In this document: in pieces, positions 1-64,000 of the stretch
Numbering within the stretch: the first letter of the stretch is position 1
How the letters are laid out: the number at the start of each line of letters is the position of its first letter
From: a virus
Virus record (IMG/VR): IMGVR_UViG_3300027797_000016
Span: 41,060-105,059 of that record
Length of the DNA stretch: 64,000 nucleotides
Reading direction: 5' to 3' (one strand)
Notes under the pieces: generated by a model
The model's input: only the letters and a program-made list of their open reading frames with translations
Told to the model about the DNA's origin: nothing
Databases searched by the model: none
Program-made: the position numbers and the translations under genes

Positions 1-136
1 CCCAAGTCATAGGAGAAAAACTAGCATCACCACCAAACGCATAACAAGTCCAGTTAGATAGTTTTGGTTGTGTGATAGTATATGTGTTTGATTTATTGTA
101 ATCAGCAGGAAAAGTATATTCAGTATATTCAGTCAT
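1..136 (-). CDS. Hypothetical early protein, 3' end outside window (MTEYTEYTFPADYNKSNTYTITQPKLSNWTCYAFGGDASFSPMTW...)
   Basis: Translated by hand; ATGA overlap with upstream ORF; paralogous to the C-terminal half of 3256..3534 (QPKQSNYTCYLFGG). Confidence 0.75.
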   Translation of the reverse strand, partial: MTEYTEYTFPADYNKSNTYTITQPKLSNWTCYAFGGDASFSPMTW

Positions 137-288
137 CGTATTCCAATTTTGAGAGTGCCTTTCAGTTCATTATAAAGTCCATTCAATCCCTGTCTCCTAT
201 CATTATCAGTTACATCAAGAATATGATACAATAGTCGTGCCTGTTCTTCGTCCAGTGTGATTTTGTAGTTCTTTTGAATTTCAATCAT
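133..288 (-). CDS. Hypothetical protein, 51 aa (MIEIQKNYKITLDEEQAR...)
   Basis: Translated by hand; ATGA overlaps at both ends. Confidence 0.75.
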   Translation of the reverse strand: MIEIQKNYKITLDEEQARLLYHILDVTDNDRRQGLNGLYNELKGTLKIGIR

Positions 289-521
289 TTTGGGCAGTGG
301 AGAAAATATTTGTATTCAGAAAGCATATTATATTGCCATTGAACTAAATCACAACCTTTGTATTCACTGACAACTGTAAAAGTTCCATGTTTCTCAACTG
401 GTTCTGCAACTGCTTGTGCTTCTGGTTGTTTGAAACTCTCAAGAATAGCAGGCACCATAAAATACAGACAAGCAAGACAAAATCCAGTAAGTAATCCAAG
501 TGCGTATTGTGGGTATCTCAT
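285..521 (-). CDS. Hypothetical protein with N-terminal membrane anchor
   Basis: ORF track; hydrophobic N-terminus; ATGA coupling. Confidence 0.8.
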   Translation of the reverse strand: MRYPQYALGLLTGFCLACLYFMVPAILESFKQPEAQAVAEPVEKHGTFTVVSEYKGCDLVQWQYNMLSEYKYFLHCPK

Positions 522-1267
522 CGTAGTTTCCTCTTGATTTTATTGAGACAATCGTTGAAACCTTCTACAGTACACTCAACATAAGCATTTTGAGACCCAG
601 CGGCAGATTGTTCTTTCGGCAACCATTCTTCAATGGCATCCACAAGTTCCTGAAGTGATGTTTCTTTCTTGGTGAATGTATCATCCCACCAGTCAGCAAT
701 CACATCATAAAGAGTTTGTGGTTTGGTAGATGAAACTACACCTTGCTTGACTGCTTCCCTGAATGCTTCTTTCAATCCATCAGCAACTTGCTCTGGTGTT
801 TGAGGTTTCAAACAATCTAATGGGTCTTTATCTGGATTTTCTTCACACCATTTCTTACTCTCACGAACAGCATCTTTTATTTGTTGTCCTTTCCCATAAG
901 TAAATACCGCCCACCTAAACCAAGCAGCAGGAGAAAGTTCATAATAACCATCACTCAAATATCCACTCAACTTTTCACCAAAACGAAGAGCAACAGATTT
1001 CCATTCATTATCTTCTTGTTCTTCTTGAACTTTTTCCATTACTTCCTTTGCGGTAGAGATTGCGTAAGCAAACTCATATCCTGCTTGGAAACCTTGCCAC
1101 CTTGTATCATCATACTGGGAGTCAGTTTCTAATTCAGGATATTGCCCCCACCAATCTTTGTAGCATTCTTCTACTGGTGATTTTGTTCGTTGCTGTTCTT
1201 CAAGTTTTTGTAGTTTCTCTTGGAGAATAGCAATATCCTCTTTGAGTTGTTGAATAGTTTCAGTCAT
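518..1267 (-). CDS. Hypothetical mosaic early protein, 249 aa
   Basis: ORF track; PQTPEQVADGL module shared with 3256..3534; C-terminus resembles that of 10746..11153. Confidence 0.85.
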   Translation of the reverse strand: MTETIQQLKEDIAILQEKLQKLEEQQRTKSPVEECYKDWWGQYPELETDSQYDDTRWQGFQAGYEFAYAISTAKEVMEKVQEEQEDNEWKSVALRFGEKLSGYLSDGYYELSPAAWFRWAVFTYGKGQQIKDAVRESKKWCEENPDKDPLDCLKPQTPEQVADGLKEAFREAVKQGVVSSTKPQTLYDVIADWWDDTFTKKETSLQELVDAIEEWLPKEQSAAGSQNAYVECTVEGFNDCLNKIKRKLR

Positions 1268-1467
1268 TTCAAGTTCTCCCTTGCTTTGCGAGCAGTATCA
1301 TAAAGTTCCCGAAGTCGTTGCGACCTCTCCTCTCGTTTTTTGACTTGTTCTGGACTATTATGCCACACACTATCAGTTCCGTGTAAAGGGCAATCTGGAT
1401 TGAGGTTTTGAGTGTTTGAAGTTTTGGTTCCTATTTGAATGTAGGAACAGGTGCATTTGGTAGTCAT
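1264..1467 (-). CDS. Hypothetical protein (CxC...CPxH)
   Basis: ORF track; coupled. Confidence 0.8.
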   Translation of the reverse strand: MTTKCTCSYIQIGTKTSNTQNLNPDCPLHGTDSVWHNSPEQVKKREERSQRLRELYDTARKARENLK

Positions 1468-1649
1468 ACATCCTCCATATCAAAACTCATATCATATTTT
1501 GGTAGTGGTTGTCCTGCTACATTATAGCACCAATCACAAAAGTTCATACTCTCTACCATATCAACATCCCATCCACAACACTCCACAGCACTATGAAGTG
1601 TGGAAAGAAACTCTGGTGTGAGAAGTTCTTTGAGTTCTTGTTTCGTCAT
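1464..1649 (-). CDS. Hypothetical protein
   Basis: ORF track; coupled. Confidence 0.8.
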   Translation of the reverse strand: MTKQELKELLTPEFLSTLHSAVECCGWDVDMVESMNFCDWCYNVAGQPLPKYDMSFDMEDV

Positions 1650-1825
1650 CGGTTCATCCAGTCTCTCAAATCAACAATTTCATACCAGTCATACCTATAC
1701 TTTTGTTTTGATATTTCCTCCCATTTTTCTTTTGCTTCCTCTTTGGTTTCGTAGCATTCAATCCAATCATCAGTATAGGCAGAAGGATAATAGTTGTCTC
1801 CAGCAATCAATAGATAAGGTTTCAT
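1646..1825 (-). CDS. Hypothetical protein, 59 aa (MKPYLLIAGDNYYP...)
   Basis: Translated by hand; coupled to the downstream ORF. Confidence 0.75.
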   Translation of the reverse strand: MKPYLLIAGDNYYPSAYTDDWIECYETKEEAKEKWEEISKQKYRYDWYEIVDLRDWMNR

Positions 1826-1828
1826 CGT

Positions 1829-1918
1829 TCAGCAACCACATCGTTGATAGTGAGCAAAATCACTCAAACTGGTGCTACCATATTCTACAACACCATCAAG
1901 TAAGCAAAGGTAGTTCAT
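1829..1918 (-). CDS. Very short, possibly truncated ORF, 29 aa (MNYLCLLDGVVEYGS...)
   Basis: Translated by hand; ATGA-coupled start. Confidence 0.5.
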   Translation of the reverse strand: MNYLCLLDGVVEYGSTSLSDFAHYQRCGC

Positions 1919-2100
1919 TTCAGTTGCTCCAAGCAAATAGAACAGAGACAATCATCAGTTTTAGGAACTCTAAACATAATATGGTTTCCAGAGCAACAAT
2001 CTCTATCACCACATTTTCTACATTCATCACAAACCCACTCCTTTTGATTACGACATTTTACGAAATCTTCAAGAGTGTATTGTTGGAGAATAGAAGTCAT
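1915..2100 (-). CDS. Small Cys-rich putative zinc-binding protein
   Basis: ORF track; CxxCxxC and CxxC motifs. Confidence 0.75.
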   Translation of the reverse strand: MTSILQQYTLEDFVKCRNQKEWVCDECRKCGDRDCCSGNHIMFRVPKTDDCLCSICLEQLK

Positions 2101-2246
2101 TCTAATACATCAGTAAGTTTGTTATACATCCAAGAGATTATGAGTGCCTGTCCCCAAGTAAGAGGAAAGAAAGATACAAGTGCCCAACCCATCAATCCCA
2201 CAAAAATATAAAATCCAATTGTTTCACCAATCTCTTGTTTAGTCAT
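2097..2246 (-). CDS. Small membrane protein (start revised to MTKQEIG)
   Basis: ATGA overlap with GAGG RBS; hydrophobic segment. Confidence 0.75.
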   Translation of the reverse strand: MTKQEIGETIGFYIFVGLMGWALVSFFPLTWGQALIISWMYNKLTDVLE

Positions 2247-2425
2247 TTGAGGTTCCTCATCAATCGTGCGTAAGAATAATTCCAAGTAGAAGGGTCTTCT
2301 GGGTCAAAAGGGTTCTTGTATTCTTTTGGTTCATAAGGTTCTGGTGTATATTGGAAGAATTTAGAAGCAATATAAGAACCAAGACAAGGAAACAGAAAGC
2401 AAAGAAGAGCAGATGTAAGGGTCAT
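2243..2425 (-). CDS. Small protein with N-terminal hydrophobic segment
   Basis: First gene after promoter module. Confidence 0.75.
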   Translation of the reverse strand: MTLTSALLCFLFPCLGSYIASKFFQYTPEPYEPKEYKNPFDPEDPSTWNYSYARLMRNLK

Positions 2426-2505
2426 CAGGGTTGTTTGTGTATGAAACTATTATAAGGCATCAGGGCACCGAGTTCAAGTGCCCTGTGCCGGTTCTTCAAG
2501 TGTCC
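2426..2505 (-). promoter_or_regulatory. PeSL-like early promoter module, copy 1
   Basis: GGACACTTGA...CAGGGCAC-TTGAAC-TCG-GTGCCCTG hairpin; TTGAAC-17-TATAAT. Confidence 0.85.
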
Positions 2506-2693
2506 CCAACAGAGTTGAGAGCAAGACCAATTCTACTAATTTTATTTTCTAAACTATTGTAATACTGATAAACATAATTATCATCAAGATTATCATTTTT
2601 TGCTTTCCTCACAAGAGCAAGCAAATCGTTAATCTCATAATTACTAAAGGGTTCTACCGTCCATTCACCGATAGATACAACTTTTTTAGTCAT
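2496..2693 (-). CDS. Hypothetical protein (MTKKVVSIGEW); also in frame with an upstream ATG at 2876
   Basis: ATG directly after promoter copy 2; stop supplied by GACACTTGA of copy 1. Confidence 0.75.
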   Translation of the reverse strand: MTKKVVSIGEWTVEPFSNYEINDLLALVRKAKNDNLDDNYVYQYYNSLENKISRIGLALNSVGDT

Positions 2694-2776
2694 CAGGTGT
2701 CTTTGTGTGTATGAATGTATTATAAGGCATCTGGTGCCCCTGTGGAGTGGTGTCTGTGCCAGTTCGTCAAGTGTCC
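2694..2776 (-). promoter_or_regulatory. PeSL-like early promoter module, copy 2
   Basis: GGACACTTGA motif, TATAAT, leader TTCATACAC..CCTGATG; -35 non-consensus. Confidence 0.75.
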
Positions 2777-2868
2777 TCTGCTCTTCAAGGATTATTTCAA
2801 AAATCATTCTGGTGTAGCTTTCTGTTGCTCCCCAGTGTCTTGCTAATCTTATAATGTCTTTATGTTTA

Positions 2869-3117
2869 TTAGTCATCCCCATAAACCTCAAAGATAATTT
2901 TTGCTCCACCCATTACATCCCTTTCCATACTCATACTCAACACCTGTGCCCTACTAGTTTGGAGTTGTTCTGCTACTTGTTGAAAAGATACTTTCAAGTC
3001 ATTAGGGTCATAACATTTTGCGAGTTTTCGTAGTTTTGATTTCTCTACTGGTTTTGGAGGTTCTGGTGGTTTTGGATTATGGATTTCATTATATTTTTCA
3101 ATTAGTGGATTAGTCAT
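2869..3117 (-). CDS. Hypothetical protein
   Basis: ORF track. Confidence 0.8.
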   Translation of the reverse strand: MTNPLIEKYNEIHNPKPPEPPKPVEKSKLRKLAKCYDPNDLKVSFQQVAEQLQTSRAQVLSMSMERDVMGGAKIIFEVYGDD

Positions 3118-3259
3118 TTTCTTTACAATACCTTTGATATTCCCAATGATGAACCATTTCTACAAGGTCTTTGGTAACTAAACAATCTTCATTATCTTTA
3201 ATTTTATCCCAATCAATAGGATTTTTTTCACTCCATTCTTCGTAGGTTAGTTTAGTCAT
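3110..3259 (-). CDS. Hypothetical protein, 49 aa (MTKLTYEEW...)
   Basis: Translated by hand; coupled. Confidence 0.7.
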   Translation of the reverse strand: MTKLTYEEWSEKNPIDWDKIKDNEDCLVTKDLVEMVHHWEYQRYCKEND

Positions 3260-3534
3260 TTGTTCTTCACCCAGTTACAATCTAAAAATACTTTCATAAA
3301 AAACCTCACCCAAGCATTAGGAACTTTACCTTCTTCTGGTGTCCAAGTGATAGAAGAAAATGAGGCATTACCACCAAAAAGGTAGCAGGTATAGTTAGAT
3401 TGTTTTGGTTGGTGAATAAAAAGATAATCGTTGGGAATTGGGAATACACCATCTTCCTTTGCTTGTTTCATAGCACCACGAAGTCCAGCATCTACTTCAT
3501 CTGGTGTTTGTGGCGTTGGTTGATATTCAGTCAT
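3256..3534 (-). CDS. Hypothetical protein (start revised to MTEYQPT)
   Basis: ORF track; paralog of 1..136. Confidence 0.8.
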   Translation of the reverse strand: MTEYQPTPQTPDEVDAGLRGAMKQAKEDGVFPIPNDYLFIHQPKQSNYTCYLFGGNASFSSITWTPEEGKVPNAWVRFFMKVFLDCNWVKNK

Positions 3535-3997
3535 AAGGAATCCATTCAGCAAAACTAAAGATATACGCAAGTCCCCATTCTAATGTATGAGGTGGTAGTT
3601 CGTCAATATGATTAAACGCAAGTCGTCTTGCTTCCAAGATGCGTTCTTTACCTACCGCAAGTAGATTTGCTTTAGAACCTTTGAGAAACTCATTATAATC
3701 TGCCTGATTATTCTGTTTCGCACCAGAGATATACAATCGTCTCATTTCAGTAAAAAGTTCTGCGGTTTCGGGGGCAAATGTAATCACTTCTTCCCCCAAA
3801 GGGATTTCCATAGTTTTCATCGCACTCATTGAAAATTTCATCGCATCTCTGGTTTCTTCTACTGATAAGGCATCCTCATCCTCATCACGAAACTTATGTT
3901 GTATTATACCGTTACTGCACTCAACTAATCTTAAAAGAGCAATCTTGTCCTTCTCAGAGTCAGGTAGTGCTTGAAATCTTGCGTCCCAGTCAATCAT
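3527..3997 (-). CDS. Hypothetical protein (start revised to MIDWDARF)
   Basis: ATGA overlap with the endonuclease stop. Confidence 0.8.
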   Translation of the reverse strand: MIDWDARFQALPDSEKDKIALLRLVECSNGIIQHKFRDEDEDALSVEETRDAMKFSMSAMKTMEIPLGEEVITFAPETAELFTEMRRLYISGAKQNNQADYNEFLKGSKANLLAVGKERILEARRLAFNHIDELPPHTLEWGLAYIFSFAEWIPYD

Positions 3998-4665
3998 TTT
4001 CTTCCAAGTCTCCAACCATCACCGGGACATTCTACCATCCTTTTACAATTTCCGCAACCATCATTCCACCACTTTTTACCTTTTCGTGTCTCACTCATTT
4101 TTCTTCTGGTTTCTTTGGAAAGGATTTTACCTTTTCGTGTCTCACTCATTTTTCTTCTGGTTTCTTCTGAAACAGGTCTGCCTTTAAGACCTTCAATTAT
4201 TTTATCTATATGCTCTTTTGAGAGAGTTTTACCAATTTGTGACTCACTCATTTTTCTTCTGGTTTCTTCCGAATGAATTTTACCATAGTTATGATTTTTT
4301 TCCCCTCTCCTTGCTTCACTCATTTTTTTTCTAGTTTCTTCTGAAGGGGTTCTTTCTCTCATTTTTTTTCTGGTTTCTTCACTAAAAACATAACCAGAAG
4401 CACCATCACCACCATCTGTAAGGTTGTGAAGAATACCAGTTCCCAAATCTTTCCTACCAAACACAGCAATCATATAGATTTCGTGTCTAAATGCTTCTTC
4501 TTCTGTTAAGTTTTGTTTGAGGAATATAATTCTTGATTTATCTTTGGGTGGGTTATTTCGTCTGTTTGTAGAATAAATCCTATCTCCAGTACCTTTACCA
4601 ATATAATAAGGTGTCTTATCTTCACGCAAATATGCGTAAGTGTAAAACCTATTAGGATTTACCAT
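3994..4665 (-). CDS. Free-standing GIY-YIG-type (Seg-like) homing endonuclease with NUMOD3 repeats
   Basis: FYTYAYLR..TPYYIGKG, E and N.TDGG motifs, repeated SEETRRKMSE; ATG downstream of late promoter. Confidence 0.85.
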   Translation of the reverse strand: MVNPNRFYTYAYLREDKTPYYIGKGTGDRIYSTNRRNNPPKDKSRIIFLKQNLTEEEAFRHEIYMIAVFGRKDLGTGILHNLTDGGDGASGYVFSEETRKKMRERTPSEETRKKMSEARRGEKNHNYGKIHSEETRRKMSESQIGKTLSKEHIDKIIEGLKGRPVSEETRRKMSETRKGKILSKETRRKMSETRKGKKWWNDGCGNCKRMVECPGDGWRLGRK

Positions 4666-4695
4666 AGTTCTGCTTCTAAATTGTGTTCGCAATAC

Positions 4696-4703
4696 TATTT
4701 ATA
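4696..4703 (-). promoter_or_regulatory. T4-type late promoter TATAAATA for the GIY-YIG gene
   Basis: Exact consensus, about 30 nt upstream of the ATG. Confidence 0.8.
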
Positions 4704-4704
4704 C

Positions 4705-4727
4705 AAGAAAAGGTGCCCGAAGACACC
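4705..4727 (-). terminator. Intrinsic terminator
   Basis: GGTGTC-TTCG-GGCACC followed by TTTTCTT. Confidence 0.8.
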
Positions 4728-4763
4728 CTTCCCACTCTTATGGATGCGAACACATTAGAGCAC
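4705..4763 (-). ncRNA. Putative antisense small RNA 1 (to the GIY-YIG mRNA leader)
   Basis: ATAAATA at 4767-4773, segment complementary to leader 4671-4691, terminator; homologous module at 43540-43596. Confidence 0.55.
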
Positions 4764-4793
4764 CAGTATTTATCTGTTTAGCACAACTCCACC

Positions 4794-4958
4794 CTATAAC
4801 AAGCAAGAAAGCATGATTTGATGTGCTAATTTGTCCCGCAAAAAATTAATTCTTTCTTCATCATACTGCTGAAAGTTTCCTTTCTTCTCCACTTTCTTAT
4901 AATAATGTAGAGCATTTATAATTATACCATAATCTTCTATTGTAATATCAATTTTCAT
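4794..4958 (-). CDS. Hypothetical protein, 54 aa (MKIDITIEDYG...)
   Basis: Translated by hand. Confidence 0.7.
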   Translation of the reverse strand: MKIDITIEDYGIIINALHYYKKVEKKGNFQQYDEERINFLRDKLAHQIMLSCLL

Positions 4959-5178
4959 AACTCAATTGAATAATCTTTGATATATCTATTGTTGCGAAGA
5001 ATGCCTGTAATCCTACAATATCCCAAGTTTTAATTTTAATGGAGAACGGAACCATTACTAAACCACCAACCAAACGAAAATAACACCCTAACTTTACATC
5101 CACATAAAGAAGAATGAAGTATCCAACCAATAACAGAACACTACCAATAATACGAAGAGATGTTGGTGTTAATTTCAT
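4948..5178 (-). CDS. Small membrane protein
   Basis: ORF track; hydrophobic. Confidence 0.8.
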   Translation of the reverse strand: MKLTPTSLRIIGSVLLLVGYFILLYVDVKLGCYFRLVGGLVMVPFSIKIKTWDIVGLQAFFATIDISKIIQLSYEN

Positions 5179-5363
5179 TACATTCTCATTTTTAATACTT
5201 CTGCCGTTACTTCTTGTTGTTTCATATACAACTTTAGCATACCTTTGAGTGAAATCTGTAGTTCTTCTACATTCTCACAATTATCAATATTTCTTGCTAA
5301 TTTTTCATACTCAAACATCTTTGAGGGATTTGTGAGTATAATATCATCTGGATGTCCCGTCAT
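5178..5363 (-). CDS. Hypothetical protein
   Basis: ORF track. Confidence 0.8.
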   Translation of the reverse strand: MTGHPDDIILTNPSKMFEYEKLARNIDNCENVEELQISLKGMLKLYMKQQEVTAEVLKMRM

Positions 5364-5544
5364 TTTTCTTATAAAATTCTATTTTGAGTTGAGTAATGAG
5401 TAAATCAACTTTATCTTCAATACGAGTAAGTCGTTCCTCAATAGTATCTATACGATACTCATCAAGTGCTTCTTTTTTAACTGAATAAGGGTCAATCGTA
5501 GCCATAGTTCCTTGTAGTGAATTGAGTAGTTGTTCGTCAGTCAT
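5344..5544 (-). CDS. Hypothetical coiled-coil protein
   Basis: ORF track. Confidence 0.75.
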   Translation of the reverse strand: MTDEQLLNSLQGTMATIDPYSVKKEALDEYRIDTIEERLTRIEDKVDLLITQLKIEFYKKNDGTSR

Positions 5545-5743
5545 TTACCACCTCCATAAACTCATCATAAGACAAATCAACAAAATCTTCATAATACAAT
5601 TTATTCACAATTTTATTCACCACTTCTAAATCAAAATATTTTTCTAATTCAGTTCTGGTTTCGCAGGATACTCTTCCGTGTCCGTCGTGAGTTGTTTTTA
5701 GTTTCTCAAAGGAACTCATATCAAAAATATTAGTATCAGTCAT
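5537..5743 (-). CDS. Hypothetical protein
   Basis: ORF track. Confidence 0.75.
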   Translation of the reverse strand: MTDTNIFDMSSFEKLKTTHDGHGRVSCETRTELEKYFDLEVVNKIVNKLYYEDFVDLSYDEFMEVVND

Positions 5744-5930
5744 TTTGTGTCTCCTCTGGTTCTATCCATTCTTTATAGTCATCTGCTTTTACATAAGGAG
5801 CAGTTTCCCAATCACTCCATTCTTTCCAGAGAGGGGGAGCAATACAACCTCTAGGCAACTGATTTTTATACCGATACTGAAAATCTGGACGGCACATCAG
5901 TCCATTATCAACCACTCGGATTTCGATCAT
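5736..5930 (-). CDS. Hypothetical protein
   Basis: ORF track. Confidence 0.75.
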   Translation of the reverse strand: MIEIRVVDNGLMCRPDFQYRYKNQLPRGCIAPPLWKEWSDWETAPYVKADDYKEWIEPEETQND

Positions 5931-6094
5931 TCTTTCTCTCCAAATCTAAAAGGATAAAGTCGTTTCACACCACCAGAAGCATACTTGATTTCATCTTCTA
6001 ATTGACGAATATAAACGAAAATTGAGTATGGAACCTCAAAGTGCTCTAACTCTTTGGTCTCATTATTATAGCACGAAATGTAGGATTTACTCAT
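5927..6094 (-). CDS. Hypothetical protein, 55 aa (MSKSYISCYNNETKE...)
   Basis: Translated by hand; coupled. Confidence 0.7.
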   Translation of the reverse strand: MSKSYISCYNNETKELEHFEVPYSIFVYIRQLEDEIKYASGGVKRLYPFRFGEKE

Positions 6095-6338
6095 CATCTA
6101 ACACTTCATCCCTTTCAATAAGTTCATCATATTCATCAAGTTGAGTTTCGTATTTGATAAATCTCAAGTTATTCAACATCTCAAAAAGTTCAGTTTTCTC
6201 ATCAATTAATTCTTTACGATAATTATCACTAAAAACTAATTTAAGTTTTTCTTCTGGATGATTTAACTCTTGTTTAATATATTCGTATCTTTTAGATAGT
6301 ATGGTCTCACACCTTTCAATCGTTTCTACGAGTTTCAT
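6087..6338 (-). CDS. Hypothetical protein
   Basis: ORF track. Confidence 0.8.
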   Translation of the reverse strand: MKLVETIERCETILSKRYEYIKQELNHPEEKLKLVFSDNYRKELIDEKTELFEMLNNLRFIKYETQLDEYDELIERDEVLDDE

Positions 6339-6565
6339 TTCAGTTCCTCAATAGTCAGTTTCAGTCCGTTTCCATTATCGTCAATTGTTTTGTTGATAAA
6401 GTCCTCATAATCACCAATATCTTCCCAAGCACCAAACTTATAATAGAGTGTCTTCTCAACATAATGCTGATACATTCTTTCAGTCTCTTCAACATCTCCA
6501 TCACACCATTCACTAAAAGTTTCAGGAGTGAGTGTGATTTCTGCTGTGATTTTTACTGGTTTCAT
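6335..6565 (-). CDS. Hypothetical acidic protein
   Basis: ORF track. Confidence 0.8.
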   Translation of the reverse strand: MKPVKITAEITLTPETFSEWCDGDVEETERMYQHYVEKTLYYKFGAWEDIGDYEDFINKTIDDNGNGLKLTIEELK

Positions 6566-6825
6566 AATGCCTCCAAATAATCTGCGATTTCTTTAATACT
6601 TTCCAATTTTGGTTCAGTCTTTCTGGAAAGGTCAATCATTAGTCCGTCATTTTGATTTACAAAGGGTGATGTAGTTGGAGTATTTTCCTTATACCATTCA
6701 TCATTTCTTTTTTCTCTTGTGAAGTTTGTCCAAAGAAGTCTTGTTTTGTATTTTAGATTCAAATAATCTGCGATTTCTTTAATACTTTCCAATTTTGGTT
6801 CAGTCTTTCTGGAAAGGTCAGTCAT
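6562..6825 (-). CDS. Hypothetical protein with duplicated DLSRKTEPKLESIKEIADYL segment
   Basis: ORF track; 61-bp direct repeat. Confidence 0.7.
   Translation of the reverse strand: MTDLSRKTEPKLESIKEIADYLNLKYKTRLLWTNFTREKRNDEWYKENTPTTSPFVNQNDGLMIDLSRKTEPKLESIKEIADYLEAL
6574..6820. repeat. 61-bp exact direct repeat (6574-6634, 6760-6820)
   Basis: Read directly. Confidence 0.95.
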
Positions 6826-7040
6826 TCCAGTTCCTCAATCATATCATAATAACCATCATTTACTATATACCAGAAGTTCACAGCAACTGTTTTCTTATCC
6901 TTACTATAAGACCAATAAGTATTTCTCACAGAATAATAACCAGTATAAGTCTCTAACTTCTCGTAAGGAGTAAAAACCCAATGTTTCCAACTATTACAAG
7001 TCAGTTTCATACGATAAAAGTAGTAAGATAAACTATTCAT
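6822..7040 (-). CDS. Trp/Tyr-rich hypothetical protein, probable paralog of 7243..7488
   Basis: V.FW.I.N...Y.M motif. Confidence 0.75.
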   Translation of the reverse strand: MNSLSYYFYRMKLTCNSWKHWVFTPYEKLETYTGYYSVRNTYWSYSKDKKTVAVNFWYIVNDGYYDMIEELE

Positions 7041-7246
7041 AATGCCTCCAATTCATTAGCAAGGTCATAAAGCACCCGAGCATCAACTACCATATCTTCT
7101 ACACCTTCTTCTTCACAACACTGATAGTATTGAAACTCATTCACAATCTCACGAATAACAGCAGCAAGAGAAAGTTCTTCGTGATGTGTACTGTCCACCC
7201 ACTTATCTTCCCAAGCACGATAAATTCTTTTTGCCCTTTCAGTCAT
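7037..7246 (-). CDS. MTERA-family small protein
   Basis: Start revised; 3' half nearly identical to 8453..8680. Confidence 0.8.
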   Translation of the reverse strand: MTERAKRIYRAWEDKWVDSTHHEELSLAAVIREIVNEFQYYQCCEEEGVEDMVVDARVLYDLANELEAL

Positions 7247-7488
7247 AGTGCCTCCTCCAAATCTTTCGGGCAAATAAACGGAACATAAAATTTAGGATTT
7301 TCTGCCCAAGTATAAGAAAGTGATTTATTATTCATCTTATACCAAGAAGCATTCAAAATCCACCAAAACTGAACCTGTGGATATTCTGAATGAGAAGGAA
7401 AGTATATCCCCTCTACATTACTACAAAATTCTTTTGGTTGTCTTATCAAAGTTTTCCAGTAATCAAAAATGAGTTTAGTTAGTTTCAT
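7243..7488 (-). CDS. Hypothetical protein
   Basis: ORF track. Confidence 0.75.
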   Translation of the reverse strand: MKLTKLIFDYWKTLIRQPKEFCSNVEGIYFPSHSEYPQVQFWWILNASWYKMNNKSLSYTWAENPKFYVPFICPKDLEEAL

Positions 7489-7646
7489 TTCTGGTTCTCC
7501 TGAAGTTCAAGTTCTTCAATCATACTTTCACTCCAAGTAATACCATCAAAATCTTCAGGACATCCCATCCAATTCCTTGCTTCTTCTTCGGTTTCAAAAT
7601 CAAGAAACCCAATATTGGTTTCAACAATTTTTACTGTGTAAGTCAT
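7485..7646 (-). CDS. Hypothetical protein (start revised to MTYTVKIV)
   Basis: First gene after promoter copy 3. Confidence 0.8.
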   Translation of the reverse strand: MTYTVKIVETNIGFLDFETEEEARNWMGCPEDFDGITWSESMIEELELQENQK

Positions 7647-7725
7647 CAGGTCTTTGTGTATGAATGTATTATACGACAAAGGGCACTCGGTTTCAAGTGC
7701 CCTTGTGACGGTTTCTCAAGTGTCC
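7647..7725 (-). promoter_or_regulatory. PeSL-like early promoter module, copy 3
   Basis: GGACACTTGAGAAACCGTCACAA-GGGCAC TTGAAA CCGA GTGCCC; TTGAAA-17-TATAAT. Confidence 0.9.
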
Positions 7726-7916
7726 TCCAGTTCATCAAGTTCATCGGCAATCTCAAGAATATCCTTTGATTTTACCATATAAGTTCCATCTTCCCAACTC
7801 TCATAATCACTTACAATCTCACGAAGAACATTAATAAGAGAAGATATCTCATTCCTTTTTGAGAACTTTGGTTCCCGTAAGAATGTTTCCAAGATTTTTT
7901 GTGCCCTTTTAGTCAT
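7716..7916 (-). CDS. MTERA-family small protein
   Basis: MTKRAQKI...LREIV...DILEIADEL. Confidence 0.8.
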   Translation of the reverse strand: MTKRAQKILETFLREPKFSKRNEISSLINVLREIVSDYESWEDGTYMVKSKDILEIADELDELEDT

Positions 7917-8119
7917 TTCAGTTTCTCCTGAAGTTTTAGATAATCATAAGAAATCTTACATTTCTGTGGTTGTTCCATACATAACACAATACCTTGATTT
8001 TTTCCATCTACCACACCATCATCAAAACCAAAACGAACACCTATAAGAAATACAACAGCAGAGGTTGCGAGAACGGCAATACAAATTATTCCAGATAAAA
8101 CAGCATTATCATCACTCAT
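7913..8119 (-). CDS. Small membrane-anchored protein
   Basis: ORF track. Confidence 0.8.
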   Translation of the reverse strand: MSDDNAVLSGIICIAVLATSAVVFLIGVRFGFDDGVVDGKNQGIVLCMEQPQKCKISYDYLKLQEKLK

Positions 8120-8265
8120 TTCAGTTCCTCCACCCGAACTTTTACAATACCATTAGACAAATCATCTGTATTATTATCTTCATCATAAACAGAGACTTCT
8201 ACATTATCATTAGCAAGATTGAGAACTTCTTTGATATATTCTGTGAGTTGTTTGTTTTTAGTCAT
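8116..8265 (-). CDS. Hypothetical protein, 49 aa (MTKNKQLTEY...)
   Basis: Translated by hand; coupled at both ends. Confidence 0.7.
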   Translation of the reverse strand: MTKNKQLTEYIKEVLNLANDNVEVSVYDEDNNTDDLSNGIVKVRVEELK

Positions 8266-8456
8266 TCCAGTTCCTCCACAGCATTAGCAATTTTGTTGAA
8301 GTCATCAGCAGTCAACCAAGCAAGTCCATAATCATCATACACAAAACTATCAGCAACAGCACGAATAGCAGCAGCAACTCCATCCTTTGGAAAGTTGTAA
8401 GTATCCTCTGCTTCGTATGCTCTCATAATCTTTTTTGCTCGTTCTTGATTAGTCAT
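8262..8456 (-). CDS. MTERA-family small protein
   Basis: ERAKKIM...AAAIRAVA. Confidence 0.8.
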   Translation of the reverse strand: MTNQERAKKIMRAYEAEDTYNFPKDGVAAAIRAVADSFVYDDYGLAWLTADDFNKIANAVEELE

Positions 8457-8680
8457 AATGCCTCCAATTCATTAGCAAGTTCATATAAAACTCTCGCATC
8501 AACTACCATATCTTCTACACCTTCCTCTTCACAACACTGGTAATACTGAAACTCATTCACAATCTCACGAATAGCAGCAGCAAGAGCATCATTATTAAGT
8601 TTTTGAATAATAAAATCTTGTCTTTTATCTGCGAAAGTGAGATAAAATGCTTCCATAATCCTTTGTGCTCGTTCAGTCAT
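8453..8680 (-). CDS. MTERA-family small protein
   Basis: ORF track. Confidence 0.8.
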   Translation of the reverse strand: MTERAQRIMEAFYLTFADKRQDFIIQKLNNDALAAAIREIVNEFQYYQCCEEEGVEDMVVDARVLYELANELEAL

Positions 8681-8886
8681 AATGCCTCCACATTATCAGC
8701 AAGTTCGTTGATATCTTCCATAATTTTATGGACTATTTCCCATTCAGCATACTGCATATAGGAAAGCACTACTTCAATAACAACCTCACGAATAGAAGAT
8801 GCTAATGCTTCTTTCATATCATCTGTTGGTTCTACAATCAATTCTGATTTGAATGTTTCCCAGATTTGGTATGCGGTGTTAGTCAT
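8677..8886 (-). CDS. MTERA-family small protein (start revised to MTNTAYQIW)
   Basis: First gene after promoter copy 4. Confidence 0.8.
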   Translation of the reverse strand: MTNTAYQIWETFKSELIVEPTDDMKEALASSIREVVIEVVLSYMQYAEWEIVHKIMEDINELADNVEAL

Positions 8887-8964
8887 CAGGTTTCTGTGTA
8901 TGAGAGTATTATAAGGCATCTGGTGCCCCTGTGGAGGGCTCTTGTGACGGTTCTTCAAGTGTCC
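8887..8964 (-). promoter_or_regulatory. PeSL-like early promoter module, copy 4
   Basis: GGACACTTGA, TATAAT; about 30 bp identical to copy 2. Confidence 0.8.
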
Positions 8965-9140
8965 TTATGATTAGTCATTCCATTCACATTTTCAATATTT
9001 TCCTTTACAAGTTCAATAAGAATATCTGATGCCCCTTTACATATGAGAGTTTCCCAATGACCAACTACAAGTTCATTATTTACAAGGTTTAGAAGGTCAA
9101 GAGCAAAGGAAATTGCTCTTTCCTGTTGTTCGTCAGTCAT
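8955..9140 (-). CDS. Hypothetical protein
   Basis: Start revised to MTDEQQ; stop lies in the promoter motif. Confidence 0.75.
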   Translation of the reverse strand: MTDEQQERAISFALDLLNLVNNELVVGHWETLICKGASDILIELVKENIENVNGMTNHKDT

Positions 9141-9544
9141 TTCTTCCAATCCTCATATTTAATCTTTTTACATTCAGTCCTATCTTTGAGTGTTAATACA
9201 CCTCCACAACTGCTTATCACTGGATTTTTACTGGTTTTATCAAGAACTTCAATATTTCCATTTGAATATTGAGCGATATATTTTCCACCGTCCCATTCAG
9301 GAAGTTCTAAATCATTGGGATTAGTAATCCATCCAATACCCCACCAATTAAATCCTTCATTATACACAACCATTAAAACACCTCCACTTTTCACTAGAAT
9401 AGAATGAGGATTTTCATTCAACCATTCTTGAATATATGGGTGATTTACAAGTTCTTCTGTGGTATCAAAGTCAAATTCCGAAGGATTGTCACCATCAACA
9501 AATCCAGGAATTCTTTGTCTAAAATGGTTTTTTGGTTTAGTCAT
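9137..9544 (-). CDS. Hypothetical protein
   Basis: ORF track; start revised to MTKPK. Confidence 0.8.
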   Translation of the reverse strand: MTKPKNHFRQRIPGFVDGDNPSEFDFDTTEELVNHPYIQEWLNENPHSILVKSGGVLMVVYNEGFNWWGIGWITNPNDLELPEWDGGKYIAQYSNGNIEVLDKTSKNPVISSCGGVLTLKDRTECKKIKYEDWKK

Positions 9545-9722
9545 TTTTCGTTCCTCCATAATAATGTTGTGCGTTGAGTGTTCTCCACATTACAATCTGC
9601 TCAAAACATTCTCCAAGAGAACGGCAAACAAAACTATCTTCATCTATTCCATCTGGTCCATCCCAGATTGTTGCCGTGTATCCTTTGGTTGGATGTGGGG
9701 TATAAGTGATTTCAATTCTCAT
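9537..9722 (-). CDS. Hypothetical protein
   Basis: ORF track. Confidence 0.8.
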   Translation of the reverse strand: MRIEITYTPHPTKGYTATIWDGPDGIDEDSFVCRSLGECFEQIVMWRTLNAQHYYGGTKND

Positions 9723-9886
9723 TCTTCATCCTCATCATCAGCACGACTTACACCAGAGTGAGTCATTTGGTAATTATAAACACCACGAACATCCCACATC
9801 ATATTTTTTAGTAGTTTTTCTGCTTCCTCATAAGTATCAGCAGCAATTACAACTTCACCAGAATATTTGAAGTGGTAGTCAGTCAT
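9719..9886 (-). CDS. Hypothetical protein (MTDYHFKY)
   Basis: GAGG RBS; start revised. Confidence 0.75.
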   Translation of the reverse strand: MTDYHFKYSGEVVIAADTYEEAEKLLKNMMWDVRGVYNYQMTHSGVSRADDEDEE

Positions 9887-9896
9887 TTCAGTTTCC

Positions 9897-10226
9897 TCAA
9901 AATTTCTCTTCAATTTCTTGTTTTGTTGCTACCTCTACACTAGGATAACTCACATCCTCATAATCACCAAAGTCAAAATCCATAATCAGTTTTGAGGCAA
10001 CATTATCACACAGATAATCCGCAAAAATGTTAGGGTCAAGTTCTCCGTCATCTGTAAGCATATCATCATTCTTATGCTTTTCGGGGTCAAACCTCATATA
10101 AAAAGTTACTTTATAACCTTTTAGATTTTTTAGATTATCTTTGTGTTTTTCTTGTTCCTTATGTTTTTGGATTTGAAGTTCAAGTTCGTCGATTTGGTCT
10201 TCTGTCAGTTGAGAAAGGTCAATCAT
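9897..10226 (-). CDS. Hypothetical acidic protein
   Basis: First gene after promoter copy 5. Confidence 0.8.
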   Translation of the reverse strand: MIDLSQLTEDQIDELELQIQKHKEQEKHKDNLKNLKGYKVTFYMRFDPEKHKNDDMLTDDGELDPNIFADYLCDNVASKLIMDFDFGDYEDVSYPSVEVATKQEIEEKF

Positions 10227-10305
10227 CGGTTTGGTTGCTTATGAGACTATTATAAGGCATCTGGTGGGATTTTGGGAAGTCCTTGTGCCAGCTCATCAGG
10301 TGTCC
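10227..10305 (-). promoter_or_regulatory. PeSL-like early promoter module, copy 5 (degenerate)
   Basis: GGACACCTGA...GGCACAA...CCAGATGCCTTATAAT. Confidence 0.7.
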
Positions 10306-10543
10306 TTGTTTCTTCTATTTTAGTTTCACTCAATCTTCCTATATTATAACCAGAATAAAAACTCGCATATATCCATTTTCTCATCAGGTCTTCACGGGTC
10401 TTTGGGTCTTCAACAGCACAATCTCCATAAAAGTATTCGTTTTTGAAAGAATAGTCAGTATGATTGGAATAAAACCATTCGTTGAAGGAAGTTTCAATAT
10501 TATCAACAAACTTCCAATCTTCTATCGGGTATTTTTTAGTCAT
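10250..10543 (-). CDS. Hypothetical protein; C-terminus is read through the promoter module
   Basis: ORF track. Confidence 0.75.
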   Translation of the reverse strand: MTKKYPIEDWKFVDNIETSFNEWFYSNHTDYSFKNEYFYGDCAVEDPKTREDLMRKWIYASFYSGYNIGRLSETKIEETRTPDELAQGLPKIPPDAL

Positions 10544-10749
10544 AAGTTTTCCCAGTCATAATCAAAAATAATTCTTTTATGTTTTATATCTGTGACGACA
10601 ATTACTTTACCCACACTATAAGGATTACTACTACATTCATCCCAGTGTTTCTTTGCTATTGATTTATCCGTTGTGCGACCAGAGTAATTTGCATCACCCA
10701 TACCATCAGCAGTTGTTCCAGCAAACAAAAGATACCAAGTTTCAGTCAT
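10540..10749 (-). CDS. Hypothetical protein
   Basis: ORF track. Confidence 0.8.
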   Translation of the reverse strand: MTETWYLLFAGTTADGMGDANYSGRTTDKSIAKKHWDECSSNPYSVGKVIVVTDIKHKRIIFDYDWENL

Positions 10750-11153
10750 TCAAACAACCTCTCATTTACTTCACGAATACAAGCATTATAACCAACAGAA
10801 TACTCTGGTAGTCCAACACCTTTTTTATATTCGGGAATATTCTCCCTAATCAAACGCAGCACTCTAATAGTCATATCGTCTATATCAACTCTCTCATCAA
10901 GGTTAGGTTTTAGCAATTCCCAGAGTTTATCATAAAAACTTTCAGGTTCTATGATGCGTTGATACTTCACACCCATAATGGTTGCGGTATCTCCTTCTAT
11001 GAGAACTGTTGAGATGTCTATTTCTTTAGTCATTTGTGATTTTAGATAAGGGCAATAGTCAGGTTCAAAACAAGCACTTTGAAAACTGGCACTTGTTTCT
11101 ACATCATCAGGAGCATAACACCAACCGCAGTCCAAGTATTTACAGGAATTCAT
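10746..11153 (-). CDS. Hypothetical protein with Cys-rich N-terminal module (MNSCKYLDCGWC)
   Basis: ATGA-coupled start at 11153; internal ATG at 11033. Confidence 0.75.
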   Translation of the reverse strand: MNSCKYLDCGWCYAPDDVETSASFQSACFEPDYCPYLKSQMTKEIDISTVLIEGDTATIMGVKYQRIIEPESFYDKLWELLKPNLDERVDIDDMTIRVLRLIRENIPEYKKGVGLPEYSVGYNACIREVNERLFE

Positions 11154-11335
11154 AGTTTTACGGGTTGTTGTAGGTCTTGTGTCCAAAGTTGTTTATATGT
11201 AATCCACCTTTCTACACCAGTTTCCTGTTGTGCCGTCCAGTGATTCCCATACTCATCAACCGCATCCAAATAATGAATACCTGTCTTGGGGCAGATTACT
11301 CTGGATACTTGTGTGAATTTTAGTCGTTCAGTCAT
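11150..11335 (-). CDS. Hypothetical protein
   Basis: ORF track. Confidence 0.8.
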   Translation of the reverse strand: MTERLKFTQVSRVICPKTGIHYLDAVDEYGNHWTAQQETGVERWITYKQLWTQDLQQPVKL

Positions 11336-11601
11336 AATTTTTCAAGTTCCATAATAACAGATTGAAGGTCTCTAACACCTATAACCCAGTCATCCTCTAC
11401 ATCATCTTCAATCTCATATACATTCTTGAATTGATTGATGAGTTCTTTGAGTAATTCGGCAACAGATTTATTATATTGAGAACATTCATATGCAATACCG
11501 TAAATATAAGTATCTCTTCCGGTTTCTGGATGATTATAATTCTCTGGATGGTTCGGGTTGTGAAGATAAATCGCACCCGTTAGTTTTTCAGTTTCAATCA
11601 T
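11332..11601 (-). CDS. Hypothetical protein; C-terminus resembles the MTERA family
   Basis: ORF track. Confidence 0.8.
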   Translation of the reverse strand: MIETEKLTGAIYLHNPNHPENYNHPETGRDTYIYGIAYECSQYNKSVAELLKELINQFKNVYEIEDDVEDDWVIGVRDLQSVIMELEKL

Positions 11602-11610
11602 TTTAGTTCC

Positions 11611-11778
11611 TCAAATATAAGTATTACAAAAACTACGATGTCCTTTTACCCATTCAACTGCCTTTTCAATATTCCCATCACACATATAAAGACCTTTCAA
11701 ACACTCCAAATACCCAGCACCAGTTTTTTCACGAACTTCTGGAACTAACTTTTTATAATATTGTATTTTTTCAGTCAT
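11611..11778 (-). CDS. 55-aa protein resembling the EF-Ts N-terminal (UBA-like) domain
   Basis: [55 protein letters not shown]; matches the EF-Ts pattern [20 protein letters not shown]...GD.EKA.EWL; ATGA-coupled. Confidence 0.75.
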
Positions 11779-12032
11779 TCCCCCCACCCCTCAAAGTATT
11801 CCGCAAAAAATGCAAATCCTAACCCGAATTTATATTGTTGCATATTTACACTAAAAAGAGAAGAACCGAAGAAAGAAAGCAAGATGTTAAACCCCCCAGA
11901 AGAATGAACTATACCACCAGGAGTATCATAATACACCCAAAGAAATGAACGATTTTTGAGAATACCAAACTGCCAAGTGTGGGAGGTTTCACCATTATCC
12001 CAAACTTTTTTATCGTGCTGGAAGAGTTTCAT
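11775..12032 (-). CDS. Hypothetical beta-rich protein (family with 13531 and 13996)
   Basis: Start revised to MKLFQH after promoter copy 6. Confidence 0.8.
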
Positions 12033-12110
12033 CAGGTCTTTGTGTATGAGGTCATTATACGACAAGGGCACTCGGTTTCAAGTGCCCTTGTTCCAGTTTC
12101 TCAAGTGTCC
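12033..12110 (-). promoter_or_regulatory. PeSL-like early promoter module, copy 6
   Basis: Near-identical to copy 3; TTGAAA-16-TATAAT. Confidence 0.85.
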
Positions 12111-12129
12111 TCAGTTTCTACCAAATACC

Positions 12130-13053
12130 TTATACAACACTATTAATCCAGTTACGATCTGGTTGTAAACTCTCTTGATTTCTCAGCATAGTGCCCTTAA
12201 ATCCATCCATCACCCAAACACTTCTACCATCATCCCAAGCATTTTGTAATCCAGCAACATTAGACCACAAAGGCCAAGCATGATCGGTATCAAGTATTTG
12301 TGGTCCTTTAAATCCAGATAGTTTTGTTGGACCAGATGGAGCAATCCAATCAGCATCAATATTAGTTAACCAATCTTGTGTCCTACCCTTTGATGGTTTC
12401 ATTCCAGTAGCATAAGATGCTCCAACTGGTTTATCAGTATAACCTTTCACCCACTCAATCACTTTACCCTGAAACCATTTTACAGATTCACGATTTAACT
12501 CATTACCAACTTCATATATCACATTATCATACTTTTCAAGTCGTGATGTAACCTCTTTTACATGAGCACGTTGATACTTATTCCACGGACCTCTACTATG
12601 AACTTGTGAAGGATCTTTTGGTCCATTTTTTATACCATTAAAGGGATGTAACCTCCAAGAATCACCACCCTTTGGAAAATATGGAACAATAGCACCCTCA
12701 AACAAACAAACACCCACAGTAATACCAAGTTCATCTGCTGCTTTGACTGCTCTCTCCAGAGCATCATAGTATCCACGATTTAACCTCCCACTTTTATCTT
12801 TTCTCCACGGCACATCATCAATCTTCACAACTCCTGGTGTATTACTTCCCCAAGGAGAAGCAGCAAAGTTTGCTCCTCCTGTCTCTATAGTCCACAGACG
12901 AGTAAAGTTTCCAGTAATCTTATTCATACCAATAAGTTCACCATTTATAGCCTGAACCGTATTCCAAGTATGATTACCTGCCAATTGTTCTTTCTTTCCG
13001 TCAATATAAAAGTTATTACGTTTAATTGTAATCCCAGTTATATTGTCTTCCAT
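12130..13053 (-). CDS. Putative clan GH-A (GH5/DUF4038-like) TIM-barrel glycoside hydrolase
   Basis: AVKAADELGITVGVCLF and NVIYEVGNE motifs; late-promoter-like ATAAATA at about 13078-13084. Confidence 0.6.
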   Translation of the reverse strand: MEDNITGITIKRNNFYIDGKKEQLAGNHTWNTVQAINGELIGMNKITGNFTRLWTIETGGANFAASPWGSNTPGVVKIDDVPWRKDKSGRLNRGYYDALERAVKAADELGITVGVCLFEGAIVPYFPKGGDSWRLHPFNGIKNGPKDPSQVHSRGPWNKYQRAHVKEVTSRLEKYDNVIYEVGNELNRESVKWFQGKVIEWVKGYTDKPVGASYATGMKPSKGRTQDWLTNIDADWIAPSGPTKLSGFKGPQILDTDHAWPLWSNVAGLQNAWDDGRSVWVMDGFKGTMLRNQESLQPDRNWINSVV

Positions 13054-13107
13054 TTTATTCCCATTACTGATATCTTGTATTTATTTGATCATCAGTATCC
13101 TCATCAA

Positions 13108-13392
13108 TCATTGAGGTGTCTCTGTTACTGGGGGTGGAGGGGTTAATGGTGGTAGTATAACAGGTTCTGGTGCTGGTAGTTGTAGTGGTTGTGGTTGTGG
13201 TTGTGGTTGTGCTTCTACAACTGGTTTTTGTGTTTTTACTTCTTCCAGTTGTTTCTCAAGTTGAATAATCTTCTCCTCAAGTATTGGTGAAGGAATATTT
13301 GTAGAACCTTCAGCAAGTTTATAACCAGCAACACTCACACCAAAGATACTTGAGAGTGCTGCAACAATAGAAACAGTCTTAGTGAAACTCAT
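13108..13392 (-). CDS. Membrane-anchored Pro/Gln-rich protein
   Basis: ORF track. Confidence 0.8.
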   Translation of the reverse strand: MSFTKTVSIVAALSSIFGVSVAGYKLAEGSTNIPSPILEEKIIQLEKQLEEVKTQKPVVEAQPQPQPQPLQLPAPEPVILPPLTPPPPVTETPQ

Positions 13393-13394
13393 AA

Positions 13395-13538
13395 TCAGTC
13401 AGCAAGTCCTACGATGGGTTTAATGTTCATAAAGTCGTTATACAGCAACCTGGCGAATATAATGTGGGGTTTCTGTCTAGTTTCAATTGCTGAACTGGTT
13501 GCGACTGCCCACAGTATATTCAGTTCTTTTTCAGTCAT
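13395..13538 (-). CDS. Hypothetical protein, 47 aa (MTEKELNILW...)
   Basis: Translated by hand. Confidence 0.65.
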   Translation of the reverse strand: MTEKELNILWAVATSSAIETRQKPHIIFARLLYNDFMNIKPIVGLAD

Positions 13539-13809
13539 CATAATTGCACTTATTATCCTCAATATTATTCAAATAATCCCATTTCCAAGTTCTTGATGCG
13601 AGACTCACATCAAATCCTATGCGATGGACCCAAAATAGAAGTCCAAAGAGACCATTAGAACCTACATTAATTTGCAGATAAGGCCATCCTGCATAATCGT
13701 TAATGGAAAATGAGACCTGAAGTAAACTCCAATTTCTTATATTGAGAATTTGTACATAGAAATCCGTTCCAAAATCTTTTCTAACATTAAATTGAATTAG
13801 TTTTTTCAT
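13531..13809 (-). CDS. Hypothetical beta-rich protein (family)
   Basis: DFG.(D/E).Y..IL.I...LLQ motif shared with 13996. Confidence 0.8.
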   Translation of the reverse strand: MKKLIQFNVRKDFGTDFYVQILNIRNWSLLQVSFSINDYAGWPYLQINVGSNGLFGLLFWVHRIGFDVSLASRTWKWDYLNNIEDNKCNYDD

Positions 13810-14003
13810 TCTTGGAGTTCCTGTGCGAGTTGTATCATATCATCACGGTCTAAAACTTGCAAATCATTTTGTGCTGTATAAGACCTTACAGTTTCTGCAG
13901 CAACTTGTAGAATTGCAGAAACCAGTTTCTCTTCAGTATCAGCACCTTGATTGTTTCTACAGTCCCAGATTGCATTCATAAAATCCCGTGCTCTTTCAGT
14001 CAT
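13806..14003 (-). CDS. MTERA-family small protein
   Basis: MTERARDFM... Confidence 0.8.
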   Translation of the reverse strand: MTERARDFMNAIWDCRNNQGADTEEKLVSAILQVAAETVRSYTAQNDLQVLDRDDMIQLAQELQE

Positions 14004-14259
14004 TTGCAATTCCCTCCCGATAAGAATTTAAGTTTCTACAGAACCAAGAAAGAACATCAACAGAAACACCATACCTCCAGATTGTAAGGTCAAATCCAAA
14101 TAAGGAAGAGTGTCCAACATTTACAAGCAAACCAGAACTTCCTGCATATTCATTAAGGTCAATATTAAACTGAAGCAGACATAATCGTTTGATTTGTAGA
14201 ATATTCAGGTAATACTCTTTGCCAAAATCATCAACAAACAGATAATCAATTAGTTTCAT
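13996..14259 (-). CDS. Hypothetical beta-rich protein (family)
   Basis: Start revised to MKLIDY. Confidence 0.8.
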   Translation of the reverse strand: MKLIDYLFVDDFGKEYYLNILQIKRLCLLQFNIDLNEYAGSSGLLVNVGHSSLFGFDLTIWRYGVSVDVLSWFCRNLNSYREGIAND

Positions 14260-14434
14260 TGTTTTCATCCTCAAAGTCAAAGTATTCGTGAATTTGTTCC
14301 ATTACACACATTTCAATATGGTCACAGATAGACTCTTCAGTCGGGTTCTCAATATGCTTATGAGCACGACGATAACCCCGACACACACCCTCCTCGATTG
14401 CTCGTTCCAGTATAACAAGTGTTTTTACTTTCAT
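14246..14434 (-). CDS. Hypothetical protein
   Basis: ORF track. Confidence 0.8.
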   Translation of the reverse strand: MKVKTLVILERAIEEGVCRGYRRAHKHIENPTEESICDHIEMCVMEQIHEYFDFEDENNETN

Positions 14435-15036
14435 TTGCTCAACTCCTTAATACCTTTTTGCAAGTATCCATAATCTCTTGTTTCAGTAATGTTTTTCACT
14501 TCTCCACAAACATTACACTTACCTTCCCAGACCGATGATACTCTGTCGTGGTATTCTCCATATTTACTTCCACAATCAAAACAAACTACATCAGCATTCT
14601 TAAGGGTATCAACAGTCACCTCATTTTCAGCACACATTGCAGAAATTTCTTCCTCTGTATATTGCTCTGCAGAAGGATTAAGTGCGCGGGAGAGTTTTGC
14701 TTTTAGGTCACGAACTTCTGCTTCTAACTTACAGACCTCATCACGATAATCCTCAACCAATTTTAGATCATACTCTTCAGCAATCTTACGCATCTCTTCT
14801 TCACTACGCATATCATTAAAGGTGACAGCACAAGCACCTTTCATAATACCCATTTCAGTATGTCCAATCGCACGTGCAAAGTTACTGAAGAGAGTAAAGA
14901 GTTGAGTTGAGTTCAGGTCTTGAGCAGGAACCTCAAAGGTATAATGCTCCTCTGGAAGTGTCTCATCATCATAGATACCACCAGTGTGGTCCCAAGTGGA
15001 ATCAAATTTGAGAGTGATTTTTGCTTCGTAGGTCAT
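14431..15036 (-). CDS. Hypothetical protein with C-terminal zinc ribbon (CxxC...CxxC)
   Basis: Start revised to MTYEAK after promoter copy 7. Confidence 0.85.
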   Translation of the reverse strand: MTYEAKITLKFDSTWDHTGGIYDDETLPEEHYTFEVPAQDLNSTQLFTLFSNFARAIGHTEMGIMKGACAVTFNDMRSEEEMRKIAEEYDLKLVEDYRDEVCKLEAEVRDLKAKLSRALNPSAEQYTEEEISAMCAENEVTVDTLKNADVVCFDCGSKYGEYHDRVSSVWEGKCNVCGEVKNITETRDYGYLQKGIKELSK

Positions 15037-15115
15037 TGCTTTGGATTTGTATGTACATACTATAAGACCCTCAACTGCGAAAGTCAAGGGTCAGTGGACG
15101 GTTTGTAAAGTGTCT
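15037..15115 (-). promoter_or_regulatory. PeSL-like early promoter module, copy 7
   Basis: GACACTTTACAAACCGTC; hairpin GACCCTTGACT/AGTTGAGGGTC; TTGACT-17-TATAGT. Confidence 0.8.
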
Positions 15116-15299
15116 ATGAAATCAAAACTTCTTTACATATTCGTTTACATACTTGTTGATTTTCATCACACTCAATTAGACACTGATAGTAATCGTTAAT
15201 CAAATCATTATGTTCGTTAGATTTTTCAGTTATTCCTCCAAGATTTTGAGTAGTATCGTTCCAACCTGCAAGTTGATTAAAGGAAATTAAGTTATGCAT
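15114..15299 (-). CDS. Small cyanophage/cyanobacterial-type protein (MHNLIS.NQLA...DYY.CLIEC...C...C)
   Basis: Motif recalled from cyanophages; GAGG RBS. Confidence 0.75.
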   Translation of the reverse strand: MHNLISFNQLAGWNDTTQNLGGITEKSNEHNDLINDYYQCLIECDENQQVCKRICKEVLIS

Positions 15300-15410
15300 A
15301 ATAGCCTCTACGCACAAGTAACATTATAATAAAGAGTTTTTATGTTGTTGTATTCTCACCTTACTATTTTAACATCATAAGTTCTTTTTGTGTTGATTTC
15401 TTAACATATC

Positions 15411-15719
15411 TCAATCTCTTCTCATTTCATCGTCATTACGAAAGAAATCTGCAATATCATCAACACTATTAAATTTAGTGCGATGGTTTCTGGGATCAGG
15501 ATCACCCAGGTCAAGAGCATTTAGAAATCCATCAAGACTTTCTTCAGTCATTTCTGGATTTGCTGCTTTTCTACGTGCTTGTCTTAATATTGATCCAGCA
15601 CTTCTGTTAGATTTACTTAATTTTTCTGCCCATATTACATCACTTAAACTTACTTCTTCTTGATTTGCAATACGATCACATATCTCCTGAAGACGAACAC
15701 GGTAAGCAGTTGATAACAT
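15411..15719 (-). CDS. Conserved cyanomyovirus-type hypothetical protein (MLSTAYR)
   Basis: ORF track; late promoter at about 15743. Confidence 0.85.
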   Translation of the reverse strand: MLSTAYRVRLQEICDRIANQEEVSLSDVIWAEKLSKSNRSAGSILRQARRKAANPEMTEESLDGFLNALDLGDPDPRNHRTKFNSVDDIADFFRNDDEMRRD

Positions 15720-15745
15720 AATGGTATTATCCAGATATGGTGTAT

Positions 15746-15919
15746 TTATTGTTCTTTTAACATTTTAAAATACATCTTATAATACTTCTGTTTCATTTTT
15801 TGTATATATTCATACTCTTCTGGTTCATCATAACAACTCAAAAGGTATGAAATTCCCTCCAATTCACTAATCAATCGTGCTATTGTCGTTGGATGCTTTG
15901 GATCTACGTTCCATTTCAT
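15746..15919 (-). CDS. Hypothetical protein (MKWNVDPKHP)
   Basis: Start revised. Confidence 0.7.
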   Translation of the reverse strand: MKWNVDPKHPTTIARLISELEGISYLLSCYDEPEEYEYIQKMKQKYYKMYFKMLKEQ

Positions 15920-16133
15920 CTTGTATTTCTTTTGCAAGTTTATATGATCTTTGCTCAATATTCCATCTAACAATAGGATTTCGTGGGTCATTTAGTATTA
16001 TCCATTTTGTTTTCTCATAATGAAGACGCAAAAGATGACTTGAGTAGGATACAAGACCAGCAACGTTCTCATCAGTTGCAATGAGATATGCGATACAGAA
16101 AAATATGAGAAGATAAAGGTATACTGAATTCAT
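15867..16133 (-). CDS. Hypothetical membrane-anchored protein
   Basis: ORF track. Confidence 0.75.
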   Translation of the reverse strand: MNSVYLYLLIFFCIAYLIATDENVAGLVSYSSHLLRLHYEKTKWIILNDPRNPIVRWNIEQRSYKLAKEIQDEMERRSKASNDNSTID

Positions 16134-16155
16134 TATAAGAATAATTACATCTTAC

Positions 16156-16353
16156 TTATTTAATCATTCTCCAGTTCTTATCCTCGTTGTTTTCGTTCAT
16201 CCAAAACTCATATCGTCCAGAGATACTTTCCAGTTTCATCATTCCATCTTTACGGTCGGTGACTCTGCAAGAATGTAGTCGGTCCATATCATATACAAAG
16301 ATATCCTTCGCATTAGAATTTTTTGGGCTGACATAAACGAATTCAGTTTTCAT
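16156..16353 (-). CDS. Hypothetical protein
   Basis: ORF track. Confidence 0.8.
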   Translation of the reverse strand: MKTEFVYVSPKNSNAKDIFVYDMDRLHSCRVTDRKDGMMKLESISGRYEFWMNENNEDKNWRMIK

Positions 16354-16408
16354 AATGTTTTTAAGTGGTTAAAAGTAGTCTCAAACCTAACAAAGGTATT
16401 ATACAGGT

Positions 16409-16828
16409 TTATTGAGTATCCGTCAAGTATTGTTGGTACAGGATGCGTTCATTCCATCTCGCAGCAATTTCGTGGGGTTGTTCCCAGTACTCCAAGTTCT
16501 CCATACATTCACCTTTGTAGTATCTTTTAGATGCTTTGAGTTTTAGTTCTCCTTTACAAAATTGCAGGACATGATATAATTCATGAATCAATGTTTTTGT
16601 ATAAGTTTCCTTATCCAAGTGAGTATCCAGTTCAATAAGAAACTCACGAGGATTGTAATGTCTTCCAGCAACATCACAATATCCATATGCCTGCTCTTTT
16701 TTCATACCACGATGAAGAACCTCAATCTCCAGTTTGTGCCTTGGAAGATGCTTGGATACAAACCAACTCACCACATCTTCACAGAGTGTCTTGGAGTAAC
16801 CATACCCTTCTGTGTAAAGCGTTAGCAT
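16409..16828 (-). CDS. Putative zinc metallopeptidase (HExxH)
   Basis: LIHELYHVLQ ... PHEIAA. Confidence 0.75.
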   Translation of the reverse strand: MLTLYTEGYGYSKTLCEDVVSWFVSKHLPRHKLEIEVLHRGMKKEQAYGYCDVAGRHYNPREFLIELDTHLDKETYTKTLIHELYHVLQFCKGELKLKASKRYYKGECMENLEYWEQPHEIAARWNERILYQQYLTDTQ

Positions 16829-16930
16829 TTAGAATGAGGTGATAATGGTGTAAGTCACACGAGTTCCCCATTGCATAAAGGTGAGGAATGAGACGACAAA
16901 AATCAGTCTATCAAGGTTAGAAAGGGACAT
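16829..16930 (-). CDS. Small hydrophobic protein, 33 aa
   Basis: Translated by hand; follows promoter copy 8. Confidence 0.6.
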   Translation of the reverse strand: MSLSNLDRLIFVVSFLTFMQWGTRVTYTIITSF

Positions 16931-17010
16931 TAGGTCTCTTGGGTTACTCACCTACTATAAAGCACCTTGCAGACGATCCTGAAGGTGCTTGTGACGGTTT
17001 TAGAAGTGGA
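16931..17010 (-). promoter_or_regulatory. PeSL-like early promoter module, copy 8
   Basis: CACTTCTAAAACCGTCACAA; AAGCACCTT/AAGGTGCTT hairpin; TATAGT. Confidence 0.7.
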
Positions 17011-17018
17011 TAAGGTAT

Positions 17019-17351
17019 TTAACTTAAGACAGATGCATTGACAATAATATTACCTTCTCTTTGTTTCTCTTTGACTGAACTTCCATTCACAGTAAAGACA
17101 TTATAATAATATCTACCACTATCAAGAGAAGCAGTTATAGTACTTGCCATTGAGATTCTAATTGTACTGGTACTTGTTGTAATTCCAGTCGTAAATGGAT
17201 AAGTTGTTGTGTCTCCTGCATACTTTGCAAGAAATGCAGATGCTGTGTATGATGAAATACCAACAAGAGATTGGTCTGGGTTTTTAAGAATAAAATCTCT
17301 TGTAAAATCTTCACCTTGTTGTATTGTGAAGTTCTCTGCGATGACTGACAT
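17019..17351 (-). CDS. Small virion structural protein (BppU-N-like beta sandwich)
   Basis: I.QG.DF...GRYYY.V pattern. Confidence 0.7.
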   Translation of the reverse strand: MSVIAENFTIQQGEDFTRDFILKNPDQSLVGISSYTASAFLAKYAGDTTTYPFTTGITTSTSTIRISMASTITASLDSGRYYYNVFTVNGSSVKEKQREGNIIVNASVLS

Positions 17352-17354
17352 TTT

Positions 17355-18683
17355 TTATCTTGTTAATGCTTGGAGTTGTTGATTGGGAAGTCTTTTTGGG
17401 TAGTATTTTAAGTATTTGCAATGACAATTAATTCTAGAATTGCTGGCTATTTCGGTGAGACCTATAATTAACATACTAACATTAATTTTATCTGGAACTA
17501 CACCTAAATTATCAGTACCCATCAAAATACCATTTCTGGCAGCAGCAAAATTATTCTCTTTAAATGCAAAGGAAACTTTTGATCCTGTTGCTGCCAACCC
17601 AAAATCAATTCCAACTTGATCGTTATATGCACCTCCAGGTCGAACTCCATTTCTTACAAGAAAATATCCCCCACCAAATCTGGTAGTTATAAAATATTGA
17701 ATTGTATAAAATGAATCTCCAACTGCAGTACCTGCAACACCAAATCCTGGATATCCTTCTGGTGCATTGACATTAAACGGGAAATCAGTATGTTCCAATA
17801 AAATAGTTCCTTCAGTTCCATTATACCAACTAAAATTATTTTGTGTTATTATTGCAGTATCTTTATCTCGGGTTCTTGTTGATCCTATTGTGGGTATGTA
17901 GGAGGTTGGGAATGCTCCTGCTTCCAGTTGAGCACCCCAGATGTAGATACCTGATGTTCCGTCTCCAGTATATTGTGTTGTAGAACCATTATATATTATA
18001 ATGGATGGGTTATTGGTTGTATTTACTGTACCCTTTGTTGCAGTTAAAATGCATCTATACCATCCGTTTGGATATGCTATTGTTGTTGCTGATATTGCAG
18101 TATAATCTGCACTTGTAAGACCAGTAGATACAATTGCACCATTAGATAAATTAAAAATTACTTGTGCAGCGGCATTTAAAAAATTAGAAAGAGATAATGA
18201 AACATAACCTCTTTCTGCTGCTTTTGCAAATACACTCAAAGTTACAGTTTCATTACTTGCAGTTCTTCCAACATAAGCAAAATGTTCTACATTAGATGCA
18301 GTATTTTCTACTAATTTCTCTGCACTATTAGTTCCATCAGGTGCAGTCGTTGCTGATGTATTTGTTGTAATACCTATATTTGATTTAGTCCAAGCAGCAT
18401 TATCAAACTGCTCACTATAAGTCAACAAATTAGTCCTACTCTCCTCCACCAACAAACCCAAACTCTCACCAGTCACCGGGTTGTGGTCAAAACGTGCCTC
18501 ATTGACTCCGGATAACTTAATCAACCCATCAGCACCCGTATAAGACCCACCAGATGCTCTTGTGAAGGTGATTCTTGAGTCTAGTGCCTTCACCCGTGCA
18601 AAGTTTAGATCCAGAGTTGGTCTAACCTCTGGATAGTCTAAATCAGTTGTATCAGCAGAAAGCAGAAAGGTATCAATACTCAT
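17355..18683 (-). CDS. Spike/fibre receptor-binding-like protein A
   Basis: ITFTRAS..RFDH.P.TGE.LGLLVEESRTN; PTSYIPT; lectin/LamG-like C-terminus. Confidence 0.8.
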   Translation of the reverse strand: MSIDTFLLSADTTDLDYPEVRPTLDLNFARVKALDSRITFTRASGGSYTGADGLIKLSGVNEARFDHNPVTGESLGLLVEESRTNLLTYSEQFDNAAWTKSNIGITTNTSATTAPDGTNSAEKLVENTASNVEHFAYVGRTASNETVTLSVFAKAAERGYVSLSLSNFLNAAAQVIFNLSNGAIVSTGLTSADYTAISATTIAYPNGWYRCILTATKGTVNTTNNPSIIIYNGSTTQYTGDGTSGIYIWGAQLEAGAFPTSYIPTIGSTRTRDKDTAIITQNNFSWYNGTEGTILLEHTDFPFNVNAPEGYPGFGVAGTAVGDSFYTIQYFITTRFGGGYFLVRNGVRPGGAYNDQVGIDFGLAATGSKVSFAFKENNFAAARNGILMGTDNLGVVPDKINVSMLIIGLTEIASNSRINCHCKYLKYYPKRLPNQQLQALTR

Positions 18684-18689
18684 TGTTTA

Positions 18690-19112
18690 TCAGGTAGTGG
18701 TTATTCCATATCTCCAAGTCCCAGCTGGAGTTCTAATATAAAGTCTGTTATTTGTGGTATCATAAATCAACGGAACAGTTCCAATTGGTACTGCAGGTTC
18801 TGCACCAGTAGGAGGACCTACAGTAGGAGCACCAGCACAAGTTGGAATACATAAGAACCCATTTGTTGCGGTGGTTGCTAATGAACTTCCAGCACCAATG
18901 ACTACATTACCACTATTTGGTTGTAGTGTAAGGTTAGTATAATTATTTGTTGTTCCAGTTGTAGGAAAACCAACAATGGTTGTAGTTGATGCAATACCAA
19001 CGGGTGACTGAATATTTCTTACAGTAATACCAGAAGAGTTCTGGAATGCAAGTTCACCAAGCATTCCATTGGTAGGAATTTGATTAGAATTTGAGCCTAT
19101 AAGACTTGCCAT
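18690..19112 (-). CDS. Short fibre-associated virion protein
   Basis: NQIPTNGMLG N-terminus; IYDTTNNRLYI. Confidence 0.75.
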   Translation of the reverse strand: MASLIGSNSNQIPTNGMLGELAFQNSSGITVRNIQSPVGIASTTTIVGFPTTGTTNNYTNLTLQPNSGNVVIGAGSSLATTATNGFLCIPTCAGAPTVGPPTGAEPAVPIGTVPLIYDTTNNRLYIRTPAGTWRYGITTT

Positions 19113-19136
19113 ATGACTTATACTTTATTTTACTAT

Positions 19137-19487
19137 TTAGAAGAAGGTTCTCTGTGGATTTTGTGGAGTTACTACATAATCTTCTAACTCATTAGGAAGT
19201 GGAATTTCTGGTTTGTTACCATAAACCGTTCTGTAGTTATAATGATATCCTTCTATTTGAGTTGGTGGAGTAATGACTTCTCCAACTTCACTATAAACAC
19301 CATCACCATTAAAAAGAATACCAACCTCATCAATTGCAAAAGTTTCAGTTTGAGTTGTGATTTCTAATGAGTCTAGTGGTTCATTAGTTTCTGGGTTATA
19401 TGAAGTATGAGTGTGCTCTGGGATTGTGGAGAACACTTGGAGTGCTTCTTCTTTGGAAGCGAACTTAAGGAAATAATCTGTTATCAT
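19137..19487 (-). CDS. Probable spike/fibre partner protein
   Basis: YFLKF..E.EA...HYNYR...P..P.R.F. Confidence 0.7.
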   Translation of the reverse strand: MITDYFLKFASKEEALQVFSTIPEHTHTSYNPETNEPLDSLEITTQTETFAIDEVGILFNGDGVYSEVGEVITPPTQIEGYHYNYRTVYGNKPEIPLPNELEDYVVTPQNPQRTFF

Positions 19488-19503
19488 GATGTTTTTGTTT
19501 TAT

Positions 19504-20835
19504 TTATGATGTGAGGGTTTGGAGTTGGGAGTTAGAAAGACGGACTGGGTAGTATGAGAGTCTGGAGATGGTTCCATTTAGGTATCTATTAGTATCACTT
19601 TCACGACCAACAACTAATATATTAAATCCACTTTGACTTATATTACCTGTAGCATCCAAAGAAATATTTCCTCCATTTAAACATTGTGAGAAGTAATTTA
19701 CATCCTCATAATTAAATATCGATTTACCATTTCCTGATGTATAAGTATTTGATATAAATTCAACTGCATATGTAAAATCTGTTAAAAATGCAAAACTTCG
19801 CATGGTTGATATATACACTCCGGATTCTTGCCCTCCTATTCTTGAGGACATTCTACGACTAATATTAGAACTATCAAATATACTAACTAAATACATATCT
19901 AAAATACTACTTGGGTGAATTTTGTTATTAAAATTCACTAAGAAACTCCCCTCATCCTGTCTATACCAACTACTAAAGTTCTTACCAGTTATTGATGCAT
20001 TATCTGCTGCTCGGGTTCTTGTTGATCCTACTGTGGGTATGTAGGAGGTTGGGAAGGATGCTTGTTCTATTTGGGCGCCCCAGACGTAGATGCCACTGGT
20101 GCCGTCTCCTGTGTAAACAGTATTTATACTCGTTGTATTTAAAGTTACATTAAAATTAACTGCAGTTCCACTACCTGCGGTTGAAGGAATTCCCGTTAAA
20201 ATACATCTATACCACCCGTTTGGATATTGTTGAATATTTGTTGTAATTACCGATCCATTTCCTTCTGCTAAAGTACTAACTACACTTCCAGTATCACTAT
20301 CAAACCAAGCAGATGCTCTATTTCCTGCTGCACCTGCTGCAATTATTTGAAATCTTATTCTATATCTTTCTGCAGATTTTATGAAAATAGAAGCAGTATA
20401 TGTTGCAGATGTTGATCCGGATACATCTAAATTTATAAAATGATCTGTGCTTGGACTTGTATCTTCATATAGTTTTTCGCAATCATTAGTTCCATTTGGA
20501 GATAAAGTTGCTGCAACATTTGCTGATACAGAAGTCCGGACTTTACTCCAAGCAGCATTATCAAACTGCTCACTATAAGTCAACAAATTAGTCCTACTCT
20601 CCTCCACCAACAAACCCAAACTCTCACCAGTCACCGGGTTGTGGTCAAAACGTGCTTCATTTACTCCAGATAACTTAATCAACCCATCAGCACCCACATA
20701 AGACCCACCACTAGATCTTGTAAAGGTAATACGGGGGTCTAGTGTTTTACTATTTGCAAAATCAAGGTCAAGTGTAGGTAGCACAATAGGGTAATCAAGT
20801 TCTGCACTGGTATTAAAAACTTGTTTGACTGACAT
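19504..20835 (-). CDS. Spike/fibre receptor-binding-like protein B
   Basis: Paralog of A and C. Confidence 0.8.
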   Translation of the reverse strand: MSVKQVFNTSAELDYPIVLPTLDLDFANSKTLDPRITFTRSSGGSYVGADGLIKLSGVNEARFDHNPVTGESLGLLVEESRTNLLTYSEQFDNAAWSKVRTSVSANVAATLSPNGTNDCEKLYEDTSPSTDHFINLDVSGSTSATYTASIFIKSAERYRIRFQIIAAGAAGNRASAWFDSDTGSVVSTLAEGNGSVITTNIQQYPNGWYRCILTGIPSTAGSGTAVNFNVTLNTTSINTVYTGDGTSGIYVWGAQIEQASFPTSYIPTVGSTRTRAADNASITGKNFSSWYRQDEGSFLVNFNNKIHPSSILDMYLVSIFDSSNISRRMSSRIGGQESGVYISTMRSFAFLTDFTYAVEFISNTYTSGNGKSIFNYEDVNYFSQCLNGGNISLDATGNISQSGFNILVVGRESDTNRYLNGTISRLSYYPVRLSNSQLQTLTS

Positions 20836-20854
20836 ATTATTAGTTTATTTTTAT

Positions 20855-22456
20855 TTAGACTGTGATTCCACTTCTTATAACCTTTAATGTATTATTACGA
20901 TATGTAGGTGAGAATAATAACCGTGCATTTGCTCCGCTAATATCAGCACCAAAAGAACCTAAAACCTCACTATTTGCAAGACTTGCATATTCTATATAAT
21001 CACAAGCAGTCGCAGCAGAACCAACACTTTGTAAAATCATAATATCAGTACTTTGATAGTTTCTCACTACACTTGTGGCAGGAAAACTAAATCCAGACCC
21101 TAATGCACCCAATGTTGCACTTAATGTATTTCCAGTCACATAACCACTTCCGGGAGATACAATCACAACAGATGCAACTCCACCAGATTTAGTCATTGTA
21201 TTACCAACACCAGCAAAGGTAGTTGTTCCAATACCAGTGACTTGAGACCCTGCCTGATTATAAAAGAGTCTTAATGCAGTAGTACCAACACCAACTGCAA
21301 AGTAAATATTACCCGCAGTCACTGCAAACCCAGTAAATCCAGAGTTTGGAATACTAGATGCAAATGAGACTGCAATTGATGATGCAGTTCCTAGTCCGTG
21401 AACTGCAGTAGTTACAATTAAATTAGATGCACTTGTAAATCCAACTGCATTAAAGGAAAGTCCAATACCAATATTTGCTCTTGCATCATTACCACTACCA
21501 CCAGTAATAGCAACATTCGTATAAGATGCTTCTGTAAATCCAGCACCAGCAGTGATTGTACCAACTGATGTAAGATTCGTAGACATTCCTGATGTAATCA
21601 GTTGTCCGGTGCAAGCAATCGAGACTTGATATCTTGCAGTCTGGAATGTTGCAGTAGGAAGACTATCTAATACTTGATTCGCAGTGGTTGCAGTAGTGGT
21701 AAGAATACCAGAGGTTTGAGAACCTATGACTCCAGTATTAAATGTTGCTGATGTAGTAACTCCAGAAACATTTAGATTAGTTGCAGATGCACTTCCTAAT
21801 ATTGGTGTGACTAATGTAGGACTAGTAGCAAATACAGCAGCACCAGTACCAGTCTCATCAGTAAGTGCTGCTGCTAGATTAGAACTTGATGGTGTTGCAA
21901 GGAAAGTAGCAACGTTAGCAGCAAGACCAGAAATACCTGTAGAAACCGGTAGTCCAGTACAATTTGTAAGAGTACCAGATTGTGGAGTTCCTAATATTGG
22001 TGTGACTAATGTAGGACTAGTAGCAAATACAGCAGCACCAGAACCAACATTATCAGTAAGTGCTGTTAAGAGTTGTAGTGATGTAAAAGACCCCAATGAT
22101 GTTGCGGTATTAACTGATGTGATTGCACCAGTGAGATTAGGTATATTAGTTGTTGAGGTTGCAGTTCCACTGACTGCACCACTAAATGATGTTGCAGTAA
22201 TGATACCTGCAGTTACATTTGCAAGTGTTGTGATACCAGTTACATTTAAGTCAGTAAAGGTATTGGGTGCATTTGCGATTGCAGTTTCGATTGTTGCAGT
22301 TGTGGTTGCATCTAATGAAGCAATGTTTCTTAACTGTCTTCCTGCACTGATGACTTCTGTGTTACCAATACTTACTGATGTGACTGATGTGATACCAGCA
22401 TTTACAATATTTCTACTATCATCGATGATAGTAGAGTTTGAAATTTTAATTGCCAC
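20855..22456 (-). CDS. Tail-fibre-like virion protein
   Basis: AVFATSPTLVTPILG repeats; C-terminal domain shared with 25603..29862. Confidence 0.8.
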   Translation of the reverse strand: MAIKISNSTIIDDSRNIVNAGITSVTSVSIGNTEVISAGRQLRNIASLDATTTATIETAIANAPNTFTDLNVTGITTLANVTAGIITATSFSGAVSGTATSTTNIPNLTGAITSVNTATSLGSFTSLQLLTALTDNVGSGAAVFATSPTLVTPILGTPQSGTLTNCTGLPVSTGISGLAANVATFLATPSSSNLAAALTDETGTGAAVFATSPTLVTPILGSASATNLNVSGVTTSATFNTGVIGSQTSGILTTTATTANQVLDSLPTATFQTARYQVSIACTGQLITSGMSTNLTSVGTITAGAGFTEASYTNVAITGGSGNDARANIGIGLSFNAVGFTSASNLIVTTAVHGLGTASSIAVSFASSIPNSGFTGFAVTAGNIYFAVGVGTTALRLFYNQAGSQVTGIGTTTFAGVGNTMTKSGGVASVVIVSPGSGYVTGNTLSATLGALGSGFSFPATSVVRNYQSTDIMILQSVGSAATACDYIEYASLANSEVLGSFGADISGANARLLFSPTYRNNTLKVIRSGITV

Positions 22457-22483
22457 CGTCTTCGTTTACACTAGGGGTTATTG

Positions 22484-23752
22484 TTATTTAGTTAATGCTT
22501 GGAGTTGAGCGTTGGTAAGTCTTTTTTGGTAGTATGAGAGTCTGGAGATGGTGTACTGTCCAATTGTAGTTCTTTGATCAGTATTTTTTCCAAATTCTAA
22601 TTGATTAAATCCTGGAGAAGTTGCGTATATATTACCACTTCCTGTTCCTATTGTCCCATTTAATGCAGAAATAATTGGAGATGAATTTATATTGTAAGAT
22701 TGAATTACTTTTTGAAAATTATTATTTGTTAAAGAAAATTGTGGATATAAATTTGTTCCTCCAACATTATATTGAGTATGAATACTGTTTGATATAGTTA
22801 GTAATCTAAAGTAATTATTAATCGTTCCAAATGTGGTTGCTGGGTAATTATTAATACTCCATATATTATTAGTAATATTTAATTCAGTTTTAAATTGTGC
22901 AAAAAATGTCCCCTCATCCTGCCGATACCACTCTCTAAAGTTCTTACCAGTTATTGATGCATTATCTGCTGCTCGGGTTCTTGTTGATCCTACTGTGGGT
23001 ATGTAGGAGGTTGCGAATTCTCCGGATTCGACTTGTATTCCCCAAAAATAATTGTCTGCAGACCCGCCCTCAAGGTCAACACGAGCATCAGGTCCAAAAA
23101 CTCCACCATTATAATCAGGTCTTGCAACTAAAGTACAACTAAATCTATACCAATCATTTTGATATCTTTCAGTTCTTATATTTTGAAATTGTCCGCTATT
23201 AGGATTATTTCCATCAAATCTAAAATTATATGTTCCCAACGACCCGCCACCAACTGACTGTTGAAATATTTCTATATTACTAAAGTCTCTATTCAGTCCA
23301 CCAAATCTTCTTTTAGAAAAAAAACTGAGTGCTAGTGTAGAAAGTCCATTAGCATTAAAAACACTTGACGTTAATTCACTTACAGTAATATAATAAACAG
23401 TTCCTAAAACTCCATAAGGATTTAATATTGTATCAGTATTTACTTGTGTATTTAAATTCCCACTCCAACCTGACACAAAGTCTTCACTATAAGTAATCAA
23501 ATTAGTCCTACTCTCCTCCACCAGTAACCCCAAAGATTCACCAGTATAAGGATCGTGGTCGAATCGTGCCTCATTGACTCCGGCAAATTTAATATAACCA
23601 TCAGCACCCACATAAGACCCACCAGATGCTCTAGTGAAGGTTATTCTTGGGTCTAGTGTTTTACTATTTGCAAAATCTAGGTCAAGTGTAGGTCTTACAC
23701 TTGGGAAATTATTAACTGATGACTTATTGGAACCAACTCTAAAAACAGACAT
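22484..23752 (-). CDS. Spike/fibre receptor-binding-like protein C
   Basis: Paralog of A and B. Confidence 0.8.
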   Translation of the reverse strand: MSVFRVGSNKSSVNNFPSVRPTLDLDFANSKTLDPRITFTRASGGSYVGADGYIKFAGVNEARFDHDPYTGESLGLLVEESRTNLITYSEDFVSGWSGNLNTQVNTDTILNPYGVLGTVYYITVSELTSSVFNANGLSTLALSFFSKRRFGGLNRDFSNIEIFQQSVGGGSLGTYNFRFDGNNPNSGQFQNIRTERYQNDWYRFSCTLVARPDYNGGVFGPDARVDLEGGSADNYFWGIQVESGEFATSYIPTVGSTRTRAADNASITGKNFREWYRQDEGTFFAQFKTELNITNNIWSINNYPATTFGTINNYFRLLTISNSIHTQYNVGGTNLYPQFSLTNNNFQKVIQSYNINSSPIISALNGTIGTGSGNIYATSPGFNQLEFGKNTDQRTTIGQYTISRLSYYQKRLTNAQLQALTK

Positions 23753-25563
23753 TACTTAATATTCTCCTTCAGGTTATTTATCTCTTTCTGTTGCTTCTTC
23801 ACGACCTCAATCAGTAATCCAATCAAACCATTATAATTCACAGTCTTACTATCAGTACCATTTACAAGTTCTGGAAGAACTTTCTCCACTTCTTGAGCAA
23901 TCACACCCATAGAACTTCTACCACTTTCTTTCCAATCAAAGGATACTCCATTAATCTGTAGAACCTTATCTATTGGATTTATAATTGGTTTAATGTTCTC
24001 TTTGAGGTTAATGTCCGATGCAGAGTTAAAATCAGTAGATGTGGTAACACCAGAGACTAATACATCTCCAATGACGTGAAGTTTACTTGTTGGATTTGTG
24101 GTTCCAATACCAAGATTACCAGAGACATAAGCACCACCAGTGACCTGAAGTCTTTGTAATGATGTTCCTGTTGATGTTGCAGCACCAATAAAGACGGGTC
24201 CATTTACAAAGGTAGAAATTCCTGTAATTTGTAAGTCAGTAAATGTATTGGGTGCATTTGAGATTGCACTCTCAATTGTTGCAGTCGTAACACTATCAAG
24301 AGAAGCAATATTTTGTAACTGTCTTCCTGAACTAATGACTTGAGTAGATGCAATATTTAAAGAACCAACTGTACCAATACCACTATAAGAAACATTGGTT
24401 CCTGATAGGTTAGTAATAGTTCCATTAGTACTGTTAAAGGTTGTAATAGTCCCTGCAGTACCAGTTAAATTGGTAATAGTTCCATTAGTACTGTTAAAGG
24501 TTGTAATAGTCCCTGCAGTACCAGTTAGATTGGTAATAGTTCCTGTGGTACTGTTAAGAGTTGTAATCGTACCAATACCAGTAATCCTTCCATTTCTTGC
24601 TGTAAACTCATCAAATACTAAATCATCAGCAACATATAAGTCTCCACCAACATATAAATCTCCACCAGTAGTTGTAATACCACCAGAACTTGCAAGTGTA
24701 CTAATACCAGCAACAGTAATACTACCAAATAAAGTAGTTGGTCCACTTATGTTTGATGGACCAGGAAAGACTGTAAGTGCATCAACAACAGCAGTAGTTA
24801 CAACATCAATACCTTGTAAGAAAGTAGAAACTCCAGATACTCTTAATGAACCAGTACTTGTAAGACCAGATACTACTAGTGAATTTGTTGTTGTAACTCC
24901 AGAAACTACTAATGAACCAGTTGTTGTAACTCCAGTATTATTGATTGTAGTACTTCTTACATTAGTGATTGTAGAAATACCAGTATAGTTTAGATTAGTT
25001 CCAGAGATATTAGTTACAGAACCATTTGTATAAGTTAATGTAGTTCCACTGATTGTTGTTACAGTACTAACACCTAAAGAGTTTATATTTCCTGTTAGAT
25101 TACCAACAAAACCACCAGAAGAAGTAGTAACTCCAGAAACTAATACATTTCCACGAACATCAAGAGTTACTAAAGGATTTGTGGTTCCAATACCAACAAG
25201 ACCAGTATTTGTAGTAGAAACAATCGTTCCACCAGTTCCTACATTTAAAATTCTAACAGTTGCAATACCAGTTATATTTCCGTTTCTTGCTGTAAACTCA
25301 TCAAATACTAAATCATCAGCAACATATAAGTCTCCACCAACATATAAATCACTTACAGTAGTTGTGACCCCAGTAAATGTAGATACACCAGTTACAATTA
25401 ATGTTTGTAGTTTTGTATTTCCAACTACCTCAAACTTTGTACTTGGATTTGCAGTACCAATACCAATATTTGGTAGTGCTGTGGTTGCAATACCAACATT
25501 TTTATTGGCGTCATTAACTCTAACAAATGAAGCAAATTGTGAAAGTTCTCTATTATTAGCCAT
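23752..25563 (-). CDS. Tail fibre with C-terminal intramolecular chaperone (peptidase S74)
   Basis: GIGTTNP repeats; SDINLKENI...GVIAQEVEKVLPELV...VNY. Confidence 0.85.
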   Translation of the reverse strand: MANNRELSQFASFVRVNDANKNVGIATTALPNIGIGTANPSTKFEVVGNTKLQTLIVTGVSTFTGVTTTVSDLYVGGDLYVADDLVFDEFTARNGNITGIATVRILNVGTGGTIVSTTNTGLVGIGTTNPLVTLDVRGNVLVSGVTTSSGGFVGNLTGNINSLGVSTVTTISGTTLTYTNGSVTNISGTNLNYTGISTITNVRSTTINNTGVTTTGSLVVSGVTTTNSLVVSGLTSTGSLRVSGVSTFLQGIDVVTTAVVDALTVFPGPSNISGPTTLFGSITVAGISTLASSGGITTTGGDLYVGGDLYVADDLVFDEFTARNGRITGIGTITTLNSTTGTITNLTGTAGTITTFNSTNGTITNLTGTAGTITTFNSTNGTITNLSGTNVSYSGIGTVGSLNIASTQVISSGRQLQNIASLDSVTTATIESAISNAPNTFTDLQITGISTFVNGPVFIGAATSTGTSLQRLQVTGGAYVSGNLGIGTTNPTSKLHVIGDVLVSGVTTSTDFNSASDINLKENIKPIINPIDKVLQINGVSFDWKESGRSSMGVIAQEVEKVLPELVNGTDSKTVNYNGLIGLLIEVVKKQQKEINNLKENIK

Positions 25564-25602
25564 TTTTCATTTGTTAGATGTTACTTCTTACTATAGTATT
25601 TA

Positions 25603-28600
25603 TCAATTGGTAATTGAGTTGGTAGCAATCTTAATCGTGTTATTTCTATAAGTTGGAGTAAATACTAATCTTGCATTAGAACCTGAAATATCAGCATTAA
25701 AACTACCAAGAATTTCATTATTTGCAATGGTTGCAAACTCAATATAATCACAAGACGTAACAGCACTTCCAACAGATTGTAAAATCATTACGTCACTGAA
25801 TTGATAGTTATTAACTACCACAGATGATATAAAGGTAAATCCAGTACCCACATTTGCACCATCAAAATTAGTTGCGGTTAATCTACTTGTTGCAGTATAA
25901 CCAGAACCCGGAGATACAATTGATACATTAGTTATTGATCCTCCAATACTTGCAACTGGTGCATTGGATGCAAATAAATCATCACCAACATCAGTTCCAG
26001 TCAATGTTCCAATTCCAACACCAGTAGAAATTCCAAGACTATTAGAAGTTCTTGGTATTGCATAATAAATTTGAGTACTTCCAGTTGTAGTCACACCAGG
26101 ACCAGGAAGAATACCTGGGTAACCTAATGATGCAGTTGCTCTTGCAGTTGTTCCAATACCAATATTTGGTGTACTAAATGTAACTACAGCAGATGCAGCA
26201 GTTGTATATCCAATACCTAGGTTTACAAGAGAAATTGTACTCACTCCAAATCCAACAGTTGCAGAAGTACCAACTGGATTAAATGTTGCAATTGGACTTG
26301 CTGCTAAATCAGTTGCAGTATAACCACTTCCAGGATTAGTAACATATACATTTGTGACTAAAATAGTAGAGACTGCTGCACCAACACCTGACCCTGGTGC
26401 TAAAGATGGACTATTAAAAGAAATTGCTGGGATACTTATACTATAACCAATTCCTGGATTTGAAATTCTTATTTGAGTAATTCCAACTCCAACACTACCA
26501 ATTGCAGTGCTTGCAACTCCAACAGGACTTGAGACAGTGACTGTAGGTATTGAGGAATAACCAAACCCTGGATTTGTAATTGTAACATTAGTAAATGTAA
26601 CTCCAAGACCAGCAATAACAGCACCACCAGAACCAGTAAGTCCATTAACTGCAGTCACTGCAATTCCTGGTGCAATATTGTATCCAGAACCAAATCCAAC
26701 TACATTTACGCTACCAATACCCATTGCTACCGTAACACTAGCACCACTTCCCACAGTTGCAAGAATTTGAGGAGTTGGGACCAGTGATGCACCAAATCCA
26801 GCATTATTAACTGTTACATCAGTAACTCCCATTTTAGTGATGGTAACACCAGCACCTGTTCCACCACCACCAGTAATTGTAACAGTAGGAATATTAATGT
26901 ACCCAGAACCACTATTTGTAATTGTAAAATCTTCAAGAGCTCCACCGGCACCAATTCCACCGAATGCTCCTGTTGCACTGTTAATACCAATACTCGGCAT
27001 ACTAAAGATAACATTGGGTGAACCACCAAATCCACTTCCAAAATTGATAATAATATCAGTAGAGGTTACTCCAAGTCCTACAGTTGCTGCAAATCCAGTA
27101 ACTGTAGGTGTGAGTGCTAATGTTGGTGAAGAAGTATATCCAGTACCAGCATTTACTACAGTAACTGTACTAACCCCTAGTGTAGAAAGAATTGTTGCAG
27201 TATTAATTCCAACATTGGGAGTACTAACTGTAAGTAAAGGAGGTCTTGTATATCCAATTCCTGTTGTAATATTAAATTGTGATGATATACCTAGACTGTT
27301 TACTATCGCAGTAGCAGTATTAATACCAACTTGAGGTGCAGAGAATGTAAGAATTGGGAAATTGCCAGAAGTATATCCAGTTCCAGTAATTGGAAATTCT
27401 ATATTAGTTACAAATACATTTGATACTGATAAGGATGCTCCTACTAATGCAAATCCACTTACAGAAATAGTAGGAATTGGATTATATGCTGAACCACTAC
27501 TTGTAATCGTAATTGTAGAAACTCCAAATCCAACAATACCTGATGCGCTACTACCAACACCAACTGGACTATTAAATGCTACTGTTGGAACTGTTGTGTG
27601 AATTCCTGGAGTATTAATAGTAACGTCGGTTACTATTACAGTACTGACTATTGCAGTTGCAGTGCTTCCAATACCAGATACACCAGAAATCGCAGGACTA
27701 TTAGTAGGATTTGCAATAGTAATGGTTGGAATTGCAGTATAACCAGAACCTTGATTTGTAATAGTTAATGCAGTAACTTTTGAGTTTTGTGCTGGAGTTG
27801 CTGGAATTGCACGATTAAATAAAACAGGAGTATTGGTTGATATTCCAGAGACATTTGATGAAGTATTAAAGGACCCATTTGAAATGGAGTCAATATCAAC
27901 TCTTAATTCTGGAGCAATATTTATATTTGCTCTTGCATCAAGACCAGTTCCAGAACTTGTACTTAACAGAACATTAGTATAACTTCCAGATGCATATCTT
28001 GTTCCACCCTGAAGACTTCCAACTGACAGTGAACTTGAGGATGATGCACCACCAACAAGTTGTCCCGTGCAAGTTACCTGAACATTATACTTTGCACTTC
28101 TAAAAGCAGTAGTATTAAAACTATTCAGTACTTGATTTGCGGTAGTTGCTGTAGTTGTAACAATTCCAGAAGTAAGGTTTACAACAGGACTTGTTCCAAT
28201 AATTACTGTTGTTCCTACAGAAACACTTTCCAATACATTAACAGTTCCCCGAACATCTAAAGTTTGTAATGGATTTGTGGTTCCAATACCAATACGATTT
28301 GTAGCAGCATTTACAGATAAAGTATTACCATTGACCGTTAAATTGCCGCTAACAGTTGCAACTCCAGTAATCAGTGCATTACCAACCACATCCAAAGTTG
28401 CTGTTGGATTTGTAGTTCCAATACCAAGACGATTTTCTCCTGGATTATAAACCAATCCACTATTATCTACTTTTAGTATTGCATTATTTTCAGTCTGTTC
28501 TGTAAATGTTGGATAAAAAAGACTGGATGCTTGTGTAATCGCAACTCCAACAGAGTTTGCAGAACCAACTGTAACTGCACCAGGAGCACCCCAAACAGGA

Positions 28601-29862
28601 GAACCTACTCCACCAGAAAGTAATACCTGACCTGATGTTCCACTATCATTATTTACATATAACTTACCAGAAAGTGCAATATCTCCACGAGTATCTAATG
28701 AGTATTGTGGATTTGTGGTTCCAATACCAACTCTTGCAGTATCAGTAACCACTGTTGCAAATGTTCCAATACCAACTTGCAGTTTTTGTAATGGATTTGT
28801 GGTTCCAATGCCTACTCTGCGAGTATTGGAGTTAACAAATAAGGTATTTACATCTACCTGAAGATTTGATGTGATTGTTGCTGATGTACCTACAAAAAGA
28901 TTTGTAGTAGTCGTAAAACCACTGTTAATTGTATTTGCAGTCAGTACTCCAATAAAACCAGTAGTTGCCGTTATAAAACCAATAGTTGCAGCAGTACCTA
29001 CAAAAAGATTTGTAGTTGTTGTAAAACCACTGTTAATTCTATTTGCACCCAGTACTCCAATAAATCCTGTGGTTGCACTAATAACACCAACAGTAGATAC
29101 TCCACTTACTTTACTATCACCGACTACATCCAAAGTTGATGTTGGATTTGTGGTTCCAATACCAACAGAACCTGAAACTACTTTAAAGAATGTTGTAGTG
29201 TCTGAAATCTCAAAATTACCTACTTTCAGACTTTCAGTAAATGTTCCTGTGGTTGCAGTTAATATTCCAATTGTTGCAATACCACTAATCTTTACATTTC
29301 CTAATACATCCAGTTTAGATGTAGGAAGAGTACTACCAATTCCAACAAAATCATTGGAAGCACTGTATACAAAATCTTGCGATCCTTGTAAAAATCCACT
29401 ACTATTCTTATAAGGAACTGCTCCAATATCTCCAGTTACAGAAACATCAGTAACTGTAATTTGAACGTCTACAGAACTAGAACCAGCACCTACCCAAGAT
29501 GCTGGATTATTTACGGTTACTCCACTTCCAACAAAGTTTAAATCAGTAATCTGATTTACACCACCAACGATTACTCCTGCGTTTCTTATAGTAACGCTAC
29601 CAGGAGTTACAACCCCACCAGCAATCAAACTGGTCTGTTTCGTCCAGTATCTTTCACCGGATCCTGCAGATGCAACTACATATAAATCAGCAATGTCTCC
29701 AGTATAAGGATTTACTCCAACAGAAGATACGCCAATTAGTGGGTCTCCTAAATCAGGTTCTGCCTGATCTAGACCCAAAAATTCATAACGATCTGATGTG
29801 ATACCACTTTGATCTCTTCTTTTTACTCTATTACTTAAAAAGTTTGGATTTGGATTAACCAT
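25603..29862 (-). CDS. Large tail-fibre-like protein, 1419 aa
   Basis: GIGTTNP and ITN.GSGYT repeats. Confidence 0.85.
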   Translation of the reverse strand: MVNPNPNFLSNRVKRRDQSGITSDRYEFLGLDQAEPDLGDPLIGVSSVGVNPYTGDIADLYVVASAGSGERYWTKQTSLIAGGVVTPGSVTIRNAGVIVGGVNQITDLNFVGSGVTVNNPASWVGAGSSSVDVQITVTDVSVTGDIGAVPYKNSSGFLQGSQDFVYSASNDFVGIGSTLPTSKLDVLGNVKISGIATIGILTATTGTFTESLKVGNFEISDTTTFFKVVSGSVGIGTTNPTSTLDVVGDSKVSGVSTVGVISATTGFIGVLGANRINSGFTTTTNLFVGTAATIGFITATTGFIGVLTANTINSGFTTTTNLFVGTSATITSNLQVDVNTLFVNSNTRRVGIGTTNPLQKLQVGIGTFATVVTDTARVGIGTTNPQYSLDTRGDIALSGKLYVNNDSGTSGQVLLSGGVGSPVWGAPGAVTVGSANSVGVAITQASSLFYPTFTEQTENNAILKVDNSGLVYNPGENRLGIGTTNPTATLDVVGNALITGVATVSGNLTVNGNTLSVNAATNRIGIGTTNPLQTLDVRGTVNVLESVSVGTTVIIGTSPVVNLTSGIVTTTATTANQVLNSFNTTAFRSAKYNVQVTCTGQLVGGASSSSSLSVGSLQGGTRYASGSYTNVLLSTSSGTGLDARANINIAPELRVDIDSISNGSFNTSSNVSGISTNTPVLFNRAIPATPAQNSKVTALTITNQGSGYTAIPTITIANPTNSPAISGVSGIGSTATAIVSTVIVTDVTINTPGIHTTVPTVAFNSPVGVGSSASGIVGFGVSTITITSSGSAYNPIPTISVSGFALVGASLSVSNVFVTNIEFPITGTGYTSGNFPILTFSAPQVGINTATAIVNSLGISSQFNITTGIGYTRPPLLTVSTPNVGINTATILSTLGVSTVTVVNAGTGYTSSPTLALTPTVTGFAATVGLGVTSTDIIINFGSGFGGSPNVIFSMPSIGINSATGAFGGIGAGGALEDFTITNSGSGYINIPTVTITGGGGTGAGVTITKMGVTDVTVNNAGFGASLVPTPQILATVGSGASVTVAMGIGSVNVVGFGSGYNIAPGIAVTAVNGLTGSGGAVIAGLGVTFTNVTITNPGFGYSSIPTVTVSSPVGVASTAIGSVGVGITQIRISNPGIGYSISIPAISFNSPSLAPGSGVGAAVSTILVTNVYVTNPGSGYTATDLAASPIATFNPVGTSATVGFGVSTISLVNLGIGYTTAASAVVTFSTPNIGIGTTARATASLGYPGILPGPGVTTTGSTQIYYAIPRTSNSLGISTGVGIGTLTGTDVGDDLFASNAPVASIGGSITNVSIVSPGSGYTATSRLTATNFDGANVGTGFTFISSVVVNNYQFSDVMILQSVGSAVTSCDYIEFATIANNEILGSFNADISGSNARLVFTPTYRNNTIKIATNSITN

Positions 29863-29888
29863 CTTTGTTTAAACTTATATTATATGTA

Positions 29889-30245
29889 TTACTGATTTGA
29901 AGTCTCTAGAATAGAGGTTAAAAATTTAAGATTAGTTGCAGAACTTCCATTAATTGTGATAAAATCATCGGTCTCAAGAACAAGTTTTCCAGGAAGAAGA
30001 TTTACTGTATCATTTCCAGGAATAGCAAAATTTCTAACTATTTCGGTTGTGACTGTACCAAATCCAGAAACATTCCTGTTATGATAAAAACTTATTGATT
30101 GAGTGCCTGCACTTATGTTAGAGCACTGTGCTAACAAGAACACTCCAACAAATCCAACCGGTGCCCTATAAATCTCCTCCGTGGAAATTCCAACTACTTT
30201 TGTTACAGTTCTAAAACTGTTGACTGCTGCTGCTGCGACTGCCAT
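29889..30245 (-). CDS. Small virion structural protein
   Basis: GKLVLETDD...SILET pattern. Confidence 0.75.
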   Translation of the reverse strand: MAVAAAAVNSFRTVTKVVGISTEEIYRAPVGFVGVFLLAQCSNISAGTQSISFYHNRNVSGFGTVTTEIVRNFAIPGNDTVNLLPGKLVLETDDFITINGSSATNLKFLTSILETSNQ

Positions 30246-30260
30246 TTAATTTAAACCTCC

Positions 30261-33200
30261 TTATTCGGCTAGAGCGAGAATGAATGGGGTCATAGTTGTA
30301 AAGAGTGCTTTTGTAAAGTCTCTTCCTGAAATTTGACCCGTTGCTTGATTAATAATAACACCATCACCAATTTTAAAGTTTCCTGCTTGGTCAGTTGAAG
30401 TGTAGACAACTATACCACCATTTTCCTGAATTACTTCATTTTCAGGAATAACTACACCCCCAAGAGCTGGCTTTGCTCTATTTATATCATTTCCAGAACC
30501 CACCCATTCAAATGAGTGAGATGAAGTAATCTGTAAACTTACTCTAGAGAAGTACACAGTAGTTCCAACACTTACTGTATTATTCAGGTTTTGTAATAAA
30601 GAAATTGTGGAAATTCCAGCAGAAGGTAAGGTAGCACTATCAACTTTATAATAAATTGGTTGCATCCTAGATACAGATGCTGTTGCTGTATTAACACCTA
30701 CATTTGGCGATGCAATAGTGATTGTAGGTGGATTTCTATATTGTGTTCCTGAATTTAAAATGTTTATTGCTGTTACTTGCCCACCCACAACAACTGAAGA
30801 TGCTTGAGCAGTAATGCCATTTACTCCCTCTGGAGAACTTATAGTAACTCTTGGAGCAGAAGTGTAACCAGACCCACCATCAGTAACTTCAATAACATCT
30901 ACAAAGGATAATAACTCTCCAAAGTAACAAACTTGTCCGTCATAAGGTCTATAAGTACCTACTCCAGAAACAACAACTGCGTTTGTTTTTTCAAGAGCCT
31001 CTGTATTAATAACACCAGTTGAACGATAAATTGACTTACTCTCTGCATCACCAACTCCATCTGCAACAAGTCCCAAACGACCAAATGATGAGTTGGAGTT
31101 AGTGATATCACATTGTCCACCAGAACCAGTAAAGATTGCAATATCATCGCATATTGTAAAGATGGAAACTAACTGTGAGTATGCACCATTTGTAATAGAA
31201 ACTCCAATGCCACCTTGATTGTATTGGGTATAACTATCCACACTCATCGTACCAGTTACACCAATATCATCTTGATCGCCAGGTTCTGCATCAAATCCAT
31301 CCACTTTCATTCCAATTGAACTTGGAATAAAGTTGGTACAGTTCCTCACATAAGGACCTTGAGTAATATTTCCAACACCTCTGGAATATGCTGGTTTAAC
31401 TATTCCACCAGAAACATAAGTATGAGGAAGAGTAGAGGTGCCAACATTTACGACAAATGTTGTTCCTGCAATTCCAATTACTTCAATAACAGGAAAATTG
31501 TAACCCAAATTTCCACTTGGATAGGTAACTATTCCTGGTCCAGAAGGACAAGTAAATCCTAATCCAATTAGAGTAACCACATCTCCAACTTTAACATATG
31601 CTCCAGTAGCAGTAATTGTAGTAATACCCGAAGTATTATCATATTTTGCTGCAGTAATTCCAATAGAACGATTTACAACAAAACCACCATTTACATAGGT
31701 ATGGGGAATAGTGGATATTCCTGTGTTAATTATAAATGATCCATCATTATTTAATTTATTAACATAAAACTCATATCCATATGCCCCAGAAGGGAATGTT
31801 TGAGTTGAGATCCCACCACCAGAATCGCAAGAAAAATTTAAATCACGAACTTCAATTACATCACCTGGTCTTACAGAAAGACCCGGAACAGTTAATGTTG
31901 TACTTCCAGTTTCATTATCATATGATGCAGTTGATACACCTATAATTGATGTAAAACCAATTCCAAGATTTCCTGGATAGGTGGTCTTAATTCCAGCAGG
32001 ACCAAGAGCAGATAATCCATTATTAATTATAGTTGTAATAATTCCAACGCAAGAATAAATTGCAGATACTACATTTGAACATCCATTAATTGCATTATTA
32101 AATCCAGTATCTGGATCATCTTGCATTGACAAATCTTTTACTTGAGTAAACTCATTTTGGAAATTTGCATATTTTTGTACTGTTCCGCCAGAAACATAAG
32201 TATGAGGAAGAGTTGACTGACCAACAACAACCTCAAAGGTATTCACTCCAACTATGCTCTTAACATTAAAAATGTAACCCAAATTTCCACTTGGATATGT
32301 AACTATTCCTGGTCCAGAAGGACAAGTAAATCCTAATCCAACAACTTTAACTGCATCATTAATTGATAATCCGTGATTGATTGCAGTAATTGCGGTAACT
32401 CCAGTTGTATTATTGTAAACTGCATTGGTAACTGCAGTTTGAATACCTACAGGATTAGAACCCCACGTTACATTATTAATAATTGCTCTTGCAATACCAG
32501 CAGAATACTTTAATGCATCAATTGTTTCTGTTTTTATACCAACAATATTTTGTAATACACCTTCACTTGTATAATATGATTTTCCTGCTCCAACACATTT
32601 AGTATTTCCACCTCTGGTAATATCAAAACAAACTGACTTAAACATATCCTTAATATCATTCTTACGACCTGATATAGAACTAATACCAAGAGTAAGTGGT
32701 GGGTTTCTATATTCGGTACTTGTTAAGTATCCTACTGCCTCACTTGCAATATAATCAAGATTTAATCGAAGCATTCTTGCTCCGTCAAAAAATCTATCAG
32801 TAGATACACCAAGCAATGGTTGTAAGGTAACAACTGCTGATCCATTTGTCATATCTGGACCAATAAAACTTAAGTCAGTTATGTGACAACCATTATTAAC
32901 ATAAAATAAATCACGACTTGGATATTTGGGAGTAATTATACAGTTACGAAGTTCTGTTCCTTCTACAGCAACCCGTGTTGCAAGAACTATTGGGTTTTCT
33001 TCCACATATGCACCCGGAAATACTTTAACCGTATCTCCAGGAAATGCTATCATTGCAGCAGCTTTGATAGTTCTCTTTGTATAATTTTCTGCAAGACCAC
33101 TATTATCATCATTACCAGTTTGTGAGACATATATTGTCTTTCCAACTGGACGATATGACTTAACTTCTACTGCCCCCTTTCCAATTGTTGGAGTTAAATC

Positions 33201-34880
33201 AATACCAATTCCAGCAGTAATTTGAGTTACAATTCCAGAAAGATTTGCACCATCACCATAATAATTAAGTGCAGTTACATCACCAACAACTTCCAATTCT
33301 GTTGAGGGTAAATCTGTTCCAATACCTAAAGAATTTGTTGATGGATTAAAAGTAAATCCACTTGAATTTACAGATAAAGTTGTAATTCCTGATGTAACTG
33401 GAGAAAATACTCCATAAAATACGTCATTATCATTCGTTTCAGTAACTGTAATGTCTACAAAATCGGAAGCACTTGCCCAGACTGATGGTAAAGTAGATCC
33501 TCTAGAAACAAGGACCTGATTGTTAAATCCAGGAGATAATTGTGTTGGGATGAAAAAAGATAGATTAGTAGTTGCACTTCCAACTAATACCCGATGAAAA
33601 GTACTAATCCCAATTGAATTAACTCCAATTGAAGTAATTGTAGTTCCTGGTACTATATCATTTTCTCCTGCAGTTTCTTCAACAAGATAACCAATTAATA
33701 AATTTGATGTATTTACTCCAATTACACTTCTATTTGAACCACTTAAAGTACCAATTCCAGAAGAAGAAAATGTTTGTGGAGTAGTTGCATATAATTGGTT
33801 ACTAAATGCAATATCACCAACTACATCAAGATTTCTTTGTGGTAAATTAGTACCAATTCCAAGTTTTGCTGTAGATGGAATAAAGGATAATTTAGAAGTA
33901 TTTACATTTATAGAGGTACTTCCAATTCCAGTAGCGAATGTTGGAAATAATACATTAGATGTAGAATTTGATGTAATTATTACACTTGTTGAAACGCCAG
34001 ATGTAGATGAAAATCCACTTATATTAATATCATATGTTCCACTTAAAGTAATATCAACAGTAACAATTCCAACTGTTCCTGCACCAGGTCCATTAATTAC
34101 AAACCCATTTCCAAAATCTAGAATTGTTCCTAGACCAACATTTATTCCATCATCACGAACTTCAATTGTAGCACCACCGATTAGAATAAGATCATTTGTA
34201 TCAACAAGTGAAATCATTTCCACTACATCACCAGAAAATGCTGAAGTTAATAATCTTACAGTTGTGCCTATTCCAACATATTCTGTTGTTGGAATTAACT
34301 TAACACCATTTAAATAAACATCAAGTTGATCTTGTTGGTATATGAAATAATAATCAGTTTGACCTTCAGTTGATATAAATGTCTGTTGATTTCTGTATAC
34401 ACCAAAACTTTCCCATTCAACACCAGTTCCAGTGGATTTTAAATATTGTCCTGATGAACCAGAAGCATTATTATTATCACGAAGAGTTCCATCAATACCT
34501 AAAGTATTAAAGGTACTAATTCCAACACTATTAATATTTCCATCAATAAATACATCACCTTTTACATATAATGCAGTTTGTCCTGCAGATACAGTACGAA
34601 CATCTAATAAGTATGCAGGATTTGCAGTGCCAACACCAACCGAACCACCAACTCCAAGAACTGTAAGAACTGTTCCTCCAAGTCCTACATTGAGTTCATC
34701 TGCAAAAGTACCAATACCCGTAAGATAAAAATTAGTTGCTCCAATGCCACCATTAACGTCAAGAGTGTATTTTGGTGCTGTTGTTCCTATACCAACCTTT
34801 CTTGTATCTGCATCAGCAAGAATGAGGTTTGTAGATGCCTCAAAACCGTGACGTACTACGAAGTTTTTTGAGATGGACAT
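30261..34880 (-). CDS. Large virion structural/fibre protein, 1539 aa
   Basis: YVS..G.D.N.G...TIK.A beta-helix entry; TSTDQAGNF.IG. Confidence 0.85.
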   Translation of the reverse strand: MSISKNFVVRHGFEASTNLILADADTRKVGIGTTAPKYTLDVNGGIGATNFYLTGIGTFADELNVGLGGTVLTVLGVGGSVGVGTANPAYLLDVRTVSAGQTALYVKGDVFIDGNINSVGISTFNTLGIDGTLRDNNNASGSSGQYLKSTGTGVEWESFGVYRNQQTFISTEGQTDYYFIYQQDQLDVYLNGVKLIPTTEYVGIGTTVRLLTSAFSGDVVEMISLVDTNDLILIGGATIEVRDDGINVGLGTILDFGNGFVINGPGAGTVGIVTVDITLSGTYDINISGFSSTSGVSTSVIITSNSTSNVLFPTFATGIGSTSINVNTSKLSFIPSTAKLGIGTNLPQRNLDVVGDIAFSNQLYATTPQTFSSSGIGTLSGSNRSVIGVNTSNLLIGYLVEETAGENDIVPGTTITSIGVNSIGISTFHRVLVGSATTNLSFFIPTQLSPGFNNQVLVSRGSTLPSVWASASDFVDITVTETNDNDVFYGVFSPVTSGITTLSVNSSGFTFNPSTNSLGIGTDLPSTELEVVGDVTALNYYGDGANLSGIVTQITAGIGIDLTPTIGKGAVEVKSYRPVGKTIYVSQTGNDDNSGLAENYTKRTIKAAAMIAFPGDTVKVFPGAYVEENPIVLATRVAVEGTELRNCIITPKYPSRDLFYVNNGCHITDLSFIGPDMTNGSAVVTLQPLLGVSTDRFFDGARMLRLNLDYIASEAVGYLTSTEYRNPPLTLGISSISGRKNDIKDMFKSVCFDITRGGNTKCVGAGKSYYTSEGVLQNIVGIKTETIDALKYSAGIARAIINNVTWGSNPVGIQTAVTNAVYNNTTGVTAITAINHGLSINDAVKVVGLGFTCPSGPGIVTYPSGNLGYIFNVKSIVGVNTFEVVVGQSTLPHTYVSGGTVQKYANFQNEFTQVKDLSMQDDPDTGFNNAINGCSNVVSAIYSCVGIITTIINNGLSALGPAGIKTTYPGNLGIGFTSIIGVSTASYDNETGSTTLTVPGLSVRPGDVIEVRDLNFSCDSGGGISTQTFPSGAYGYEFYVNKLNNDGSFIINTGISTIPHTYVNGGFVVNRSIGITAAKYDNTSGITTITATGAYVKVGDVVTLIGLGFTCPSGPGIVTYPSGNLGYNFPVIEVIGIAGTTFVVNVGTSTLPHTYVSGGIVKPAYSRGVGNITQGPYVRNCTNFIPSSIGMKVDGFDAEPGDQDDIGVTGTMSVDSYTQYNQGGIGVSITNGAYSQLVSIFTICDDIAIFTGSGGQCDITNSNSSFGRLGLVADGVGDAESKSIYRSTGVINTEALEKTNAVVVSGVGTYRPYDGQVCYFGELLSFVDVIEVTDGGSGYTSAPRVTISSPEGVNGITAQASSVVVGGQVTAINILNSGTQYRNPPTITIASPNVGVNTATASVSRMQPIYYKVDSATLPSAGISTISLLQNLNNTVSVGTTVYFSRVSLQITSSHSFEWVGSGNDINRAKPALGGVVIPENEVIQENGGIVVYTSTDQAGNFKIGDGVIINQATGQISGRDFTKALFTTMTPFILALAE

Positions 34881-34925
34881 TTGTGCTCCTGGAGTTCACT
34901 ATCCCTCCATTATTGTTTTTATTAT

Positions 34926-36887
34926 TTATACAATTGCTTCAATTTTTGCAAAAGCATTAGTACTACTATTACCACCAAGTTGAGTATTGATCACATTAAC
35001 ACTCCCATCAGTATATCCACTACCTCCTCCACCACCAGACCCATATTCAACCGCCGCATTTCCTCCATAAGCACCAGAACCACCACCACCTTGTTTTCCA
35101 CTACCATCACCACCATTATTGCGATAACCAAGACCTTGCTTATATCCTCTTTGTATTACTGCTGTTTGTGATGTTATAGATCCGGTTTTTGCTGCTCTCC
35201 ATTGCTGCTGTCCAACATCTTGACAGGGAGAGAACCCAATATCTCTATAATATTTCCCAATTGTACAACCAGAAACCTGACCACCAGAAGACCCAGAAGC
35301 AAGTGATCCACTTCCAGTAGGCAGTGCTCCATTATCAACTCTTCTACCTCCAGCACCACTACGTCTTCCCTGACCAAACTCACCACCTACACCAATACCA
35401 CCACCATCACCACCACTATGGGCAGTTCCAGAACCTCCACCACCACCACATACGGCAATTAATCTTGCTTTTTCATAAAGATATGCAGCACCTCCACCAC
35501 CATTAGAACCTCCTGTTGAAGCAGTTGCAGCACCCAATTTAAATACATATTCTGTATTTTGTCTAATCACATATTCAAAGACTGATAGACCACCTTGACC
35601 TCCCCTTGGTCCTCTTGATGCTCCTGCAGATGCTGCTAAAGTAATTCTAACTCTTATATCTTTTTCTGATGGATATATGACCAAAGAACGATCTAAATTG
35701 TTAAGATCTGCAGTAAAAGTTGTAGGATTATTAAAAAGATTTATTGATCCAGAATCAATAAAACCTCCACTGTCATTTATAGACTCAAAGTTTATAATTT
35801 GTCTTGCCAATACAGTACTAAAATTAACAGTATTTGTAAAAATGGGTGAGTTGCAAGCAATAGGATGAGTTAATCTTGCTCTTACTGTATTTGTTGTGGT
35901 TCCTGGAGACCAATCTATAGAGATTGTTGTAGTACCACTAACAGTTATATGTGTAACCGTATTATTTTGAAGTATTGGTTGAGAAGAACTGGGAGTTGCC
36001 TGAATAGTGAAATTTCTACAGAAGTTATAATAGTCTCCAGCAAATAGTCCTTCAATAGCAAATCTTAATCTATATTGTTGAGAACTAATTCTCACAAATT
36101 CTGTAATCATTAATGTAGGTTGAGAGTTGCCACCAGCTCCAATGCGTTCAAATGTTGGAATGCTAGCTGTGTCAACTGGAACACTGAAATTAATTAAATA
36201 GAATCTTGTTGAACCAGAAATAATAGGAACTACACTAGTAATAATATTAGGTAATGATACTGAAAGTGAAGTAGTACCAGAACCAATAACCGTGGTACTA
36301 TCACTTAAGTCATTACCATTCAACTGCCATCGATAAGAAATATTACCTTGTGTTGTATCAGTTAATGCTCCTAAAGTAGTAAAAATTGTAGATCTTGTTG
36401 GTGCTGCAGTTTGATCTGTTGGTTGTGTAACTATGCTTATGAATGGAAAAACTGTAAGAGTTGCTGAATTGGAGTTTAGAACCTCATTAACTGCATTTCC
36501 TGTGGATCTTCCAGTACCTACAGTCACTGCAGATCCTACTGGTTGTGAGTAAGCAGAAGGTACATAATCAACATCAACATAAAATCCTAGTCCATTTTCA
36601 GTAGGACTTTTTGCGTTTGTAATCGTTAATGTAGTTGTTCCAGACCCTGTGATTGTTGCCCCCCGAAAAGTTCCATCAGTAAGTGGTCCAAATCCTTTAG
36701 CATACCATCTATAGGATAAAATTCCAGTATTTGATGCTGGATTTGGTGGGTCTTGTGTAGGAAAGAATGCAGTTGCGATTCCTATAAATGTTGCAGACCC
36801 ACCATCACATACACTTACTGATTGTGGTTGTGTTGTAAAAGATAGAATGGGACCATTAAGATCCAGAGTCGTTTGTTTTCCAATCAT
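34926..36887 (-). CDS. Virion protein with Ig-like repeats and glycine-rich C-terminal domain
   Basis: TTQP...YRW motifs; GGGG runs. Confidence 0.8.
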   Translation of the reverse strand: MIGKQTTLDLNGPILSFTTQPQSVSVCDGGSATFIGIATAFFPTQDPPNPASNTGILSYRWYAKGFGPLTDGTFRGATITGSGTTTLTITNAKSPTENGLGFYVDVDYVPSAYSQPVGSAVTVGTGRSTGNAVNEVLNSNSATLTVFPFISIVTQPTDQTAAPTRSTIFTTLGALTDTTQGNISYRWQLNGNDLSDSTTVIGSGTTSLSVSLPNIITSVVPIISGSTRFYLINFSVPVDTASIPTFERIGAGGNSQPTLMITEFVRISSQQYRLRFAIEGLFAGDYYNFCRNFTIQATPSSSQPILQNNTVTHITVSGTTTISIDWSPGTTTNTVRARLTHPIACNSPIFTNTVNFSTVLARQIINFESINDSGGFIDSGSINLFNNPTTFTADLNNLDRSLVIYPSEKDIRVRITLAASAGASRGPRGGQGGLSVFEYVIRQNTEYVFKLGAATASTGGSNGGGGAAYLYEKARLIAVCGGGGGSGTAHSGGDGGGIGVGGEFGQGRRSGAGGRRVDNGALPTGSGSLASGSSGGQVSGCTIGKYYRDIGFSPCQDVGQQQWRAAKTGSITSQTAVIQRGYKQGLGYRNNGGDGSGKQGGGGSGAYGGNAAVEYGSGGGGGSGYTDGSVNVINTQLGGNSSTNAFAKIEAIV

Positions 36888-36888
36888 T

Positions 36889-39800
36889 TTAGTTTAGAAA
36901 GTTTTGTCCTACAACAACACCATACCAACTAGAACCACCATCAAAGGTCTTATAGGAATAGATATCACTTCTACCTGCAGTTGGTGTTACAATTGGAATA
37001 ACTCCACCACCAGGCCAATTAACAGTAATTGGTGGTCCATCACCAGTTGTAAAGGTATTAATACCAACTCCAAATGCAGCAGTTTGTGTAATTTTAATTG
37101 TAAAGGAACTTACTTCACCTGGAGGATTTGTGATTGTAAAGGAGTTTACCTTATCAGTTGCAGATAATAAGAAGTTCTGTGCTCTTGAGAGATCAACAGT
37201 AACAACATTTGATGCAATAGAAAGTGTTTTTACTGCTTCTCTTGAAGTCTTAATTCTTAAAGTACCCTCAACATCAAGTTTTGTTCTTGGTACTGTGGTT
37301 CCAATACCAACATTAGGACCAACAGTTGTGATTGCAGTTCCACCACTACCAACTACAAGTGTTGCAGTGGTAACGATACCAAGATTAATCGTACCAGTTC
37401 CACCAGAGAAGTTAAAGGAACTTGCAGTAATAATACCAGTGATGATTACATTATTTGCACTTAAGGTATTATTAAATCTTGCAGTATTATTGACCCAAAG
37501 TGAAGTTCCACCAGCGCCAACTGCACCAACCTCAAGTTTAAATCGTGGAACAGAAGTACCAATACCAACATTATTAAGTGCAGTATTATAAATGCCTCCA
37601 GATATTTGAGTCCATCCTGCTGCTGGGACAGTTACTCCAAATAGTCTGGATCCATCACCAACAAAATATGTTGCTGTTAATGTACCAACAATATTTGTAC
37701 CTCCAATAACGTGAAGTTTATATTGATTTGCAGTGGTTCCAATACCAACTCCACCATTTCCATCTATAGAAACTTGAGTTGTTCCAGAACCAACCAGAAG
37801 TTTTGATGTTCCTGGATTATTAGTTGCAATACCAATAGCATCAAAGATGCCAATATTAGCAGTTTTAGAAATACTTACATTACCAAAACGATACCATTCA
37901 TTATCTAAAGTATAAATCCAACCAACATAACCACCCTTCTCTGGGTTGTTAAGGTATACAATGTCTCCTGGGTTTCCTGAAAGTGTTGGTTCAGTGATTC
38001 CTACAGTATACTTTCTTGAGACTATTTCATCACCCTGTAAAAAGAGTGAGTTTGCCTCAAGACCATCAGTAGAAGTTGAGGTTACTTTACCTCTTAAAAC
38101 TACAGGTCCATTAAACTCTGAGATTGCCTTACTATCAGGACCACCCTCTACACGAATTGAGCGACTAAAGTTACCCTCAACTGGACTAATCACATTCAGT
38201 CCAGGAAGACCTCCAATGTCTTCACCAGTCACTGTTTGTATAGGGGTATCAAAGATGTCTTCTTGACCGGTAATAGAACTTAATCTTTTATTACCAGAGT
38301 ATGAAATACCCTTATCATTCATACCAGTGTAGAAGTTAACACCACCATCTTTTTTAGTTGATTGTGCTAATAGTTCTTCTTGTAATGAGATTTGACGGTC
38401 TTGTTTGTCTGGGAATGCAGTTGAGTAGTTACCTGGACCATAACCAACATACTCAAAGGTATGTCCCGACGCTCTCATAATAGAGTGTCTTCTTAATTCA
38501 ATTGGCTCAACACGGATTCTTCTTACAACACTACCAATCGCGTGATTGACTGCACGAGTTCCTAATACACCACGGAACACCTTGATTGGGTTTGTAGGAG
38601 TACTTGGAACATTAGACTTGACTCTTACAATCTCATCATCAATCACCAGATAATCACCAATATTGATATCAAGATTTGATACATTAAGAAGATTAACTTC
38701 ATCAATTAGTGCATCAGGTATCAGTGCAGAAAGTGTAGTAGTAATACCAGCATAAGTTGGAACCATTCTACCATTCAGGTTCTCATTCTCTCTTGTAATC
38801 ACACCTTCATTTGAGGTAAAACCTTCACGATATGCAAGAAGAGTTCCTGTTGCTGCTGGAGCACTTGTAGAAACGCCAATATTCACAATAAAGGAGTTAA
38901 GACTTAAGTTCTCAGTAACAACAAACTGACCAGTATAAAGTGCTTCATTTGCACCAGTAATGCTAATCTTATTATCTACTTTCAGTCCGTGAGCATTGAT
39001 TGTGGTAATCGTTGCAATACCAATTACATTATTATAAGTAAGTGAACTAATACGAATTGCTTCACCAGTTAGATATGTGATTGCATTAGAAGTAAATACT
39101 GGACCAACTGTAGTGGAAATACCCGATACTGCAGAGGCAGATACTGCAGTAAAACTTGTTGCAGAACCTACATTCGTAATACGGTAAAGGTTGTTATAAT
39201 CCTGATAAGAAGTAGAAGTTACGCCAGAAATACTAACAACATCACCAACATTATTATAAATTTGAGTGACTGTAAGAACTGCACCACTAAATCCACCATA
39301 AGAACCAATACCAGTTACAGTCAGTGTATTACCGATTCCATATGCACTACCACCATCCATAATCTTCACATTAGTGATGCTTCCTGAACCATCAACAGTG
39401 ACTTTTGCAGTTGCTTGTTGACCTACAGTAGAAGTTCCAATACCTACAAGACTTGCATTATAATAGTCACCAGGAGTACCAGAACCATAACCTGTACCAG
39501 CATTTGAAATAGAAACTCTTGTAATACGATTGAGTCCGTGATCTAATGAAGTAAAGACATTATGTGAAGTGGATGATACTGAACGAATATCAGTCAGTCC
39601 AATACCAATATCACTATCATTAAATACCTTATTGATAGTTTCTTTTGTTAAACTATTACGAACATCATTCACTACAACTTCACCAATCAGTGAAGAAGAT
39701 GCAAAACACTTGGTTTCTTCAGGGTCTGCTTCTGGATTATCACGATTGATTTGTGGAAAAAGTTCTTTAACTGGTTGTGAGAACTTTTCATTAGTAAATG

Positions 39801-42681
39801 GAGCAACACTTGGAGCATTTGATGCATTAACAAGAGTTAAGTAATAAACACCATCTTGTTCTCCTGCAATATATTTCTGTGCTTCTTCACTTCTGTAGAT
39901 GAAATAAGTATTATTAAATTTCTTTCTTCTAAAATGTGGTAGTGATGTAGATCTATTTGTTGTATCACTTGTAAATGTGCCTGGATTTGTGGTTAATGAG
40001 AAACTAAATTGCTTAGTATTAGCAACTGCAGTCACAGTAAAGGTTCCATTAAATCCAAGATTTGCAGTACCTAAAGTATTATTAGTACTTATAATATTCA
40101 GTATCTCAACTTGAGAACCAATTGTAAGATTATGTGATAGTTCAGTTGTAATAGTTGCTGTGTTAGAACTCCAGATAGCATTTGCAATGAACTTAAAGTT
40201 TCTCTGCTCATTCACATTAGTAATAGATCCAGAACCAAAGTAAGTTTGGATTTCACTATTTGTTGCACCAATTGTTGTGTTACTTTCCTGAATAATAAAT
40301 CCATCACTTGGCGGTCTTGCGGTTGCACCAGAGTCTGATGGGAGAACATAACGAACACGATAGATTGTATCTACTGCATTACGATCATCAGTGAGACGAT
40401 TAAAGAATGTTCTTGGAGTTGCATCACCAAGAACAGAAGATCCAAGACTTACAATCGTTGAGTAAATGGTGTTATTAGATGTTGCAACTTTAATGTACCA
40501 TTGACCTTGAGTATCATCAAACTGAATTGGATGTCCAATGTCTCCAGGATTCTTATCACTAACACGACTTGCAACAGTTAGAGTTCCACCCTTTGCATTA
40601 ATAATGAGTGGTGTTGCACCGATTGCATCATTCTGGGTTTTGGCAATCTTGATTTGATTTGTTCCAATTCCTGACGTAATCGCATAATAAACTGTATTAG
40701 GAGTCATTCCATCAGGAAGTTGACCTGTATCACCAATCACACGAATACTTTCACCATTTGCAAAAGTATGTGCAGTTGTAAGAGTGAGTGTATTGCTTGT
40801 AATGCTATTGACTCCTACACTTCTTCCTACAAAAAACTCTTTCTCACTAGAAGTTTGAGAATCAGGCATTACGATTCTTGCACTATATTCAACGGGAGTT
40901 CCTCCAGATGAAATAAGTACTTTGAGAGTATCATTTTCTCTTGCACCAATACGATATCCTTCGAAAACATTTTCTGGTGGAACATCTGGATTAGTTTGTG
41001 CATAAAGATATAGATGTCCTGTGGATGCAACACCAACAGTTGCATTTACATCAATCGCATTAAACTCAATAGAGGTTTCGGTTTTTGAGAATTCTTTTGG
41101 TGGAATGATGTGTGTAATATATCCTTGGTCATCTTGTGGAAATGCAGTTCTTCTAAATCCCGATGCAACTAGTGCCTTTGCACCAAAGTTTGAGTTGGAG
41201 TTGGTGATAGACATATCTCCACCACTCTCAACCACAAAATGCTCTGCATAACCAATCGCAAATACTGATACGTTTTGAATGAATGCATCATTAGTTGCTT
41301 TAATATGGAAGTTACGATATTCTGGTTTAAAGATTGACCTGGAGTTTGTACTGATAGTCTCATTTCCAGAAACAGTGCTATCTTGATAAACACCAGAATC
41401 ATTATCATAAAGTACAAAAGCATTATCATCTTTTTGCAGTCCAATACCAGTGAATTGAGCAACCACCATCGATTTAAATCCAGTTGCTTTATTACCATCC
41501 GCGAGCAATCCACACATACCAAAGACAGAACGCAGAGTTATGTTAAAGATATATGGTGATGCAGAAGTTACAGTATCTGACTGAAGTGTTAAAGAAGATC
41601 CAGTAACTGAAGGAAGAGCAAGTGATGGTGCATTTTGTACTTGATAGGTAAGTTCTGTATCACTCAACTTTTCAGCAACAACAAATTGTCCATTATATCC
41701 AGGTGCAGTAATTCCTCCGATTCTAAATGGAGTATCAACATCTAAACCAGGAACTGCAGTGGTCGTTGTAACTGTGATGATTTTAGAAGGTACTACACCA
41801 TTTCCAGCACGAATACTTGAGATTCCTGCAGATTCTCCTATGGATCCTACAATACGGAACTCATCAATCTTTGGTTGAATATCAATACCAGAACTTGGAT
41901 AATCAGGTGAAATTTCACGACCTGATGATTGTCCATATGCAAGTCCAACTTTCTCATAATACATCTCAAGATCTGTGCGATCTGTGGAGTATGTTTGGAA
42001 AGGATCAGAAATATTTACATCGTTTACACCATCAGCATACTCAAAACACGCTAACTTATGATGTGAGAAGTTAGGAACAAATGTGTTGCTAGTGTAATCA
42101 ATATAACAGGTTCCATTAGGATCTGCATCAAACATTGAGAACTGCCAGAGATAGCAAGCACCAGTGACCCGGAATATTGCAGAACGTTCAATATTGTTAT
42201 TGGTTGGGTTTGGAACATACAGAGGTCTTATTTTCGTCTTTCTTAAATCAAGACCAACAATAGAAGTTCCTCTTGGAATAATGACCCCACCATTAATACT
42301 ATTCAGTTTGTAAAGTTGATTATTTGGGTCTACTAAATTAAAACTAGTGGTGAGGTCAAATGGTGGAAAGTCATTACTTGTAGATCCATTACGAAGTCTA
42401 TAGTTATTAGAACCATCAGGAATCCATCCTGGACGATTATCTACGATATGATCGCCAGGATATAGAAGAATTGTCGTTTTTGCGAATCTATCGTTATTCA
42501 GTCCTTGCTGATACGAAAATCTCGCAGATTCTATCAAAGAACGTTGAATAGTTTTAAATGGACGAGTTAATGAACTCCCTTGATTTTCAATAGAGTCAGT
42601 TGCATCAAGACTATTGGGATCTACATATATGATATTTCCACGAACAGATTTCAAAAAATTATTTAATCTTGAAAGACCCAT
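36889..42681 (-). CDS. Large virion structural protein, 1930 aa
   Basis: LSRL.NFLK...YVDPN..DATDS N-terminus typical of cyanomyoviruses; late promoter at 42712. Confidence 0.85.
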   Translation of the reverse strand: MGLSRLNNFLKSVRGNIIYVDPNSLDATDSIENQGSSLTRPFKTIQRSLIESARFSYQQGLNNDRFAKTTILLYPGDHIVDNRPGWIPDGSNNYRLRNGSTSNDFPPFDLTTSFNLVDPNNQLYKLNSINGGVIIPRGTSIVGLDLRKTKIRPLYVPNPTNNNIERSAIFRVTGACYLWQFSMFDADPNGTCYIDYTSNTFVPNFSHHKLACFEYADGVNDVNISDPFQTYSTDRTDLEMYYEKVGLAYGQSSGREISPDYPSSGIDIQPKIDEFRIVGSIGESAGISSIRAGNGVVPSKIITVTTTTAVPGLDVDTPFRIGGITAPGYNGQFVVAEKLSDTELTYQVQNAPSLALPSVTGSSLTLQSDTVTSASPYIFNITLRSVFGMCGLLADGNKATGFKSMVVAQFTGIGLQKDDNAFVLYDNDSGVYQDSTVSGNETISTNSRSIFKPEYRNFHIKATNDAFIQNVSVFAIGYAEHFVVESGGDMSITNSNSNFGAKALVASGFRRTAFPQDDQGYITHIIPPKEFSKTETSIEFNAIDVNATVGVASTGHLYLYAQTNPDVPPENVFEGYRIGARENDTLKVLISSGGTPVEYSARIVMPDSQTSSEKEFFVGRSVGVNSITSNTLTLTTAHTFANGESIRVIGDTGQLPDGMTPNTVYYAITSGIGTNQIKIAKTQNDAIGATPLIINAKGGTLTVASRVSDKNPGDIGHPIQFDDTQGQWYIKVATSNNTIYSTIVSLGSSVLGDATPRTFFNRLTDDRNAVDTIYRVRYVLPSDSGATARPPSDGFIIQESNTTIGATNSEIQTYFGSGSITNVNEQRNFKFIANAIWSSNTATITTELSHNLTIGSQVEILNIISTNNTLGTANLGFNGTFTVTAVANTKQFSFSLTTNPGTFTSDTTNRSTSLPHFRRKKFNNTYFIYRSEEAQKYIAGEQDGVYYLTLVNASNAPSVAPFTNEKFSQPVKELFPQINRDNPEADPEETKCFASSSLIGEVVVNDVRNSLTKETINKVFNDSDIGIGLTDIRSVSSTSHNVFTSLDHGLNRITRVSISNAGTGYGSGTPGDYYNASLVGIGTSTVGQQATAKVTVDGSGSITNVKIMDGGSAYGIGNTLTVTGIGSYGGFSGAVLTVTQIYNNVGDVVSISGVTSTSYQDYNNLYRITNVGSATSFTAVSASAVSGISTTVGPVFTSNAITYLTGEAIRISSLTYNNVIGIATITTINAHGLKVDNKISITGANEALYTGQFVVTENLSLNSFIVNIGVSTSAPAATGTLLAYREGFTSNEGVITRENENLNGRMVPTYAGITTTLSALIPDALIDEVNLLNVSNLDINIGDYLVIDDEIVRVKSNVPSTPTNPIKVFRGVLGTRAVNHAIGSVVRRIRVEPIELRRHSIMRASGHTFEYVGYGPGNYSTAFPDKQDRQISLQEELLAQSTKKDGGVNFYTGMNDKGISYSGNKRLSSITGQEDIFDTPIQTVTGEDIGGLPGLNVISPVEGNFSRSIRVEGGPDSKAISEFNGPVVLRGKVTSTSTDGLEANSLFLQGDEIVSRKYTVGITEPTLSGNPGDIVYLNNPEKGGYVGWIYTLDNEWYRFGNVSISKTANIGIFDAIGIATNNPGTSKLLVGSGTTQVSIDGNGGVGIGTTANQYKLHVIGGTNIVGTLTATYFVGDGSRLFGVTVPAAGWTQISGGIYNTALNNVGIGTSVPRFKLEVGAVGAGGTSLWVNNTARFNNTLSANNVIITGIITASSFNFSGGTGTINLGIVTTATLVVGSGGTAITTVGPNVGIGTTVPRTKLDVEGTLRIKTSREAVKTLSIASNVVTVDLSRAQNFLLSATDKVNSFTITNPPGEVSSFTIKITQTAAFGVGINTFTTGDGPPITVNWPGGGVIPIVTPTAGRSDIYSYKTFDGGSSWYGVVVGQNFLN

Positions 42682-42710
42682 TTTTATTACTACTATAAGT
42701 TCCTTATCAT

Positions 42711-43502
42711 TTATTTATCGTCCTTATTTCTTGGTCTTCTTGTTGCTTTCCATCCTTTATAATTATCTTGCTTTCCATTTACGACTTCATATACAAACTT
42801 AGAAAATAAATTATTTTCTTTGCAAAATTTTAAAGCATTAATAGTTTTAAATATTTCACCATCAGGAGAAATAAAAGTATAAACATACTTACATTTTGAA
42901 TCACTTAACTTTTCTTTAGTTTCAATAGTGTGATTTTTATTATAAAAAGGATTTTTTTCTCCCGTTATATCTCTTCCACCATTTTCCCAAAATTTTTTAT
43001 GCGACACACTTATTTTATTTTTATGCTCCTCTTCTTTTTTAATTCCTTTCATTTTTTTGGAAAATTTTTCAATATGTTCTTTTGATTTTGGTGGTTTTGA
43101 TTTACCCTTTAAAGATTTTGATATATTTTCTCTTCTTTCTATACTAAATTTAATTCCTGTTTTTAATTCACTCATTCTTTTTTTACAATTTTCATATAAA
43201 ACTGAGGTATATCTTACTTGAGTTTTATTTTTTGCACTCATACTACAGAATGCCTGATTCATTTTAATAGTTTTATAATGCTTTAATCCATACCTTTTGA
43301 TACAAATCTTTTCCAATAATGCGTGAGCAATATAATGTTCTCTTGCGGCCAAATAGACAATTCTTTTATTATTTCCATATATGCTTTTAGGAAATGTATG
43401 ATGTCCCTCAACATACACTCCTTTCTCCTTTGCTTTCTTTTTAGTGTAATTTCTTTGTTCTGCTTTTCTTATGAGGTTACAATAAACCTTTAGATAATTC
43501 AT
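42711..43502 (-). CDS. Free-standing HNH (Mob-like) homing endonuclease with NUMOD domains
   Basis: EGHHTFPKS...NKRIVYLAAREHYIAHALL; GEKNPFY. Confidence 0.85.
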   Translation of the reverse strand: MNYLKVYCNLIRKAEQRNYTKKKAKEKGVYVEGHHTFPKSIYGNNKRIVYLAAREHYIAHALLEKICIKRYGLKHYKTIKMNQAFCSMSAKNKTQVRYTSVLYENCKKRMSELKTGIKFSIERRENISKSLKGKSKPPKSKEHIEKFSKKMKGIKKEEEHKNKISVSHKKFWENGGRDITGEKNPFYNKNHTIETKEKLSDSKCKYVYTFISPDGEIFKTINALKFCKENNLFSKFVYEVVNGKQDNYKGWKATRRPRNKDDK

Positions 43503-43529
43503 ACTGCTCTTAAAACTGACTAGCAATAT

Positions 43530-43537
43530 TATTTATA
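43530..43537 (-). promoter_or_regulatory. T4-type late promoter TATAAATA for the HNH gene
   Basis: Exact consensus. Confidence 0.8.
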
Positions 43538-43539
43538 CT

Positions 43540-43566
43540 AAAAAGGAGGAGATTTTAGTCTCCTCC
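43540..43566 (-). terminator. Intrinsic terminator
   Basis: GGAGGAGA-CTAAAA-TCTCCTCC-TTTTT. Confidence 0.85.
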
Positions 43567-43596
43567 AACCTCAAAGATGCTAGTCAGTTAAGGCAT
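43540..43596 (-). ncRNA. Putative antisense small RNA 2 (to the HNH mRNA leader)
   Basis: ATAAATA at 43600-43606; complementary to leader 43505-43525; homologous to sRNA 1. Confidence 0.55.
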
Positions 43597-43598
43597 TT

Positions 43599-44231
43599 TT
43601 ATTTATTACTCTTCCACTTATGATCTTTCCATTTTAGTCTTTTTTCTAATTCTTTATCAAAGATTAGCATATATCTATGTTTCCTGGTTCTCTCTCTCCA
43701 CTCGCCTTTAAGACTCCTTGTAGGACCTCTTGAGTGCTTTATATAGGATCCATCAGGTTGTTCAATCCAGAAGTCACTCTTAGGATCGGTCGTCCCAAAA
43801 TACCGGAAATTAGTTGCACGATAAATGACTCCTGTATGGTGATTAGCATCAGCATAGCTAAGAATACAACGAACATTTGCATCTTTACGAAACCTCTTGA
43901 TACAACGACTTACGAACCAGGATGTGATATTATATTCTTCTTTTTGGACATCTGGATGAACACAAAGTCTTGAGAGTTCATAGAGACCTTCCTGTTCATT
44001 TCTTTGTAGTCCAAATGCACCTACGGCAAGCTCTGGAACTGGGAAAGAAGTAAAAACGCAAGCAGCAATAGGGCTGCCAATTCTAAGGACATCTGTGAAA
44101 GATTTTCTATAGAGTGCATAGTTATAGTGACTTTTAAAAGTTTTACTCTCATCCTTAAGATAATGATATGTTAAAAGGAGTGGTTCAAGTTCTTTTTTTG
44201 TCACTCTTTCTATATAGAAGTCACTTTTCAT
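43599..44231 (-). CDS. Mom-like (GNAT-fold) DNA-modification protein
   Basis: HYL...ELSRL...SYAD...H.G.IY.ATNF.Y.G motifs of the Mu Mom family. Confidence 0.75.
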   Translation of the reverse strand: MKSDFYIERVTKKELEPLLLTYHYLKDESKTFKSHYNYALYRKSFTDVLRIGSPIAACVFTSFPVPELAVGAFGLQRNEQEGLYELSRLCVHPDVQKEEYNITSWFVSRCIKRFRKDANVRCILSYADANHHTGVIYRATNFRYFGTTDPKSDFWIEQPDGSYIKHSRGPTRSLKGEWRERTRKHRYMLIFDKELEKRLKWKDHKWKSNK

Positions 44232-44249
44232 AATAATAAGTATTTGTAA

Positions 44250-44783
44250 TTATTTACTAACACGATTATATGATTTTCCATAAAATGGATTATTTTCTCC
44301 AGTAATATCTCTTCCACAATCTTTCCAATATTTTTTGGCAGCTTTTCTCATTTTATTTTTAGTTTCCTCACTATGCGGTTTTCTTTTTCTATTCTTAGAA
44401 GAAAGTTTCATTTTTTCTATTGTTTCTGGTGAATGTTTTTTACCATAAAATGGATTTTTACTGCCAGGTTTTGAAATTTTTTTCTTAGTATCTTCATTAT
44501 GCGAATATCCAGATATTCCATCACCACCGTTAGTCATATTACGAAGAATACCAGTTCTCAAATCTTTTCTACCAAAAATAGAAATCATATAAACTTCGTG
44601 TTTATTTGCCTCTTCTTCTGTAATATTTTTCTTTAAGAAGATAATTTTATTATTGTCTTTTGGTTTTAAGTTTGTTTTATTTTGTCTAATATGACTTTTA
44701 TAAACTCTCCTTCCTCTACCTTTACCAATATAATAGGGAGTTCCGTCTTTACGCAAATATGCGTAAGTGTAATATTCGTTCAT
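44250..44783 (-). CDS. Free-standing GIY-YIG-type homing endonuclease with NUMOD3 repeats
   Basis: YYTYAYLRKDGTPYYIGKG; paralog of 3994..4665; late promoter at about 44807-44814. Confidence 0.85.
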   Translation of the reverse strand: MNEYYTYAYLRKDGTPYYIGKGRGRRVYKSHIRQNKTNLKPKDNNKIIFLKKNITEEEANKHEVYMISIFGRKDLRTGILRNMTNGGDGISGYSHNEDTKKKISKPGSKNPFYGKKHSPETIEKMKLSSKNRKRKPHSEETKNKMRKAAKKYWKDCGRDITGENNPFYGKSYNRVSK

Positions 44784-44883
44784 TGTGTCTTGGTGTTGAC
44801 TATTAATATTTATAACATAAAAGTGGGACTTATACAACTATATCCACCAAGACACAAGTTGCTGCCCATTTTACTTAATTATG

Positions 44884-45042
44884 TTATGATTTGCTGATAA
44901 GGTACTCAACAGTATTTGCTACATCATTCATAGCATCACGAAGATTTTCTCTTTGACCTGATTCCATATCAAAAGTAACGGGATCTGTAAGAGTCCATCT
45001 CCACTGATTCATATCTTTATTGAACCATAGGTTAATTATCAT
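44884..45042 (-). CDS. Hypothetical protein, 52 aa (MIINLWFNKDMNQWRWTL...)
   Basis: Translated by hand. Confidence 0.75.
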   Translation of the reverse strand: MIINLWFNKDMNQWRWTLTDPVTFDMESGQRENLRDAMNDVANTVEYLISKS

Positions 45043-45194
45043 TATGATTTTTTATATTTTTCTAATTTGATCCAATTTAGGAGTGCATTTAGTTCTCCTC
45101 GTTTTGATTCAGTCATATCTTGACCTTTACTGAAGAGATAGAAATCAATTGCTTCAATAGTGAGATTACGATCTTTTTGTGAAATTAGAGACAT
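45042..45194 (-). CDS. Hypothetical protein, 50 aa (MSLISQKDR...)
   Basis: Translated by hand. Confidence 0.7.
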   Translation of the reverse strand: MSLISQKDRNLTIEAIDFYLFSKGQDMTESKRGELNALLNWIKLEKYKKS

Positions 45195-45216
45195 ATTAAA
45201 GTTTTTAAGAAACTTA

Positions 45217-45288
45217 AGCCCCCGATCTGATTTGAACAGACGGCCGACGGTTTACAAAACCGTTGCTCTACCACTGAGCTACAAGGGC
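45217..45288 (-). tRNA. trnT: tRNA-Thr(UGU), no encoded CCA
   Basis: GCCCTTGTAGCTCAGTGGTAGAGCA-ACGGT-TTTGTAA-ACCGT...GTTCAAATC...GGGGGCT cloverleaf. Confidence 0.95.
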
Positions 45289-45297
45289 AACAAAAGA

Positions 45298-45326
45298 ATT
45301 ATAGATTATTTAGAGCATTTTGTCAA
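45298..45326 (-). promoter_or_regulatory. Sigma70 promoter for tRNA-Thr
   Basis: Perfect TTGACA-17-TATAAT. Confidence 0.9.
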
Positions 45327-45588
45327 GGACTTCAGGATTCTCAAGATCCATTTCGAATAAACAAGGATGTGCCTCCTCATCAATTAAGTAGAATGATTTT
45401 TGATAGAAAAATTCTGGATCATATGTTAGATGCTCATTTGCTTTTTGGATGATCTCTGGATCATCTTGCATAATAATTGGTATTTCATCAAAAGTAAATG
45501 CAATACCATTAATATAATAAGTTAGAATAATAAACTTATCGTCTTCTGTCTCATACCAATTATAAGAAGTTGTGATCTTATATTTCAT
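45310..45588 (-). CDS. Hypothetical acidic protein
   Basis: ORF track; late promoter at about 45600. Confidence 0.8.
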   Translation of the reverse strand: MKYKITTSYNWYETEDDKFIILTYYINGIAFTFDEIPIIMQDDPEIIQKANEHLTYDPEFFYQKSFYLIDEEAHPCLFEMDLENPEVLDKML

Positions 45589-45599
45589 TGGTTTTTTTA

Positions 45600-46328
45600 T
45601 TATTTATTGATCCATTTGCGAATAGAATTATCACTAACACCATATTTTTTACCTACAGCAAGATAAGAACTTTCTTTTACTTCTTGTAATAATTGTTCTT
45701 TAGAAGGTCTTTCAACTTTTCTTTGAGATTTTGAATAACAACTATTACAAAGACCCGTTTTGCAGTTTGTTTTTAATTCAACCTCACACGAAGAACATTT
45801 ATGAATTTTTTTGGTTCGTATTATTTGAATTTTATTTTTTATTGTTTGTGAGTTTTTATTTTTCTTATTTTTACCACGATATGTTGGTGTTTTAGCGTGG
45901 CAGTTGGGACATAATATTTTTAGATTTTCTAACATATTGTTATAATGGTCTCCATCAATATGATCTAATTCTAAAGGTATTGGTTCTCCTAACCATTCAC
46001 TCAACTCACAACATTCGCATCTATGATTCTTTAATCCCTCTATAATTAATCTTTTTCGCAATTTGTTAGAATTGTACTCATAATTCTTAACAAGTATTTC
46101 GCTTAATGGAGTTGTATTAAACTTGTGAGTTTTCCCCTTTAGATGTCCTTGACCTGTAAAATGTGAAGTGTCTATTCCATAAAGTTTTTCAAATTTTTTA
46201 AATACTCTATAGTTTCCACCTCTTGGAGATAATCCAAGTTTTGTAAGTGCTTGTGCTATAGAAAAACTTTCTTCTACTGCTTTTTTAAAGTCTTCTATAG
46301 AATATGAATGTTTCATACTGATAAACAT
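45600..46328 (-). CDS. Free-standing HNH endonuclease with zinc ribbons (start at 46328 or 46316)
   Basis: CECC...LELDHIDGD..NN..ENLKILCPNCH; C-terminal HTH. Confidence 0.9.
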   Translation of the reverse strand: MFISMKHSYSIEDFKKAVEESFSIAQALTKLGLSPRGGNYRVFKKFEKLYGIDTSHFTGQGHLKGKTHKFNTTPLSEILVKNYEYNSNKLRKRLIIEGLKNHRCECCELSEWLGEPIPLELDHIDGDHYNNMLENLKILCPNCHAKTPTYRGKNKKNKNSQTIKNKIQIIRTKKIHKCSSCEVELKTNCKTGLCNSCYSKSQRKVERPSKEQLLQEVKESSYLAVGKKYGVSDNSIRKWINK

Positions 46329-46363
46329 ATTGTATAGTTATTTATATAAGTTTATCAGTTCAA

Positions 46364-46716
46364 TAGGAGCGGGGGGACTTGAACCCCCACGGTCTAAGAC
46401 CAGCGGATTTTACTTACCACTATAGTTTTCACTACCCTTTCGGTTTGTGGTCTGGACTATGCCTTCACCATTTACTAAAAGTAATTAGGTGGGTGATTAT
46501 AGTCTCTACACGTTTTGTATTCTTTCAGATAATTCAAACCCTCTCTGAAACCACATTGGGTAGCGGTTGTCTTTCCAACTGTCATACAACTTCGCTCGGC
46601 GTTGGCATCAGCATTACCCGTTAAGCGTTCACCGAATTTACACCTTACTACTTACTCGTTTCCAAATAAGCGACCCATTTTGAGTCCGATGCGGCTACCA
46701 ATTACGCCACACTCCC
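46364..46716 (-). tRNA. trnL: tRNA-Leu(UAA) split by a group I intron (exons 46716-46683 and 46412-46364)
   Basis: GGGAGTGTGGCGTAATTGGTAGCCGCATCGGACT | TAAAATCCGCTGGTCTTAGACCGTGGGGGTTCAAGTCCCCCCGCTCCTA; long variable arm. Confidence 0.9.
46413..46682 (-). mobile_element. Group I intron, 270 nt, no ORF
   Basis: P1 GACU^CA/UGGGUC with U.G; P AAUUCGGUGAA; Q AACGCCGAGC; R GUAGAGACUA; S AGGCAUAGUCC; P2 and P9 GAAA loops; terminal G. Confidence 0.9.
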
Positions 46717-46725
46717 GATAAGACA

Positions 46726-46754
46726 ATCATAAGACCTCTGCCTCAGATTGTCAA
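46726..46754 (-). promoter_or_regulatory. Sigma70 promoter for tRNA-Leu
   Basis: TTGACA-17-TATGAT. Confidence 0.85.
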
Positions 46755-46759
46755 GTGTA

Positions 46760-46966
46760 TCATCCCAAATAAGTTGCGGGATGATACTTCAAGTACTCAC
46801 GAAAAGTCAACTTCATTTCCTTTCCACTCATCCCACAGTTTTTTGCTGCTGCAGGAAGGTTCATTTTAGAATAAAATAATGCTTCATTTGATTCCTTTAC
46901 ATTTTCTGGTGTTGTTTTCACTGGTTCATCTTTCAGTGACTTAAGATTAATGCGATAAGGATTCAT
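46760..46966 (-). CDS. Conserved cyanomyovirus-type hypothetical protein
   Basis: VKTTPENV.E.NEALF...MNLP.AA..CGM. Confidence 0.8.
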   Translation of the reverse strand: MNPYRINLKSLKDEPVKTTPENVKESNEALFYSKMNLPAAAKNCGMSGKEMKLTFREYLKYHPATYLG

Positions 46967-47021
46967 AAGAAGGTATTGTGTGTAAAATTTTACCGGAGAT
47001 TTTTACCCCCAAAAATGGAAC

Positions 47022-47204
47022 TTAAAGTGGATTTGCATATGAGAGAGTGTTCTCATCAACAGTAGCACGAACGAAGTCTAGCACATTCATAAATTCTTGA
47101 ACAGTCTCACAGAATACTTGCTTCTCATTACCATCACTGGAATAGAGGTACACAGTACGCTTGAGAGGGTCAACCACACATCGGGTCAGGAACTCGTCTT
47201 GCAT
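47022..47204 (-). CDS. Conserved cyanomyovirus-type hypothetical protein
   Basis: ORF track; own promoter. Confidence 0.8.
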   Translation of the reverse strand: MQDEFLTRCVVDPLKRTVYLYSSDGNEKQVFCETVQEFMNVLDFVRATVDENTLSYANPL

Positions 47205-47229
47205 TCGGTTTGTTTTTGATTACCTTGTT

Positions 47230-47258
47230 ATCATAGCAGGTCCTTGGTCGGTTGTCAA
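47230..47258 (-). promoter_or_regulatory. Sigma70 promoter
   Basis: TTGACA-17-TATGAT. Confidence 0.85.
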
Positions 47259-47332
47259 GAGGTGTGAGATCAGCAAACCTTATGACTCTATTGAGACAAC
47301 AATTATAGTACTGACATCCATTTTAATTTTTT

Positions 47333-48001
47333 CTATAATGATAACCAAAGACTTGGATGAGGCATAGACTGATGATGTAAATTATATTCTGGTTTTAAGC
47401 ACAGTTTTACATCACCAGCAATTACATACCTATTCTTTAGATTTTCCTTTTTTAATGTTGAATGCATAAGATTACTAGGAAATATAATTGCTGTTCCTTC
47501 AGTAGGAGTAATTGTATAATTTCCACAATTATACTTGTTAAACTTTTTGATTAGATTATACTTATTACTTGGTTCAAAAATATTTCCAGAAACCTCATTT
47601 ACATTATTTAAATTATGAACACAGAACTTATCTGAAGTATCGTCAGAAGACAGATAATAACAAAAAGAAATATCTGATCCATTGTGTATATGAGGTTTGA
47701 GTTGAGGAATATCTTTATTGTGATATCCAACCCAAGATTTTACAAAGTTAATATTCAGTTTTTCATAATCTATTTCTAATAAATCAAGATAATTACATAT
47801 ACATTTTTTTAATGATTGGAAAAGACTGGTATAATTTTTATTCAAATGCAACGAACACCTTCCGGAATTTTCTGGTGTTTCATTTTCATATCCATTAAAC
47901 CACAAAGATTTTAATTCTTCAAAATATTGATTCTTAAATTCTTCATGCATTTCTATAGTATCTTGAGCAACTAATATAGGAAAAACCTCATGAACCTTCA
48001 T
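47333..48001 (-). CDS. 2OG-Fe(II) oxygenase (TIGR02466-like)
   Basis: PHIH...ISFCYYL...P.EG..IIFPS.L.H...R. Confidence 0.8.
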   Translation of the reverse strand: MKVHEVFPILVAQDTIEMHEEFKNQYFEELKSLWFNGYENETPENSGRCSLHLNKNYTSLFQSLKKCICNYLDLLEIDYEKLNINFVKSWVGYHNKDIPQLKPHIHNGSDISFCYYLSSDDTSDKFCVHNLNNVNEVSGNIFEPSNKYNLIKKFNKYNCGNYTITPTEGTAIIFPSNLMHSTLKKENLKNRYVIAGDVKLCLKPEYNLHHQSMPHPSLWLSL

Positions 48002-48002
48002 A

Positions 48003-48842
48003 TTATGTGTTTATATTATACTCACTATTATCTCCTGGATAGTCATTTGGTGTCAAGCCTTGATACTCGGCAATTAAATCTTCACCATCAGTTCTTGTTC
48101 CATAAACATGGTAAAAACAATCAATTGGCATTCCACCTTTTGCTTGTAGATAAATTTTCTTTTCATCCCATCTTTTTATAATTACATCCTGATGAGCACC
48201 AATAGGAGTTAAATTAATTGTAATTGATTGAATATCAACTAAATCTTTCCAATACAACGGCAATTCAATTTCAGTTTTATTTTTAACTCTTCCACGAACA
48301 TAAACATCATTACTAGGACCTTCTGGACAAGTATGTCTTAGTCTCCAACCTTCTTTTGTTGGGTGAGGAATATCAAAGTTTTTCTTTGCTGATAACACAT
48401 GAGCGCCTCCATTTGAAGTTACCCTTCCCCCCGCCGAAATATTTCCTTCTACTTCTAATCCTCCCTTTGCTATTTCCTGGGGTCCTTCAACTAAAAGAGC
48501 GACATACTCTGGAAATCCTTCAATTTTTACCGTACCTTGAACCAATAGAGTTCTGGCTTTGGATTCTGCGCTACCCTCCTCTCGTCCATCAATAACTACA
48601 TCCCCCAGTACATAAAGAGATTTCTCCGGACTTTCGCAATCCACATTTGCAGTTTTTGCAATCATCAAAGTTCCTAGTCTCTCTGGGAAAGCACCAGATC
48701 TTCCTATTTGTGCTGGACCCTCAATAAATGCAGAACCTCTTATTTTTTTATTCTCACCAACACCCAATCCAAGTGCAATGGGTTGTCCTGCACCAATCAT
48801 TACTTGTCCACCGAAAGCCGCATCATCTAATAAAAATGACAT
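48003..48842 (-). CDS. Baseplate/fibre-associated protein with C-terminal chaperone-like domain
   Basis: KNFDIPHPTKEGWRLRH.C.EGP...LP.YW..LV. Confidence 0.7.
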   Translation of the reverse strand: MSFLLDDAAFGGQVMIGAGQPIALGLGVGENKKIRGSAFIEGPAQIGRSGAFPERLGTLMIAKTANVDCESPEKSLYVLGDVVIDGREEGSAESKARTLLVQGTVKIEGFPEYVALLVEGPQEIAKGGLEVEGNISAGGRVTSNGGAHVLSAKKNFDIPHPTKEGWRLRHTCPEGPSNDVYVRGRVKNKTEIELPLYWKDLVDIQSITINLTPIGAHQDVIIKRWDEKKIYLQAKGGMPIDCFYHVYGTRTDGEDLIAEYQGLTPNDYPGDNSEYNINT

Positions 48843-48854
48843 AATTTTTCTCCT

Positions 48855-49472
48855 TTACTTTGGTTGTTGTTTTCTTTGGAAGGATTGACCACCGACTTTT
48901 GAATCTACATTTGCACATCCATCACTTACTCCACGAATAATTGATGAATAAATTGTCATACAACTATTTGCAACGATTTCTGCTTTACCAGGACTTGCAA
49001 TTTTATACATTAACTTTGCATTAATAAGAACCTTATTATCAGCATCAAGTTTTATGTTTTCATTTGCTTCCAATCTAATATTACCTTTAGTTCCACCTTC
49101 TCCTATTGCAATAAGTTCTATATCAGTACCTTGCAATCTTATCTTACCATTGGATGCAATAATGTCAATATTTCCATTAACCGCATTAATGAATAGAGTA
49201 TCTTCTGCTTCTACTCTATCTTCTCCCGATTGAATTGCAATTCTTCCTGGAGCAGTAATTTGAGTGGATCCTGTTCTTACACCATCCTTATCCAAAACAA
49301 TAGAGTGCCTTCCATCTGATGCTTGAAGTAATATATCCGAAGTAACTGCCCCATCAGCAGAAACGTGTCCAAAAGAAATTGAACCGTGATCATTTCCTTG
49401 GCGGATTGCTGTATAATTCTTTTTAGCAGTAGGTGTATTTCTATTCTTATTTCTATTCTGAGGGGTTGCCAT
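48855..49472 (-). CDS. Probable gp5 C-terminal beta-helix-like hub protein
   Basis: Repetitive I.A.NG.I.I pattern; position after gp5. Confidence 0.55.
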   Translation of the reverse strand: MATPQNRNKNRNTPTAKKNYTAIRQGNDHGSISFGHVSADGAVTSDILLQASDGRHSIVLDKDGVRTGSTQITAPGRIAIQSGEDRVEAEDTLFINAVNGNIDIIASNGKIRLQGTDIELIAIGEGGTKGNIRLEANENIKLDADNKVLINAKLMYKIASPGKAEIVANSCMTIYSSIIRGVSDGCANVDSKVGGQSFQRKQQPK

Positions 49473-49483
49473 ATGATTAATTA

Positions 49484-52222
49484 TTAAGGTGTGAACATTT
49501 CGATTGTTGGATATTCTGTAAATCCAAATCCAGGATCAATAACAGCAACTTTAATCACTCTTCCAAAAGATCCAAAAACTGGTTCAAGAACAGCACCATT
49601 ACTTGGAGTAATTCTAATTTTATCAGTAACATTATAATTGATTCCTGGATTTGTCACAATAACACTTTTTAATCTTAAAGCTACTGGATAAGTTGGATCT
49701 TTAACTGGTTCTTGAACAAAAGGAACTGAAGGTGGGAAATAATCTCCAGCACCAATAATACTACGACTACTTAACGTTGACCGAACTGTTCCTGGAATAT
49801 TTAGTAGAGGGTCATTACTTGTTATATCAGTACCTTGTCTTAAGATAGCAGATGGTAGAGTAGTAACTTGCGCAATAATACTTTCTCTTAAAGTATCATA
49901 TACTTGAATTGGTTCTCCTACAGTTTCATAATAACCAGCATAACGAATACCATTATCATAATAAACAGCACCATAATAAGCCCTTCCATTTACATATCCA
50001 GTTTGTTTTAATCCAACAAGATCAGTGACTTGTAAAAGTTTTGATCCATCTATTACAATTGGATCTCTTACAACTTCAAATTGTGGTATAAATGTTGCAT
50101 TAATTCCTGTTGGTGTAGGAGTTCCTGGTGGAGTTCCTGGTGGAGTTCCTGGTGGGGTTCCTGGTGGAGTTCCCGGTGGAGTTCCCGGTGGGGTTCCCGG
50201 TGGAGTTCCCGGTGGAGTTCCCGGTGGAGTTCCCGGTGGAGTTCCTGGTGGAGTTCCTGGTGGAGTTCCTGGTGGGGTTCCCGGTGGGGTTCCTGGTGGG
50301 GTTCCCGGTGGAGTTCCCGGTGGAGTTCCCGGTGGAGTTCCTGGTGGAGTTCCTGGTGGAGTTCCTGGTGGGGTTCCTGGTGGAGTTCCCGGTGGAGTTC
50401 CTGGTGGAGTTCCTGGTGGAGTTCCCGGTGGAGTTCCCGGTGGGGTTCCTGGTGGAGTTCCTGGTGGAGTTCCTGGTGGGGTTCCCGGTGGGGTTCCCGG
50501 TGGGGTTCCTGGTGGGGTTCCCGGTGGAGTTCCCGGTGGAGTTCCTGGTGGAGTTCCTGGTGGAGTTCCTGGTGGAGTTCCTGGTGGAGTTCCTGGTGGG
50601 GTTCCCGGTGGGGTTCCTGGTGGAGTTCCTGGTGGAGTTCCTGGTGGAGTTCCTGGTGGAGTTCCTGGTGGAGTTCCTGGTGGAGTTCCTGGTGGAGTTG
50701 GTGTAGGAGTACCAGGAGTTGGAGGTGTTGGAGGTGTTGGTGTAGGAGTACCAGGAGTTGGAGGTGTTGGAGGTGTTGGAGTTGGAGTTAGTGAAGTTGG
50801 TGTAGGATAACCCAGACCAGGATCTATTACTTCTATTTGCGTTACAAGTCCTCGTATTTCTTTTTCTGGTCTTGGTGGAATTGGTAGTTTTGGTGTATCT
50901 ATATCCACAGAGAACGCAAGGATTCTCATATCATTAAAATCATTTCTAGTTATGTTTGCATCAGCAAATATAACATTAGATTTTTCGCCGGGAGTTTGCT
51001 TTAACTTATTAGGACCATCTTCATGTAACTTTGTGAAGTCATGTTTTCCTTTTTCTAGGGTTCCTACTTGGATTCCACCCCCTCCACTGCCACGTGGCCG
51101 GCCGACTCTGTTTCCATCAATATCTCTATCCACAAAGGCTCCCCCTTCCCCCTTTACTGTGCCACCATCTGATGATGCTACTACTCTATAGTCAACATTT
51201 GGTTTTACCATTCTACGCTCAACCATACTTCTCCTTAGACCACCAGGTCCGCCCTTACGATCTTCTCTTATGCTAAATTCATGTCGTGGGCCGGGGTTTT
51301 TTCTAGGATTCTGCTCTGTAAATGTAAATCTATAACCCGTTCCAATATCTCCTGCACCTGTTACCCTCCAAGTTACCTCTAAAAGATCTCCGGGTTTATA
51401 ACCTTTTATTCTTGCAAGAGTCTCTGGAGAAACTTTTAGTCTATATGTGAGACTATATGTTGTTCTGCCTCCGAATGGTGTTGGACGAGGACTTGAAGGT
51501 GTAAATACGCCTGCCTCAAACGGACCTTGACGACCTGTACCTTGACCAAGACCTTTACCAGGACCTGAAGATGCCTTACCATCAAATAGTACGGATGGTA
51601 ATGTGGACGCACTGAAGTAAGATTTTGGATCCCAAGGGCCCATATCTTCTCCATCTAGACCCCAATTTCTCCCATAACCAACTTCATTTTCGGGGCAAAG
51701 TTTTTCTGGCGGCGCATCTCGTTTTTCTTTTTCTTGCTTAACAGGAGGATCGTCAAGAATAGCTCTGAGTACAGCACCACTTCCAATTGATGCATTATCT
51801 CTTGCAGAAACGAGTGGTGGATACTGATATCCATTGCCACGACGAACAATATCTACAGCCATAATAGCACCATCTGTACCTATGACTGCATTAGCCGCAG
51901 CACCAATTCCACCTCCACCAAAAATTTGAATGGTTGGAGGTTTACATAGTGTATTTGAACTAGTAATTCCTACGCATGGGTCACCTTTTTTTGTTAACTC
52001 TTTTGTTCCTGACTTTTCAATTAAGTCTCTAACCTGCTTAATATTCAAATATTTAAGTACTTGCTTTCCACTTCTAAAGATAAAAATAGTTCCTGGGTTT
52101 TTCTTGTCATATTCTTTTGCCTCACAGAATGTTACATTCCTAACCAATCCCAAAATAGGATCAATATAAGCAAATCTAAAATCATCTTCTATTGCTTCAC
52201 CAAATAAAATTAATTTTGACAT
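49484..52222 (-). CDS. Baseplate-associated structural protein with Pro-Pro-Gly-Thr repeat linker
   Basis: [10 protein letters not shown]...G.GY modules; PPGT x48. Confidence 0.8.
50121..50696. repeat. 48 tandem 12-bp units gttccYggtggR
   Basis: Counted directly. Confidence 0.95.
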
Positions 52223-52231
52223 ATCTAAGTT

Positions 52232-54046
52232 TTATTTTTCCTGTGTAAAACGGTTATCAAGTAAAGATTGTGGGAAGAATTGACCTGTCCCATACTCTTG
52301 TACTGGAGGACGTAAATTTGGTGTATCTTTTGATGGCTTTCCAAAATCAATTGTCGGTTCACGAAACACTGAAATACGAGGGAGACCTGCTGCTGCATCG
52401 GAAGCTGCCAAAGCAACCTCTGCAGGTCTTGGTAATTGTGCTTCTTCCGCAGCTCCAGCACCTTCTTGTAAGGTATAAAAATCTGATATAGGGCAATTTG
52501 GTTTTAAATCACACCCAAAAATATCCATAGAAATATTTTCAAAAGAAAATGCTGATACAATAGTTGCAGTAATATCAGGTATATCTATATCACCAAGTTT
52601 CTCAACGAAAGAACCCAATAAATTTTGAATCTGATCAACATCTAATATTTCATCCCCTCTATCCTCAAGAGTTTCCTCTTTTGGACCTTGATTAAAAAGT
52701 TGTTCTGCAGCCTCGATTTGACCCAATTGAACATCACTTAAAAAATTACCAATAGATCTAGTTATTTTTATAACAGTTCCATTCACAATTCCTTTATTTT
52801 TTTCAATTATAGATCCTGTTAGATCTTCAACAAAACAAATTGGCACGAAAGGTGTGGTGCCTCCTTCTGGAAATGGTTTTTCTTTGGTTGGAGGATTTGT
52901 AGGACCTTGTGATGGTTGTGATTGTGGTGTATCTTCATTATCACCCAATAGCAAATTTTTTAAAGTACCTTCTATTTGTTTAGGCAAATTTTCTGTAATC
53001 TTAATGAAAAGACATTTAATTTCTTCAGTAATTTCTATTTTAATATCAAAAAATTGAAATCTTTGATTTGGATACATTATATCGGCTAAAGGACTAAGTG
53101 CGTTATTGATTTTCTTTGTAATGAATTCTAAAATTTTATTAAAGACAATCTTCATATATTTTGCAATTTTAGGTACAAATTTTTTAACTAATTTTTCTAT
53201 TTGTTGAGCATCAGTACCAAGATCAGTCCCGATTGCTCCAATTTGAGAGACTGCATCGACATAAGATGTTGCCGATTGCAAAATCTTTTCAATTTCTTTA
53301 GTTAAAGTATCAATATCAGTTTGCATTGCTTTCATTGCAGAACCAGGAAGATCACAAGGACTTAACATTACAGTCTTTTTAAGATATAAATCTAGTCTTT
53401 TTGTATCAGCATTACTCTGCAAATGAACTGCATCAACATTTTCTATAGTTGCTCCTGGTACTGCAACTTCTAAATCTAAATCTTGAAGTTGTTCAGAAGT
53501 AGGAACTGGTGTTGATAATGATGTTGGTTTCTTAATTACAAGTCCTTCGTCAGGTGCTTTAATATTTGGATCCTTACTTCCAATAGTAGATTCGGCATAC
53601 CCACTTGTCGCAAGACTTCCTGGTGTTGTATTAGTTACCCTACTATCACCAATTTTTGTCGCAAGAGAAGTTTGTGCATTATTACCAAGCACCCCCATAA
53701 TCACAGGAACTTGTTGATCCTGACCATCTAGGAAGAAACCAAACACCATATTTCCTTGTCGGAGATTTGCTGTTCCACCCGACTTTGCTTGACCACCACC
53801 ACCAGTCACAGGATACATTACCTGTGCCCAAGGAAGTTCCTCTGATTTTATTTCATTTTCTCCTTGATCGTGAAGACCTATAATACGAACCTTATATCTT
53901 CTACCCCATCCAGGAACTTCATCCGCACTTTCAAACTTTCCTGGCAGTATATTGTCTCTCCAAGTGGAGTCATCGGCAATTTGTCCAATCCACCAGTTAA
54001 AACTTGCACCAAGAAAACCTGAATTAAATAAAGATCCTTCACTCAT
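52232..54046 (-). CDS. gp5: Baseplate hub protein, T4 gp5-like N-terminal OB fold (no lysozyme domain visible)
   Basis: WWIGQI...RYKVRIIG.H...LPWA...G..VFGFFLDG...Q.PVIMG. Confidence 0.8.
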   Translation of the reverse strand: MSEGSLFNSGFLGASFNWWIGQIADDSTWRDNILPGKFESADEVPGWGRRYKVRIIGLHDQGENEIKSEELPWAQVMYPVTGGGGQAKSGGTANLRQGNMVFGFFLDGQDQQVPVIMGVLGNNAQTSLATKIGDSRVTNTTPGSLATSGYAESTIGSKDPNIKAPDEGLVIKKPTSLSTPVPTSEQLQDLDLEVAVPGATIENVDAVHLQSNADTKRLDLYLKKTVMLSPCDLPGSAMKAMQTDIDTLTKEIEKILQSATSYVDAVSQIGAIGTDLGTDAQQIEKLVKKFVPKIAKYMKIVFNKILEFITKKINNALSPLADIMYPNQRFQFFDIKIEITEEIKCLFIKITENLPKQIEGTLKNLLLGDNEDTPQSQPSQGPTNPPTKEKPFPEGGTTPFVPICFVEDLTGSIIEKNKGIVNGTVIKITRSIGNFLSDVQLGQIEAAEQLFNQGPKEETLEDRGDEILDVDQIQNLLGSFVEKLGDIDIPDITATIVSAFSFENISMDIFGCDLKPNCPISDFYTLQEGAGAAEEAQLPRPAEVALAASDAAAGLPRISVFREPTIDFGKPSKDTPNLRPPVQEYGTGQFFPQSLLDNRFTQEK

Positions 54047-54081
54047 TATTTTTTATACTTTCCATATTAATAATAATCTAT

Positions 54082-55470
54082 TTATAATGGTTTTGGAGAC
54101 CCCATTCTTCCTGTGGAGTCTCTACATAAAGTTAATTTGGTATAACCACCAGAACGTAAACTGATATAATGACATAACTTTGCAATTACATAAAACCCTC
54201 CAAATTGTTTGTCCATAATTTTTGTATCTTTTGTAGAAGTTTCTGGGGCATCAACAAAAATATAATCGCCTGCGTGTAAACTAAAATCTCCTGTGATTGT
54301 AATTTCAACTTTTGTTGAGAAGAATTGATTATATCTCATTACAGATTGATTGAGAATATTTTTGGGATCAAAGTTTTTTGTTGTAGAATTATCAATTTGT
54401 TGTTGAGTATTTCCGTCTGGTAATGTTCCCGTATCAATTAGCATATATTGAGTTCTTGAGTAGTCTTGATTAGCACCCTCTTGATTAAATTCTTTGTTAT
54501 ATTTTGGTAGGTTTTTTCCTGCTTTTTGAAGTTTACTTTCTGCACCTTTTCCCCCTCCCAAAACATTTGGTGTTATAACTTCATAGTAACAATTAAAAGG
54601 ATCAAACATAATTGTTCTTGTTGAATATGTTCCAATTTGAAGTTTTGATTGGACACTTCCACTAGGAGTCACAACATTATATTCTAATATTTTTCCTCCA
54701 TATTCGGGAGGAACACTTGAACCTCTTCCATCAGGAGTTTCATTATAAACTAAACTCTTATACTTTTTTGGACCACCACCAGGTTCATTTTTTGAAAGTA
54801 ACCCCTCCACAGATTTAAATTTATATCCATCAGAAGTTTCATAAAAAAAGAAACCTGCAGTATTACCTAAAGCATTTGAACCATTAGGGCCTGAAATTTG
54901 AGGTACTGCTTTTCTTGCAAGTTGTAAAATAGTAGCAAATGGTCTCATATTGTTTCCAATATGATTTAAATTGTTAGATGTTTGCTCAATATCTAATTTT
55001 TTCTTTTCATCAACTTTTAATGTGTCTTCTAATATTGTTTTAATGCTATCTGATATTCTTCCCTTCAATCTATAATTTACTGTGGTTTTGTAATTCATAA
55101 TTGATTCTTTAGATCCAAGAGTTACAGAGACTAAAGATTTTCTGTTTTCTTTTGCTACTGGTGTTATTGCATCAGTATATAAGGTAACTTTTATTTCTTC
55201 ATCATTTGGATCTGTAAGTATTAAATCAACCTTTTCAGTTCCAACCATTTGCAAAGCATCTACCGCATTTTTAAACTCACCACCTTTTTGTACTGTACCC
55301 GTATCCCCAAAAAGAATATCAACTTTTAGAGTTGGGCTTAAAAGATCTTCAAAGTAATACAAATCAGTAATCAAAACTCCAATGTCGGATTTTGTTGCTC
55401 CATCATTAGAATGCACCAGACATTTTTTAATATCAAACTCTTTAGCTTGTGCTGCTGTGATTGCGGACAT
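54082..55470 (-). CDS. Probable baseplate hub (gp27-like)
   Basis: YFED.LSP, GFFFYET.DGY.FKS, GDFSL.AGD, G.Y.I..L.H motifs; adjacent to gp5. Confidence 0.6.
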   Translation of the reverse strand: MSAITAAQAKEFDIKKCLVHSNDGATKSDIGVLITDLYYFEDLLSPTLKVDILFGDTGTVQKGGEFKNAVDALQMVGTEKVDLILTDPNDEEIKVTLYTDAITPVAKENRKSLVSVTLGSKESIMNYKTTVNYRLKGRISDSIKTILEDTLKVDEKKKLDIEQTSNNLNHIGNNMRPFATILQLARKAVPQISGPNGSNALGNTAGFFFYETSDGYKFKSVEGLLSKNEPGGGPKKYKSLVYNETPDGRGSSVPPEYGGKILEYNVVTPSGSVQSKLQIGTYSTRTIMFDPFNCYYEVITPNVLGGGKGAESKLQKAGKNLPKYNKEFNQEGANQDYSRTQYMLIDTGTLPDGNTQQQIDNSTTKNFDPKNILNQSVMRYNQFFSTKVEITITGDFSLHAGDYIFVDAPETSTKDTKIMDKQFGGFYVIAKLCHYISLRSGGYTKLTLCRDSTGRMGSPKPL

Positions 55471-55495
55471 TTTTTAAATCTTTTCTTACTACTAT

Positions 55496-58400
55496 TTACC
55501 TTTGTTCAAGACCATCTTGAGAAGGATCTTCATCTCCACCTCCTCCACCACCATAACTAGAAGATCCAATTTCGATAACTGGACCAGGAATCATTATAAC
55601 TTCTGGTGCAGGAACAGGAAAATCATAATCTTCTGGATTTTCGGTGAATCCATCTTCAGTATATTGACTTAAGATGGATATTAAACTATCAGCAGCATTT
55701 CTTCTTTGACTTACTGTTTCTACTTTATTAATAATATCATAAAACTGTCTTCCAAATCCAGTTTTAGGTAAAACAGAGTCTGCATCAATAACATATTCTC
55801 CTGGGTGAGTTAGTGCATAGTCAGTTTTATTTACAGGACCACCTTCTTCATATGCTACGTGAACGTGATCACCATGACTACCAGACTCTGGAGTTCCCGG
55901 TTTTCCATAAAGAAGTTCTACAGGTTTAACATTATTTTTTGTGTTAAATTCTTTAACTTTTGCTAAAATTTTCACTTGATCTTCTGGCCAATATCCACCA
56001 ATATCAACCGCACGATTTACATTATGCCAGGACCGATAAGATCTTGTAAAAGATCCCCCAAAATCAGGATGTTCAGTTACCTTACTAAAATCTGGTCCAG
56101 ATTTTAAAGATTGATACATATATCTTCCAAGATCACCCGCAATTTTAGTTCCTTGTACACTCCTTCCATATTTTCCACCAGTTCCCGAATCAATTTGATT
56201 TTCTTTTCCCTTCATATTAGCAGAAGATTCTTCCTTTGAAATGGAAACAGATTGTGGAACTGCAAGAGCACGATTTCCTGCTGTATTAAAATAATGATTT
56301 TTATATTTAGAAACATTTACATTTTGTGAAGGATCATTAAAAGCAGCACCTGTTCTAAATCCAGTTGAGGCAACTAATTTTTTGATTGATGCATCATCAA
56401 GACCTTCACTTTTTAATGCAGTCATTAACTCTGATGGTTTTTGTGCAAGTGTGATTGCATCTTTAGATTGATTAATTTGAGAATCGGATAACTTTTGATT
56501 AATTCTACCATCAGTTATTGGAGAAAATTGTCCTCTTCCATTAATAACATCAGATATACTACCACTTTTAGCATTAAAAGTACCAGCACCAACCTTACCA
56601 GATTGTATTAATCCGGCACGATTTAAAATGGATCTTGCAACAAGAGCCATTCCAGTTTTTCCTTCTCCCCCTGCTTCAGCATAAACCATTCTTACAAACA
56701 AATCCATTTCACCTGCAGATATAGAAGCATCTTGAATTCCTTCCGATCCTGCACCAGGTTCAGCGCCAGCACCAGCATCTTTAACTAGTCCTGGACCAGC
56801 ACCAGATTTAAGCATAAATTGTTCTTTTAAAGATTGTAATATTTGATTTACCGGATCAATCATACTTTTTCTTATAGAATCTCTAGCCCAACTAAAAATA
56901 TCAACAAATCCAAGTTCATCTGCTAAAGATTTTTTTGTTCCTGGAACTAAAGTTCTTCTCAATATATTAATAAATAAACTGTTTGTTGCTGCTGCAAGTG
57001 AATTGTAATCACCCTCTGATGAACCATTACCCATAATTATTTTAATGGGCATCTGTAAAAATGGTTTTAAAAATTCACCAGAAGATACTACATTATATGA
57101 ACTAGTTAAGTATTCGTATGAGTTTATGTATTGAGGATCTTCTGGATTTAGAAAAAATGTTTCTATATTAGAACTTTTTGTTGGTTCTTTTGTATCGGGA
57201 TCCACATAATTCATCTGCCCACCAATACTTGCTCCTGGGTTTAATGGAGACATTGGAATTTCAAATGTTCTTGATATTGCTTTTTTACCTCCAGATCTAG
57301 TAATTACACCACCAATTGCTTCTTGACCTTCTCTGGTAACTGCACCACCAGAAGCATACCCCATTGCCTTTGTTGCACCACTGCCATACAAACTTCCAAA
57401 AGAACCCTTTTCTTTTGCAAGAGTTCCTAAACTTAAAGTATTCACTACCTCTCTAATTTGTTCTCTTATTCTTGCATCAAGTTTTCCAAGATTTTCTCTT
57501 TGTTTTTTAATTCCACTAGCATCACCAGTTAAAGACATTATACCAAGATTAACCAACTCTCCCAAATATCTAAACGGAGCACCAATAATATCCAGTAATG
57601 TTCCAACTCCAGTTGAAACAAAATTAAAATATCTAAGCCCAGGAAGAGCAGCATTGTAAGCAACAAGTTTGAGTGCTCTTGTGATTGGGTTTTGATCTGA
57701 GTTTGCCTCCTTTAATTGGTATGCAACATCATTTTCAAGTTTTTTAGTAAATTTTCTTTGCTGAAATGATAGTTCTCCTAAAAGTGAAGATGCAAGTCCA
57801 ACAAGTAAAACAACACCAGAAGCCTTTGCAGCACCACCAATAACACGACCTGCAGCTTGAATAGATGCTCTAAATCCTTGTCTTTTTTTTATTTCTCCTG
57901 CAACTGTTTCTCCAATTTCTCCAATAGCATCCTGACTAGAATCTGCTTGTGCCTTTAACGAAATTAAGTCTGAGAATAACATCCCAGCAATCACCATAGT
58001 GTTTATAACTTTGTTGGTCATTCCCAACATTTTTTCATAATTTTTAACACCAGAATCACCACCAAGAATTTTTGCTTGTTGTTTTCCAAAATCAATAATT
58101 CCATATACTTTGTCTATAAAAGTTACCATTGCATTTAAAATTGTTCCTGCAAATTCAACTGCAAAGTTACCAACTTTAAGAGTGGTGATTAATAATCCTT
58201 TTAGTTGTGGTAGATACGGTAATAGTTTAAGAGCTAGTGATCCAAATAAGACGGTGAATAAAAAATTCTTTACACTATCAAGAAATCCAAGACGTGGAGT
58301 AGAGAATCCTTTTATCTTACTTCCTCTATCTTTATATTTTTCAAGAGATTCTTCAGTTTCTTCTCTACGAAGACTTTCTGTTAGTTTTATTTTTTTCTTA

Positions 58401-58507
58401 AATGCAACTTCCTTAAATTTATTTTTTTTACCTACAAGTTTTTCTACCTGAATAACTTGTTTTTTAATTATGAAAGCAGTAGGATCTTTTAGTTTAATAT
58501 ATGCCAT
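55496..58507 (-). CDS. Tape-measure-like virion protein with SleB/Hydrolase_2 and putative Zn-peptidase domains
   Basis: RMVYAEAGGE...VARSILNR; SWH...AVDI...HGDHVHV. Confidence 0.75.
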   Translation of the reverse strand: MAYIKLKDPTAFIIKKQVIQVEKLVGKKNKFKEVAFKKKIKLTESLRREETEESLEKYKDRGSKIKGFSTPRLGFLDSVKNFLFTVLFGSLALKLLPYLPQLKGLLITTLKVGNFAVEFAGTILNAMVTFIDKVYGIIDFGKQQAKILGGDSGVKNYEKMLGMTNKVINTMVIAGMLFSDLISLKAQADSSQDAIGEIGETVAGEIKKRQGFRASIQAAGRVIGGAAKASGVVLLVGLASSLLGELSFQQRKFTKKLENDVAYQLKEANSDQNPITRALKLVAYNAALPGLRYFNFVSTGVGTLLDIIGAPFRYLGELVNLGIMSLTGDASGIKKQRENLGKLDARIREQIREVVNTLSLGTLAKEKGSFGSLYGSGATKAMGYASGGAVTREGQEAIGGVITRSGGKKAISRTFEIPMSPLNPGASIGGQMNYVDPDTKEPTKSSNIETFFLNPEDPQYINSYEYLTSSYNVVSSGEFLKPFLQMPIKIIMGNGSSEGDYNSLAAATNSLFINILRRTLVPGTKKSLADELGFVDIFSWARDSIRKSMIDPVNQILQSLKEQFMLKSGAGPGLVKDAGAGAEPGAGSEGIQDASISAGEMDLFVRMVYAEAGGEGKTGMALVARSILNRAGLIQSGKVGAGTFNAKSGSISDVINGRGQFSPITDGRINQKLSDSQINQSKDAITLAQKPSELMTALKSEGLDDASIKKLVASTGFRTGAAFNDPSQNVNVSKYKNHYFNTAGNRALAVPQSVSISKEESSANMKGKENQIDSGTGGKYGRSVQGTKIAGDLGRYMYQSLKSGPDFSKVTEHPDFGGSFTRSYRSWHNVNRAVDIGGYWPEDQVKILAKVKEFNTKNNVKPVELLYGKPGTPESGSHGDHVHVAYEEGGPVNKTDYALTHPGEYVIDADSVLPKTGFGRQFYDIINKVETVSQRRNAADSLISILSQYTEDGFTENPEDYDFPVPAPEVIMIPGPVIEIGSSSYGGGGGGDEDPSQDGLEQR

Positions 58508-58511
58508 TTTT

Positions 58512-61457
58512 CTATGCTCTCAACTCCAACATATCTAGTTCCCAGTTAGATCCAGAACTACCACCAGATGATCCACCATAAGACTTGGATTCAATATAAG
58601 TTGGTGGTCCCTGAATTATTATAGGATCAGAGTTCTCAACAATCATTTCAGGTCTTTGTTGGTCTATTTTTCTTCCGGTATATTTACTCAAATGTTGCAT
58701 CAGTTGAGAAGATTTTTCAGATCTTTGTTTTTTATTTTCAATTCCATTAATCATACTAAAGAAAGAAGTTCCGCCAAACAAATCAACAGAATCCTTATCA
58801 ATTACATATTCTCCTTCGTGCAGTTGTCTTATACCACCAGATAAAGTAGAACCACCAGTCATACGAGATCCAGTAAAAGGAGATTCTTTACTGTATTTTG
58901 ACAGTGGATTAAATCTAGACAACACTGCAGATTTATCTCTTCCAGTGTCTCCTGGTTTTGTTGACGTTTCCCAGTGAAGGTGAGGAGCAGTAGATCTTCC
59001 AGTGTTTCCAAGTTCTCCAAGTACAGTTCCTTTTTTTACCTTTTGTCCTTTTCTTACAAATGCAGGTTTATTCATGTGTGCATAAAAATGTGCTATACCA
59101 GAAGAATCTATCCAATTAACATAATTTCCATAACCACTCTGTTGTCCAACAGATTCAATAGTACCGTCTGTAAAAGCTTTTAAATGTTCTCCTGTGTTTC
59201 CAGATATATCTACTCCCATATGCATACCTGGAGATAATGCAAGTGATCGGTTTCCCATACCTGAAGTAACGATATGTCCTCCGGCAGGTTGATTTGCTGA
59301 TGGTGCTAAAGAAATGGGTTCAATTTTAGTAAAAGTTCCCTGTTCACCTTTTTCAAGTGCTGCAAGAATTCTTGCAGATTGTTTCCAACGATCACCTTCT
59401 ACTCCCCACCCAATGTATTTGTATGAGTCAGATTTTAATTGATCTTCAGTTCTATTTGGATCCATAAACTCATCAAGTAATCCATATTGTCTAAGTTCTT
59501 CTTTAATCCATCTAACTTGTTCAGCATTACTTGCAGTTTCTAATGGTTTACCTAAGAATTTCTCTCCATTAACAATTCTTGAACGGTTCCAACTAATAAG
59601 ACCTTTATTAGTTCCAGCACCATCATTTAAAACCCAAGGAGTTCTTTGTCCTTTCCATGCCGATTCTGCTTGAACATTTCCAGCAAGAATTGCCGCAGCA
59701 AGCATAGGAAATCCTTCTGCCATGAACAATCTTGCTCCACCAACTGCATCAGTGGCATCTCCACCACTAGAACTTTCACCATCTTTTTTAGTTGTATCTG
59801 CACCTTCACTTGGTTTTGGTATAAGTCCAACTTGAATTTTTAGTAAATTTATAATACCACCAAGGGGCATACGCATAGACTTCATTAGAAATCCTGATAT
59901 TTCTCTATTAAATTGTTTAATATTAGTCAAAGAAGAAAACTTTTGATATGCTCCAGGGTTTGTTTCATATAATCCCAGTAACATAAAACTACTTAATGAA
60001 CTAGATGCTCTATCATAATCATCTTTTGTGACTAAATCTCCCAATAATGTTTTAGCCGTAAGAGCAAATACTGAACCCAAATCAGGAATACCACTAATAG
60101 TATCATAAGAACTAACCATATAACCATAACGATCCATTTTAGATTTATCGTCTCTAGAACTAGGAAAAACTTCAGCAAAACGTTCTTCACCACCAATAGA
60201 AGCACCTGGTTTTGTAGATTTTTTTTTAATATCTTCACCTCTAGGAATATCAACTTCCTCTACTTCTGTTCTTGAAATATTAACAGGTCCACCAGCAGCA
60301 TATTTTCTAACAGATATTACTTTTCCTCCACCACTATATCCCATATCTTTAACAGCTTTCTTACCATATAAACTTCCAAAAGATCCAGGAGTTGATAATT
60401 TTTTAGCAGTATCATTTTGACCGAAGAAAGTAAAAACGGGTGCAAAAACTCCAGCAAATCTTCTTATATTTTCCCTTACTCTTGCATCAAATTTACCAAG
60501 ATTTTTAGCCTGCTTTTCTAATCCATCTTTCATATTAAACATTTTCATAAATCCAGCACGTATCAACTCAATACCATATCTAAAAGGAGCACCAAGAATA
60601 TCAAAAATAGTTCCAACTCCCTCTAGAATACCAAGAGGAACCTGAAAAAATTTGGATATTGGCCCAAAACCGATTAATCCTTTTGCCCATTTTGTTAACT
60701 GAAATACACCCTCACCAGCAGCAGAGAAAAGTAATCCAGCACCGATGATAATTCCAGCAGATGCTAGAGGACCTAGTGCTGCTTTTCCTGCTGCATTAGT
60801 TGCTGCATTTGATGCAGCACTTGCAACCTCACTTGATATATTACCTTTAATAGCATCAGCACTCTTATTAAATATTGATGGAGCACTTCCCATACTTGCA
60901 AATGGACTAAAATCACTGAATAACATTGCAGCAATGAAAAGTTGATTCATTACTTTGGTGCTTTCACTAGTTGCATTATCTAAAGCTGAGATTGCTTTTT
61001 CACCACCAATTTTTCCTACAATTGTTCTTGCGTGATCATATGCTTTATATCCATAGTCAACAAAAGTAATTAAACCATCTAATATTTTTCCACCTATATC
61101 AAGAATAAAATTTCCAACTTTTAAGGCAGTAGTTGCAAATTGTATGAGTTGTGGAAGATATTTTAATAATCTTAAAGCAATAAACCCAAGCAAAACATTA
61201 ACTATAAAAGTTTTGAGACTATCCAAAAATCCCAATCTCTTACCCACTACATTCTTAATACCTCTTCCTAAAGAACGTAGAGGTCTTTCTAATACTTTTT
61301 CATAATCAATAAATCGTTCTCTTTCCGCATTTGACCGATTTAAAGTAATTCTTTTTTTATGAACATTAAGAGTGGATTTAAGTAGTTTCTCCTTACTAAT
61401 AAACTGCTTCTTAATAGATTGTAAGGTTCCTGTTAAAGGAGAAATTATTTTTGCCAT
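58512..61457 (-). CDS. Tape-measure-like virion protein with phage tail lysozyme and M23 peptidase domains
   Basis: AAAILAGNVQAES; HMGVDI...YAHM...GNTGRSTAPHLHWE. Confidence 0.8.
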   Translation of the reverse strand: MAKIISPLTGTLQSIKKQFISKEKLLKSTLNVHKKRITLNRSNAERERFIDYEKVLERPLRSLGRGIKNVVGKRLGFLDSLKTFIVNVLLGFIALRLLKYLPQLIQFATTALKVGNFILDIGGKILDGLITFVDYGYKAYDHARTIVGKIGGEKAISALDNATSESTKVMNQLFIAAMLFSDFSPFASMGSAPSIFNKSADAIKGNISSEVASAASNAATNAAGKAALGPLASAGIIIGAGLLFSAAGEGVFQLTKWAKGLIGFGPISKFFQVPLGILEGVGTIFDILGAPFRYGIELIRAGFMKMFNMKDGLEKQAKNLGKFDARVRENIRRFAGVFAPVFTFFGQNDTAKKLSTPGSFGSLYGKKAVKDMGYSGGGKVISVRKYAAGGPVNISRTEVEEVDIPRGEDIKKKSTKPGASIGGEERFAEVFPSSRDDKSKMDRYGYMVSSYDTISGIPDLGSVFALTAKTLLGDLVTKDDYDRASSSLSSFMLLGLYETNPGAYQKFSSLTNIKQFNREISGFLMKSMRMPLGGIINLLKIQVGLIPKPSEGADTTKKDGESSSGGDATDAVGGARLFMAEGFPMLAAAILAGNVQAESAWKGQRTPWVLNDGAGTNKGLISWNRSRIVNGEKFLGKPLETASNAEQVRWIKEELRQYGLLDEFMDPNRTEDQLKSDSYKYIGWGVEGDRWKQSARILAALEKGEQGTFTKIEPISLAPSANQPAGGHIVTSGMGNRSLALSPGMHMGVDISGNTGEHLKAFTDGTIESVGQQSGYGNYVNWIDSSGIAHFYAHMNKPAFVRKGQKVKKGTVLGELGNTGRSTAPHLHWETSTKPGDTGRDKSAVLSRFNPLSKYSKESPFTGSRMTGGSTLSGGIRQLHEGEYVIDKDSVDLFGGTSFFSMINGIENKKQRSEKSSQLMQHLSKYTGRKIDQQRPEMIVENSDPIIIQGPPTYIESKSYGGSSGGSSGSNWELDMLELRA

Positions 61458-64000
61458 TATTTAATATTATACTGCTTTGCAGTTTTACTATTATCTTTAC
61501 CTCCAGGAATATTTGGTAGTTTTGTTCCTTTAGATCCTCCACCAGATCCTCTTCCGCCACCCATTCCACCACCCGCAGGATTATATACTTTTGGTGCTGG
61601 TTTTGGTGTTGGAGTTATTGGTTTTCCTTTTACAGGAGTTGTTGCAAGTCTTGCTTTTTTTGCTTTAGATGCAGCATTATAATCTTTATAGTACTTACCA
61701 TCAGATGAAGAATAATACCTACCAATAGATGAAGCACCCGCTTGTTTTGTTTTTATTGATGCTGCTTTGTCTTGTTGGTTTAGTTTTTCTATTTGATCTC
61801 CACCACCAAACATTCGAGTAAATCCTCTACCAATACCACCAAATATACCACCTCTTTTATCAAAGTCTTCTTTTTTAGATGCTCTTTCTGCCTCTCCCCT
61901 TACACCCAGACCATACTGTCCACTTCTTTTTGCATAACTCAATTTATCTAATCCTTGTTGTGATGCTAGTGAAGTCATTCTAGATTTTTTGGCTGCCTTC
62001 GCATCATTTTCATTCGCATAGGTTTTTTGATCAGAAGAAGAATAATATTTTCCTTTTGATGTAGCATAATCTGTTCTTGCTTTCATTCTGGGACCACCAA
62101 ATAATCCACCAGGTTGGAACATTCCACCGGACTCGTCACCACGATCCCCTAATCCACTCAACCCTCTTCTTTCAGATTCCTTTTGGAATAAATTTAGTCT
62201 TTCATTCGGGCCTGCTGCAAATTTAGTAGAACTAGATAACGACTGTTCTAATTTTAATTCGTCTTCAATTTTTTTCTTTAATTCTGTATCGGAAAGATTA
62301 CCTATTCCTATTCCCATTTTATTATACAAACTTCCTGTAGCATCCCCTAGTTGTGGAGCAAATATTTGTGCTAATGTGGTTAAAATAGTTCCGGCTAATC
62401 CACCACGACCTCCACGAATACGACCACCAGGTACATTCATATTTGTTTTTATTTGTTGTATTGGTGGTTTTACATTCGTAGAAAGTCCCGCCCCAGGAGA
62501 TCTCACCATTGAACTATTAGAAGTTGGTTTATAATTAACATTAACATTAGTTTTTACATTTGGAGAAGTATTTACTTTTGCTCCAGTTGGTGGTTTATAT
62601 AATCCTTTGTCAACTGCTCTTTTTTTAAATTTTTCATATGCATTTTTATGCTCTTTATTATTTGGATCATAAGAAATTTCTTTAAGATTTGATCCTCTAT
62701 TATAATTTGCAGCTGCCCGATAAATTTCTTCATCACCAACAAAACCACCACCATATGCGTGAATTCTTTTCTGAACAATCTTTGGTTTATTAGTTCCACC
62801 ACCAGAAGCATTCATTGCCTCAAGATTACTCACACCAAACTTTTGTACTGCTCCACGAGACATCACAAACTCACCATCAGTAAGCATCGCAGGAACTTTA
62901 TCAATACCTTTTGGTCCAGATACGACTCCAGGAACACTATTCAGTAGTCCAGCAAATCCACCAGATCCAAAAAGTTGCGCAAAGATACCTAACTTAGAAT
63001 CAACTTGACCACCAGAGGCAGCAAGCATCGTCTTAAAATCAATAAGACCCCCACCAAATGCTTCTGCGGTTGGTAAAGATGCTGGTTCTGGTACTGATAC
63101 TTGTGGAGCATCTCCTCCACCCATCATTTTACTTGCTACTAATGCTGTACCACCAGCAACCGCAGCACCAGTTAATAGTCTTGCTGCAAGACCTTTAAGT
63201 CCACCTCCACCACCAAGACCCGACATCAAGGCTCCTGCCTTTTTAAACTTAAGAGCAGACGCTATAGCACCTATAAGTTTTAATGTTATACCACCAAGAG
63301 CACCAACTGCTCTTAAACCAATACCAGCAAGATTTCTTACAACTCTACCAAATCCTGTACCAAAAAGTATATAACCCGCAACAAGAGCTGGCCACCAATC
63401 TTTCAGAAACCTAGCAATAGATCTTATTTTACTTTGATTTTCCTTTTTAGAAAACCAATCTATTAGATTTAATATTGCCTTTCCTAAAAATAAAGTAACA
63501 AAAAATTGTATAATTGAATCAAGAATATTTTTTACAGGTGCAATAACTGATTGGGCAACATTTTTAACTGATGCAAAACTATTTTCTAATCCAAGTTCTA
63601 TTTTATTTCTTTTGGCGTTTTCTTGATTTTTTCTTTCTTGATTTGCTTCTGCAGTAACCTGCGAATTTTGTTGAGTGAGAAGTTGAGTAATTTTTGCAAG
63701 AGATTTTGAAATATCTTGCAGTGTAGCAATATCCGCTGGAGCAGCAATTAACTGCTGTTGTGGTTGTGGTTGAATAGAAGGTCCAGGAGGTCCAGGAGGT
63801 CCTACTAATCCAGGAGGTCCAGGAGGTCCAGGAGGTCCAGGAGGTCCTACTAATCCAGGAGCAGAAATTAACTGCTGTTGTGGTTGTGGTTGAATAGAAG
63901 GTCCAGGAGGTCCTACTAATCCAGGAGCAGAAATTAACTGCTGTTGTGGTTGTGGTTGAATAGAAGGTCCAGGAGGTCCAGGAGGTCCTACTAATCCAGG
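61457..64000 (-). CDS. Tape-measure-like virion protein; 5' end outside window (frame is open upstream of 63229)
   Basis: Hand translation continues ...[14 protein letters not shown]...; [14 protein letters not shown]; collagen-like repeats. Confidence 0.8.
63741..64000. repeat. Nested collagen-like GPP and [11 protein letters not shown] repeats
   Basis: aggtccagg 9-mers within three longer units. Confidence 0.9.

What the first reader, a model, noticed from the sequence alone, without database searches (positions are those of the whole stretch)
4663..4773. Covarying 'addressed' antisense-RNA module shared by unrelated GIY-YIG and HNH nuclease genes (copy 1; partner at 43500-43606)
Seen on the minus strand. 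Copy 1: ATAAATA-CTGG-TGC TCT AA TGTGTTC GCATC..[terminator]..TATAAATA-GT-ATTGC GAACACA AT TT AGA A GCAG..ATG (GIY-YIG). Copy 2: ATAAATA-AAAA-TGC CTT AA CTGACTA GCATC..[terminator]..TATAAATA-AT-ATTGC TAGTCAG TT TT AAG A GCAG-T-ATG (HNH). Promoter-to-arm spacing and duplex geometry are identical (10 bp, 2-nt bulge, 5 bp, 1-nt bulge, 3 bp). The two copies differ at 6 of the 7 core positions and 2 further positions, always with compensatory changes. Established: T4 homing endonucleases such as I-TevI use a late promoter plus an RBS-occluding hairpin in cis. Inference: here the upstream arm has its own late-promoter motif and is closed by an intrinsic terminator, so it could be a discrete ~55-60-nt RNA that silences the nuclease mRNA in trans. 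The variable 7-nt address would give orthogonality, like a portable type I toxin-antitoxin controller reused across nuclease families. In copy 1 the upstream promoter sits among early genes and serves no late gene, which suggests it belongs to the module.
Basis: partly seen in the sequence, partly recalled or inferred. Interest (0 to 1): 0.9.

Follow-up and report, generated by a model that had tools for sequence, protein, structure and literature searches.

The report
Homing-nuclease control cassette, candidate small RNA
Two selfish DNA-cutting genes of this T4-like cyanophage each carry the same portable ~110-base control region that hides the gene's ribosome site by RNA pairing until a late promoter bypasses it, a known phage T4 trick. 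Here the hiding segment also has its own conserved late-promoter motif, hairpin and terminator, so it is probably made as a separate ~55-base RNA, which nobody has yet observed.

Summary
The 105-kb phage contig holds four copies. 114 of 129 non-redundant upstream regions of related GIY-YIG/HNH genes in IMG/VR carry the module, as do cultured phages S-SRM01 and B3/B23.

The core is already known: an RBS-sequestering long-range helix with TATAAATA in its loop. This is described for T4 I-TevI/segB and Aeh1 mobE, and for cyanophage-like metagenomic endonucleases by Dassa et al. 2009. The helix covaries strongly: 13 of 13 pairs show compensatory changes, and 91% of cells pair against 64% in shuffles.

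The upstream unit is the undescribed part:
- An invariant TAAATA sits at fixed spacing from the arm and has the same initiation context as the inner promoter.
- A covarying stem-loop starts at the predicted +1, and an intrinsic terminator follows.
- HEG-less alleles show that this upstream motif is absent from the target site and arrives with the cassette.

A discrete 53-55-nt RNA is therefore plausible, but no RNA evidence could be obtained. The "orthogonal address" and toxin-antitoxin readings are not supported: co-resident cassettes can cross-pair or be identical.

This scan has found the same module before in other genomes, with the same verdict. I class it as a new variant of a known kind.

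The parts
4767..4773 (-). P1 of copy 1: upstream late-promoter-type motif (G)ATAAATA. The predicted +1 is at 4761.
   Evidence: TAAATA is invariant in all 111 aligned modules. The 6th nt after the motif is a purine in 105/107. The motif is absent from the empty site.
4734..4762 (-). 5' arm (4745-4762), which doubles as the stem-loop SL1 (4734-4761) with the variable core in its loop
   Evidence: Long-range covariation. SL1 covariation.
4705..4731 (-). Intrinsic-terminator-like hairpin (GC stem, UUCG loop) with a U run
   Evidence: RNAfold predicts it. The simple scan did not flag it. It is the commonest terminator type in the family.
4696..4703 (-). P2 of copy 1: consensus late promoter TATAAATA inside the long-range hairpin loop. 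The predicted +1 is at 4690.
   Evidence: P2 is TATAAATA in 108/114 modules. Position 6 is a purine in 107/107.
4663..4691 (-). mRNA leader: 3' arm (4671-4691) covering the Shine-Dalgarno-like AGAAG, then the ATG at 4663-4665
3994..4665 (-). GIY-YIG-type (Seg-like) homing endonuclease gene with NUMOD3 repeats, 223 aa
43600..43606 (-). P1 of copy 2: (A)ATAAATA, which also holds the stop codon of the Mom-like gene. The predicted +1 is at 43594.
43568..43595 (-). 5' arm (43578-43595), which doubles as stem-loop SL1 (43568-43594)
43540..43566 (-). Intrinsic terminator: 8-bp stem, 6-nt loop, five U
43530..43537 (-). P2 of copy 2: TATAAATA. The predicted +1 is at 43524.
43500..43525 (-). mRNA leader: 3' arm (43505-43525) covering AAGAG, then the ATG at 43500-43502
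42711..43502 (-). HNH-type homing endonuclease gene with a NUMOD3 repeat, 263 aa. Its stop codon lies inside the resident late promoter of the next gene (42712-42718).

Best explanation
Each copy is a portable expression-control cassette that travels with free-standing homing endonuclease genes (HEGs) of freshwater/estuarine-type T4-like cyanophages.

**Step 1, shown by sequence and covariation; mechanism by analogy with T4.** In transcripts that enter from upstream, the 5' arm pairs with the leader. This is about 18 bp and about -24 kcal/mol, and it buries the ribosome-binding region. The terminator in the loop stops much of that transcription. The consensus late promoter P2 in the loop starts an mRNA at the first base of the 3' arm. 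This mRNA lacks the mask and is translatable only late.

**Step 2, inferred from conservation.** The mask segment is itself a late transcription unit.
- P1 is a NATAAATA or CTAAATA motif.
- It would start an RNA 6 nt downstream, exactly at the base of the covarying stem-loop SL1, which shows the variable core in its loop.
- The terminator would end this RNA after 53-55 nt.

**Step 3, inferred and untested.** This RNA is made at the same time as the P2 mRNA and is complementary to its whole leader. It would pair in trans (net -13 to -19 kcal/mol) and damp or delay nuclease translation.

**My odds**
- cis mask: 0.9
- P1 active and a short RNA made: 0.7
- short RNA represses in trans: 0.5

The sequence variety of the arms is best read as neutral compensatory drift plus cassette exchange, not as selected orthogonality.
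For: **Architecture and folds**
-.

**Family size**
- 4 copies in the genome.
- 114 of 129 non-redundant HEG upstream regions carry the module.
- 49 of 49 profile hits in 16 contigs or phages are complete modules followed by a nuclease-type ORF.

**Long-range helix**
- Cognate duplex median is -24.0 kcal/mol against -9.5 for swapped arms.
- 13 of 13 pairs show double changes; 91% of cells pair against 64% in shuffles, 0/500.

**P1 as a promoter**
- TAAATA is invariant in 111 aligned modules. The base before it is only A (85) or C (28), apart from one G in a spurious detection (L145) that was left out of the alignment. The -13 base is free.
- Both forms are documented late-promoter variants: A(-13) in T4 and (a/g)C at -13/-12 in Aeh1 (PMC2988020).
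- In this genome ATAAATA is 27:2 and CTAAATA 10:1 on the coding versus the other strand. 20 of the 27 lie 45 nt or less before an ORF start.
- P1 and P2 share the context TAAATA-NTAAT-purine-C.

**P1 is cargo**
- HEG-less alleles have the two flanking genes overlapping at ATGA, with no TAAATA.
- In L211 a different cassette at the same site begins 3 nt or less before its P1.
- At the copy 2 site the resident promoter of the downstream gene survives separately at the 3' end of the HNH gene.

**SL1**
- All 111 P1-to-P2 segments fold into exactly two hairpins, with SL1 starting 5-7 nt after the motif and 53 distinct stems.
- Cognate MFE is -6.3 against -3.2 kcal/mol for swapped strands.
- 85.7% of cells pair against 70.8% in shuffles, 0/500.

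**Precedent and thermodynamics**
- Trans pairing is thermodynamically favourable.
- Precedent for step 1: PMC2988022 and PMC2677866.
Against: - No transcript data exist.
- Late-promoter activity of these motifs in cyanophages is itself known only in silico (PMC2988020).
- P1 departs from the full consensus far more often than P2, so it may be weak.
- SL1 is modest: median -6.3 kcal/mol and z about -1.9. Its outer three pairs hardly vary in the subset tested, and that subset was chosen because it folds this way.
- The copy 1 terminator has only four U before a C and was not flagged by the simple scan.
- The short unit never occurs without its target gene, so no independent role is visible.
- Making a repressor at the same time as its target has no obvious benefit.
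- The well-tested cis mechanism alone explains the arms, the terminator and P2.
Confidence: 0.5

Rival explanations
1. Cis-only translational mask, exactly as in T4 I-TevI/segB and Aeh1 mobE. The 5' arm matters only on read-through transcripts. P1 either makes masked read-through transcripts, which carry downstream genes without translating the nuclease, or yields a short by-product RNA with no function of its own.
For: The mechanism is experimentally established in T-even phages (PMC2988022). The same hairpin-plus-TATAAATA design was already reported for cyanophage-like GIY-YIG and Vsr-like endonucleases (PMC2677866). Other nuclease genes in this window use hairpins with a nested late promoter but no P1. 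The short unit is never found without its gene.
Against: This reading does not explain four things. TAAATA is invariant at fixed spacing in over 100 diverged cassettes, although the 4-nt spacer next to it is highly variable. P1 is carried in by the cassette. P1 shares the initiation context of P2. The linker covaries with the 5' strand to form SL1, which the cis helix does not need.
Confidence: 0.3
2. P1 acts at the DNA or polymerase level rather than through its RNA. Transcription from P1 stops a few bases before P2. This either occludes P2 (interference) or hands polymerase and clamp over to it, tuning how often P2 fires.
For: The U run ends only 3-8 nt before the P2 box in nearly all modules, so a terminating polymerase would sit over P2. 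P1 and P2 lie at a narrow distance of 65-74 nt.
Against: This is pure inference. It does not explain why the P1 transcript must be complementary to the leader, nor the SL1 covariation. The tight spacing also follows simply from compact hairpins.
Confidence: 0.08
3. A type I toxin-antitoxin-like addiction module with orthogonal 7-nt addresses, so that each nuclease is silenced only by its own RNA.
For: The arms differ between most co-resident cassettes: off-diagonal duplexes are mostly -5 to -15 kcal/mol against about -21 to -27 for cognates.
Against: In this genome the copy outside the window (copy A) and copy 2 cross-pair at -20.6 and -18.8 kcal/mol against -21.6 and -24.0 for cognates. Contig G008 holds two cassettes that are identical from the arm to the ATG, and G013 holds two near-identical ones. 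Random pairs from the pool are equally distinct (swapped median -9.5), so no selection for orthogonality is needed. The "toxins" are 223-263-aa nucleases, and the RNA is co-oriented upstream, not antisense-encoded.
Confidence: 0.05
4. Chance resemblance of two AT-rich intergenic regions.
For: None beyond the AT-rich composition (36% GC).
Against: Shuffle controls, four genomic copies, over 100 relatives and compensatory changes at every pair.
Confidence: 0.01

Closest known systems
RBS-sequestering hairpins with a nested late promoter at T-even and Aeh1 homing endonuclease genes (I-TevI, I-TevII, I-TevIII, segB, mobE; Edgell, Gibb & Belfort 2010, PMC2988022)
   Same: The controlled gene is a homing endonuclease. 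A stable helix buries the ribosome-binding site on transcripts from upstream. TATAAATA in the loop starts a late mRNA that lacks the 5' arm. Terminators and promoters for downstream genes are associated with the cassette.
   Different: Those systems have no promoter in front of the 5' arm and no separate stem-loop formed by the arm. They are not a sequence-related cassette shared by many nuclease families. Here the arm has P1, SL1 and a terminator, which makes it a potential stand-alone RNA.
Hairpins upstream of GIY-YIG and Vsr-like endonucleases in 'fractured gene' loci of ocean metagenomes (Dassa et al. 2009, PMC2677866)
   Same: The setting is cyanophage-like. [quoted passage not shown] The design is shared by unrelated endonuclease families. 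This is probably the same cassette family or a sister one.
   Different: That paper reads it as a cis hairpin only. It does not mention a terminator (0 occurrences), and none of the passages retrieved mention an upstream promoter or a local stem-loop. I did not compare the sequences directly.
c4 antisense RNA of phages P1/P7 (operon c4-icd-ant; PMC8198154; specificity details from my own knowledge of Citron & Schuster 1990)
   Same: The regulatory RNA is encoded on the same strand, upstream of its target. It is complementary to the target's translation-initiation region, and its specificity is set by a few covarying bases.
   Different: c4 is processed from the same transcript as its target and controls an antirepressor for immunity. 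Here the RNA would have its own promoter and terminator and would control a nuclease. There is no sequence or structural homology, and Rfam gives no match.
Type I toxin-antitoxin systems and short phage antisense RNAs (lambda OOP, P22 sar; review PMC12197685)
   Same: A short terminated RNA pairs with the RBS region of an mRNA whose product can damage DNA or the cell.
   Different: Those RNAs are transcribed from the opposite strand or divergently, and type I toxins are small peptides. There is no evidence here for differential RNA stability or addiction.
PeSL mobile regulatory cassettes of T4-type phages (Arbiol et al. 2010; recalled from memory, not read here)
   Same: Short repeated promoter-plus-stem-loop cassettes flank accessory genes and promote modular shuffling by recombination.
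   Different: PeSLs carry early sigma-70-type promoters and are not complementary to the downstream leader. Here both promoters are of late type.

Membership tests
T4-type translational mask with nested late promoter | The controlled gene is a homing endonuclease | tested here: met
   NUMOD3 repeats. PHROG homing-endonuclease families 314 and 655. Seg-like and GIY-YIG annotated relatives. The catalytic domains themselves are not detected by Pfam or by PDB sequence search.
T4-type translational mask with nested late promoter | A stable helix includes the Shine-Dalgarno or start region | tested here: met
   MFE folds with z -4.2 and -5.4. 13 of 13 pairs covary, with 91% of cells paired.
T4-type translational mask with nested late promoter | A late promoter lies inside the hairpin, so late transcripts lack the 5' arm | tested here: met
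   TATAAATA sits between the arms in both copies and in 108/114 relatives. The predicted +1 is the first base of the 3' arm. The start site itself is not mapped.
T4-type translational mask with nested late promoter | Translation is restricted to late infection | not testable with these tools
   This needs infection time courses.
Independently transcribed antisense-type small RNA (c4, OOP or sar kind) | Own promoter | tested here: inconclusive
   The motif is invariant, is cassette-borne, and shares the P2 initiation context. Its activity is untested.
Independently transcribed antisense-type small RNA (c4, OOP or sar kind) | An intrinsic terminator bounds a short transcript | tested here: met
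   The copy 1 terminator is predicted by the fold only and is not flagged.
Independently transcribed antisense-type small RNA (c4, OOP or sar kind) | A conserved self-structure presents the recognition sequence | tested here: met
   SL1 is present in 111/111 modules. Covariation is moderate.
Independently transcribed antisense-type small RNA (c4, OOP or sar kind) | A discrete RNA is observed and represses in trans | not testable with these tools
No transcriptome is known for the phages that carry the module.
Type I toxin-antitoxin system | The toxin is a small, usually membrane-active peptide | tested here: not met
   The products are 223-aa and 263-aa nucleases.
Type I toxin-antitoxin system | The antitoxin RNA is transcribed antisense to, or divergently from, the toxin gene | tested here: not met
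   The RNA unit lies on the same strand, upstream.
Any Rfam 15 family | A match to a curated covariance model | tested here: not met
   The whole window gave only one tRNA at gathering scores. Both modules gave nothing at E up to 1.

The most novel reading that the evidence does not exclude
Every cassette encodes, from its own late promoter, a 53-55-nt two-hairpin RNA that pairs in trans with the leader of its nuclease mRNA. This would be a dedicated, co-oriented riboregulator that travels with homing endonuclease genes of several unrelated families. It would set a threshold on nuclease synthesis. In mixed infections it could also silence matching nuclease genes on a competing genome.
Probability: 0.45. 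Interest if true: 0.75.

Novelty: new variant of a known kind. Interest (0 to 1): 0.55.

Why it matters
How homing endonucleases are kept harmless to their carrier is a long-standing question. So far the known answers in T4-type phages are cis hairpins, autorepression, terminators and RNase E cuts.

If the upstream unit is a real RNA, it would be the first small RNA found to be dedicated to a homing endonuclease. It would also be a mobile promoter-RNA-terminator-promoter cassette that different nuclease families reuse (GIY-YIG, HNH and at least two unannotated families). One contig fragment holds up to nine copies.

It also offers a natural library of over 50 matched arm/leader pairs for riboregulator design, and a cultured phage (S-SRM01) in which to test it.

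If the RNA is not made, the finding reduces to a well-populated cyanophage example of a textbook T4 mechanism.

Tried and rejected
2. **"P1 is the resident late promoter of the target site."** Rejected. Empty alleles of the copy 1 site have overlapping genes and no TAAATA. The resident promoter at the copy 2 site is a separate, downstream copy.
3. **[quoted passage not shown]** Rejected. Only 17 of 105 nuclease genes have TAAATA near their 3' end.
4. **"P1 is conserved only as a stop codon for the upstream gene."** Rejected. The upstream stop lies in the motif in 50 of 98 cases, yet the motif is invariant in the others too.
5. **Orphan short-RNA units without a nuclease gene.** None among 49 hits.
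6. **Selected orthogonality of addresses.** Not supported.
7. **Rfam.** No family matches.
8. **PDB sequence search for the two nucleases.** No hits.
9. **The covariance model R1.** It kept only 5 terminator pairs, because MAFFT does not align SL1 across length classes. It therefore served for detection only. SL1 was tested on an ungapped subset and by swap controls instead.
10. **Cultured model cyanophages with published transcriptomes.** BLAST of a module found only S-SRM01 and B3/B23.

Full report
**Setting.** The window is bases 41060-105059 of a 105-kb IMG/VR contig, 36% GC, estimated 42% complete. Nearly all genes lie on the minus strand. The nearest cultured relative by DNA is the freshwater Synechococcus myovirus S-SRM01, family Kyanoviridae. 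ATAAATA occurs 18 times on the coding strand of the window and twice on the other strand. Most coding-strand sites lie just before gene starts, and many lack a leading T. In the whole contig the counts are 27:2, with 20 of the 27 lying 45 nt or less before an ORF start. CTAAATA is 10:1. The late-promoter motif of this phage is therefore NATAAATA, and probably also CTAAATA. This agrees with the T4 literature: the box spans -13 to -6, A(-13) variants are frequent, and Aeh1 uses (a/g)C at -13/-12 (PMC2988020).

**The observation.**
- Both copies are as described. Reading the minus strand, each has ATAAATA (P1), a 4-nt spacer, an 18-nt 5' arm, a linker, a GC hairpin with a U run, TATAAATA (P2), a 3' arm that covers the Shine-Dalgarno-like purines, and the ATG.
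- The duplex geometry is identical in the two copies, and all sequence differences are compensated.
- The folds are far more stable than shuffles, with z of -4.2 and -5.4.
- The downstream genes share only NUMOD3 repeats and fall into different PHROG homing-endonuclease families.
- The first gene has Seg-like GIY-YIG annotated relatives. The second carries an HH...N...H motif. Neither catalytic domain reaches Pfam or PDB thresholds.

**It is a large family.**
- The contig has four copies, two of them upstream of the window.
- I fetched 160 IMG/VR loci encoding relatives of the two nucleases without selecting on upstream sequence. They gave 129 non-redundant upstream regions.
- 114 of these show the same layout with both TAAATA motifs. 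Seven carry a different cassette without P1. The rest have none or are truncated.
- Cognate arm-leader duplexes have a median of -24.0 kcal/mol against -9.5 for swapped partners.
- On a plain MAFFT alignment of 111 modules, RNAalifold finds 13 long-range pairs, all with compensatory changes. Counting on that structure gives 91.0% of cells paired against 64.1% in shuffles (0/500), 408 double-change cells against 128, and 34-39% when partners are slid.
- S-SRM01 carries six modules, one with the same core as copy 1 in a different context. B3/B23 carry it too.
- Rfam has no matching family.

**What is already known.** The long-range helix with a late promoter in its loop is the established control of T4 I-TevI, I-TevII, I-TevIII and segB and of Aeh1 mobE. 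There the RBS is masked on early and middle transcripts and free on late ones (PMC2988022). Dassa et al. 2009 reported such hairpins upstream of GIY-YIG and Vsr-like endonucleases in cyanophage-like metagenomic loci, with TATAAATA and two mutually complementary conserved motifs (PMC2677866). The core of the finding, including its sharing between nuclease families, is therefore not new.

**What is not explained by the cis model.**
1. *P1 conservation.* TAAATA is invariant in all 111 aligned modules. The neighbouring 4-nt spacer and the upstream flanks vary freely. The base before the motif is only A or C, and the -13 base is free.
2. *Shared initiation context.* P1 and P2 both read TAAATA-NTAAT-purine-C. 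The 6th base, which is the predicted +1 by T4 numbering, is a purine in 105/107 modules for P1 and 107/107 for P2.
3. *SL1.*
   - In all 111 modules the P1-to-P2 segment folds into exactly two hairpins.
   - The first hairpin, SL1, starts 5-7 nt after the motif, has a 5-7-bp stem, and carries the variable core in its loop. There are 53 distinct stems.
   - The linker that forms the 3' strand of SL1 has no role in the long-range helix, yet it covaries with the 5' strand.
   - Cognate MFE is -6.3 against -3.2 kcal/mol after swapping.
   - On an ungapped subset of 32 sequences, 85.7% of cells pair against 70.8% in shuffles (0/500), with three of seven pairs showing double changes.
   - This support is moderate, and the subset was chosen by predicted geometry.
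4. *Size and pairing.* The predicted RNAs are 53-55 nt long. After paying for the opening of SL1, they would still bind the predicted P2 leader with -13 to -19 kcal/mol.

**P1 comes with the cassette.**
- Relatives of the gene downstream of copy 1 include HEG-less alleles. In these the two flanking genes overlap at ATGA, and no TAAATA is present.
- In L211 a different GIY-YIG cassette occupies the same site. Its insert begins 3 nt or less before its P1, whose TAA now ends the upstream gene.
- In L218 the site holds the P1-less cassette type, which shows turnover at one site.
- At the copy 2 site, HEG-less alleles have the Mom-like gene followed by the late promoter and leader of the 1930-aa structural gene. 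In the window that resident promoter survives at the 3' end of the HNH gene and supplies its stop codon, while P1 is an additional copy.
- The first 13 kb of the window contain no ATAAATA other than those of copy 1.
- These results reject the idea that P1 is a leftover host promoter. They also fit the stop-codon pattern: in 50 of 98 cases the upstream ORF ends inside P1.
- Promoter repeats do not bound the cassette in general, since only 17 of 105 have one at the 3' end.

- Orthogonality is not maintained. The copy at contig position 32.3 kb and copy 2 differ by one inserted base and cross-pair at -20.6 and -18.8 kcal/mol, against -21.6 and -24.0 for cognates.
- Contig G008 has nine modules, two of them identical from arm to ATG. 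G013 has a near-identical pair.
- Random pairs are as distinct as co-resident ones, so drift with compensation plus cassette exchange is sufficient.
- The toxin-antitoxin analogy fails on its defining features.
- The short unit never occurs alone: 49 of 49 profile hits are complete modules followed by an ORF. These ORFs are GIY-YIG, HNH, two unannotated families and a few others.

**Verdict.** The cis mask is near certain by analogy and covariation. The upstream unit is very probably functional, and a late promoter is the simplest reading, so a 53-55-nt RNA is likely made. Its trans action is plausible but unshown. Earlier follow-ups of this scan on other genomes reached the same position.

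Noticed in passing
window 44781-44870 (-): The second GIY-YIG gene (ATG 44783) has a different cassette. A 13-nt arm complementary to the leader up to the ATG lies inside a larger GGGC...CCCAC closure followed by a U run, with TATAAATA in between. There is no upstream promoter motif. The same type occurs in L063, L086, L142-L146 and L218.
   Followed up: partly
window 46318-46358 (-): The HNH gene 45600-46328 has a third design. A perfect 9-bp helix encloses TATAAATA and the ATG itself. The predicted late transcript would have only a 4-nt leader.
   Followed up: no
window 42711-42720 (-): The stop codon of the copy 2 HNH gene lies inside the resident late promoter of the 1930-aa structural gene. 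HEG-less relatives have that promoter directly after the Mom-like gene. Embedding a host promoter in this way, as in T4 segG, would disfavour loss of the nuclease gene.
   Followed up: yes
L003:4976-5755 (-) = contig 35475-36254: A 259-aa protein starting MTSQSPRIY..YKITFEEV.YYYYG has no significant Pfam match (one sub-threshold hit only) and no PHROG or NCBIfam match. It repeatedly sits behind the same module in other contigs (L167, L177, L186, L188, L206). It is likely an unannotated homing-endonuclease family. A second such family (YVYYSYEEYGRGYIGKRECKC...) appears in L170, L191, L194 and L203.
   Followed up: partly
window 43599-44231 (-): Mom-family protein (Pfam PF25680, E 1.2e-19) encoded immediately upstream of copy 2. 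Its C-terminus is extended to the TAA of P1 compared with HEG-less relatives.
   Followed up: partly
L007, L016, L017, L051, L057, L102 and others (about 10 nt before P2): Some modules carry an extra degenerate promoter-like copy (TATTATAAAC) between the U run and P2, as if the promoter had been duplicated in tandem.
   Followed up: no
L210-L243, the site between the 54-aa and 162-aa genes (window 4015-4794): One insertion site shows at least four states in related phages: empty, two different P1-type cassettes, and a P1-less cassette. Unrelated inserts of 0.5-1.3 kb occur there as well. This is a hot spot of nuclease-gene turnover.
   Followed up: partly
contig G008 (IMGVR_UViG_3300040856_003054): Nine modules lie in 136 kb of a contig estimated 64% complete, an unusually high load of free-standing nuclease cassettes.
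   Followed up: no

Follow-up and report, generated by a model that had tools for sequence, protein, structure and literature searches.

An uncultured T4-like cyanophage carries, as a real protein-coding accessory gene, a frame of 55 codons whose product, judged by its homology, is a stand-alone TS-N domain (the N-terminal, UBA-like domain of elongation factor EF-Ts) and not an EF-Ts. The gene lies on the minus strand at positions 11611–11778, stop codon included, of the window, by which we mean the whole 64,000-nucleotide stretch analysed. It belongs, on comparison with metagenomic relatives, to an unannotated family of viral proteins of 50–65 residues that end in a new, aromatic C-terminal tail.

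The minus-strand frame from 11778 to 11611 is intact, and its translation gives the protein that an earlier note, made from the sequence alone, had quoted for this interval; at 55 residues it falls below the usual ORF cut-off of 60. Its ATG overlaps the TGA stop codon of the upstream gene (ATGA), as expected from the translational coupling that the same note had claimed. A longer version from a GTG at 11787 is unlikely, and we take the ATG at 11778 as the true start because all homologues open with this same Met, preceded by DNA that is unrelated. The codons used are A+T-rich, in the manner of phages and not of the host. The upstream gene (11775–12032, minus strand), the first in the transcription unit, encodes 85 residues; its start was placed at the ATG behind a repeated leader, and the same leader and ATG recur in a second copy of the cassette described below (near 7640). 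The downstream gene (11332–11601, minus strand) encodes 89 residues, has no family match and does not represent an EF-Ts core; of the loci fetched, L006 alone has a homologue (97% amino acid identity). Directly after the TS-N stop codon stands the junction GGAACTAAAATG (11599–11610, minus strand), which combines a ribosome-binding site with the next start and is kept in this place in nearly every related locus, whichever gene comes next. The junction word GGAACTRAAATG, with one mismatch allowed, turns up 10 times in the window against 1.45 expected; these sites lie between 1916 and 11610 on the minus strand and also at 55231 and 56141, mostly between small genes. Many genes at these sites begin with ATGACT.

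Upstream of the transcription unit we found a sigma-70-like promoter, TTGAAA-16-TATAAT (12081–12054, minus strand), which matches the consensus at 11 of 12 positions and is the best in the 5.5 kb scanned. Its –35 hexamer sits in the loop of a 13-bp, G+C-rich hairpin (12062–12091, minus strand; z –5.55 for a stretch of 101 nt). Hairpin, TATAAT, leader and ATG together form a cassette of about 85 nt that occurs in two near-identical copies, at approximately 12030–12110 and 7640–7726 on the minus strand. The TS-N gene, which lies in a hyperplastic region of small genes, is hence the second gene after a promoter and hairpin cassette; the earlier note had placed it second after an early promoter, of which the position stands with respect to TTGAAA-16-TATAAT, while 'early' is read from the promoter type alone. 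Composite cassettes of this kind, termed PeSLs (promoter-early stem-loops), are known from the hyperplastic regions of T4-like phages (PMC2839356, PMC4122927), and the unit described here matches that description: as in the T4-like PeSLs, a hairpin is joined to a sigma-70-like promoter, and the composite is repeated in a region of small genes and lies beside variable genes. The sequence of the window cassette is unrelated to that of coliphage PeSLs, however, and the mobile block described below has its breakpoints at the start of the TS-N frame itself and at the standard gene junction rather than at a PeSL. Just upstream of the promoter cassette lies an ORF of 307 residues (12130–13053, minus strand) without a PHROG match. 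Elsewhere in the window, a single tRNA-Thr gene (anticodon TGT; 45217–45288, minus strand) adjoins a perfect match to TTGACA-17-TATAAT at 45298–45326.

The source is a 105-kb IMG/VR virus record with an estimated completeness of 42%. Between 17 and 63 kb the window carries T4-like baseplate, tail and fibre genes, among which the baseplate hub has its nearest counterparts in the Synechococcus phages Bellamy and S-SM2 (37–40% identity). The records matched by the hub are mostly named as Synechococcus phage (329 of 449), with 61 named Cyanophage and 22 Prochlorococcus phage; nucleotide similarity is limited to a stretch of 425 bp that matches the freshwater phage S-SRM01. The host is probably a cyanobacterium, since the structural genes resemble those of Synechococcus phages. 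Neither psbA nor an EF-Tu gene was found in the record or in the related loci L002 and L003, all of which are fragments.

The likeness of the protein to the N-terminal domain of EF-Ts, which the earlier note had seen by eye, was recovered by sequence and profile searches. When phmmer was run against all PDB sequences, residues 10–44 aligned to residues 6–40 of E. coli EF-Ts (1efu_B, E 1.1e-4) with 17 of 35 positions identical and, as had been claimed, without a gap; the top seven matches are all EF-Ts. The NCBIfam model TIGR00116 (tsf) matches residues 10–45 at model positions 7–42 with E 4.2e-6 and a score of 26.2 bits, under its curated cut-off of 104 bits. Pfam EF-Ts_N (PF25025) matches with E 5.7e-4 and 20.2 bits against a gathering score of 33.2, and the Pfam matches to EF-Ts_N, UBA_7 and UBA (E 6e-4 to 4e-3) each lie below the gathering score; a homologue, P0009, has a precomputed PF25025 match. 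An hhalign comparison of a profile of 11 phage homologues with one of 26 full-length EF-Ts gave a probability of 99.0 and E 2.9e-18 over 39 columns (residues 9–47) at 51% identity, so that the match is far beyond chance. Searches of the HMM and HHpred type, which the earlier note had proposed as a check, thus return significant EF-Ts matches. Furthermore, a profile of the metagenome homologues run against 1.84 billion representatives matched 1320 proteins at E ≤1e-3; the best 150 of these are mostly EF-Ts N-termini and include several long proteins in which two stretches match; these are apparently EF-Ts polyproteins of the plastid type. The best EF-Ts N-domains share 20–23 of 36 residues with the phage protein and look to be drawn from different lineages, pointing to no single donor.

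The AlphaFold2 model of the protein (pLDDT 83.8) is a compact bundle of three helices (residues 3–19, 23–32 and 37–46), predicted to share the fold of the EF-Ts N-terminal domain (E. coli EF-Ts residues 1–54; PDB 1EFU and 4PC1; Pfam PF25025/PF00627; TIGR00116). It superposes on the N-domains of EF-Tu:EF-Ts crystal structures within 0.8–1.2 Å over 34–39 residues. VIA-align Z scores are 6–7 for EF-Ts N-domains and other UBA domains alike and do not separate the two; the TS-N assignment therefore rests on sequence. Over the core, identity is 49% to E. coli EF-Ts and up to 64% (23/36) to some bacterial EF-Ts, and the phage protein has in common with them the contact Arg, a T-G-A-G loop, a Cys in helix 2 and the Ala/Trp pattern of helix 3. 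It differs in ending at residue 55, without the EF-Ts core, its TDFV wedge or the domain-III contact; in being encoded by a viral, mobile and fast-changing gene; and in what follows helix 3, which is an aromatic tail here and a Lys/Ala-rich linker in EF-Ts. The core was rightly called missing by the earlier note: the downstream ORF has no Pfam match, and no match to the core family PF00889 occurs anywhere in the 105-kb record. With homology to the N-domain and no core beside the gene or elsewhere in the record, the protein is better described as a TS-N domain than as an EF-Ts.

The structure of the M. tuberculosis (Mtb) EF-Tu:EF-Ts complex defines two conserved contacts made by the N-domain, Arg13 in helix 1 and Lys24 in helix 2; Arg13 bonds EF-Tu P114 and E155, and its mutation altered the gel-filtration behaviour of the complex, while Lys24 forms salt bridges to EF-Tu D144 and D145 (PMC9529903). 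These residues are R12 and K23 in E. coli and, by the phmmer alignment, R16 and L27 in the window protein. R16 is invariant in 19 of 19 family members, and the T-G-A-G loop nearly so. The contact Lys, in contrast, is invariant in 26 aligned EF-Ts and is replaced by Leu or Met throughout the clade of the window protein, where the residue that follows it has also changed, from Ala to Gly. Through these replacements the face of helix 2 that is turned to EF-Tu in EF-Ts (residues 23, 24, 27 and 31) has become more hydrophobic in this clade. Several other stand-alone subfamilies have Lys or Arg at the K23 position.

Metagenomes contain ten homologous clusters of 52–61 residues and 73–91% identity, of which four are named 'translation elongation factor EF-Ts' by JGI. 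In the window protein the tail occupies about nine residues (47–55), and the family pattern runs from the Trp of helix 3 through a basic residue and, in most cases, His or Asn to an aromatic or hydrophobic stretch that usually ends in Tyr-Ile or Tyr-Val. The domain and the tail are both retained in more distant stand-alone relatives, at 35–62% identity. Several similar-looking clusters of proteins of about 49–55 residues, with 55–96 members, are present in the ESM Atlas, two of them recorded as viral, one mostly bacterial and two without recorded taxa. The clade of the window protein occurs in no cultured cyanophage by tblastn, and patterns for the core clade gave no confirmed relative, and no prophage copy, in 185,579 genomes of bacteria and archaea; when two more distant subfamilies were scanned for with single proteins, one returned nothing and the other one locus.

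Eighteen related loci were fetched for comparison with the window gene. The TS-N frame is intact in them, save for two truncations of the tail and one locus whose sequence breaks off within the gene. The two truncated copies (L011 732–887 and L013 1579–1734) are three residues short after an apparent one-base slip in a run of T, either through faulty assembly or because they are genuinely truncated. The genes beside the TS-N gene vary from locus to locus. The TS-N ORF stands out as an island of 87–99% nucleotide identity, with pS (synonymous divergence) of 0.00–0.20, between flanks that are either unrelated or made up of genes saturated at synonymous positions. Measured against the window, identity is 0.79–1.00 across the ORF and drops to 0.2–0.4 within 30 nt on either side; the limits of the conserved block are exactly those of the ORF with its junction. 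Neighbouring genes that the more distant loci share with the window have 32–65% protein identity and a saturated pS of 0.4–0.8, whereas the TS-N gene of the same pairs has 90–96% DNA identity and a pS of 0.01–0.08; in three near relatives (L004–L006) the neighbours are about as conserved as the TS-N gene. The island is not an artefact of how the loci were picked, since the search used degenerate peptide patterns. The simplest reading of these alignments is that a mobile TS-N cassette, bounded by standard gene junctions, has spread in recent time among phages that had long since diverged in their backbones.

For codons 1–50 of the island, counting by parsimony gave 11.5 synonymous and 38.5 non-synonymous events. 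The resulting omega, 0.79, is not distinguishable from 1 (p 0.37) and exceeds 0.3 (p 0.003), and so does not establish positive selection. Codons 11–20 show no change at all, and fast change falls on about 15 codons, with replacements concentrated at codons 24, 25, 27, 31 and 34 and in the tail; those that distinguish two haplotype groups lie on the side presumed to bind (residues 24, 27 and 31). This pattern is compatible with diversifying selection on a putative binding face without proving it. Over deeper time, the sequences show selection at the protein level, in the intact frames of the 18 loci and in relatives at 35–62% identity that keep domain and tail.

What the protein does can be proposed from these observations. 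We consider the case evenly balanced that it docks on helix D of EF-Tu and acts there as a non-catalytic ligand. Helix D is a documented contact for both EF-Ts and L7/L12 (PMC9825190, PMC5574714), and a stand-alone domain in which the Arg and the T-G-A-G loop are kept would most plausibly dock there as well. Its target would be the EF-Tu G domain of the host, at the place that the EF-Ts N-domain and L7/L12 occupy. Having no core wedge (TDFV motif, Asp80/Phe81), it would not catalyse the release of GDP in the manner of EF-Ts, which is why we favour a non-catalytic role. It could compete with EF-Ts and L7/L12 for access to EF-Tu, or modulate that access, or alternatively it could cover helix D against effectors directed at EF-Tu; the presence of EF-Ts in the reaction largely prevents modification of EF-Tu by an ADP-ribosyl toxin modelled to dock on helix D (PMC9825190). 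The binding energy lost with the core would be supplied by the remodelled hydrophobic face of helix 2 and by the tail. The C-terminal domain of L7/L12, which likewise binds helix D (PMC9825190, PMC5574714), has another overall fold and is ribosomal, and offers an analogy for the binding site only. One family member has a weak match to the Pfam L12 model (E 0.002). According to Wieden et al. (2001), the L7/L12 C-terminal domain and TS-N reportedly have in common a helix-turn-helix motif of the form R-x-x-T-G-x-G...K.

The EF-Tu reading is favoured by a homology that appears specific to TS-N and does not extend merely to generic UBA folds, and by the recent spread of the cassette, the pattern expected of a beneficial accessory gene. 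Against it stands the loss of a contact Lys that no aligned EF-Ts lacks, and an isolated N-domain has only part of the EF-Ts interface, so its affinity could be low. EF-Tu is also extremely abundant, which makes stoichiometric action by a small early protein demanding. Helix D is highly conserved, and the presumed binding face (residues 24, 27 and 31) is variable, which would fit a variable target better.

It is accordingly possible, if somewhat less probable than binding to EF-Tu, that the domain derives from EF-Ts and has been re-targeted to another early protein of the phage or to a host protein other than EF-Tu. The binding surface of such a module would be the variable and hydrophobic side of helix 2 together with the aromatic tail, which is conserved. 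The substitution of the otherwise invariant Lys and the adjoining Ala would be explained, as would a new tail that is conserved across subfamilies at 35–62% identity and the clustering of replacements on one helical face and in the tail at an omega of about 0.8; TS-N-like repeats are moreover found in architectures other than EF-Ts, in three to five tandem copies and fused to a BspA-type leucine-rich repeat region. Re-targeting fits less well with the retention of the EF-Ts-specific Arg and the T-G-A-G loop in a protein whose best matches are EF-Ts and not other UBA families, with the Lys kept in other stand-alone subfamilies, and with neighbourhoods in which no conserved gene points to a phage partner.

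That the gene is a functionless leftover from the 5' end of a captured host tsf, carried along in a hyperplastic region, is very improbable. An omega near 1 among close relatives and the variable neighbours are what it would predict, but the frame has survived in the 18 loci with the exceptions given above, ten successive codons (11–20) are free of change, distant relatives retain domain and tail, codon use is not that of a host, and, the near relatives L004–L006 apart, the TS-N gene is far better conserved than every gene beside it. Conservation of the nucleotides as an RNA or DNA element, instead of or besides the protein, deserves hardly any credence and was set aside, for although pS is far lower in the ORF than in the flanking genes of the more distant pairs and 30 nt do not vary among the loci compared, the mRNA is no more structured than shuffled controls (z +1.4), the region matches nothing credible in Rfam (the sole one with E up to 1 is located downstream of the frame), the conserved block is exactly the ORF and its junction, and the protein homology is highly significant.

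To return to EF-Tu as the target, this protein is a recurrent battleground between phages and bacteria, as seen in its cleavage by Lit and by type IV Thoeris, in Avs7 scaffolding, in toxins docking on helix D and in Qbeta replicase (PMC12803255, PMC9825190). A more speculative and rather unlikely extension is that the sweeping cassette encodes a decoy of helix D, which blocks a defence directed at EF-Tu or retunes the access of EF-Ts and L7/L12, and whose face is under the diversifying selection of an arms race. The defence so blocked could be a protease, an ADP-ribosyltransferase or a sensor scaffolded on EF-Tu, and the hydrophobic face and aromatic tail would have to give a domain of 55 residues enough affinity. 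Were this true, the protein would be the first case of a virus mimicking the exchange domain of a translation factor. More generally, widespread and unannotated viral mini-proteins that consist of the EF-Tu-gripping domain of EF-Ts alone would provide a simple new handle on the EF-Tu interface, and the idea of an EF-Tu ligand is directly testable with a 55-residue peptide. The identity island is in its own right a clean natural example of the exchange of a single-gene cassette at standardised junctions, in phage genomes that are otherwise saturated.

The searchable literature yielded no paper on phage-encoded stand-alone EF-Ts N-domains, and no experimental characterisation of the other TS-N-like proteins, stand-alone or repeated, that phages and metagenomes contain. 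These have 51–113 residues, consist of the TS-N domain only and often have the tail pattern in common with the window protein; most of them keep the contact Lys, unlike the clade of the window protein, whose own contribution is the lost Lys, the tail signature and the pattern of a cassette sweep. Pseudomonas phage Y1 (L022, OQ572403, flagged UNVERIFIED) was discarded as a viral example, as it carries a full-length, host-type tsf of 299 residues in G+C-rich DNA that is probably of host origin. The cultured Ralstonia phage RSP15 (Ackermannviridae) has an unannotated ORF of 70 residues, apparently a stand-alone EF-Ts N-domain with the contact Lys kept, between ORF136 and the SSB gene and just upstream of the latter (NC_030948 110782–110994; L021 1147–1359). 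Four metagenomic proteins (P0029, P0069, P0030 and P0049) contain two to five tandem TS-N-like repeats; in one of them five such repeats are fused to a BspA-type leucine-rich repeat region, and in another three stand behind an unknown domain of 200 residues.

Follow-up and report, generated by a model that had tools for sequence, protein, structure and literature searches.

The window analysed here, 64,000 nucleotides of viral DNA (positions 41,060 to 105,059 of IMG/VR record IMGVR_UViG_3300027797_000016), contains three paralogous genes, A, B and C, which lie in direct orientation on one strand (Table 1). An earlier note on this DNA, made from its letters alone, had described a constant-variable-constant-variable-constant layout, and this arrangement is visible both in a three-way alignment and across 180 relatives. 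In the residue numbering of B, a short N-terminus (N, residues 1-12/15) is followed by C1 (to 96), V1 (97-240/242), C2 (to 297/299), V2 (to 421) and C3 (422-443). The N-terminus is private to each protein (MSIDTFLL in A, MSVKQVFN in B and MSVFRVGS in C), and the cores and loops of V1 and V2 have diverged beyond alignment. The constant blocks, predicted to supply opening and closing strands plus a linker, show conservation of the protein sequence and, in part, of the DNA. The variable segments were also said to be AT-rich, and their GC content is indeed 0.26-0.35 against 0.40-0.48 in C1 and C2; C3 spans 0.33-0.48, with C3 of A falling within the variable-segment range. The exact A, B and C proteins were recovered on 26 (longest 234,560 bp), 21 and 26 contigs, respectively. 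The T4-type late promoter TATAAATA was not found directly upstream of A, B or C.

Table 1 Features of the A-B-C locus, in positions of the window
Feature	Position	Strand	Description
110-aa ORF	17019..17351	minus	just downstream of A; phrog_3304 "L-shaped tail fiber protein assembly" E 2e-15; phrog_1084 E 1.9e-15
Paralog A	17355..18683	minus	ORF, 442 aa
Paralog A blocks	N 18642-18683; C1 18390-18641; V1 17967-18389; C2 17799-17966; V2 17424-17798; C3 17358-17423; stop 17355-17357
109-nt A=B tract	A 18389-18497 / B 20547-20655	minus	in C1b, opening strands of predicted inner domain
140-aa ORF	18690-19112	minus	between B and A; no PHROG match
116-aa ORF	19137-19487	minus	between B and A; phrog_18574 (unknown function) E 6e-10, its only PHROG match
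Paralog B	19504..20835	minus	ORF, 443 aa
Paralog B blocks	N 20800-20835; C1 20548-20799; V1 20110-20547; C2 19939-20109; V2 19573-19938; C3 19507-19572
79-nt B=C tract	B 19973-20051 / C 22935-23013	minus	in C2b, re-entry strands of predicted outer domain
533-aa fibre-like ORF	20855..22456	minus	between C and B; internal repeats
Paralog C	22484..23752	minus	ORF, 422 aa
Paralog C blocks	N 23714-23752; C1 23465-23713; V1 23069-23464; C2 22901-23068; V2 22556-22900; C3 22487-22555
603-aa tail-fibre protein	23752..25563	minus	directly upstream of C; C-terminal intramolecular chaperone domain, Pfam Peptidase_S74 E 1.1e-16

The source of this DNA is an uncultured, marine T4-like cyanomyovirus related to the Kyanoviridae, and its nearest phages are Synechococcus myoviruses. 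Its genome measures roughly 235-250 kb, of which the 105-kb record represents about 42%. Megablast of the locus against the phage collection gave no match, and scans of viral and metagenome contigs returned relatives at 47% identity or less only. A, B and C stand at the end of the tail-fibre gene cluster, with fibre, baseplate and hub genes upstream of the locus. The 603-aa protein matches many PHROG tail-fibre and baseplate families and has a 65-aa stretch in common, at 65% identity, with the 533-aa ORF, for which searches of Pfam, PHROG, NCBIfam and PDB sequences gave no match. Loss of this ORF would accompany a C/B deletion recombinant. The 110-aa ORF is, judged by its profile matches, a possible tail-fibre assembly protein, and an NCBIfam search gave no match for the 116-aa or 140-aa ORF.

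Family membership and predicted folds

Pfam has no model for the A-B-C family. A Pfam search gave no match for A, B or C and did not reach Laminin_G_3; among 57 relatives searched at E<=0.01, three matched PF13385 (Laminin_G_3) and two matched PF02018. In NCBIfam, all three proteins passed NF048003 (GTA_spike_fiber, phage head spike fiber domain), with scores of 164.6 bits for A (residues 78-273), 156.8 bits for B (residues 76-277) and 91 bits for C (residues 77-262) against a curated cut-off of 36 bits; the 182-position model was covered from 1 to 181 or 182 in each case. They also matched PHROG 5939, "tail protein" (E 3.7e-99, 4.7e-97 and 9e-82 for A, B and C), over profile positions ~345-761 of 801. 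The family profile retrieved Rcc01080 (PDB 6TB9) at E 3e-58, and B alone did so at 5e-40, B residues 18-313 aligning with chain residues 26-308. The spike or receptor-binding identity proposed in the earlier note is thus borne out by NF048003 and Rcc01080, the latter being, by sequence comparison, the nearest studied homologue of A, B and C.

Rcc01080 (GhsB) is the flexible head-spike fibre of the Rhodobacter gene transfer agent RcGTA and binds the capsular polysaccharide of the recipient (PMC7296036, PMC10218006). Its likeness to A, B and C extends over C1-V1-C2; at 325 aa, it lacks V2 and C3, and it is encoded by a single gene of a gene transfer agent for which cassette exchange has not been described. 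Furthermore, Rcc01080 docks on a pentameric base by an N-terminal Ile/Leu-Gly repeat that is absent from all three proteins of the window. Since A, B and C lie in a tail-fibre cluster, attachment to the tail may be at least as likely as a head-spike location at a capsid vertex.

Structure prediction agreed with the earlier claim of two lectin-like domains, the AF2 models containing two lectin-type beta-sandwiches. In the model of B (m818e2ac3c3de), residues ~77-267 aligned with Pa193 gp46 (VIA; Z 20.9, rmsd 2.2, 174 residues) and residues ~275-443 with CBM40 6ER3 (VIA; Z 18.0, rmsd 2.6, 157 residues), while residues 1-76 and the linker were poorly modelled (pLDDT below 50). In the model of C (md91833b64826; pLDDT 74.5, with C1a at 58-78), single CBM40 domains aligned over residues 19..422, covering about 164 residues; the match to 4YZ5 (Z 15.2, rmsd 2.6, 164 residues) is one at the level of fold. 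On these models, the inner jelly-roll is the GTA_spike_fiber domain (C1b, V1 and C2a), and the outer, CBM40/LamG-like jelly-roll is made up of C2b, V2 and C3, probably together with strands of C1a. The conserved blocks, as modelled, are the opening and closing strands of the sandwiches plus the linker.

Because the C1a strands are probably part of the outer domain, the inner domain would be an insertion, giving a topology that is probably nested and not simply tandem. This reading draws mainly on the model of C, given the poor modelling of residues 1-76 and the linker in B, and it fits poorly with Rcc01080, which possesses C1a without an outer domain.

Among matches to the inner domain, the baseplate proteins Pa193 gp46 (PDB 9B45) and E217 gp45 (PDB 8ENV) rank first by structure, with 29% identity over 174 residues for gp46, and second by sequence, with an E-value of ~5e-25 for the family profile. 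In these phages, the domain is part of an integral baseplate protein of ~500 aa that lacks a second variable domain and for which cassette exchange is not known. The outer domain resembles CBM40 modules (NanC, NanJ and the R. gnavus IT-sialidase), pentraxins and LamG domains in fold, with Z of 14-18 over 155-165 residues at a sequence identity of only 10-18%. This fold is a classic glycan-binding scaffold.

Identity tracts, population variants and independent assortment

The four identity tracts listed in the earlier note (109, 79, 25 and 17 nt) are each exact, and none can be extended. When mismatches were placed randomly inside the conserved blocks, none of 20,000 permutations reached the length of the 109-nt A=B run, nor that of the 79-nt B=C run (P<5e-5 for each). 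A 25-nt run arises by chance at about P=0.1, a 21-nt run at P=0.28 and a 17-nt run more commonly still; the 25-nt B=C and 17-nt A=C tracts, being of a length expected by chance, are therefore not evidence on their own. The two long tracts of the window stand out, since the median longest exact run in C2 among within-locus paralogs of other family loci is only 13 nt.

Synonymous sites reveal a breakpoint within C1. Where A and B have identical residues, the codons are identical at 7/22 positions in C1a and at 49/52 in C1b (Fisher 5e-8). Codon identity expected at synonymous saturation is 0.50, and C1a is thus at or below saturation. Between B and C, 20/22 codons are identical in C2b, and in C2a the proportion is about 87% in all three pairs. 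Recent conversion accounts for the 109-nt A=B tract, and C2a has been homogenised among A, B and C.

Additional tracts are carried by variants of these genes in metagenomes. In P0295, which is otherwise B, residues 44 and 50 are of A type. P0292, found on two contigs from JGI and ENA (the longest of 26 kb), consists of residues 1-99 of A fused to B, and P0001 is the same chimera with three private changes; the crossover of both falls inside the 109-nt tract. Population variants of B bear nested A-derived tracts of three different lengths. A further variant, P0006, is ~10% diverged and combines a C-type V1 and a C-type C3 with a B-type V2.

The earlier note had proposed testing for incongruent V1 and V2 phylogenies; among the 180 relatives, there is no correlation between identity in V1 and identity in V2 (Spearman rho 0.05). 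Every multi-member V1 cluster (29/29) is paired with more than one V2 type, as are 36/38 V2 clusters with more than one V1 type. Of 97 pairs sharing V1 at >=85%, 21 also share V2; ~78% of close-V1 pairs have unrelated V2. Breakpoints had been predicted in the constant blocks, and the switch points among V1-sharing pairs lie at B residues 235-299, in C2. The 180 sampled proteins comprise over 100 types of V1 and over 100 of V2, in near-free assortment, and one length-limited search returned more than 7,900 relatives of the family.

Probable recombination in shared arms and its alternatives

We consider it likely that the paralogs A, B and C are accessory fibres and putative glycan-binding receptor-binding proteins, whose V1 and V2 are swapped by homologous recombination in shared arms. 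Crossovers in C1, C2 or C3 would replace V1 or V2 singly, and ordinary homologous recombination could achieve this because the arms are common to every allele. Recombination is very active in T4-type phages. The partners would be co-infecting relatives or, in this lineage, A, B and C themselves by ectopic gene conversion. The outcome would be a combinatorial V1 x V2 repertoire of putative binding specificities, by which exchange may affect host range.

Parts of the earlier interpretation require amendment. Recombination through the conserved blocks is supported by the synonymous breakpoints, the nested variants, the V1 x V2 reassortment and isolate genomes, but most exchange across the family is between genomes. 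The homology arms are not fixed elements separate from the two domains but the domains' own predicted terminal strands.

A less likely though credible reading gives weight solely to trading of cassettes between co-infecting phages at the conserved blocks, and takes the A=B and B=C tracts for rare ectopic accidents with no role as a within-genome library. In other genomes, within-locus paralogs show no extra identity (median C2 nucleotide identity 0.69, against 0.68 between loci; n=15). Conversion between paralogs is therefore no general feature of the family, and concerted evolution as a general trait was rejected. V1 and V2 types seen in A, B and C are also met again, with unrelated partners, in other lineages. 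Furthermore, two isolates of cyanophage ACG-2014j, US103 and US23, differ by whole cassettes without an in-genome donor: their downstream flank is 97.8% identical and the DNA of N+C1 is 96% identical in paralog 2 and 81% in paralog 1, with no DNA match between their V1 or V2 cores. Against this restriction to between-genome exchange stand the two highly significant tracts that connect all three paralogs of a single genome, the homogenised C2a, and the A-derived tracts of three lengths in B variants. For V2 of B, only three matches were found among 1.84 billion representatives, from which no outside donor can be named.

Conversely, it appears unlikely that A, B and C form a self-contained cassette library in which frequent ectopic conversion via GC3-rich arms generates new combinations of V1, V2 and N-terminus clonally, without co-infection. 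Were this so, the locus would parallel, in a phage, variation of the pilE/pilS type, and the GC3 excess of the arms would be a footprint of selection for recombination or of biased repair during it. GC3 is higher in the arms than in the cassettes across the family. Import of the arms from GC-richer phages does not explain this simply, as in GC-rich genomes the arms match the neighbouring genes and it is V1 that is strongly AT-shifted.

An artefactual origin, whereby an assembler jumped between paralogs or alleles at shared repeats and so created the chimeras and part of the V1 x V2 reassortment, is improbable. The variants P0002 and P0003 are the best candidates for such errors: they are reciprocal B/C and C/B chimeras, each from a single ENA contig, that switch exactly at the 79-nt repeat and are 100% parental on either side. 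The same account meets difficulty with P0295, where the switch sites lie away from any long identical run of A and B, and with the private substitutions in P0001 and P0006. In diverged alleles, the exact runs in C2 are only ~12 nt, too short for k-mer chimeras. Moreover, unaltered copies of A, B and C are present on 21-26 contigs, of which the largest measures 234 kb, and the same cassette replacement occurs in finished isolate genomes.

We regard it as very improbable that no recombination took place, with the blocks reflecting structural constraint on terminal strands and V1 and V2 having diverged in place under diversifying selection. Such constraint would suit blocks that are core strands of both sandwiches and are conserved in protein across the family, as well as the saturated C1a of A and B (7/22 codons). 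It does not account for an abrupt jump in synonymous identity inside one block (P 5e-8), for long exact runs (P<5e-5), or for V1 and V2 similarities that are uncorrelated, with unrelated V2 in ~78% of close-V1 pairs.

As the earlier note had stated for the window, neither a reverse transcriptase nor an invertase was found: the 105-kb record (~42% complete) contains no match to RVT_1, Resolvase or Phage_integrase, whereas RVT_1 control genomes gave matches. No template-repeat/variable-repeat pair with adenine-specific differences was present within 16.5-24.5 kb, and no site-specific recombinase of the kind that serves invertible tail-fibre segments and shufflons (Gin, Cin, Rci type) was found in the 105-kb record. 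A dedicated diversifier, be it a diversity-generating retroelement or an invertase/shufflon, is the least probable explanation of all, even with only ~42% of the genome covered, given the direct orientation of the three paralogs and V segments that are unalignable rather than separated by adenine-templated differences.

Known systems and implications

The mechanism of motif-mediated swapping is already known from T-even gp37/gp38. In these adhesins, conserved motifs form a structural core that flanks independently exchangeable specificity segments (PMC3157838). The glycine-rich motifs of gp38 and the His boxes of gp37 flank hypervariable segments and thus work in the same way as the blocks of A, B and C. 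Recombination between such motifs reportedly swaps adhesin specificity (Tetart et al. 1998, J Mol Biol). The features of motif-mediated exchange, namely flanking blocks, independent histories of the V segments and breakpoints in the blocks, were all found in the A-B-C family. The fold of the T-even proteins is, however, unrelated, and the PHROG matches of A, B and C revealed no sequence relation to gp37/gp38. Short hypervariable loops are exchanged there, compared with domain cores of about 120-145 aa here, and each T-even phage has one adhesin gene rather than three paralogs.

In Neisseria pilE/pilS and Borrelia vlsE, paralogous copies within the genome donate variable segments via conserved flanks. 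Those systems have one expression site, many silent donors and dedicated control, whereas A, B and C are all full-length genes.

Marine cyanophages help to control populations of Prochlorococcus and Synechococcus, and host recognition is the least understood step for these phages. Swapping of V cores by recombination is a well-known route to altered host range in phages, met here in a large and barely annotated family. The family therefore offers a testable handle on host-range diversification and defines the segments to be swapped between isolates. For metagenomics, it follows that a gene of this family cannot be handled as one evolutionary unit and that breaks or mis-joins may arise within the arms during assembly.

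Counterparts of the locus exist in cultured Kyanoviridae as tandem "tail protein" pairs (S-CAM4 gp071/gp072, ACG-2014j and S-WAM2). These are members of one family with A, B and C (33-37% identity to A across 96% of its length), are likewise found where the fibre cluster ends and display the same pattern of blocks and cassettes. Their annotation does not go beyond hypothetical or tail protein, and they comprise two adjacent copies, in contrast to the three copies interspersed with other fibre genes here. Relatives of 600-750 aa were considered as carriers of an extra domain inserted in C1; this was rejected, as BLAST revealed the additional length to be a repeated C1-V1-C2 unit ahead of a full unit.

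Conserved blocks, identity tracts and predicted fold

Alignment of the three fibre paralogs A, B and C with one another, and of 180 relatives, gave the same constant-variable-constant-variable-constant layout that had been proposed from sequence inspection. The four identity tracts claimed for the paralogs were likewise exact and maximal in every case. Their lengths were set against 20,000 permutations in which mismatches were randomly placed inside the conserved blocks. Neither the 109-nt A=B run nor the 79-nt B=C run was attained in any permutation (0/20,000 for each), but the 25-nt run had a chance probability of about 0.1 and the 17-nt run was commoner still. The two long tracts thus stand as evidence of exchange, and the two short ones carry no weight alone. 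The description of the variable segments as AT-rich held against C1 and C2 (GC 0.26-0.35 versus 0.40-0.48) but not against C3 (0.33-0.48), that of A being no richer in GC than the variable parts.

Genes of the fibre locus in order of transcription, segments of paralog B and identity tracts
Feature	Order	Position	Strand	Description
603-aa fibre	1	23752-25563		with Peptidase_S74 chaperone domain
Paralog C	2	22484-23752	minus	ORF, 422 aa
533-aa ORF	3	20855-22456		fibre-like
Paralog B	4	19504-20835	minus	ORF, 443 aa
Two ORFs	5			116 aa and 140 aa
Paralog A	6	17355-18683	minus	ORF, 442 aa
110-aa ORF	7			resembles tail-fibre assembly protein
Private N-terminus		B residues 1-15
C1		B residues 16-96
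V1		B residues 97-240
C2		B residues 241-297
V2		B residues 298-421
C3		B residues 422-443
A=B tract, 109 nt		18389-18497 / 20547-20655
B=C tract, 79 nt		19973-20051 / 22935-23013

In relatives of 600-750 aa (P0009-P0012, P0022, P0074), one or two further C1-V1-C2 units stand ahead of a final C1-V1-C2-V2-C3, which explains the split C1 matches seen in many loci. Tandem arrays of two or three directly adjacent family members, spaced at about 1.2-1.3 kb, are common in metagenome contigs (L097, L085, L088, L092, L116, L118).

Searches of Pfam returned no match in A, B or C. All three matched phrog_5939 'tail protein' (E 1e-82 to 1e-99) and, over residues ~76-277, NCBIfam NF048003 GTA_spike_fiber (91-165 bits, cut-off 36). 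Of the solved entries, Rcc01080, which forms the head-spike fibre in the gene transfer agent of Rhodobacter capsulatus, gave the best sequence match (family profile, E 3e-58; B alone, residues 18-313, 5e-40). The literature describes it as a flexible, capsular-polysaccharide-binding fibre that is resolved at N-terminal residues 2-10 only (PMC7296036, PMC10218006).

In AlphaFold models, both B (pLDDT 70.7) and C (pLDDT 74.5) contained two beta-sandwiches, in keeping with the two lectin-like domains that the earlier note had envisaged. The inner sandwich (B 77-267) superposed on a baseplate-protein domain of Pa193 gp46 / E217 gp45 (Z 20.9, rmsd 2.2, 174 residues), and the C-terminal one (B 275-443) on sialic-acid-binding CBM40 modules (Z 18.0, rmsd 2.6, 157 residues), with likeness to pentraxins and LamG domains as well. 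Since single CBM40 domains align across residues 19 to 422 of the C model (~164 residues aligned), the strands of C1a, a sub-part of C1, are probably part of the C-terminal sandwich, with the GTA_spike_fiber domain inserted into it. Whichever topology applies, the models place the constant blocks as the opening and closing strands of both sandwiches plus the linker, and V1 and V2 as the sandwich cores and loops.

Exchange tracts in the genome and its population

Where A and B share a residue, the codon is also shared at 7 of 22 positions in C1a and at 49 of 52 in C1b, the other sub-part of C1 (Fisher 5e-8); saturation, calculated from the codon usage of the genome, would give 0.50. This contrast marks A and B as old paralogs carrying a recent conversion tract that starts near codon 46. 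B and C have identical codons at 20/22 in C2b, while in C2a about 87% of codons are common to each of the three pairs. Among other genomes of the family, paralogs within a locus had a median longest exact C2 run of 13 nt, and same-locus pairs were no more alike than different-locus pairs. Because of this, the tracts of A, B and C are recent, lineage-specific events and no family rule.

The exact proteins were recovered from metagenomes, A and C on 26 contigs each and B on 21 (longest contig 234,560 bp). The 90% cluster of B also contains variants. P0295 is B carrying A-type residues at 44 and 50; P0292 joins A residues 1-99 to the remainder of B and occurs on two contigs (longest 26 kb), with JGI and ENA both represented; P0001 is the same chimera plus three private substitutions. 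Set beside B of the window, these three give A-derived tracts whose ends are nested. P0295 cannot be put down to an assembly jump, since the switch falls where A and B lack a long identical run. P0002 (B through C2, then C) and P0003 (C through C2, then B) are 100% parental on either side of the 79-nt tract and occur on one ENA contig apiece; either unequal crossing-over produced them, as a duplication and a deletion, or they stem from misassembly. P0006, at about 10% divergence, has V1 and C3 of C type alongside a B-type V2, and this combination is thus present in a separate lineage.

Reassortment of V1 and V2 across the family

From the matches to A, B and C, family members of 375-460 aa were taken, and 180 of them were compared segment by segment for identity. 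V1 and V2 identities were uncorrelated (Spearman 0.05), whereas C1 and C2 identities correlated at 0.53. Clustering at 50% identity gave 106 V1 and 102 V2 types; all 29 V1 clusters with at least two members combine with more than one V2 type, and 36 of 38 V2 clusters with more than one V1 type. V2 was also common to 21 of the 97 pairs whose V1 identity was at least 85%. Identity switch points fell at B residues 235-299, inside C2, so that the independent V1/V2 histories and constant-block breakpoints expected under exchange were found. The match lists are biased towards proteins having any part in common with the queries; a protein sharing both parts with its query would nevertheless rank top, and B had only one of these and C only one.

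Finished isolate genomes point the same way. S-CAM4, ACG-2014j and S-WAM2 each carry a tandem pair from the family where the fibre cluster ends. Between US103 and US23 of ACG-2014j, DNA identity was 97.8% in the downstream flank and, over the N-terminus and C1, 96% for the second paralog and 81% for the first; no DNA match was found in V1 or V2, and protein lengths differ. Exchange through the conserved blocks, as first read, is therefore supported with corrections by the codon contrast within C1, the A-derived variants of B, the independence of V1 and V2, and this isolate comparison.

A search of 1.84 billion cluster representatives with the V2 core of B (19573-19938) gave only three matches at E<=1e-3, including one fragment of B itself and one 36%-identical family member; single V2 types are extremely rare in public collections.

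Mechanism, base composition and genomic setting

RVT_1, Resolvase and Phage_integrase models found no match in the whole 105-kb record, with control genomes positive, which bears out the reported lack of an invertase or reverse transcriptase in the window. A, B and C lie in direct orientation, and the locus holds no template-repeat/variable-repeat pair. From established knowledge of T4-like phages, T4-type homologous recombination would suffice for the swapping. The logic is that of T-even distal fibre/gp38 adhesins, in which conserved core motifs flank exchangeable specificity segments (PMC3157838), and fibre genes are recombination hotspots in large vibrio T4-like phages (PMC12028318). Unlike the T-even adhesins, the present proteins have a lectin-type sandwich fold and are homologues of a GTA head fibre, their cassettes are large (~120-145 aa) and span entire domain cores, V1 and V2 assort independently of each other, and three full-length paralogs trade tracts in one genome. 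Our literature search found no paper on cassette exchange in this protein family.

Against a genome value of 0.15, third-codon-position GC is 0.29-0.44 across the C1 blocks, V1 and V2 having 0.08-0.15; the C1 values lie within the top 1-5% of 80-codon windows, that of A being higher than in any of them. Across loci L004-L163, the blocks exceeded V1 in 148/156 family genes (median excess 0.20) whatever the genome GC. V1 was AT-shifted relative to neighbouring genes in 52/60, and the blocks equalled or exceeded those neighbours. This could stem from biased heteroduplex repair, from selection on codons at conserved sites or from rapid turnover of the cassettes. Coding-strand third-position G+T in A, B and C is 0.60-0.75 in C1, 0.30-0.39 in C2 and 0.13-0.14 in C3, with a weaker form family-wide (C1 0.63 versus C2 0.42).

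The window forms part of a 105-kb IMG/VR record of estimated 42% completeness. Giant fibre proteins (1419, 1539, 653 and 1930 aa) and baseplate-hub and tail genes lie upstream of the locus, and among phages in culture the closest are Synechococcus myoviruses in the family Kyanoviridae (~43% identity for one tail protein); on these grounds the record represents a divergent T4-like cyanomyovirus. The 533-aa ORF matched no family in any library searched. It has a 65-aa stretch in common with the 603-aa fibre (65% identity; 71% in DNA, repeat D3) and an internal 83-nt repeat of 92% identity, so the neighbouring fibre genes are mosaic too. The 1930-aa fibre gene is followed immediately downstream (42711-46328) by a run of homing-endonuclease or HNH-type genes (271, 195 and 242 aa) together with one that is Mom-like (210 aa). 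Further on, the gene at 49484-52222 encodes a virion or baseplate protein of 912 aa with ~60 tandem Gly-Thr-Pro-Pro repeats, which account for a GC spike of 0.53 and strong skew at 50-51 kb.

Follow-up and report, generated by a model that had tools for sequence, protein, structure and literature searches.

Why do the synonymous third positions of a phage tail-fibre-like gene switch from G or T to A or C across each of its variable segments? The gene in question (gene B) lies in a 64,000-nucleotide stretch of viral DNA (positions 41,060 to 105,059 of IMG/VR record IMGVR_UViG_3300027797_000016; the window), and the initial annotation had read the switch as a possible footprint of directional recombination. 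Gene B and two neighbouring tail-fibre-like paralogues (A and C) are set in the AT-rich, 105-kb genome of a lytic marine cyanophage.

Third-position skew in gene B and its paralogues

Residues 18-313 of the gene B product are homologous to the RcGTA head spike fibre Rcc01080 (PDB 6TB9; E = 5e-40), with weaker matches to the baseplate or fibre chains 9B45, 8ENV and 9OCC, and the protein matched PHROG 5939 ('tail protein') with E = 5e-97. The closest named relatives are 'tail protein' genes of the Synechococcus phages S-WAM2 and S-CAM4 (35% amino-acid identity). The gene is laid out as follows:

19504..20835, minus strand: gene B, a 443-codon open reading frame, tail-fibre/spike-like, with a constant-variable-constant-variable-constant layout
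20674..20715, minus strand: block b0, codons 41-54, 14 of 14 ending in G/T
20545..20637, minus strand: block b1, left arm of variable segment 1, codons 67-97, 31 of 31 ending in G/T (15 G, 16 T, 0 A, 0 C)
20116..20544, minus strand: variable segment 1 (VS1), codons 98-240, no third-position skew
20005..20115, minus strand: block b2, right arm of variable segment 1, codons 241-277, 35 of 37 ending in A/C
19936..20004, minus strand: block b2b, left arm of variable segment 2, codons 278-300, 16 of 23 ending in G/T
19588..19935, minus strand: variable segment 2 (VS2), codons 301-416, no skew
19507..19587, minus strand: block b3, right arm of variable segment 2 up to the stop codon, codons 417-443, 23 of 27 ending in A/C

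The sign of the skew was reversed between b1 and b2, with 143 codons between them. All of the counts originally given for gene B were reproduced, namely the G/T run before segment 1 (31/31 here), the 35/37 after it, and the 13/15 G/T-ending codons (codons 283-297) and 20/23 A/C-ending codons (codons 421-443) on either side of segment 2. Over all codon positions, b1 had a GC skew of +0.62 and a TA skew of +0.25 (37% G, 34% T), compared to -0.23 and -0.41 for b2 and -0.68 and -0.14 for b3.

Expected counts were worked out for the encoded amino acids from the codons that the remaining genes of the 105-kb genome use. Against 16.9 G/T endings expected in b1, all 31 were observed (P = 7e-10); b2 had 35 A/C endings compared to 17.0 expected (P = 7e-12), b3 had 23 compared to 11.9 (P = 3e-6) and b0 had 14 G/T endings compared to 8.1 (P = 3e-4). 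The two flanks of segment 2 differed, in that the A/C-ending right flank was significant whereas the left flank (b2b), despite its confirmed G/T count, was not significant in gene B alone (14.0 expected; P = 0.23). Neither variable segment was skewed, with 71 of 143 codons ending in G/T in VS1 (81.5 expected) and 67 of 116 in VS2 (71.9 expected). The earlier assertion that amino-acid constraint leaves the third-position bias unexplained was upheld by the three low probabilities obtained for b1, b2 and b3 given the residues, and amino-acid composition as a cause was ruled out by this residue-conditioned test together with the four-fold sites of the homologues.

Both paralogues carried runs of the same kind, in agreement with the initial annotation, which had described much of these blocks as common to A and C:

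17355..18683, minus strand: paralogue A, with a G/T run of 31 codons at 18387-18479, the nucleotides of which are identical to those of B, and A/C runs at 17868-17924 and 17358-17420
22484..23752, minus strand: paralogue C, with an A/C run at 22967-23041 (25 codons, mostly nucleotide-identical to B), a G/T-rich window at 23483-23554 and a C-terminal A/C run at 22493-22564

The three copies present in the window do not count as independent cases, because b1 has the same nucleotide sequence in A as in B, and b2 the same in B as in C. In a genome-wide scan with 24-codon windows (empirical standard deviation of z, 1.28), the blocks of A, B and C took the first five places for extremity and six of the first nine (|z| 4.3-5.5). 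Whether similar runs occur genome-wide had been put forward as a check on the recombination reading, and the outcome was divided: weaker runs were present in other genes (|z| up to 4.6), but the A, B and C blocks remained the most extreme. No runs of a comparable kind were found in the remaining fibre genes or in the small genes between the three paralogues.

Silent-site bias across the homologue family

The same blocks were compared at four-fold sites only in 92 homologues, with A, B and C excluded. The keto contrast was positive in 85 of the 92 (P = 4e-18), and in 58 of 67 when one gene was taken per contig; the GC-skew contrast was found in 79 of 92. The recurrence of the flip in homologues, on which the recombination reading had been staked beforehand, was therefore observed. 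Codon choice for single amino acids behaved in the same way, with Glu GAG:GAA at 198:93 in b1 compared to 47:184 in b2 and b3 together (P = 2e-28), and the choice for Tyr, Phe, Ile and Gln was likewise opposite by block, also when compared column by column. Among middle-GC3 homologues, the frequency of G at four-fold third positions (G3) was 0.42 in G/T blocks compared to 0.15 in the variable segments, and that of C (C3) was 0.49 in A/C blocks compared to 0.20. The core signal is an excess of silent-site G on the left side of each cassette and of C on its right side, as read on the coding strand, and the endings that are all G/T or all A/C here result from this extra G3 or C3 being set in an AT-rich phage. 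T3 was not enriched in G/T blocks family-wide and was lower in middle-GC3 homologues, while in low-GC3 homologues A3 fell and G3 rose in b1.

The islands of bias coincide with the most conserved motifs of the family. The G3 island spans codons 71-84 (about 14 codons, within b1) and the C3 islands codons 260-280 (b2) and 414-441 (b3). For b2b there was a small family-wide G3 islet at codons 295-301 (+0.18; G3 0.32 compared to 0.13 in middle-GC3 homologues), and for b0 the effect was slight. Immediately upstream of the G3 island, with no cassette in between, codons 64-70 form a C3 patch. Synonymous first positions of Leu and Arg were also affected, with more CTN and CGN in A/C blocks, which in part goes together with C3 choice. 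In conserved blocks, GC skew at positions 1-2 predicted four-fold G3-C3 (r = 0.30), compared to r = -0.04 in the variable segments.

Between contigs, same-residue codon identity was not raised in the blocks (0.39-0.47 compared to 0.42 in variable segments); synonymous sites between contigs are otherwise saturated, so the bias has been upheld independently in each lineage. Between paralogues of one contig, by comparison, block identity was 0.57-0.71 against 0.47. In distant, non-marine homologues that share the fold, from phages of Pseudomonas, Klebsiella, E. coli, Rhodobacter and Rhizobium, the b2 C3 bias was absent or inverted. Heterogeneity in GC3, or import from a GC-rich donor, was ruled out because G3 and C3 rise in different blocks and never together; the G3-T3 neighbour correlation was about zero genome-wide. 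A generic neighbour-context effect was likewise ruled out, as the variable segments of the same genes show no correlation and the genome-wide r is weak (0.12-0.28). No earlier description of such skew in phage fibres was found in the literature searched.

Homogenised paralogues, cassette exchange and related systems

Two repeat families join the paralogues, one of 238 nt (A and B 87% identical, A and C 75%) and one of 155 nt (B and C 82%, A and B 70%). Identity among the three genes is a patchwork, with codon-identical tracts of about 36 codons between A and B and about 25 between B and C, and the exact tracts of the repeats measure about 80-110 nt. The skew runs are 81-111 nt long. The arms have been homogenised between the tandem paralogues. 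Having an adjacent paralogue made no difference to the strength of the skew (P = 0.33).

The edges of the cassettes that phages have exchanged lie at the skewed arms. A natural recombinant in IMG/VR (L017) is identical to S-CAM4 gp071 as far as about codon 267 and to another homologue (L024) beyond it, and two further relatives (L074 and L057) have VS1 alone in common, showing that VS1 is swapped as a unit. Breakpoints were called with a long-tract criterion, because calling them in short windows is confounded by the short conserved islands. This gave 63 robust breakpoints, 40 from same to different and 23 from different to same; 31 of the 40 fell at codons 80-99 and 14 of the 23 at codons 250-279. 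The skewed blocks thus match the junctions of cassette exchange, but the link between skew and recombination is positional only: edges lie at conserved/variable borders by construction, so that crossovers inside identical arms are not mappable.

The closest known phenomenon is that of GRINS, duplicated and gene-converting DNA with correlated GC and TA skews at third positions (Nivina et al., 2021; PMC8256042), in which the skew correlation is 0.70 compared to 0.09 and which are defined as longer than 500 bp (PMC8256042). We compared the three genes with the GRINS thresholds of >80% DNA identity within a cluster, >500 bp and mean absolute GC and TA skews >0.15. Repeat identity exceeded the first (A-B 87%, B-C 82%), the repeats of 155-238 nt fell short of the second, and both b1 and b2 exceeded the third, with the TA skew of b3 borderline at -0.14. 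In 150-nt windows (step 30) the GC and TA skews were correlated with r of 0.74 (A), 0.61 (B) and 0.54 (C) compared to 0.11 genome-wide. As in GRINS, the duplication lies inside one gene cluster with ongoing gene conversion, here evident from the A/B/C patchwork and from block codon identity being raised only between paralogues of the same contig; copies are similar inside a genome and diverged between genomes; the skews are intense, positively correlated (G+T versus C+A) and strongest at third positions; their sign flips within 1 kb on a single strand, an abrupt change that in gene B involves third positions; and the skew accompanies a Gly/Val/Trp-rich as opposed to a Pro/Thr/His/Gln-rich peptide. 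However, GRINS occur in Streptomyces PKS clusters rather than in an AT-rich lytic phage, and are described as recent, lineage-specific and unordered, whereas here the sign is position-specific, conserved in about 90 diverged homologues and ordered round two swappable cassettes. The label in itself explains little here.

Conserved recombination motifs reportedly flank the hypervariable segments of T-even adhesins (glycine-rich motifs in gp38, His boxes in gp37). Like the arms of gene B, these are short conserved blocks bracketing hypervariable receptor-binding segments and are thought to be crossover points for host-range cassettes, although the proteins belong to an unrelated family. To our knowledge no strand-skew or synonymous-site signature has been reported for the gp38 and gp37 motifs. 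GT-rich preferred pairing sequences are said to exist for RecA and Rad51, alongside the Chi hotspot; judged from sequence alone, both resemble the islands in having G/T-rich 3'-ended single strands that point to the break. Block b1 of gene B contains GTTGGTGG, which has seven of the eight bases of E. coli Chi, an E. coli word that may not be that of the host. A shared Chi-like oligomer was sought on the G-rich strands of b1, b2 and b3, and the best (TTGGG) was present in 24-28% of homologues, with no 6- or 7-mer above 12%. Chi is a discrete oriented oligomer, whereas the islands of this family are without any shared oligomer.

Origin and meaning of the skewed arms

Our preferred reading, to which we give slightly less than an even chance, is that the blocks represent GRINS-type islands of strand composition, short and position-specific, in the junction arms of a cassette-swapping fibre/spike family, with upkeep by a nucleic-acid-level process tied to recombination in the arms. 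Upkeep could come about through selection on the pairing strands or through a biased conversion or repair step, and the leading specific model would have G/T-rich 3'-ended strands favoured at cassette borders. GC-biased mismatch repair of a heteroduplex of fixed polarity was set aside, by reasoning alone, as it yields no asymmetry between G and C strands.

The initial annotation had proposed that the strand whose 3' end points into the cassette is G/T-rich on both sides, and this polarity was seen in b1, b2, b2b and b3 but did not hold for codons 64-70 or for the MTERA-type paralogues, a second mosaic family in the same genome in which a G/T run lies downstream of the variable half. Such polarity could also be a mutational scar of putative breaks in the cassette, where deamination or error-prone gap filling would strip C and A from the single-stranded 3' tails left in the arms by repeated 5' resection, and the tails would drift to G/T. 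The 3' tail strand is indeed poor in C and A, only the conserved arms last long enough to gather a footprint, and the loss of A3 and gain of G3 in b1 of low-GC3 homologues has the expected direction. A like asymmetry is known from human meiotic hotspots, where C>N and A>N changes, A>G and C>G among them, gather on the single-stranded side (Hinch et al., Science 2023; PMC7615360); both share a mirror-image arrangement round a break-prone centre and the loss of C and A from the post-resection single strand. The meiotic footprint, however, extends over about 2 kb with off-centre peaks and a measured mutation spectrum, while the phage islands are 40-110 nt long with abrupt ends round a break zone that is putative. 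The decay expected with distance and into the cassette was not seen, as the left and right thirds of VS1 and VS2 were alike in the homologue set, and the G3 island of about 14 codons gives way upstream to the C3 patch rather than fading smoothly. The MTERA-type paralogues have the opposite geometry, and recombination-linked mutation would have to outweigh the AT pressure of the genome at these sites alone. The proposed C>T deamination was not borne out, since the family signal is a gain of G3 or C3 and T3 is unenriched in G/T blocks and lower in middle-GC3 homologues; deamination of this kind is therefore not the driver. Altogether we consider a break scar improbable.

A cause at the level of translation also has a low probability in our estimate. 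Codons ending in A/C are Watson-Crick-read (GNN/UNN anticodons) and those ending in G/T wobble-read, so that slow and fast stretches could time the folding of the nested jelly rolls. The keto and amino classes match the wobble and Watson-Crick classes exactly, the islands fall on those motifs that are best conserved, and their sign is position-specific and conserved although codon identity turns over. Conserved rare-codon clusters reportedly behave so, keeping position while codon identity changes. Against this, no translational selection was seen among the genes of the phage (two-fold C/(C+T) 0.10-0.31 in all, structural genes no higher), the distant homologues share the fold but not the b2 bias, the skew extends to synonymous first positions of Leu and Arg (in part through C3), and GC and TA skews are correlated over all positions as in GRINS. 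Nucleic-acid-level and codon-decoding causes predict a near-identical third-position pattern and are not cleanly separated here. It seems quite unlikely that nucleic-acid structure is responsible, whether by pairing of G/U-rich with A/C-rich blocks (such as b1 with b3 at the 3' end, so that the cassettes loop out) or by blocks kept free of self-structure through exclusion of the complement of the base imposed by the amino acids. Both the MFE fold and the centroid fold of the gene B mRNA did pair b1 with b3, one register gave 13 of 15 pairs in B and 14 of 15 in S-WAM2 gp056, the b1:b3 duplex was favoured in cis over trans by 2 kcal/mol across 78 homologues (P = 0.005, uncorrected for 8 tests), and third-position skew within blocks follows the sign of positions 1-2, as in 'three-letter' structure-free design. 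Yet no 7-pair helix exceeded 0.78 pairing across the family, the best candidates being promiscuous G.T-rich words; registered b1:b3 pairs numbered 8.98 in cis compared to 9.11 in trans; b1:b2 complementarity equalled that of composition-matched shuffles (z +0.4); and local folds were of ordinary strength (z -1.6, +0.2). A conserved RNA element with compensatory changes was sought across the homologues and not found, the b1:b3 complementarity being at consensus level without covariation. Finally, chance, or else an ancestral sequence that was frozen and has lately been spread through exchange, would suit the nucleotide identity of A with B through b1 and of B with C through b2, but it is very improbable given the residue-conditioned probabilities for b1 and b2, the return of the contrast in the other homologues and, between contigs, a synonymous divergence in the blocks equal to that in the variable segments; this divergence and the 85/92 recurrence rule out inherited or frozen sequence.

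Under the preferred reading of islands maintained in junction arms, the importance of the finding lies in the fact that phage host range evolves largely through swaps of receptor-binding modules. Silent sites at the swap junctions are held strand-specific across a deep gene family, against the AT pressure of the genome, and the edges of recombinants lie at the same places, which ties the GRINS phenomenon to a small and tractable system, namely three phage genes whose arms measure about 100 nt. A bolder proposal, which we regard as unlikely, is that the islands are 'docking' sequences of natural receptor-binding-module exchange, in which the cassette-facing 3' strand would be G/T-rich and complement-free for efficient invasion or annealing with diverged partners. 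Swaps would then rise far above what homology alone allows, and the design, with GRINS as another instance, would amount to a polarity code by which recombination is directed in bacteria and phages generally. Should the skew promote exchange, knowledge of it would help to predict sites of fibre recombination and could guide modular fibre engineering; should it be a mutational scar, the polarity of recombination could be read from it in viral genomes.

Codon-ending skew in gene B and across the genome

The 105-kb IMG/VR record, of which the window is the final 64 kb, looks like a T4-like cyanomyovirus, with a G+C content of 36%, nearly all genes on the minus strand, and genes for tail, baseplate and fibre proteins. 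Gene B is labelled a tail protein by PHROGs and has its best named relatives in 'tail protein' genes of the Synechococcus phages S-WAM2 and S-CAM4 (35% amino-acid identity). Its residues 18-313 show homology to Rcc01080, the head spike fibre of the Rhodobacter gene transfer agent (PDB 6TB9; E = 5e-40), and baseplate or fibre chains from other phages match them as well. Gene B and its paralogues lie as follows:

17355-18683, minus strand: paralogue A
19504-20835, minus strand: gene B, an ORF of 443 codons
22484-23752, minus strand: paralogue C

Directly downstream of A, a 110-aa gene (17019-17351, minus strand) matches the PHROG 'L-shaped tail fiber protein assembly' (E = 2e-15) and may encode a fibre chaperone. 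A motif of about 22 nt encoding GIGTTNP (TTGGTATTGGAACCACAAATCC, coding strand) occurs in 8-11 near-identical DNA copies at 24070-34988, within the minus-strand fibre genes 23752-25563, 25603-29862 and 30261-34880. A long run of perfect PPGT tetrapeptide repeats, about 20 units (50441-50695), which produces a strong compositional skew of its own, lies in the gene for a 912-aa structural protein (49484-52222, minus strand), and a single phage tRNA-Thr (anticodon UGU) lies at 45217-45288 (minus strand).

The initial annotation described codons ending in G/T (keto) before, and in A/C (amino) after, each of the two variable segments of B (codons 98-240 and 301-416). All of its counts were reproduced on the coding strand: 31/31 G/T-ending at codons 67-97, 35/37 A/C-ending at codons 241-277, 13/15 G/T-ending at codons 283-297 and 20/23 A/C-ending at codons 421-443. 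With the amino-acid sequence fixed and codons sampled from the usage of the genome's other genes, the first, second and fourth runs had P = 7e-10, 7e-12 and 3e-6, respectively, and an additional run at codons 41-54 (14/14 G/T-ending) had P = 3e-4. Under the same null the variable segments were without skew and the flank before segment 2 was not significant in B (16/23 compared to 14 expected).

Blocks of A, B and C took the top ranks genome-wide by both a within-gene synonymous shuffle and a scan of amino-acid-conditioned z-scores. The 105-kb genome is mildly over-dispersed in third-position keto/amino choice (sd of z 1.28), and third-position G (G3) and third-position C (C3) each cluster with their own kind (r 0.05-0.09 at lags 1-5), with no G3-T3 clustering. 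Weaker skew runs are therefore present elsewhere, none of which equals the A/B/C blocks.

Persistence of the bias across the fibre family

Nucleotide identity between A and B extends across block 1 (B codons 67-97) and that between B and C across much of block 2 (codons 241-277), and A and C have a common 3′ end. Because these copies are not independent, a wider set was fetched from 79 IMG/VR loci, giving 121 homologous ORFs of which 101 were kept at ≤80% amino-acid identity. At four-fold degenerate sites of these blocks and block 3 (codons 417-443), in homologues other than A, B and C, the keto contrast between block 1 and blocks 2+3 was positive in 85/92 genes (P = 4e-18), so the flip is a property of the homologues as well. 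The G-minus-C contrast was positive in 79/92, and the block contrast was positive in 58/67 when one gene per contig was used. The same residue was coded oppositely by block, with Glu GAG:GAA at 198:93 in block 1 and 47:184 in blocks 2+3 (P = 2e-28) and Ile ATT:ATC at 67:11 compared to 91:115; Tyr, Phe and Gln behaved likewise. The skew observation is confirmed and strengthened.

Its main component family-wide is not keto versus amino as such but a gain of G3 left of the cassettes and of C3 right of them, taken in both cases from A and T alike. At four-fold sites of homologues with middle GC3, G3 was 0.42 compared to 0.15 in the variable segments, and C3 0.49 compared to 0.20. In AT-rich genomes the leftover codons have T as third base on the left and A on the right, which together with the G3 or C3 gain yields all-G/T and all-A/C runs. 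B had the most extreme keto index among 88 genes (0.77; every other ≤0.45).

Features of the family profile (7-codon bins; baseline -0.05)
Codons 64-70: small C3 patch, -0.15
Codons 71-84: G3 island, at ESLGLLxEESRTN, +0.30 to +0.36
Codons 260-280: C3 island, -0.14 to -0.46
Codons 295-301: small G3 islet, +0.18
Codons 414-441: C3 island, -0.18 to -0.30

Between contigs, the chance that the same residue had the same codon was 0.39-0.47 in the blocks and 0.42 in the variable segments, and was lower still in the C3 island (0.38 compared to 0.50 in low-GC3 genes). The bias has thus outlasted the turnover of silent sites: it is maintained by some lasting force in every lineage, not inherited. Between paralogues of one contig, codon identity was raised in the blocks only (0.57-0.71 compared to 0.47), the signature of gene conversion.

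Cassette exchange at the skew blocks

Sixteen IMG/VR gene pairs were mosaic (≥90% identity in one part, ≤60% in another), and variable segments 1 and 2 have been swapped independently between phages. Codon by codon, locus L017 is the same as S-CAM4 gp071 up to about codon 267 and the same as locus L024 between about codon 270 and the stop, and L074 and L057 have variable segment 1 alone in common (about codon 85 to about codon 260). The clear natural recombinants of the family are loci L017, L002, L024, L074, L057, L051, L019 and L041, from IMG/VR contigs and S-CAM4. Under a strict criterion (≥40 codons at ≥95% identity on one side, ≤62% on the other), 31/40 same-to-different transitions fell at codons 80-99 and 14/23 different-to-same transitions at codons 250-279, with some of the remainder at codons 40-54, 295-299 and 310-314. 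The cassette edges thus adjoin the G3 and C3 islands, although edges fall at conserved/variable borders by construction and crossovers inside identical arms are invisible. In T-even adhesins conserved motifs bracket hypervariable segments, and the skew blocks may be functionally analogous to these motifs.

Candidate causes and likeness to GRINS

The skew blocks could reflect RNA or ssDNA structure. In the fold predicted for B, blocks 1 and 3 are paired; one register contains 13-14/15 pairs in B and in S-WAM2 gp056, and duplex energy was 2 kcal/mol better in cis (P = 0.005, uncorrected for 8 tests). Family-wide, however, pairs in register were no better in cis than in trans and no 7-bp helix exceeded 0.78 pairing, and complementarity between blocks 1 and 2 matched that of shuffles. 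A decoding-level cause is harder to separate, as keto and amino third bases are also the wobble and Watson-Crick decoding classes and third positions alone cannot distinguish them; yet there is no gene-level translational selection in this phage, and the C3 bias is missing or inverted in distant homologues that have this fold, from phages of Pseudomonas, Klebsiella, E. coli, Rhodobacter and Rhizobium. The bias is present in homologues from a marine Nonlabens phage and from a Salinibacter phage, and this spread indicates a pattern belonging to the gene pool and not the fold.

RecA-family proteins prefer GT-rich sequence, the basis on which the initial annotation suggested selection for GT-rich invading ends, alongside deamination of resected 3′ tails. 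The polarity does agree with human meiotic hotspots, in which C and A are lost on the single-stranded side (PMC7615360). Against a resection footprint, T3 is not enriched, which counts against simple deamination; there is no skew gradient inside the cassettes; the island stops abruptly, over a few codons, with an opposite-sign patch ahead of it; and a G/T run of 14-18 codons lies downstream of the variable half in small 'MTERA'-type paralogues of this genome. There is partial support for reading the skew as a footprint of directional recombination: the junction link stands, as does the polarity of the four principal blocks, but simple deamination does not, and the polarity rule has exceptions in the patch at codons 64-70 and in the MTERA-type paralogues.

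The latter lie at 8453-8680 and 7037-7273 (minus strand), and also at 8262-8456, 7716-7916 and 8677-8958. Runs of 8-18 G/T-ending codons, mostly T-ending, occur at a conserved AAxIREIVNEF-like motif downstream of the variable N-terminal half, the reverse geometry of the fibre genes.

No discrete hotspot word was common to the G-rich strands of the blocks. The word GTTGGTGG (20604-20611, minus strand), encoded by Leu-Leu-Val-Glu in block 1 of B and repeated in A, has 7/8 bases of E. coli Chi and matches GNTGGTGG, the form reported for Haemophilus. Only homologues whose codon 77 encodes Val contain it, so it is probably a by-product of G/T-rich coding. In B and A, a 10-bp bulged hairpin can form between the codons for DHNP (ACCACAACCC) and those for LGLLV (GGGTTTGTTGGT), at 20590-20650 on the minus strand; family-wide it is not conserved.

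GRINS are duplicated tracts undergoing gene conversion, in which GC and TA skews are intense and positively correlated, peak at third positions and change sign abruptly on one strand; their peptides shift with the skew towards Gly/Val/Trp or Pro/Thr/His/Gln, the mechanism is unknown according to the authors, and the hits included phage genes (Nivina et al., 2021). In A, B and C the GC-TA skew correlation was r 0.54-0.74 compared to 0.11 genome-wide and block skews were above the 0.15 threshold, whereas the repeats (155-238 nt) were under the 500-bp cut-off. The small element size, the position-by-position conservation of sign over a deep family and the ordering around two swappable cassettes go beyond the GRINS description, and we file the feature as a new, compact GRINS-type variant in phage fibre cassettes.
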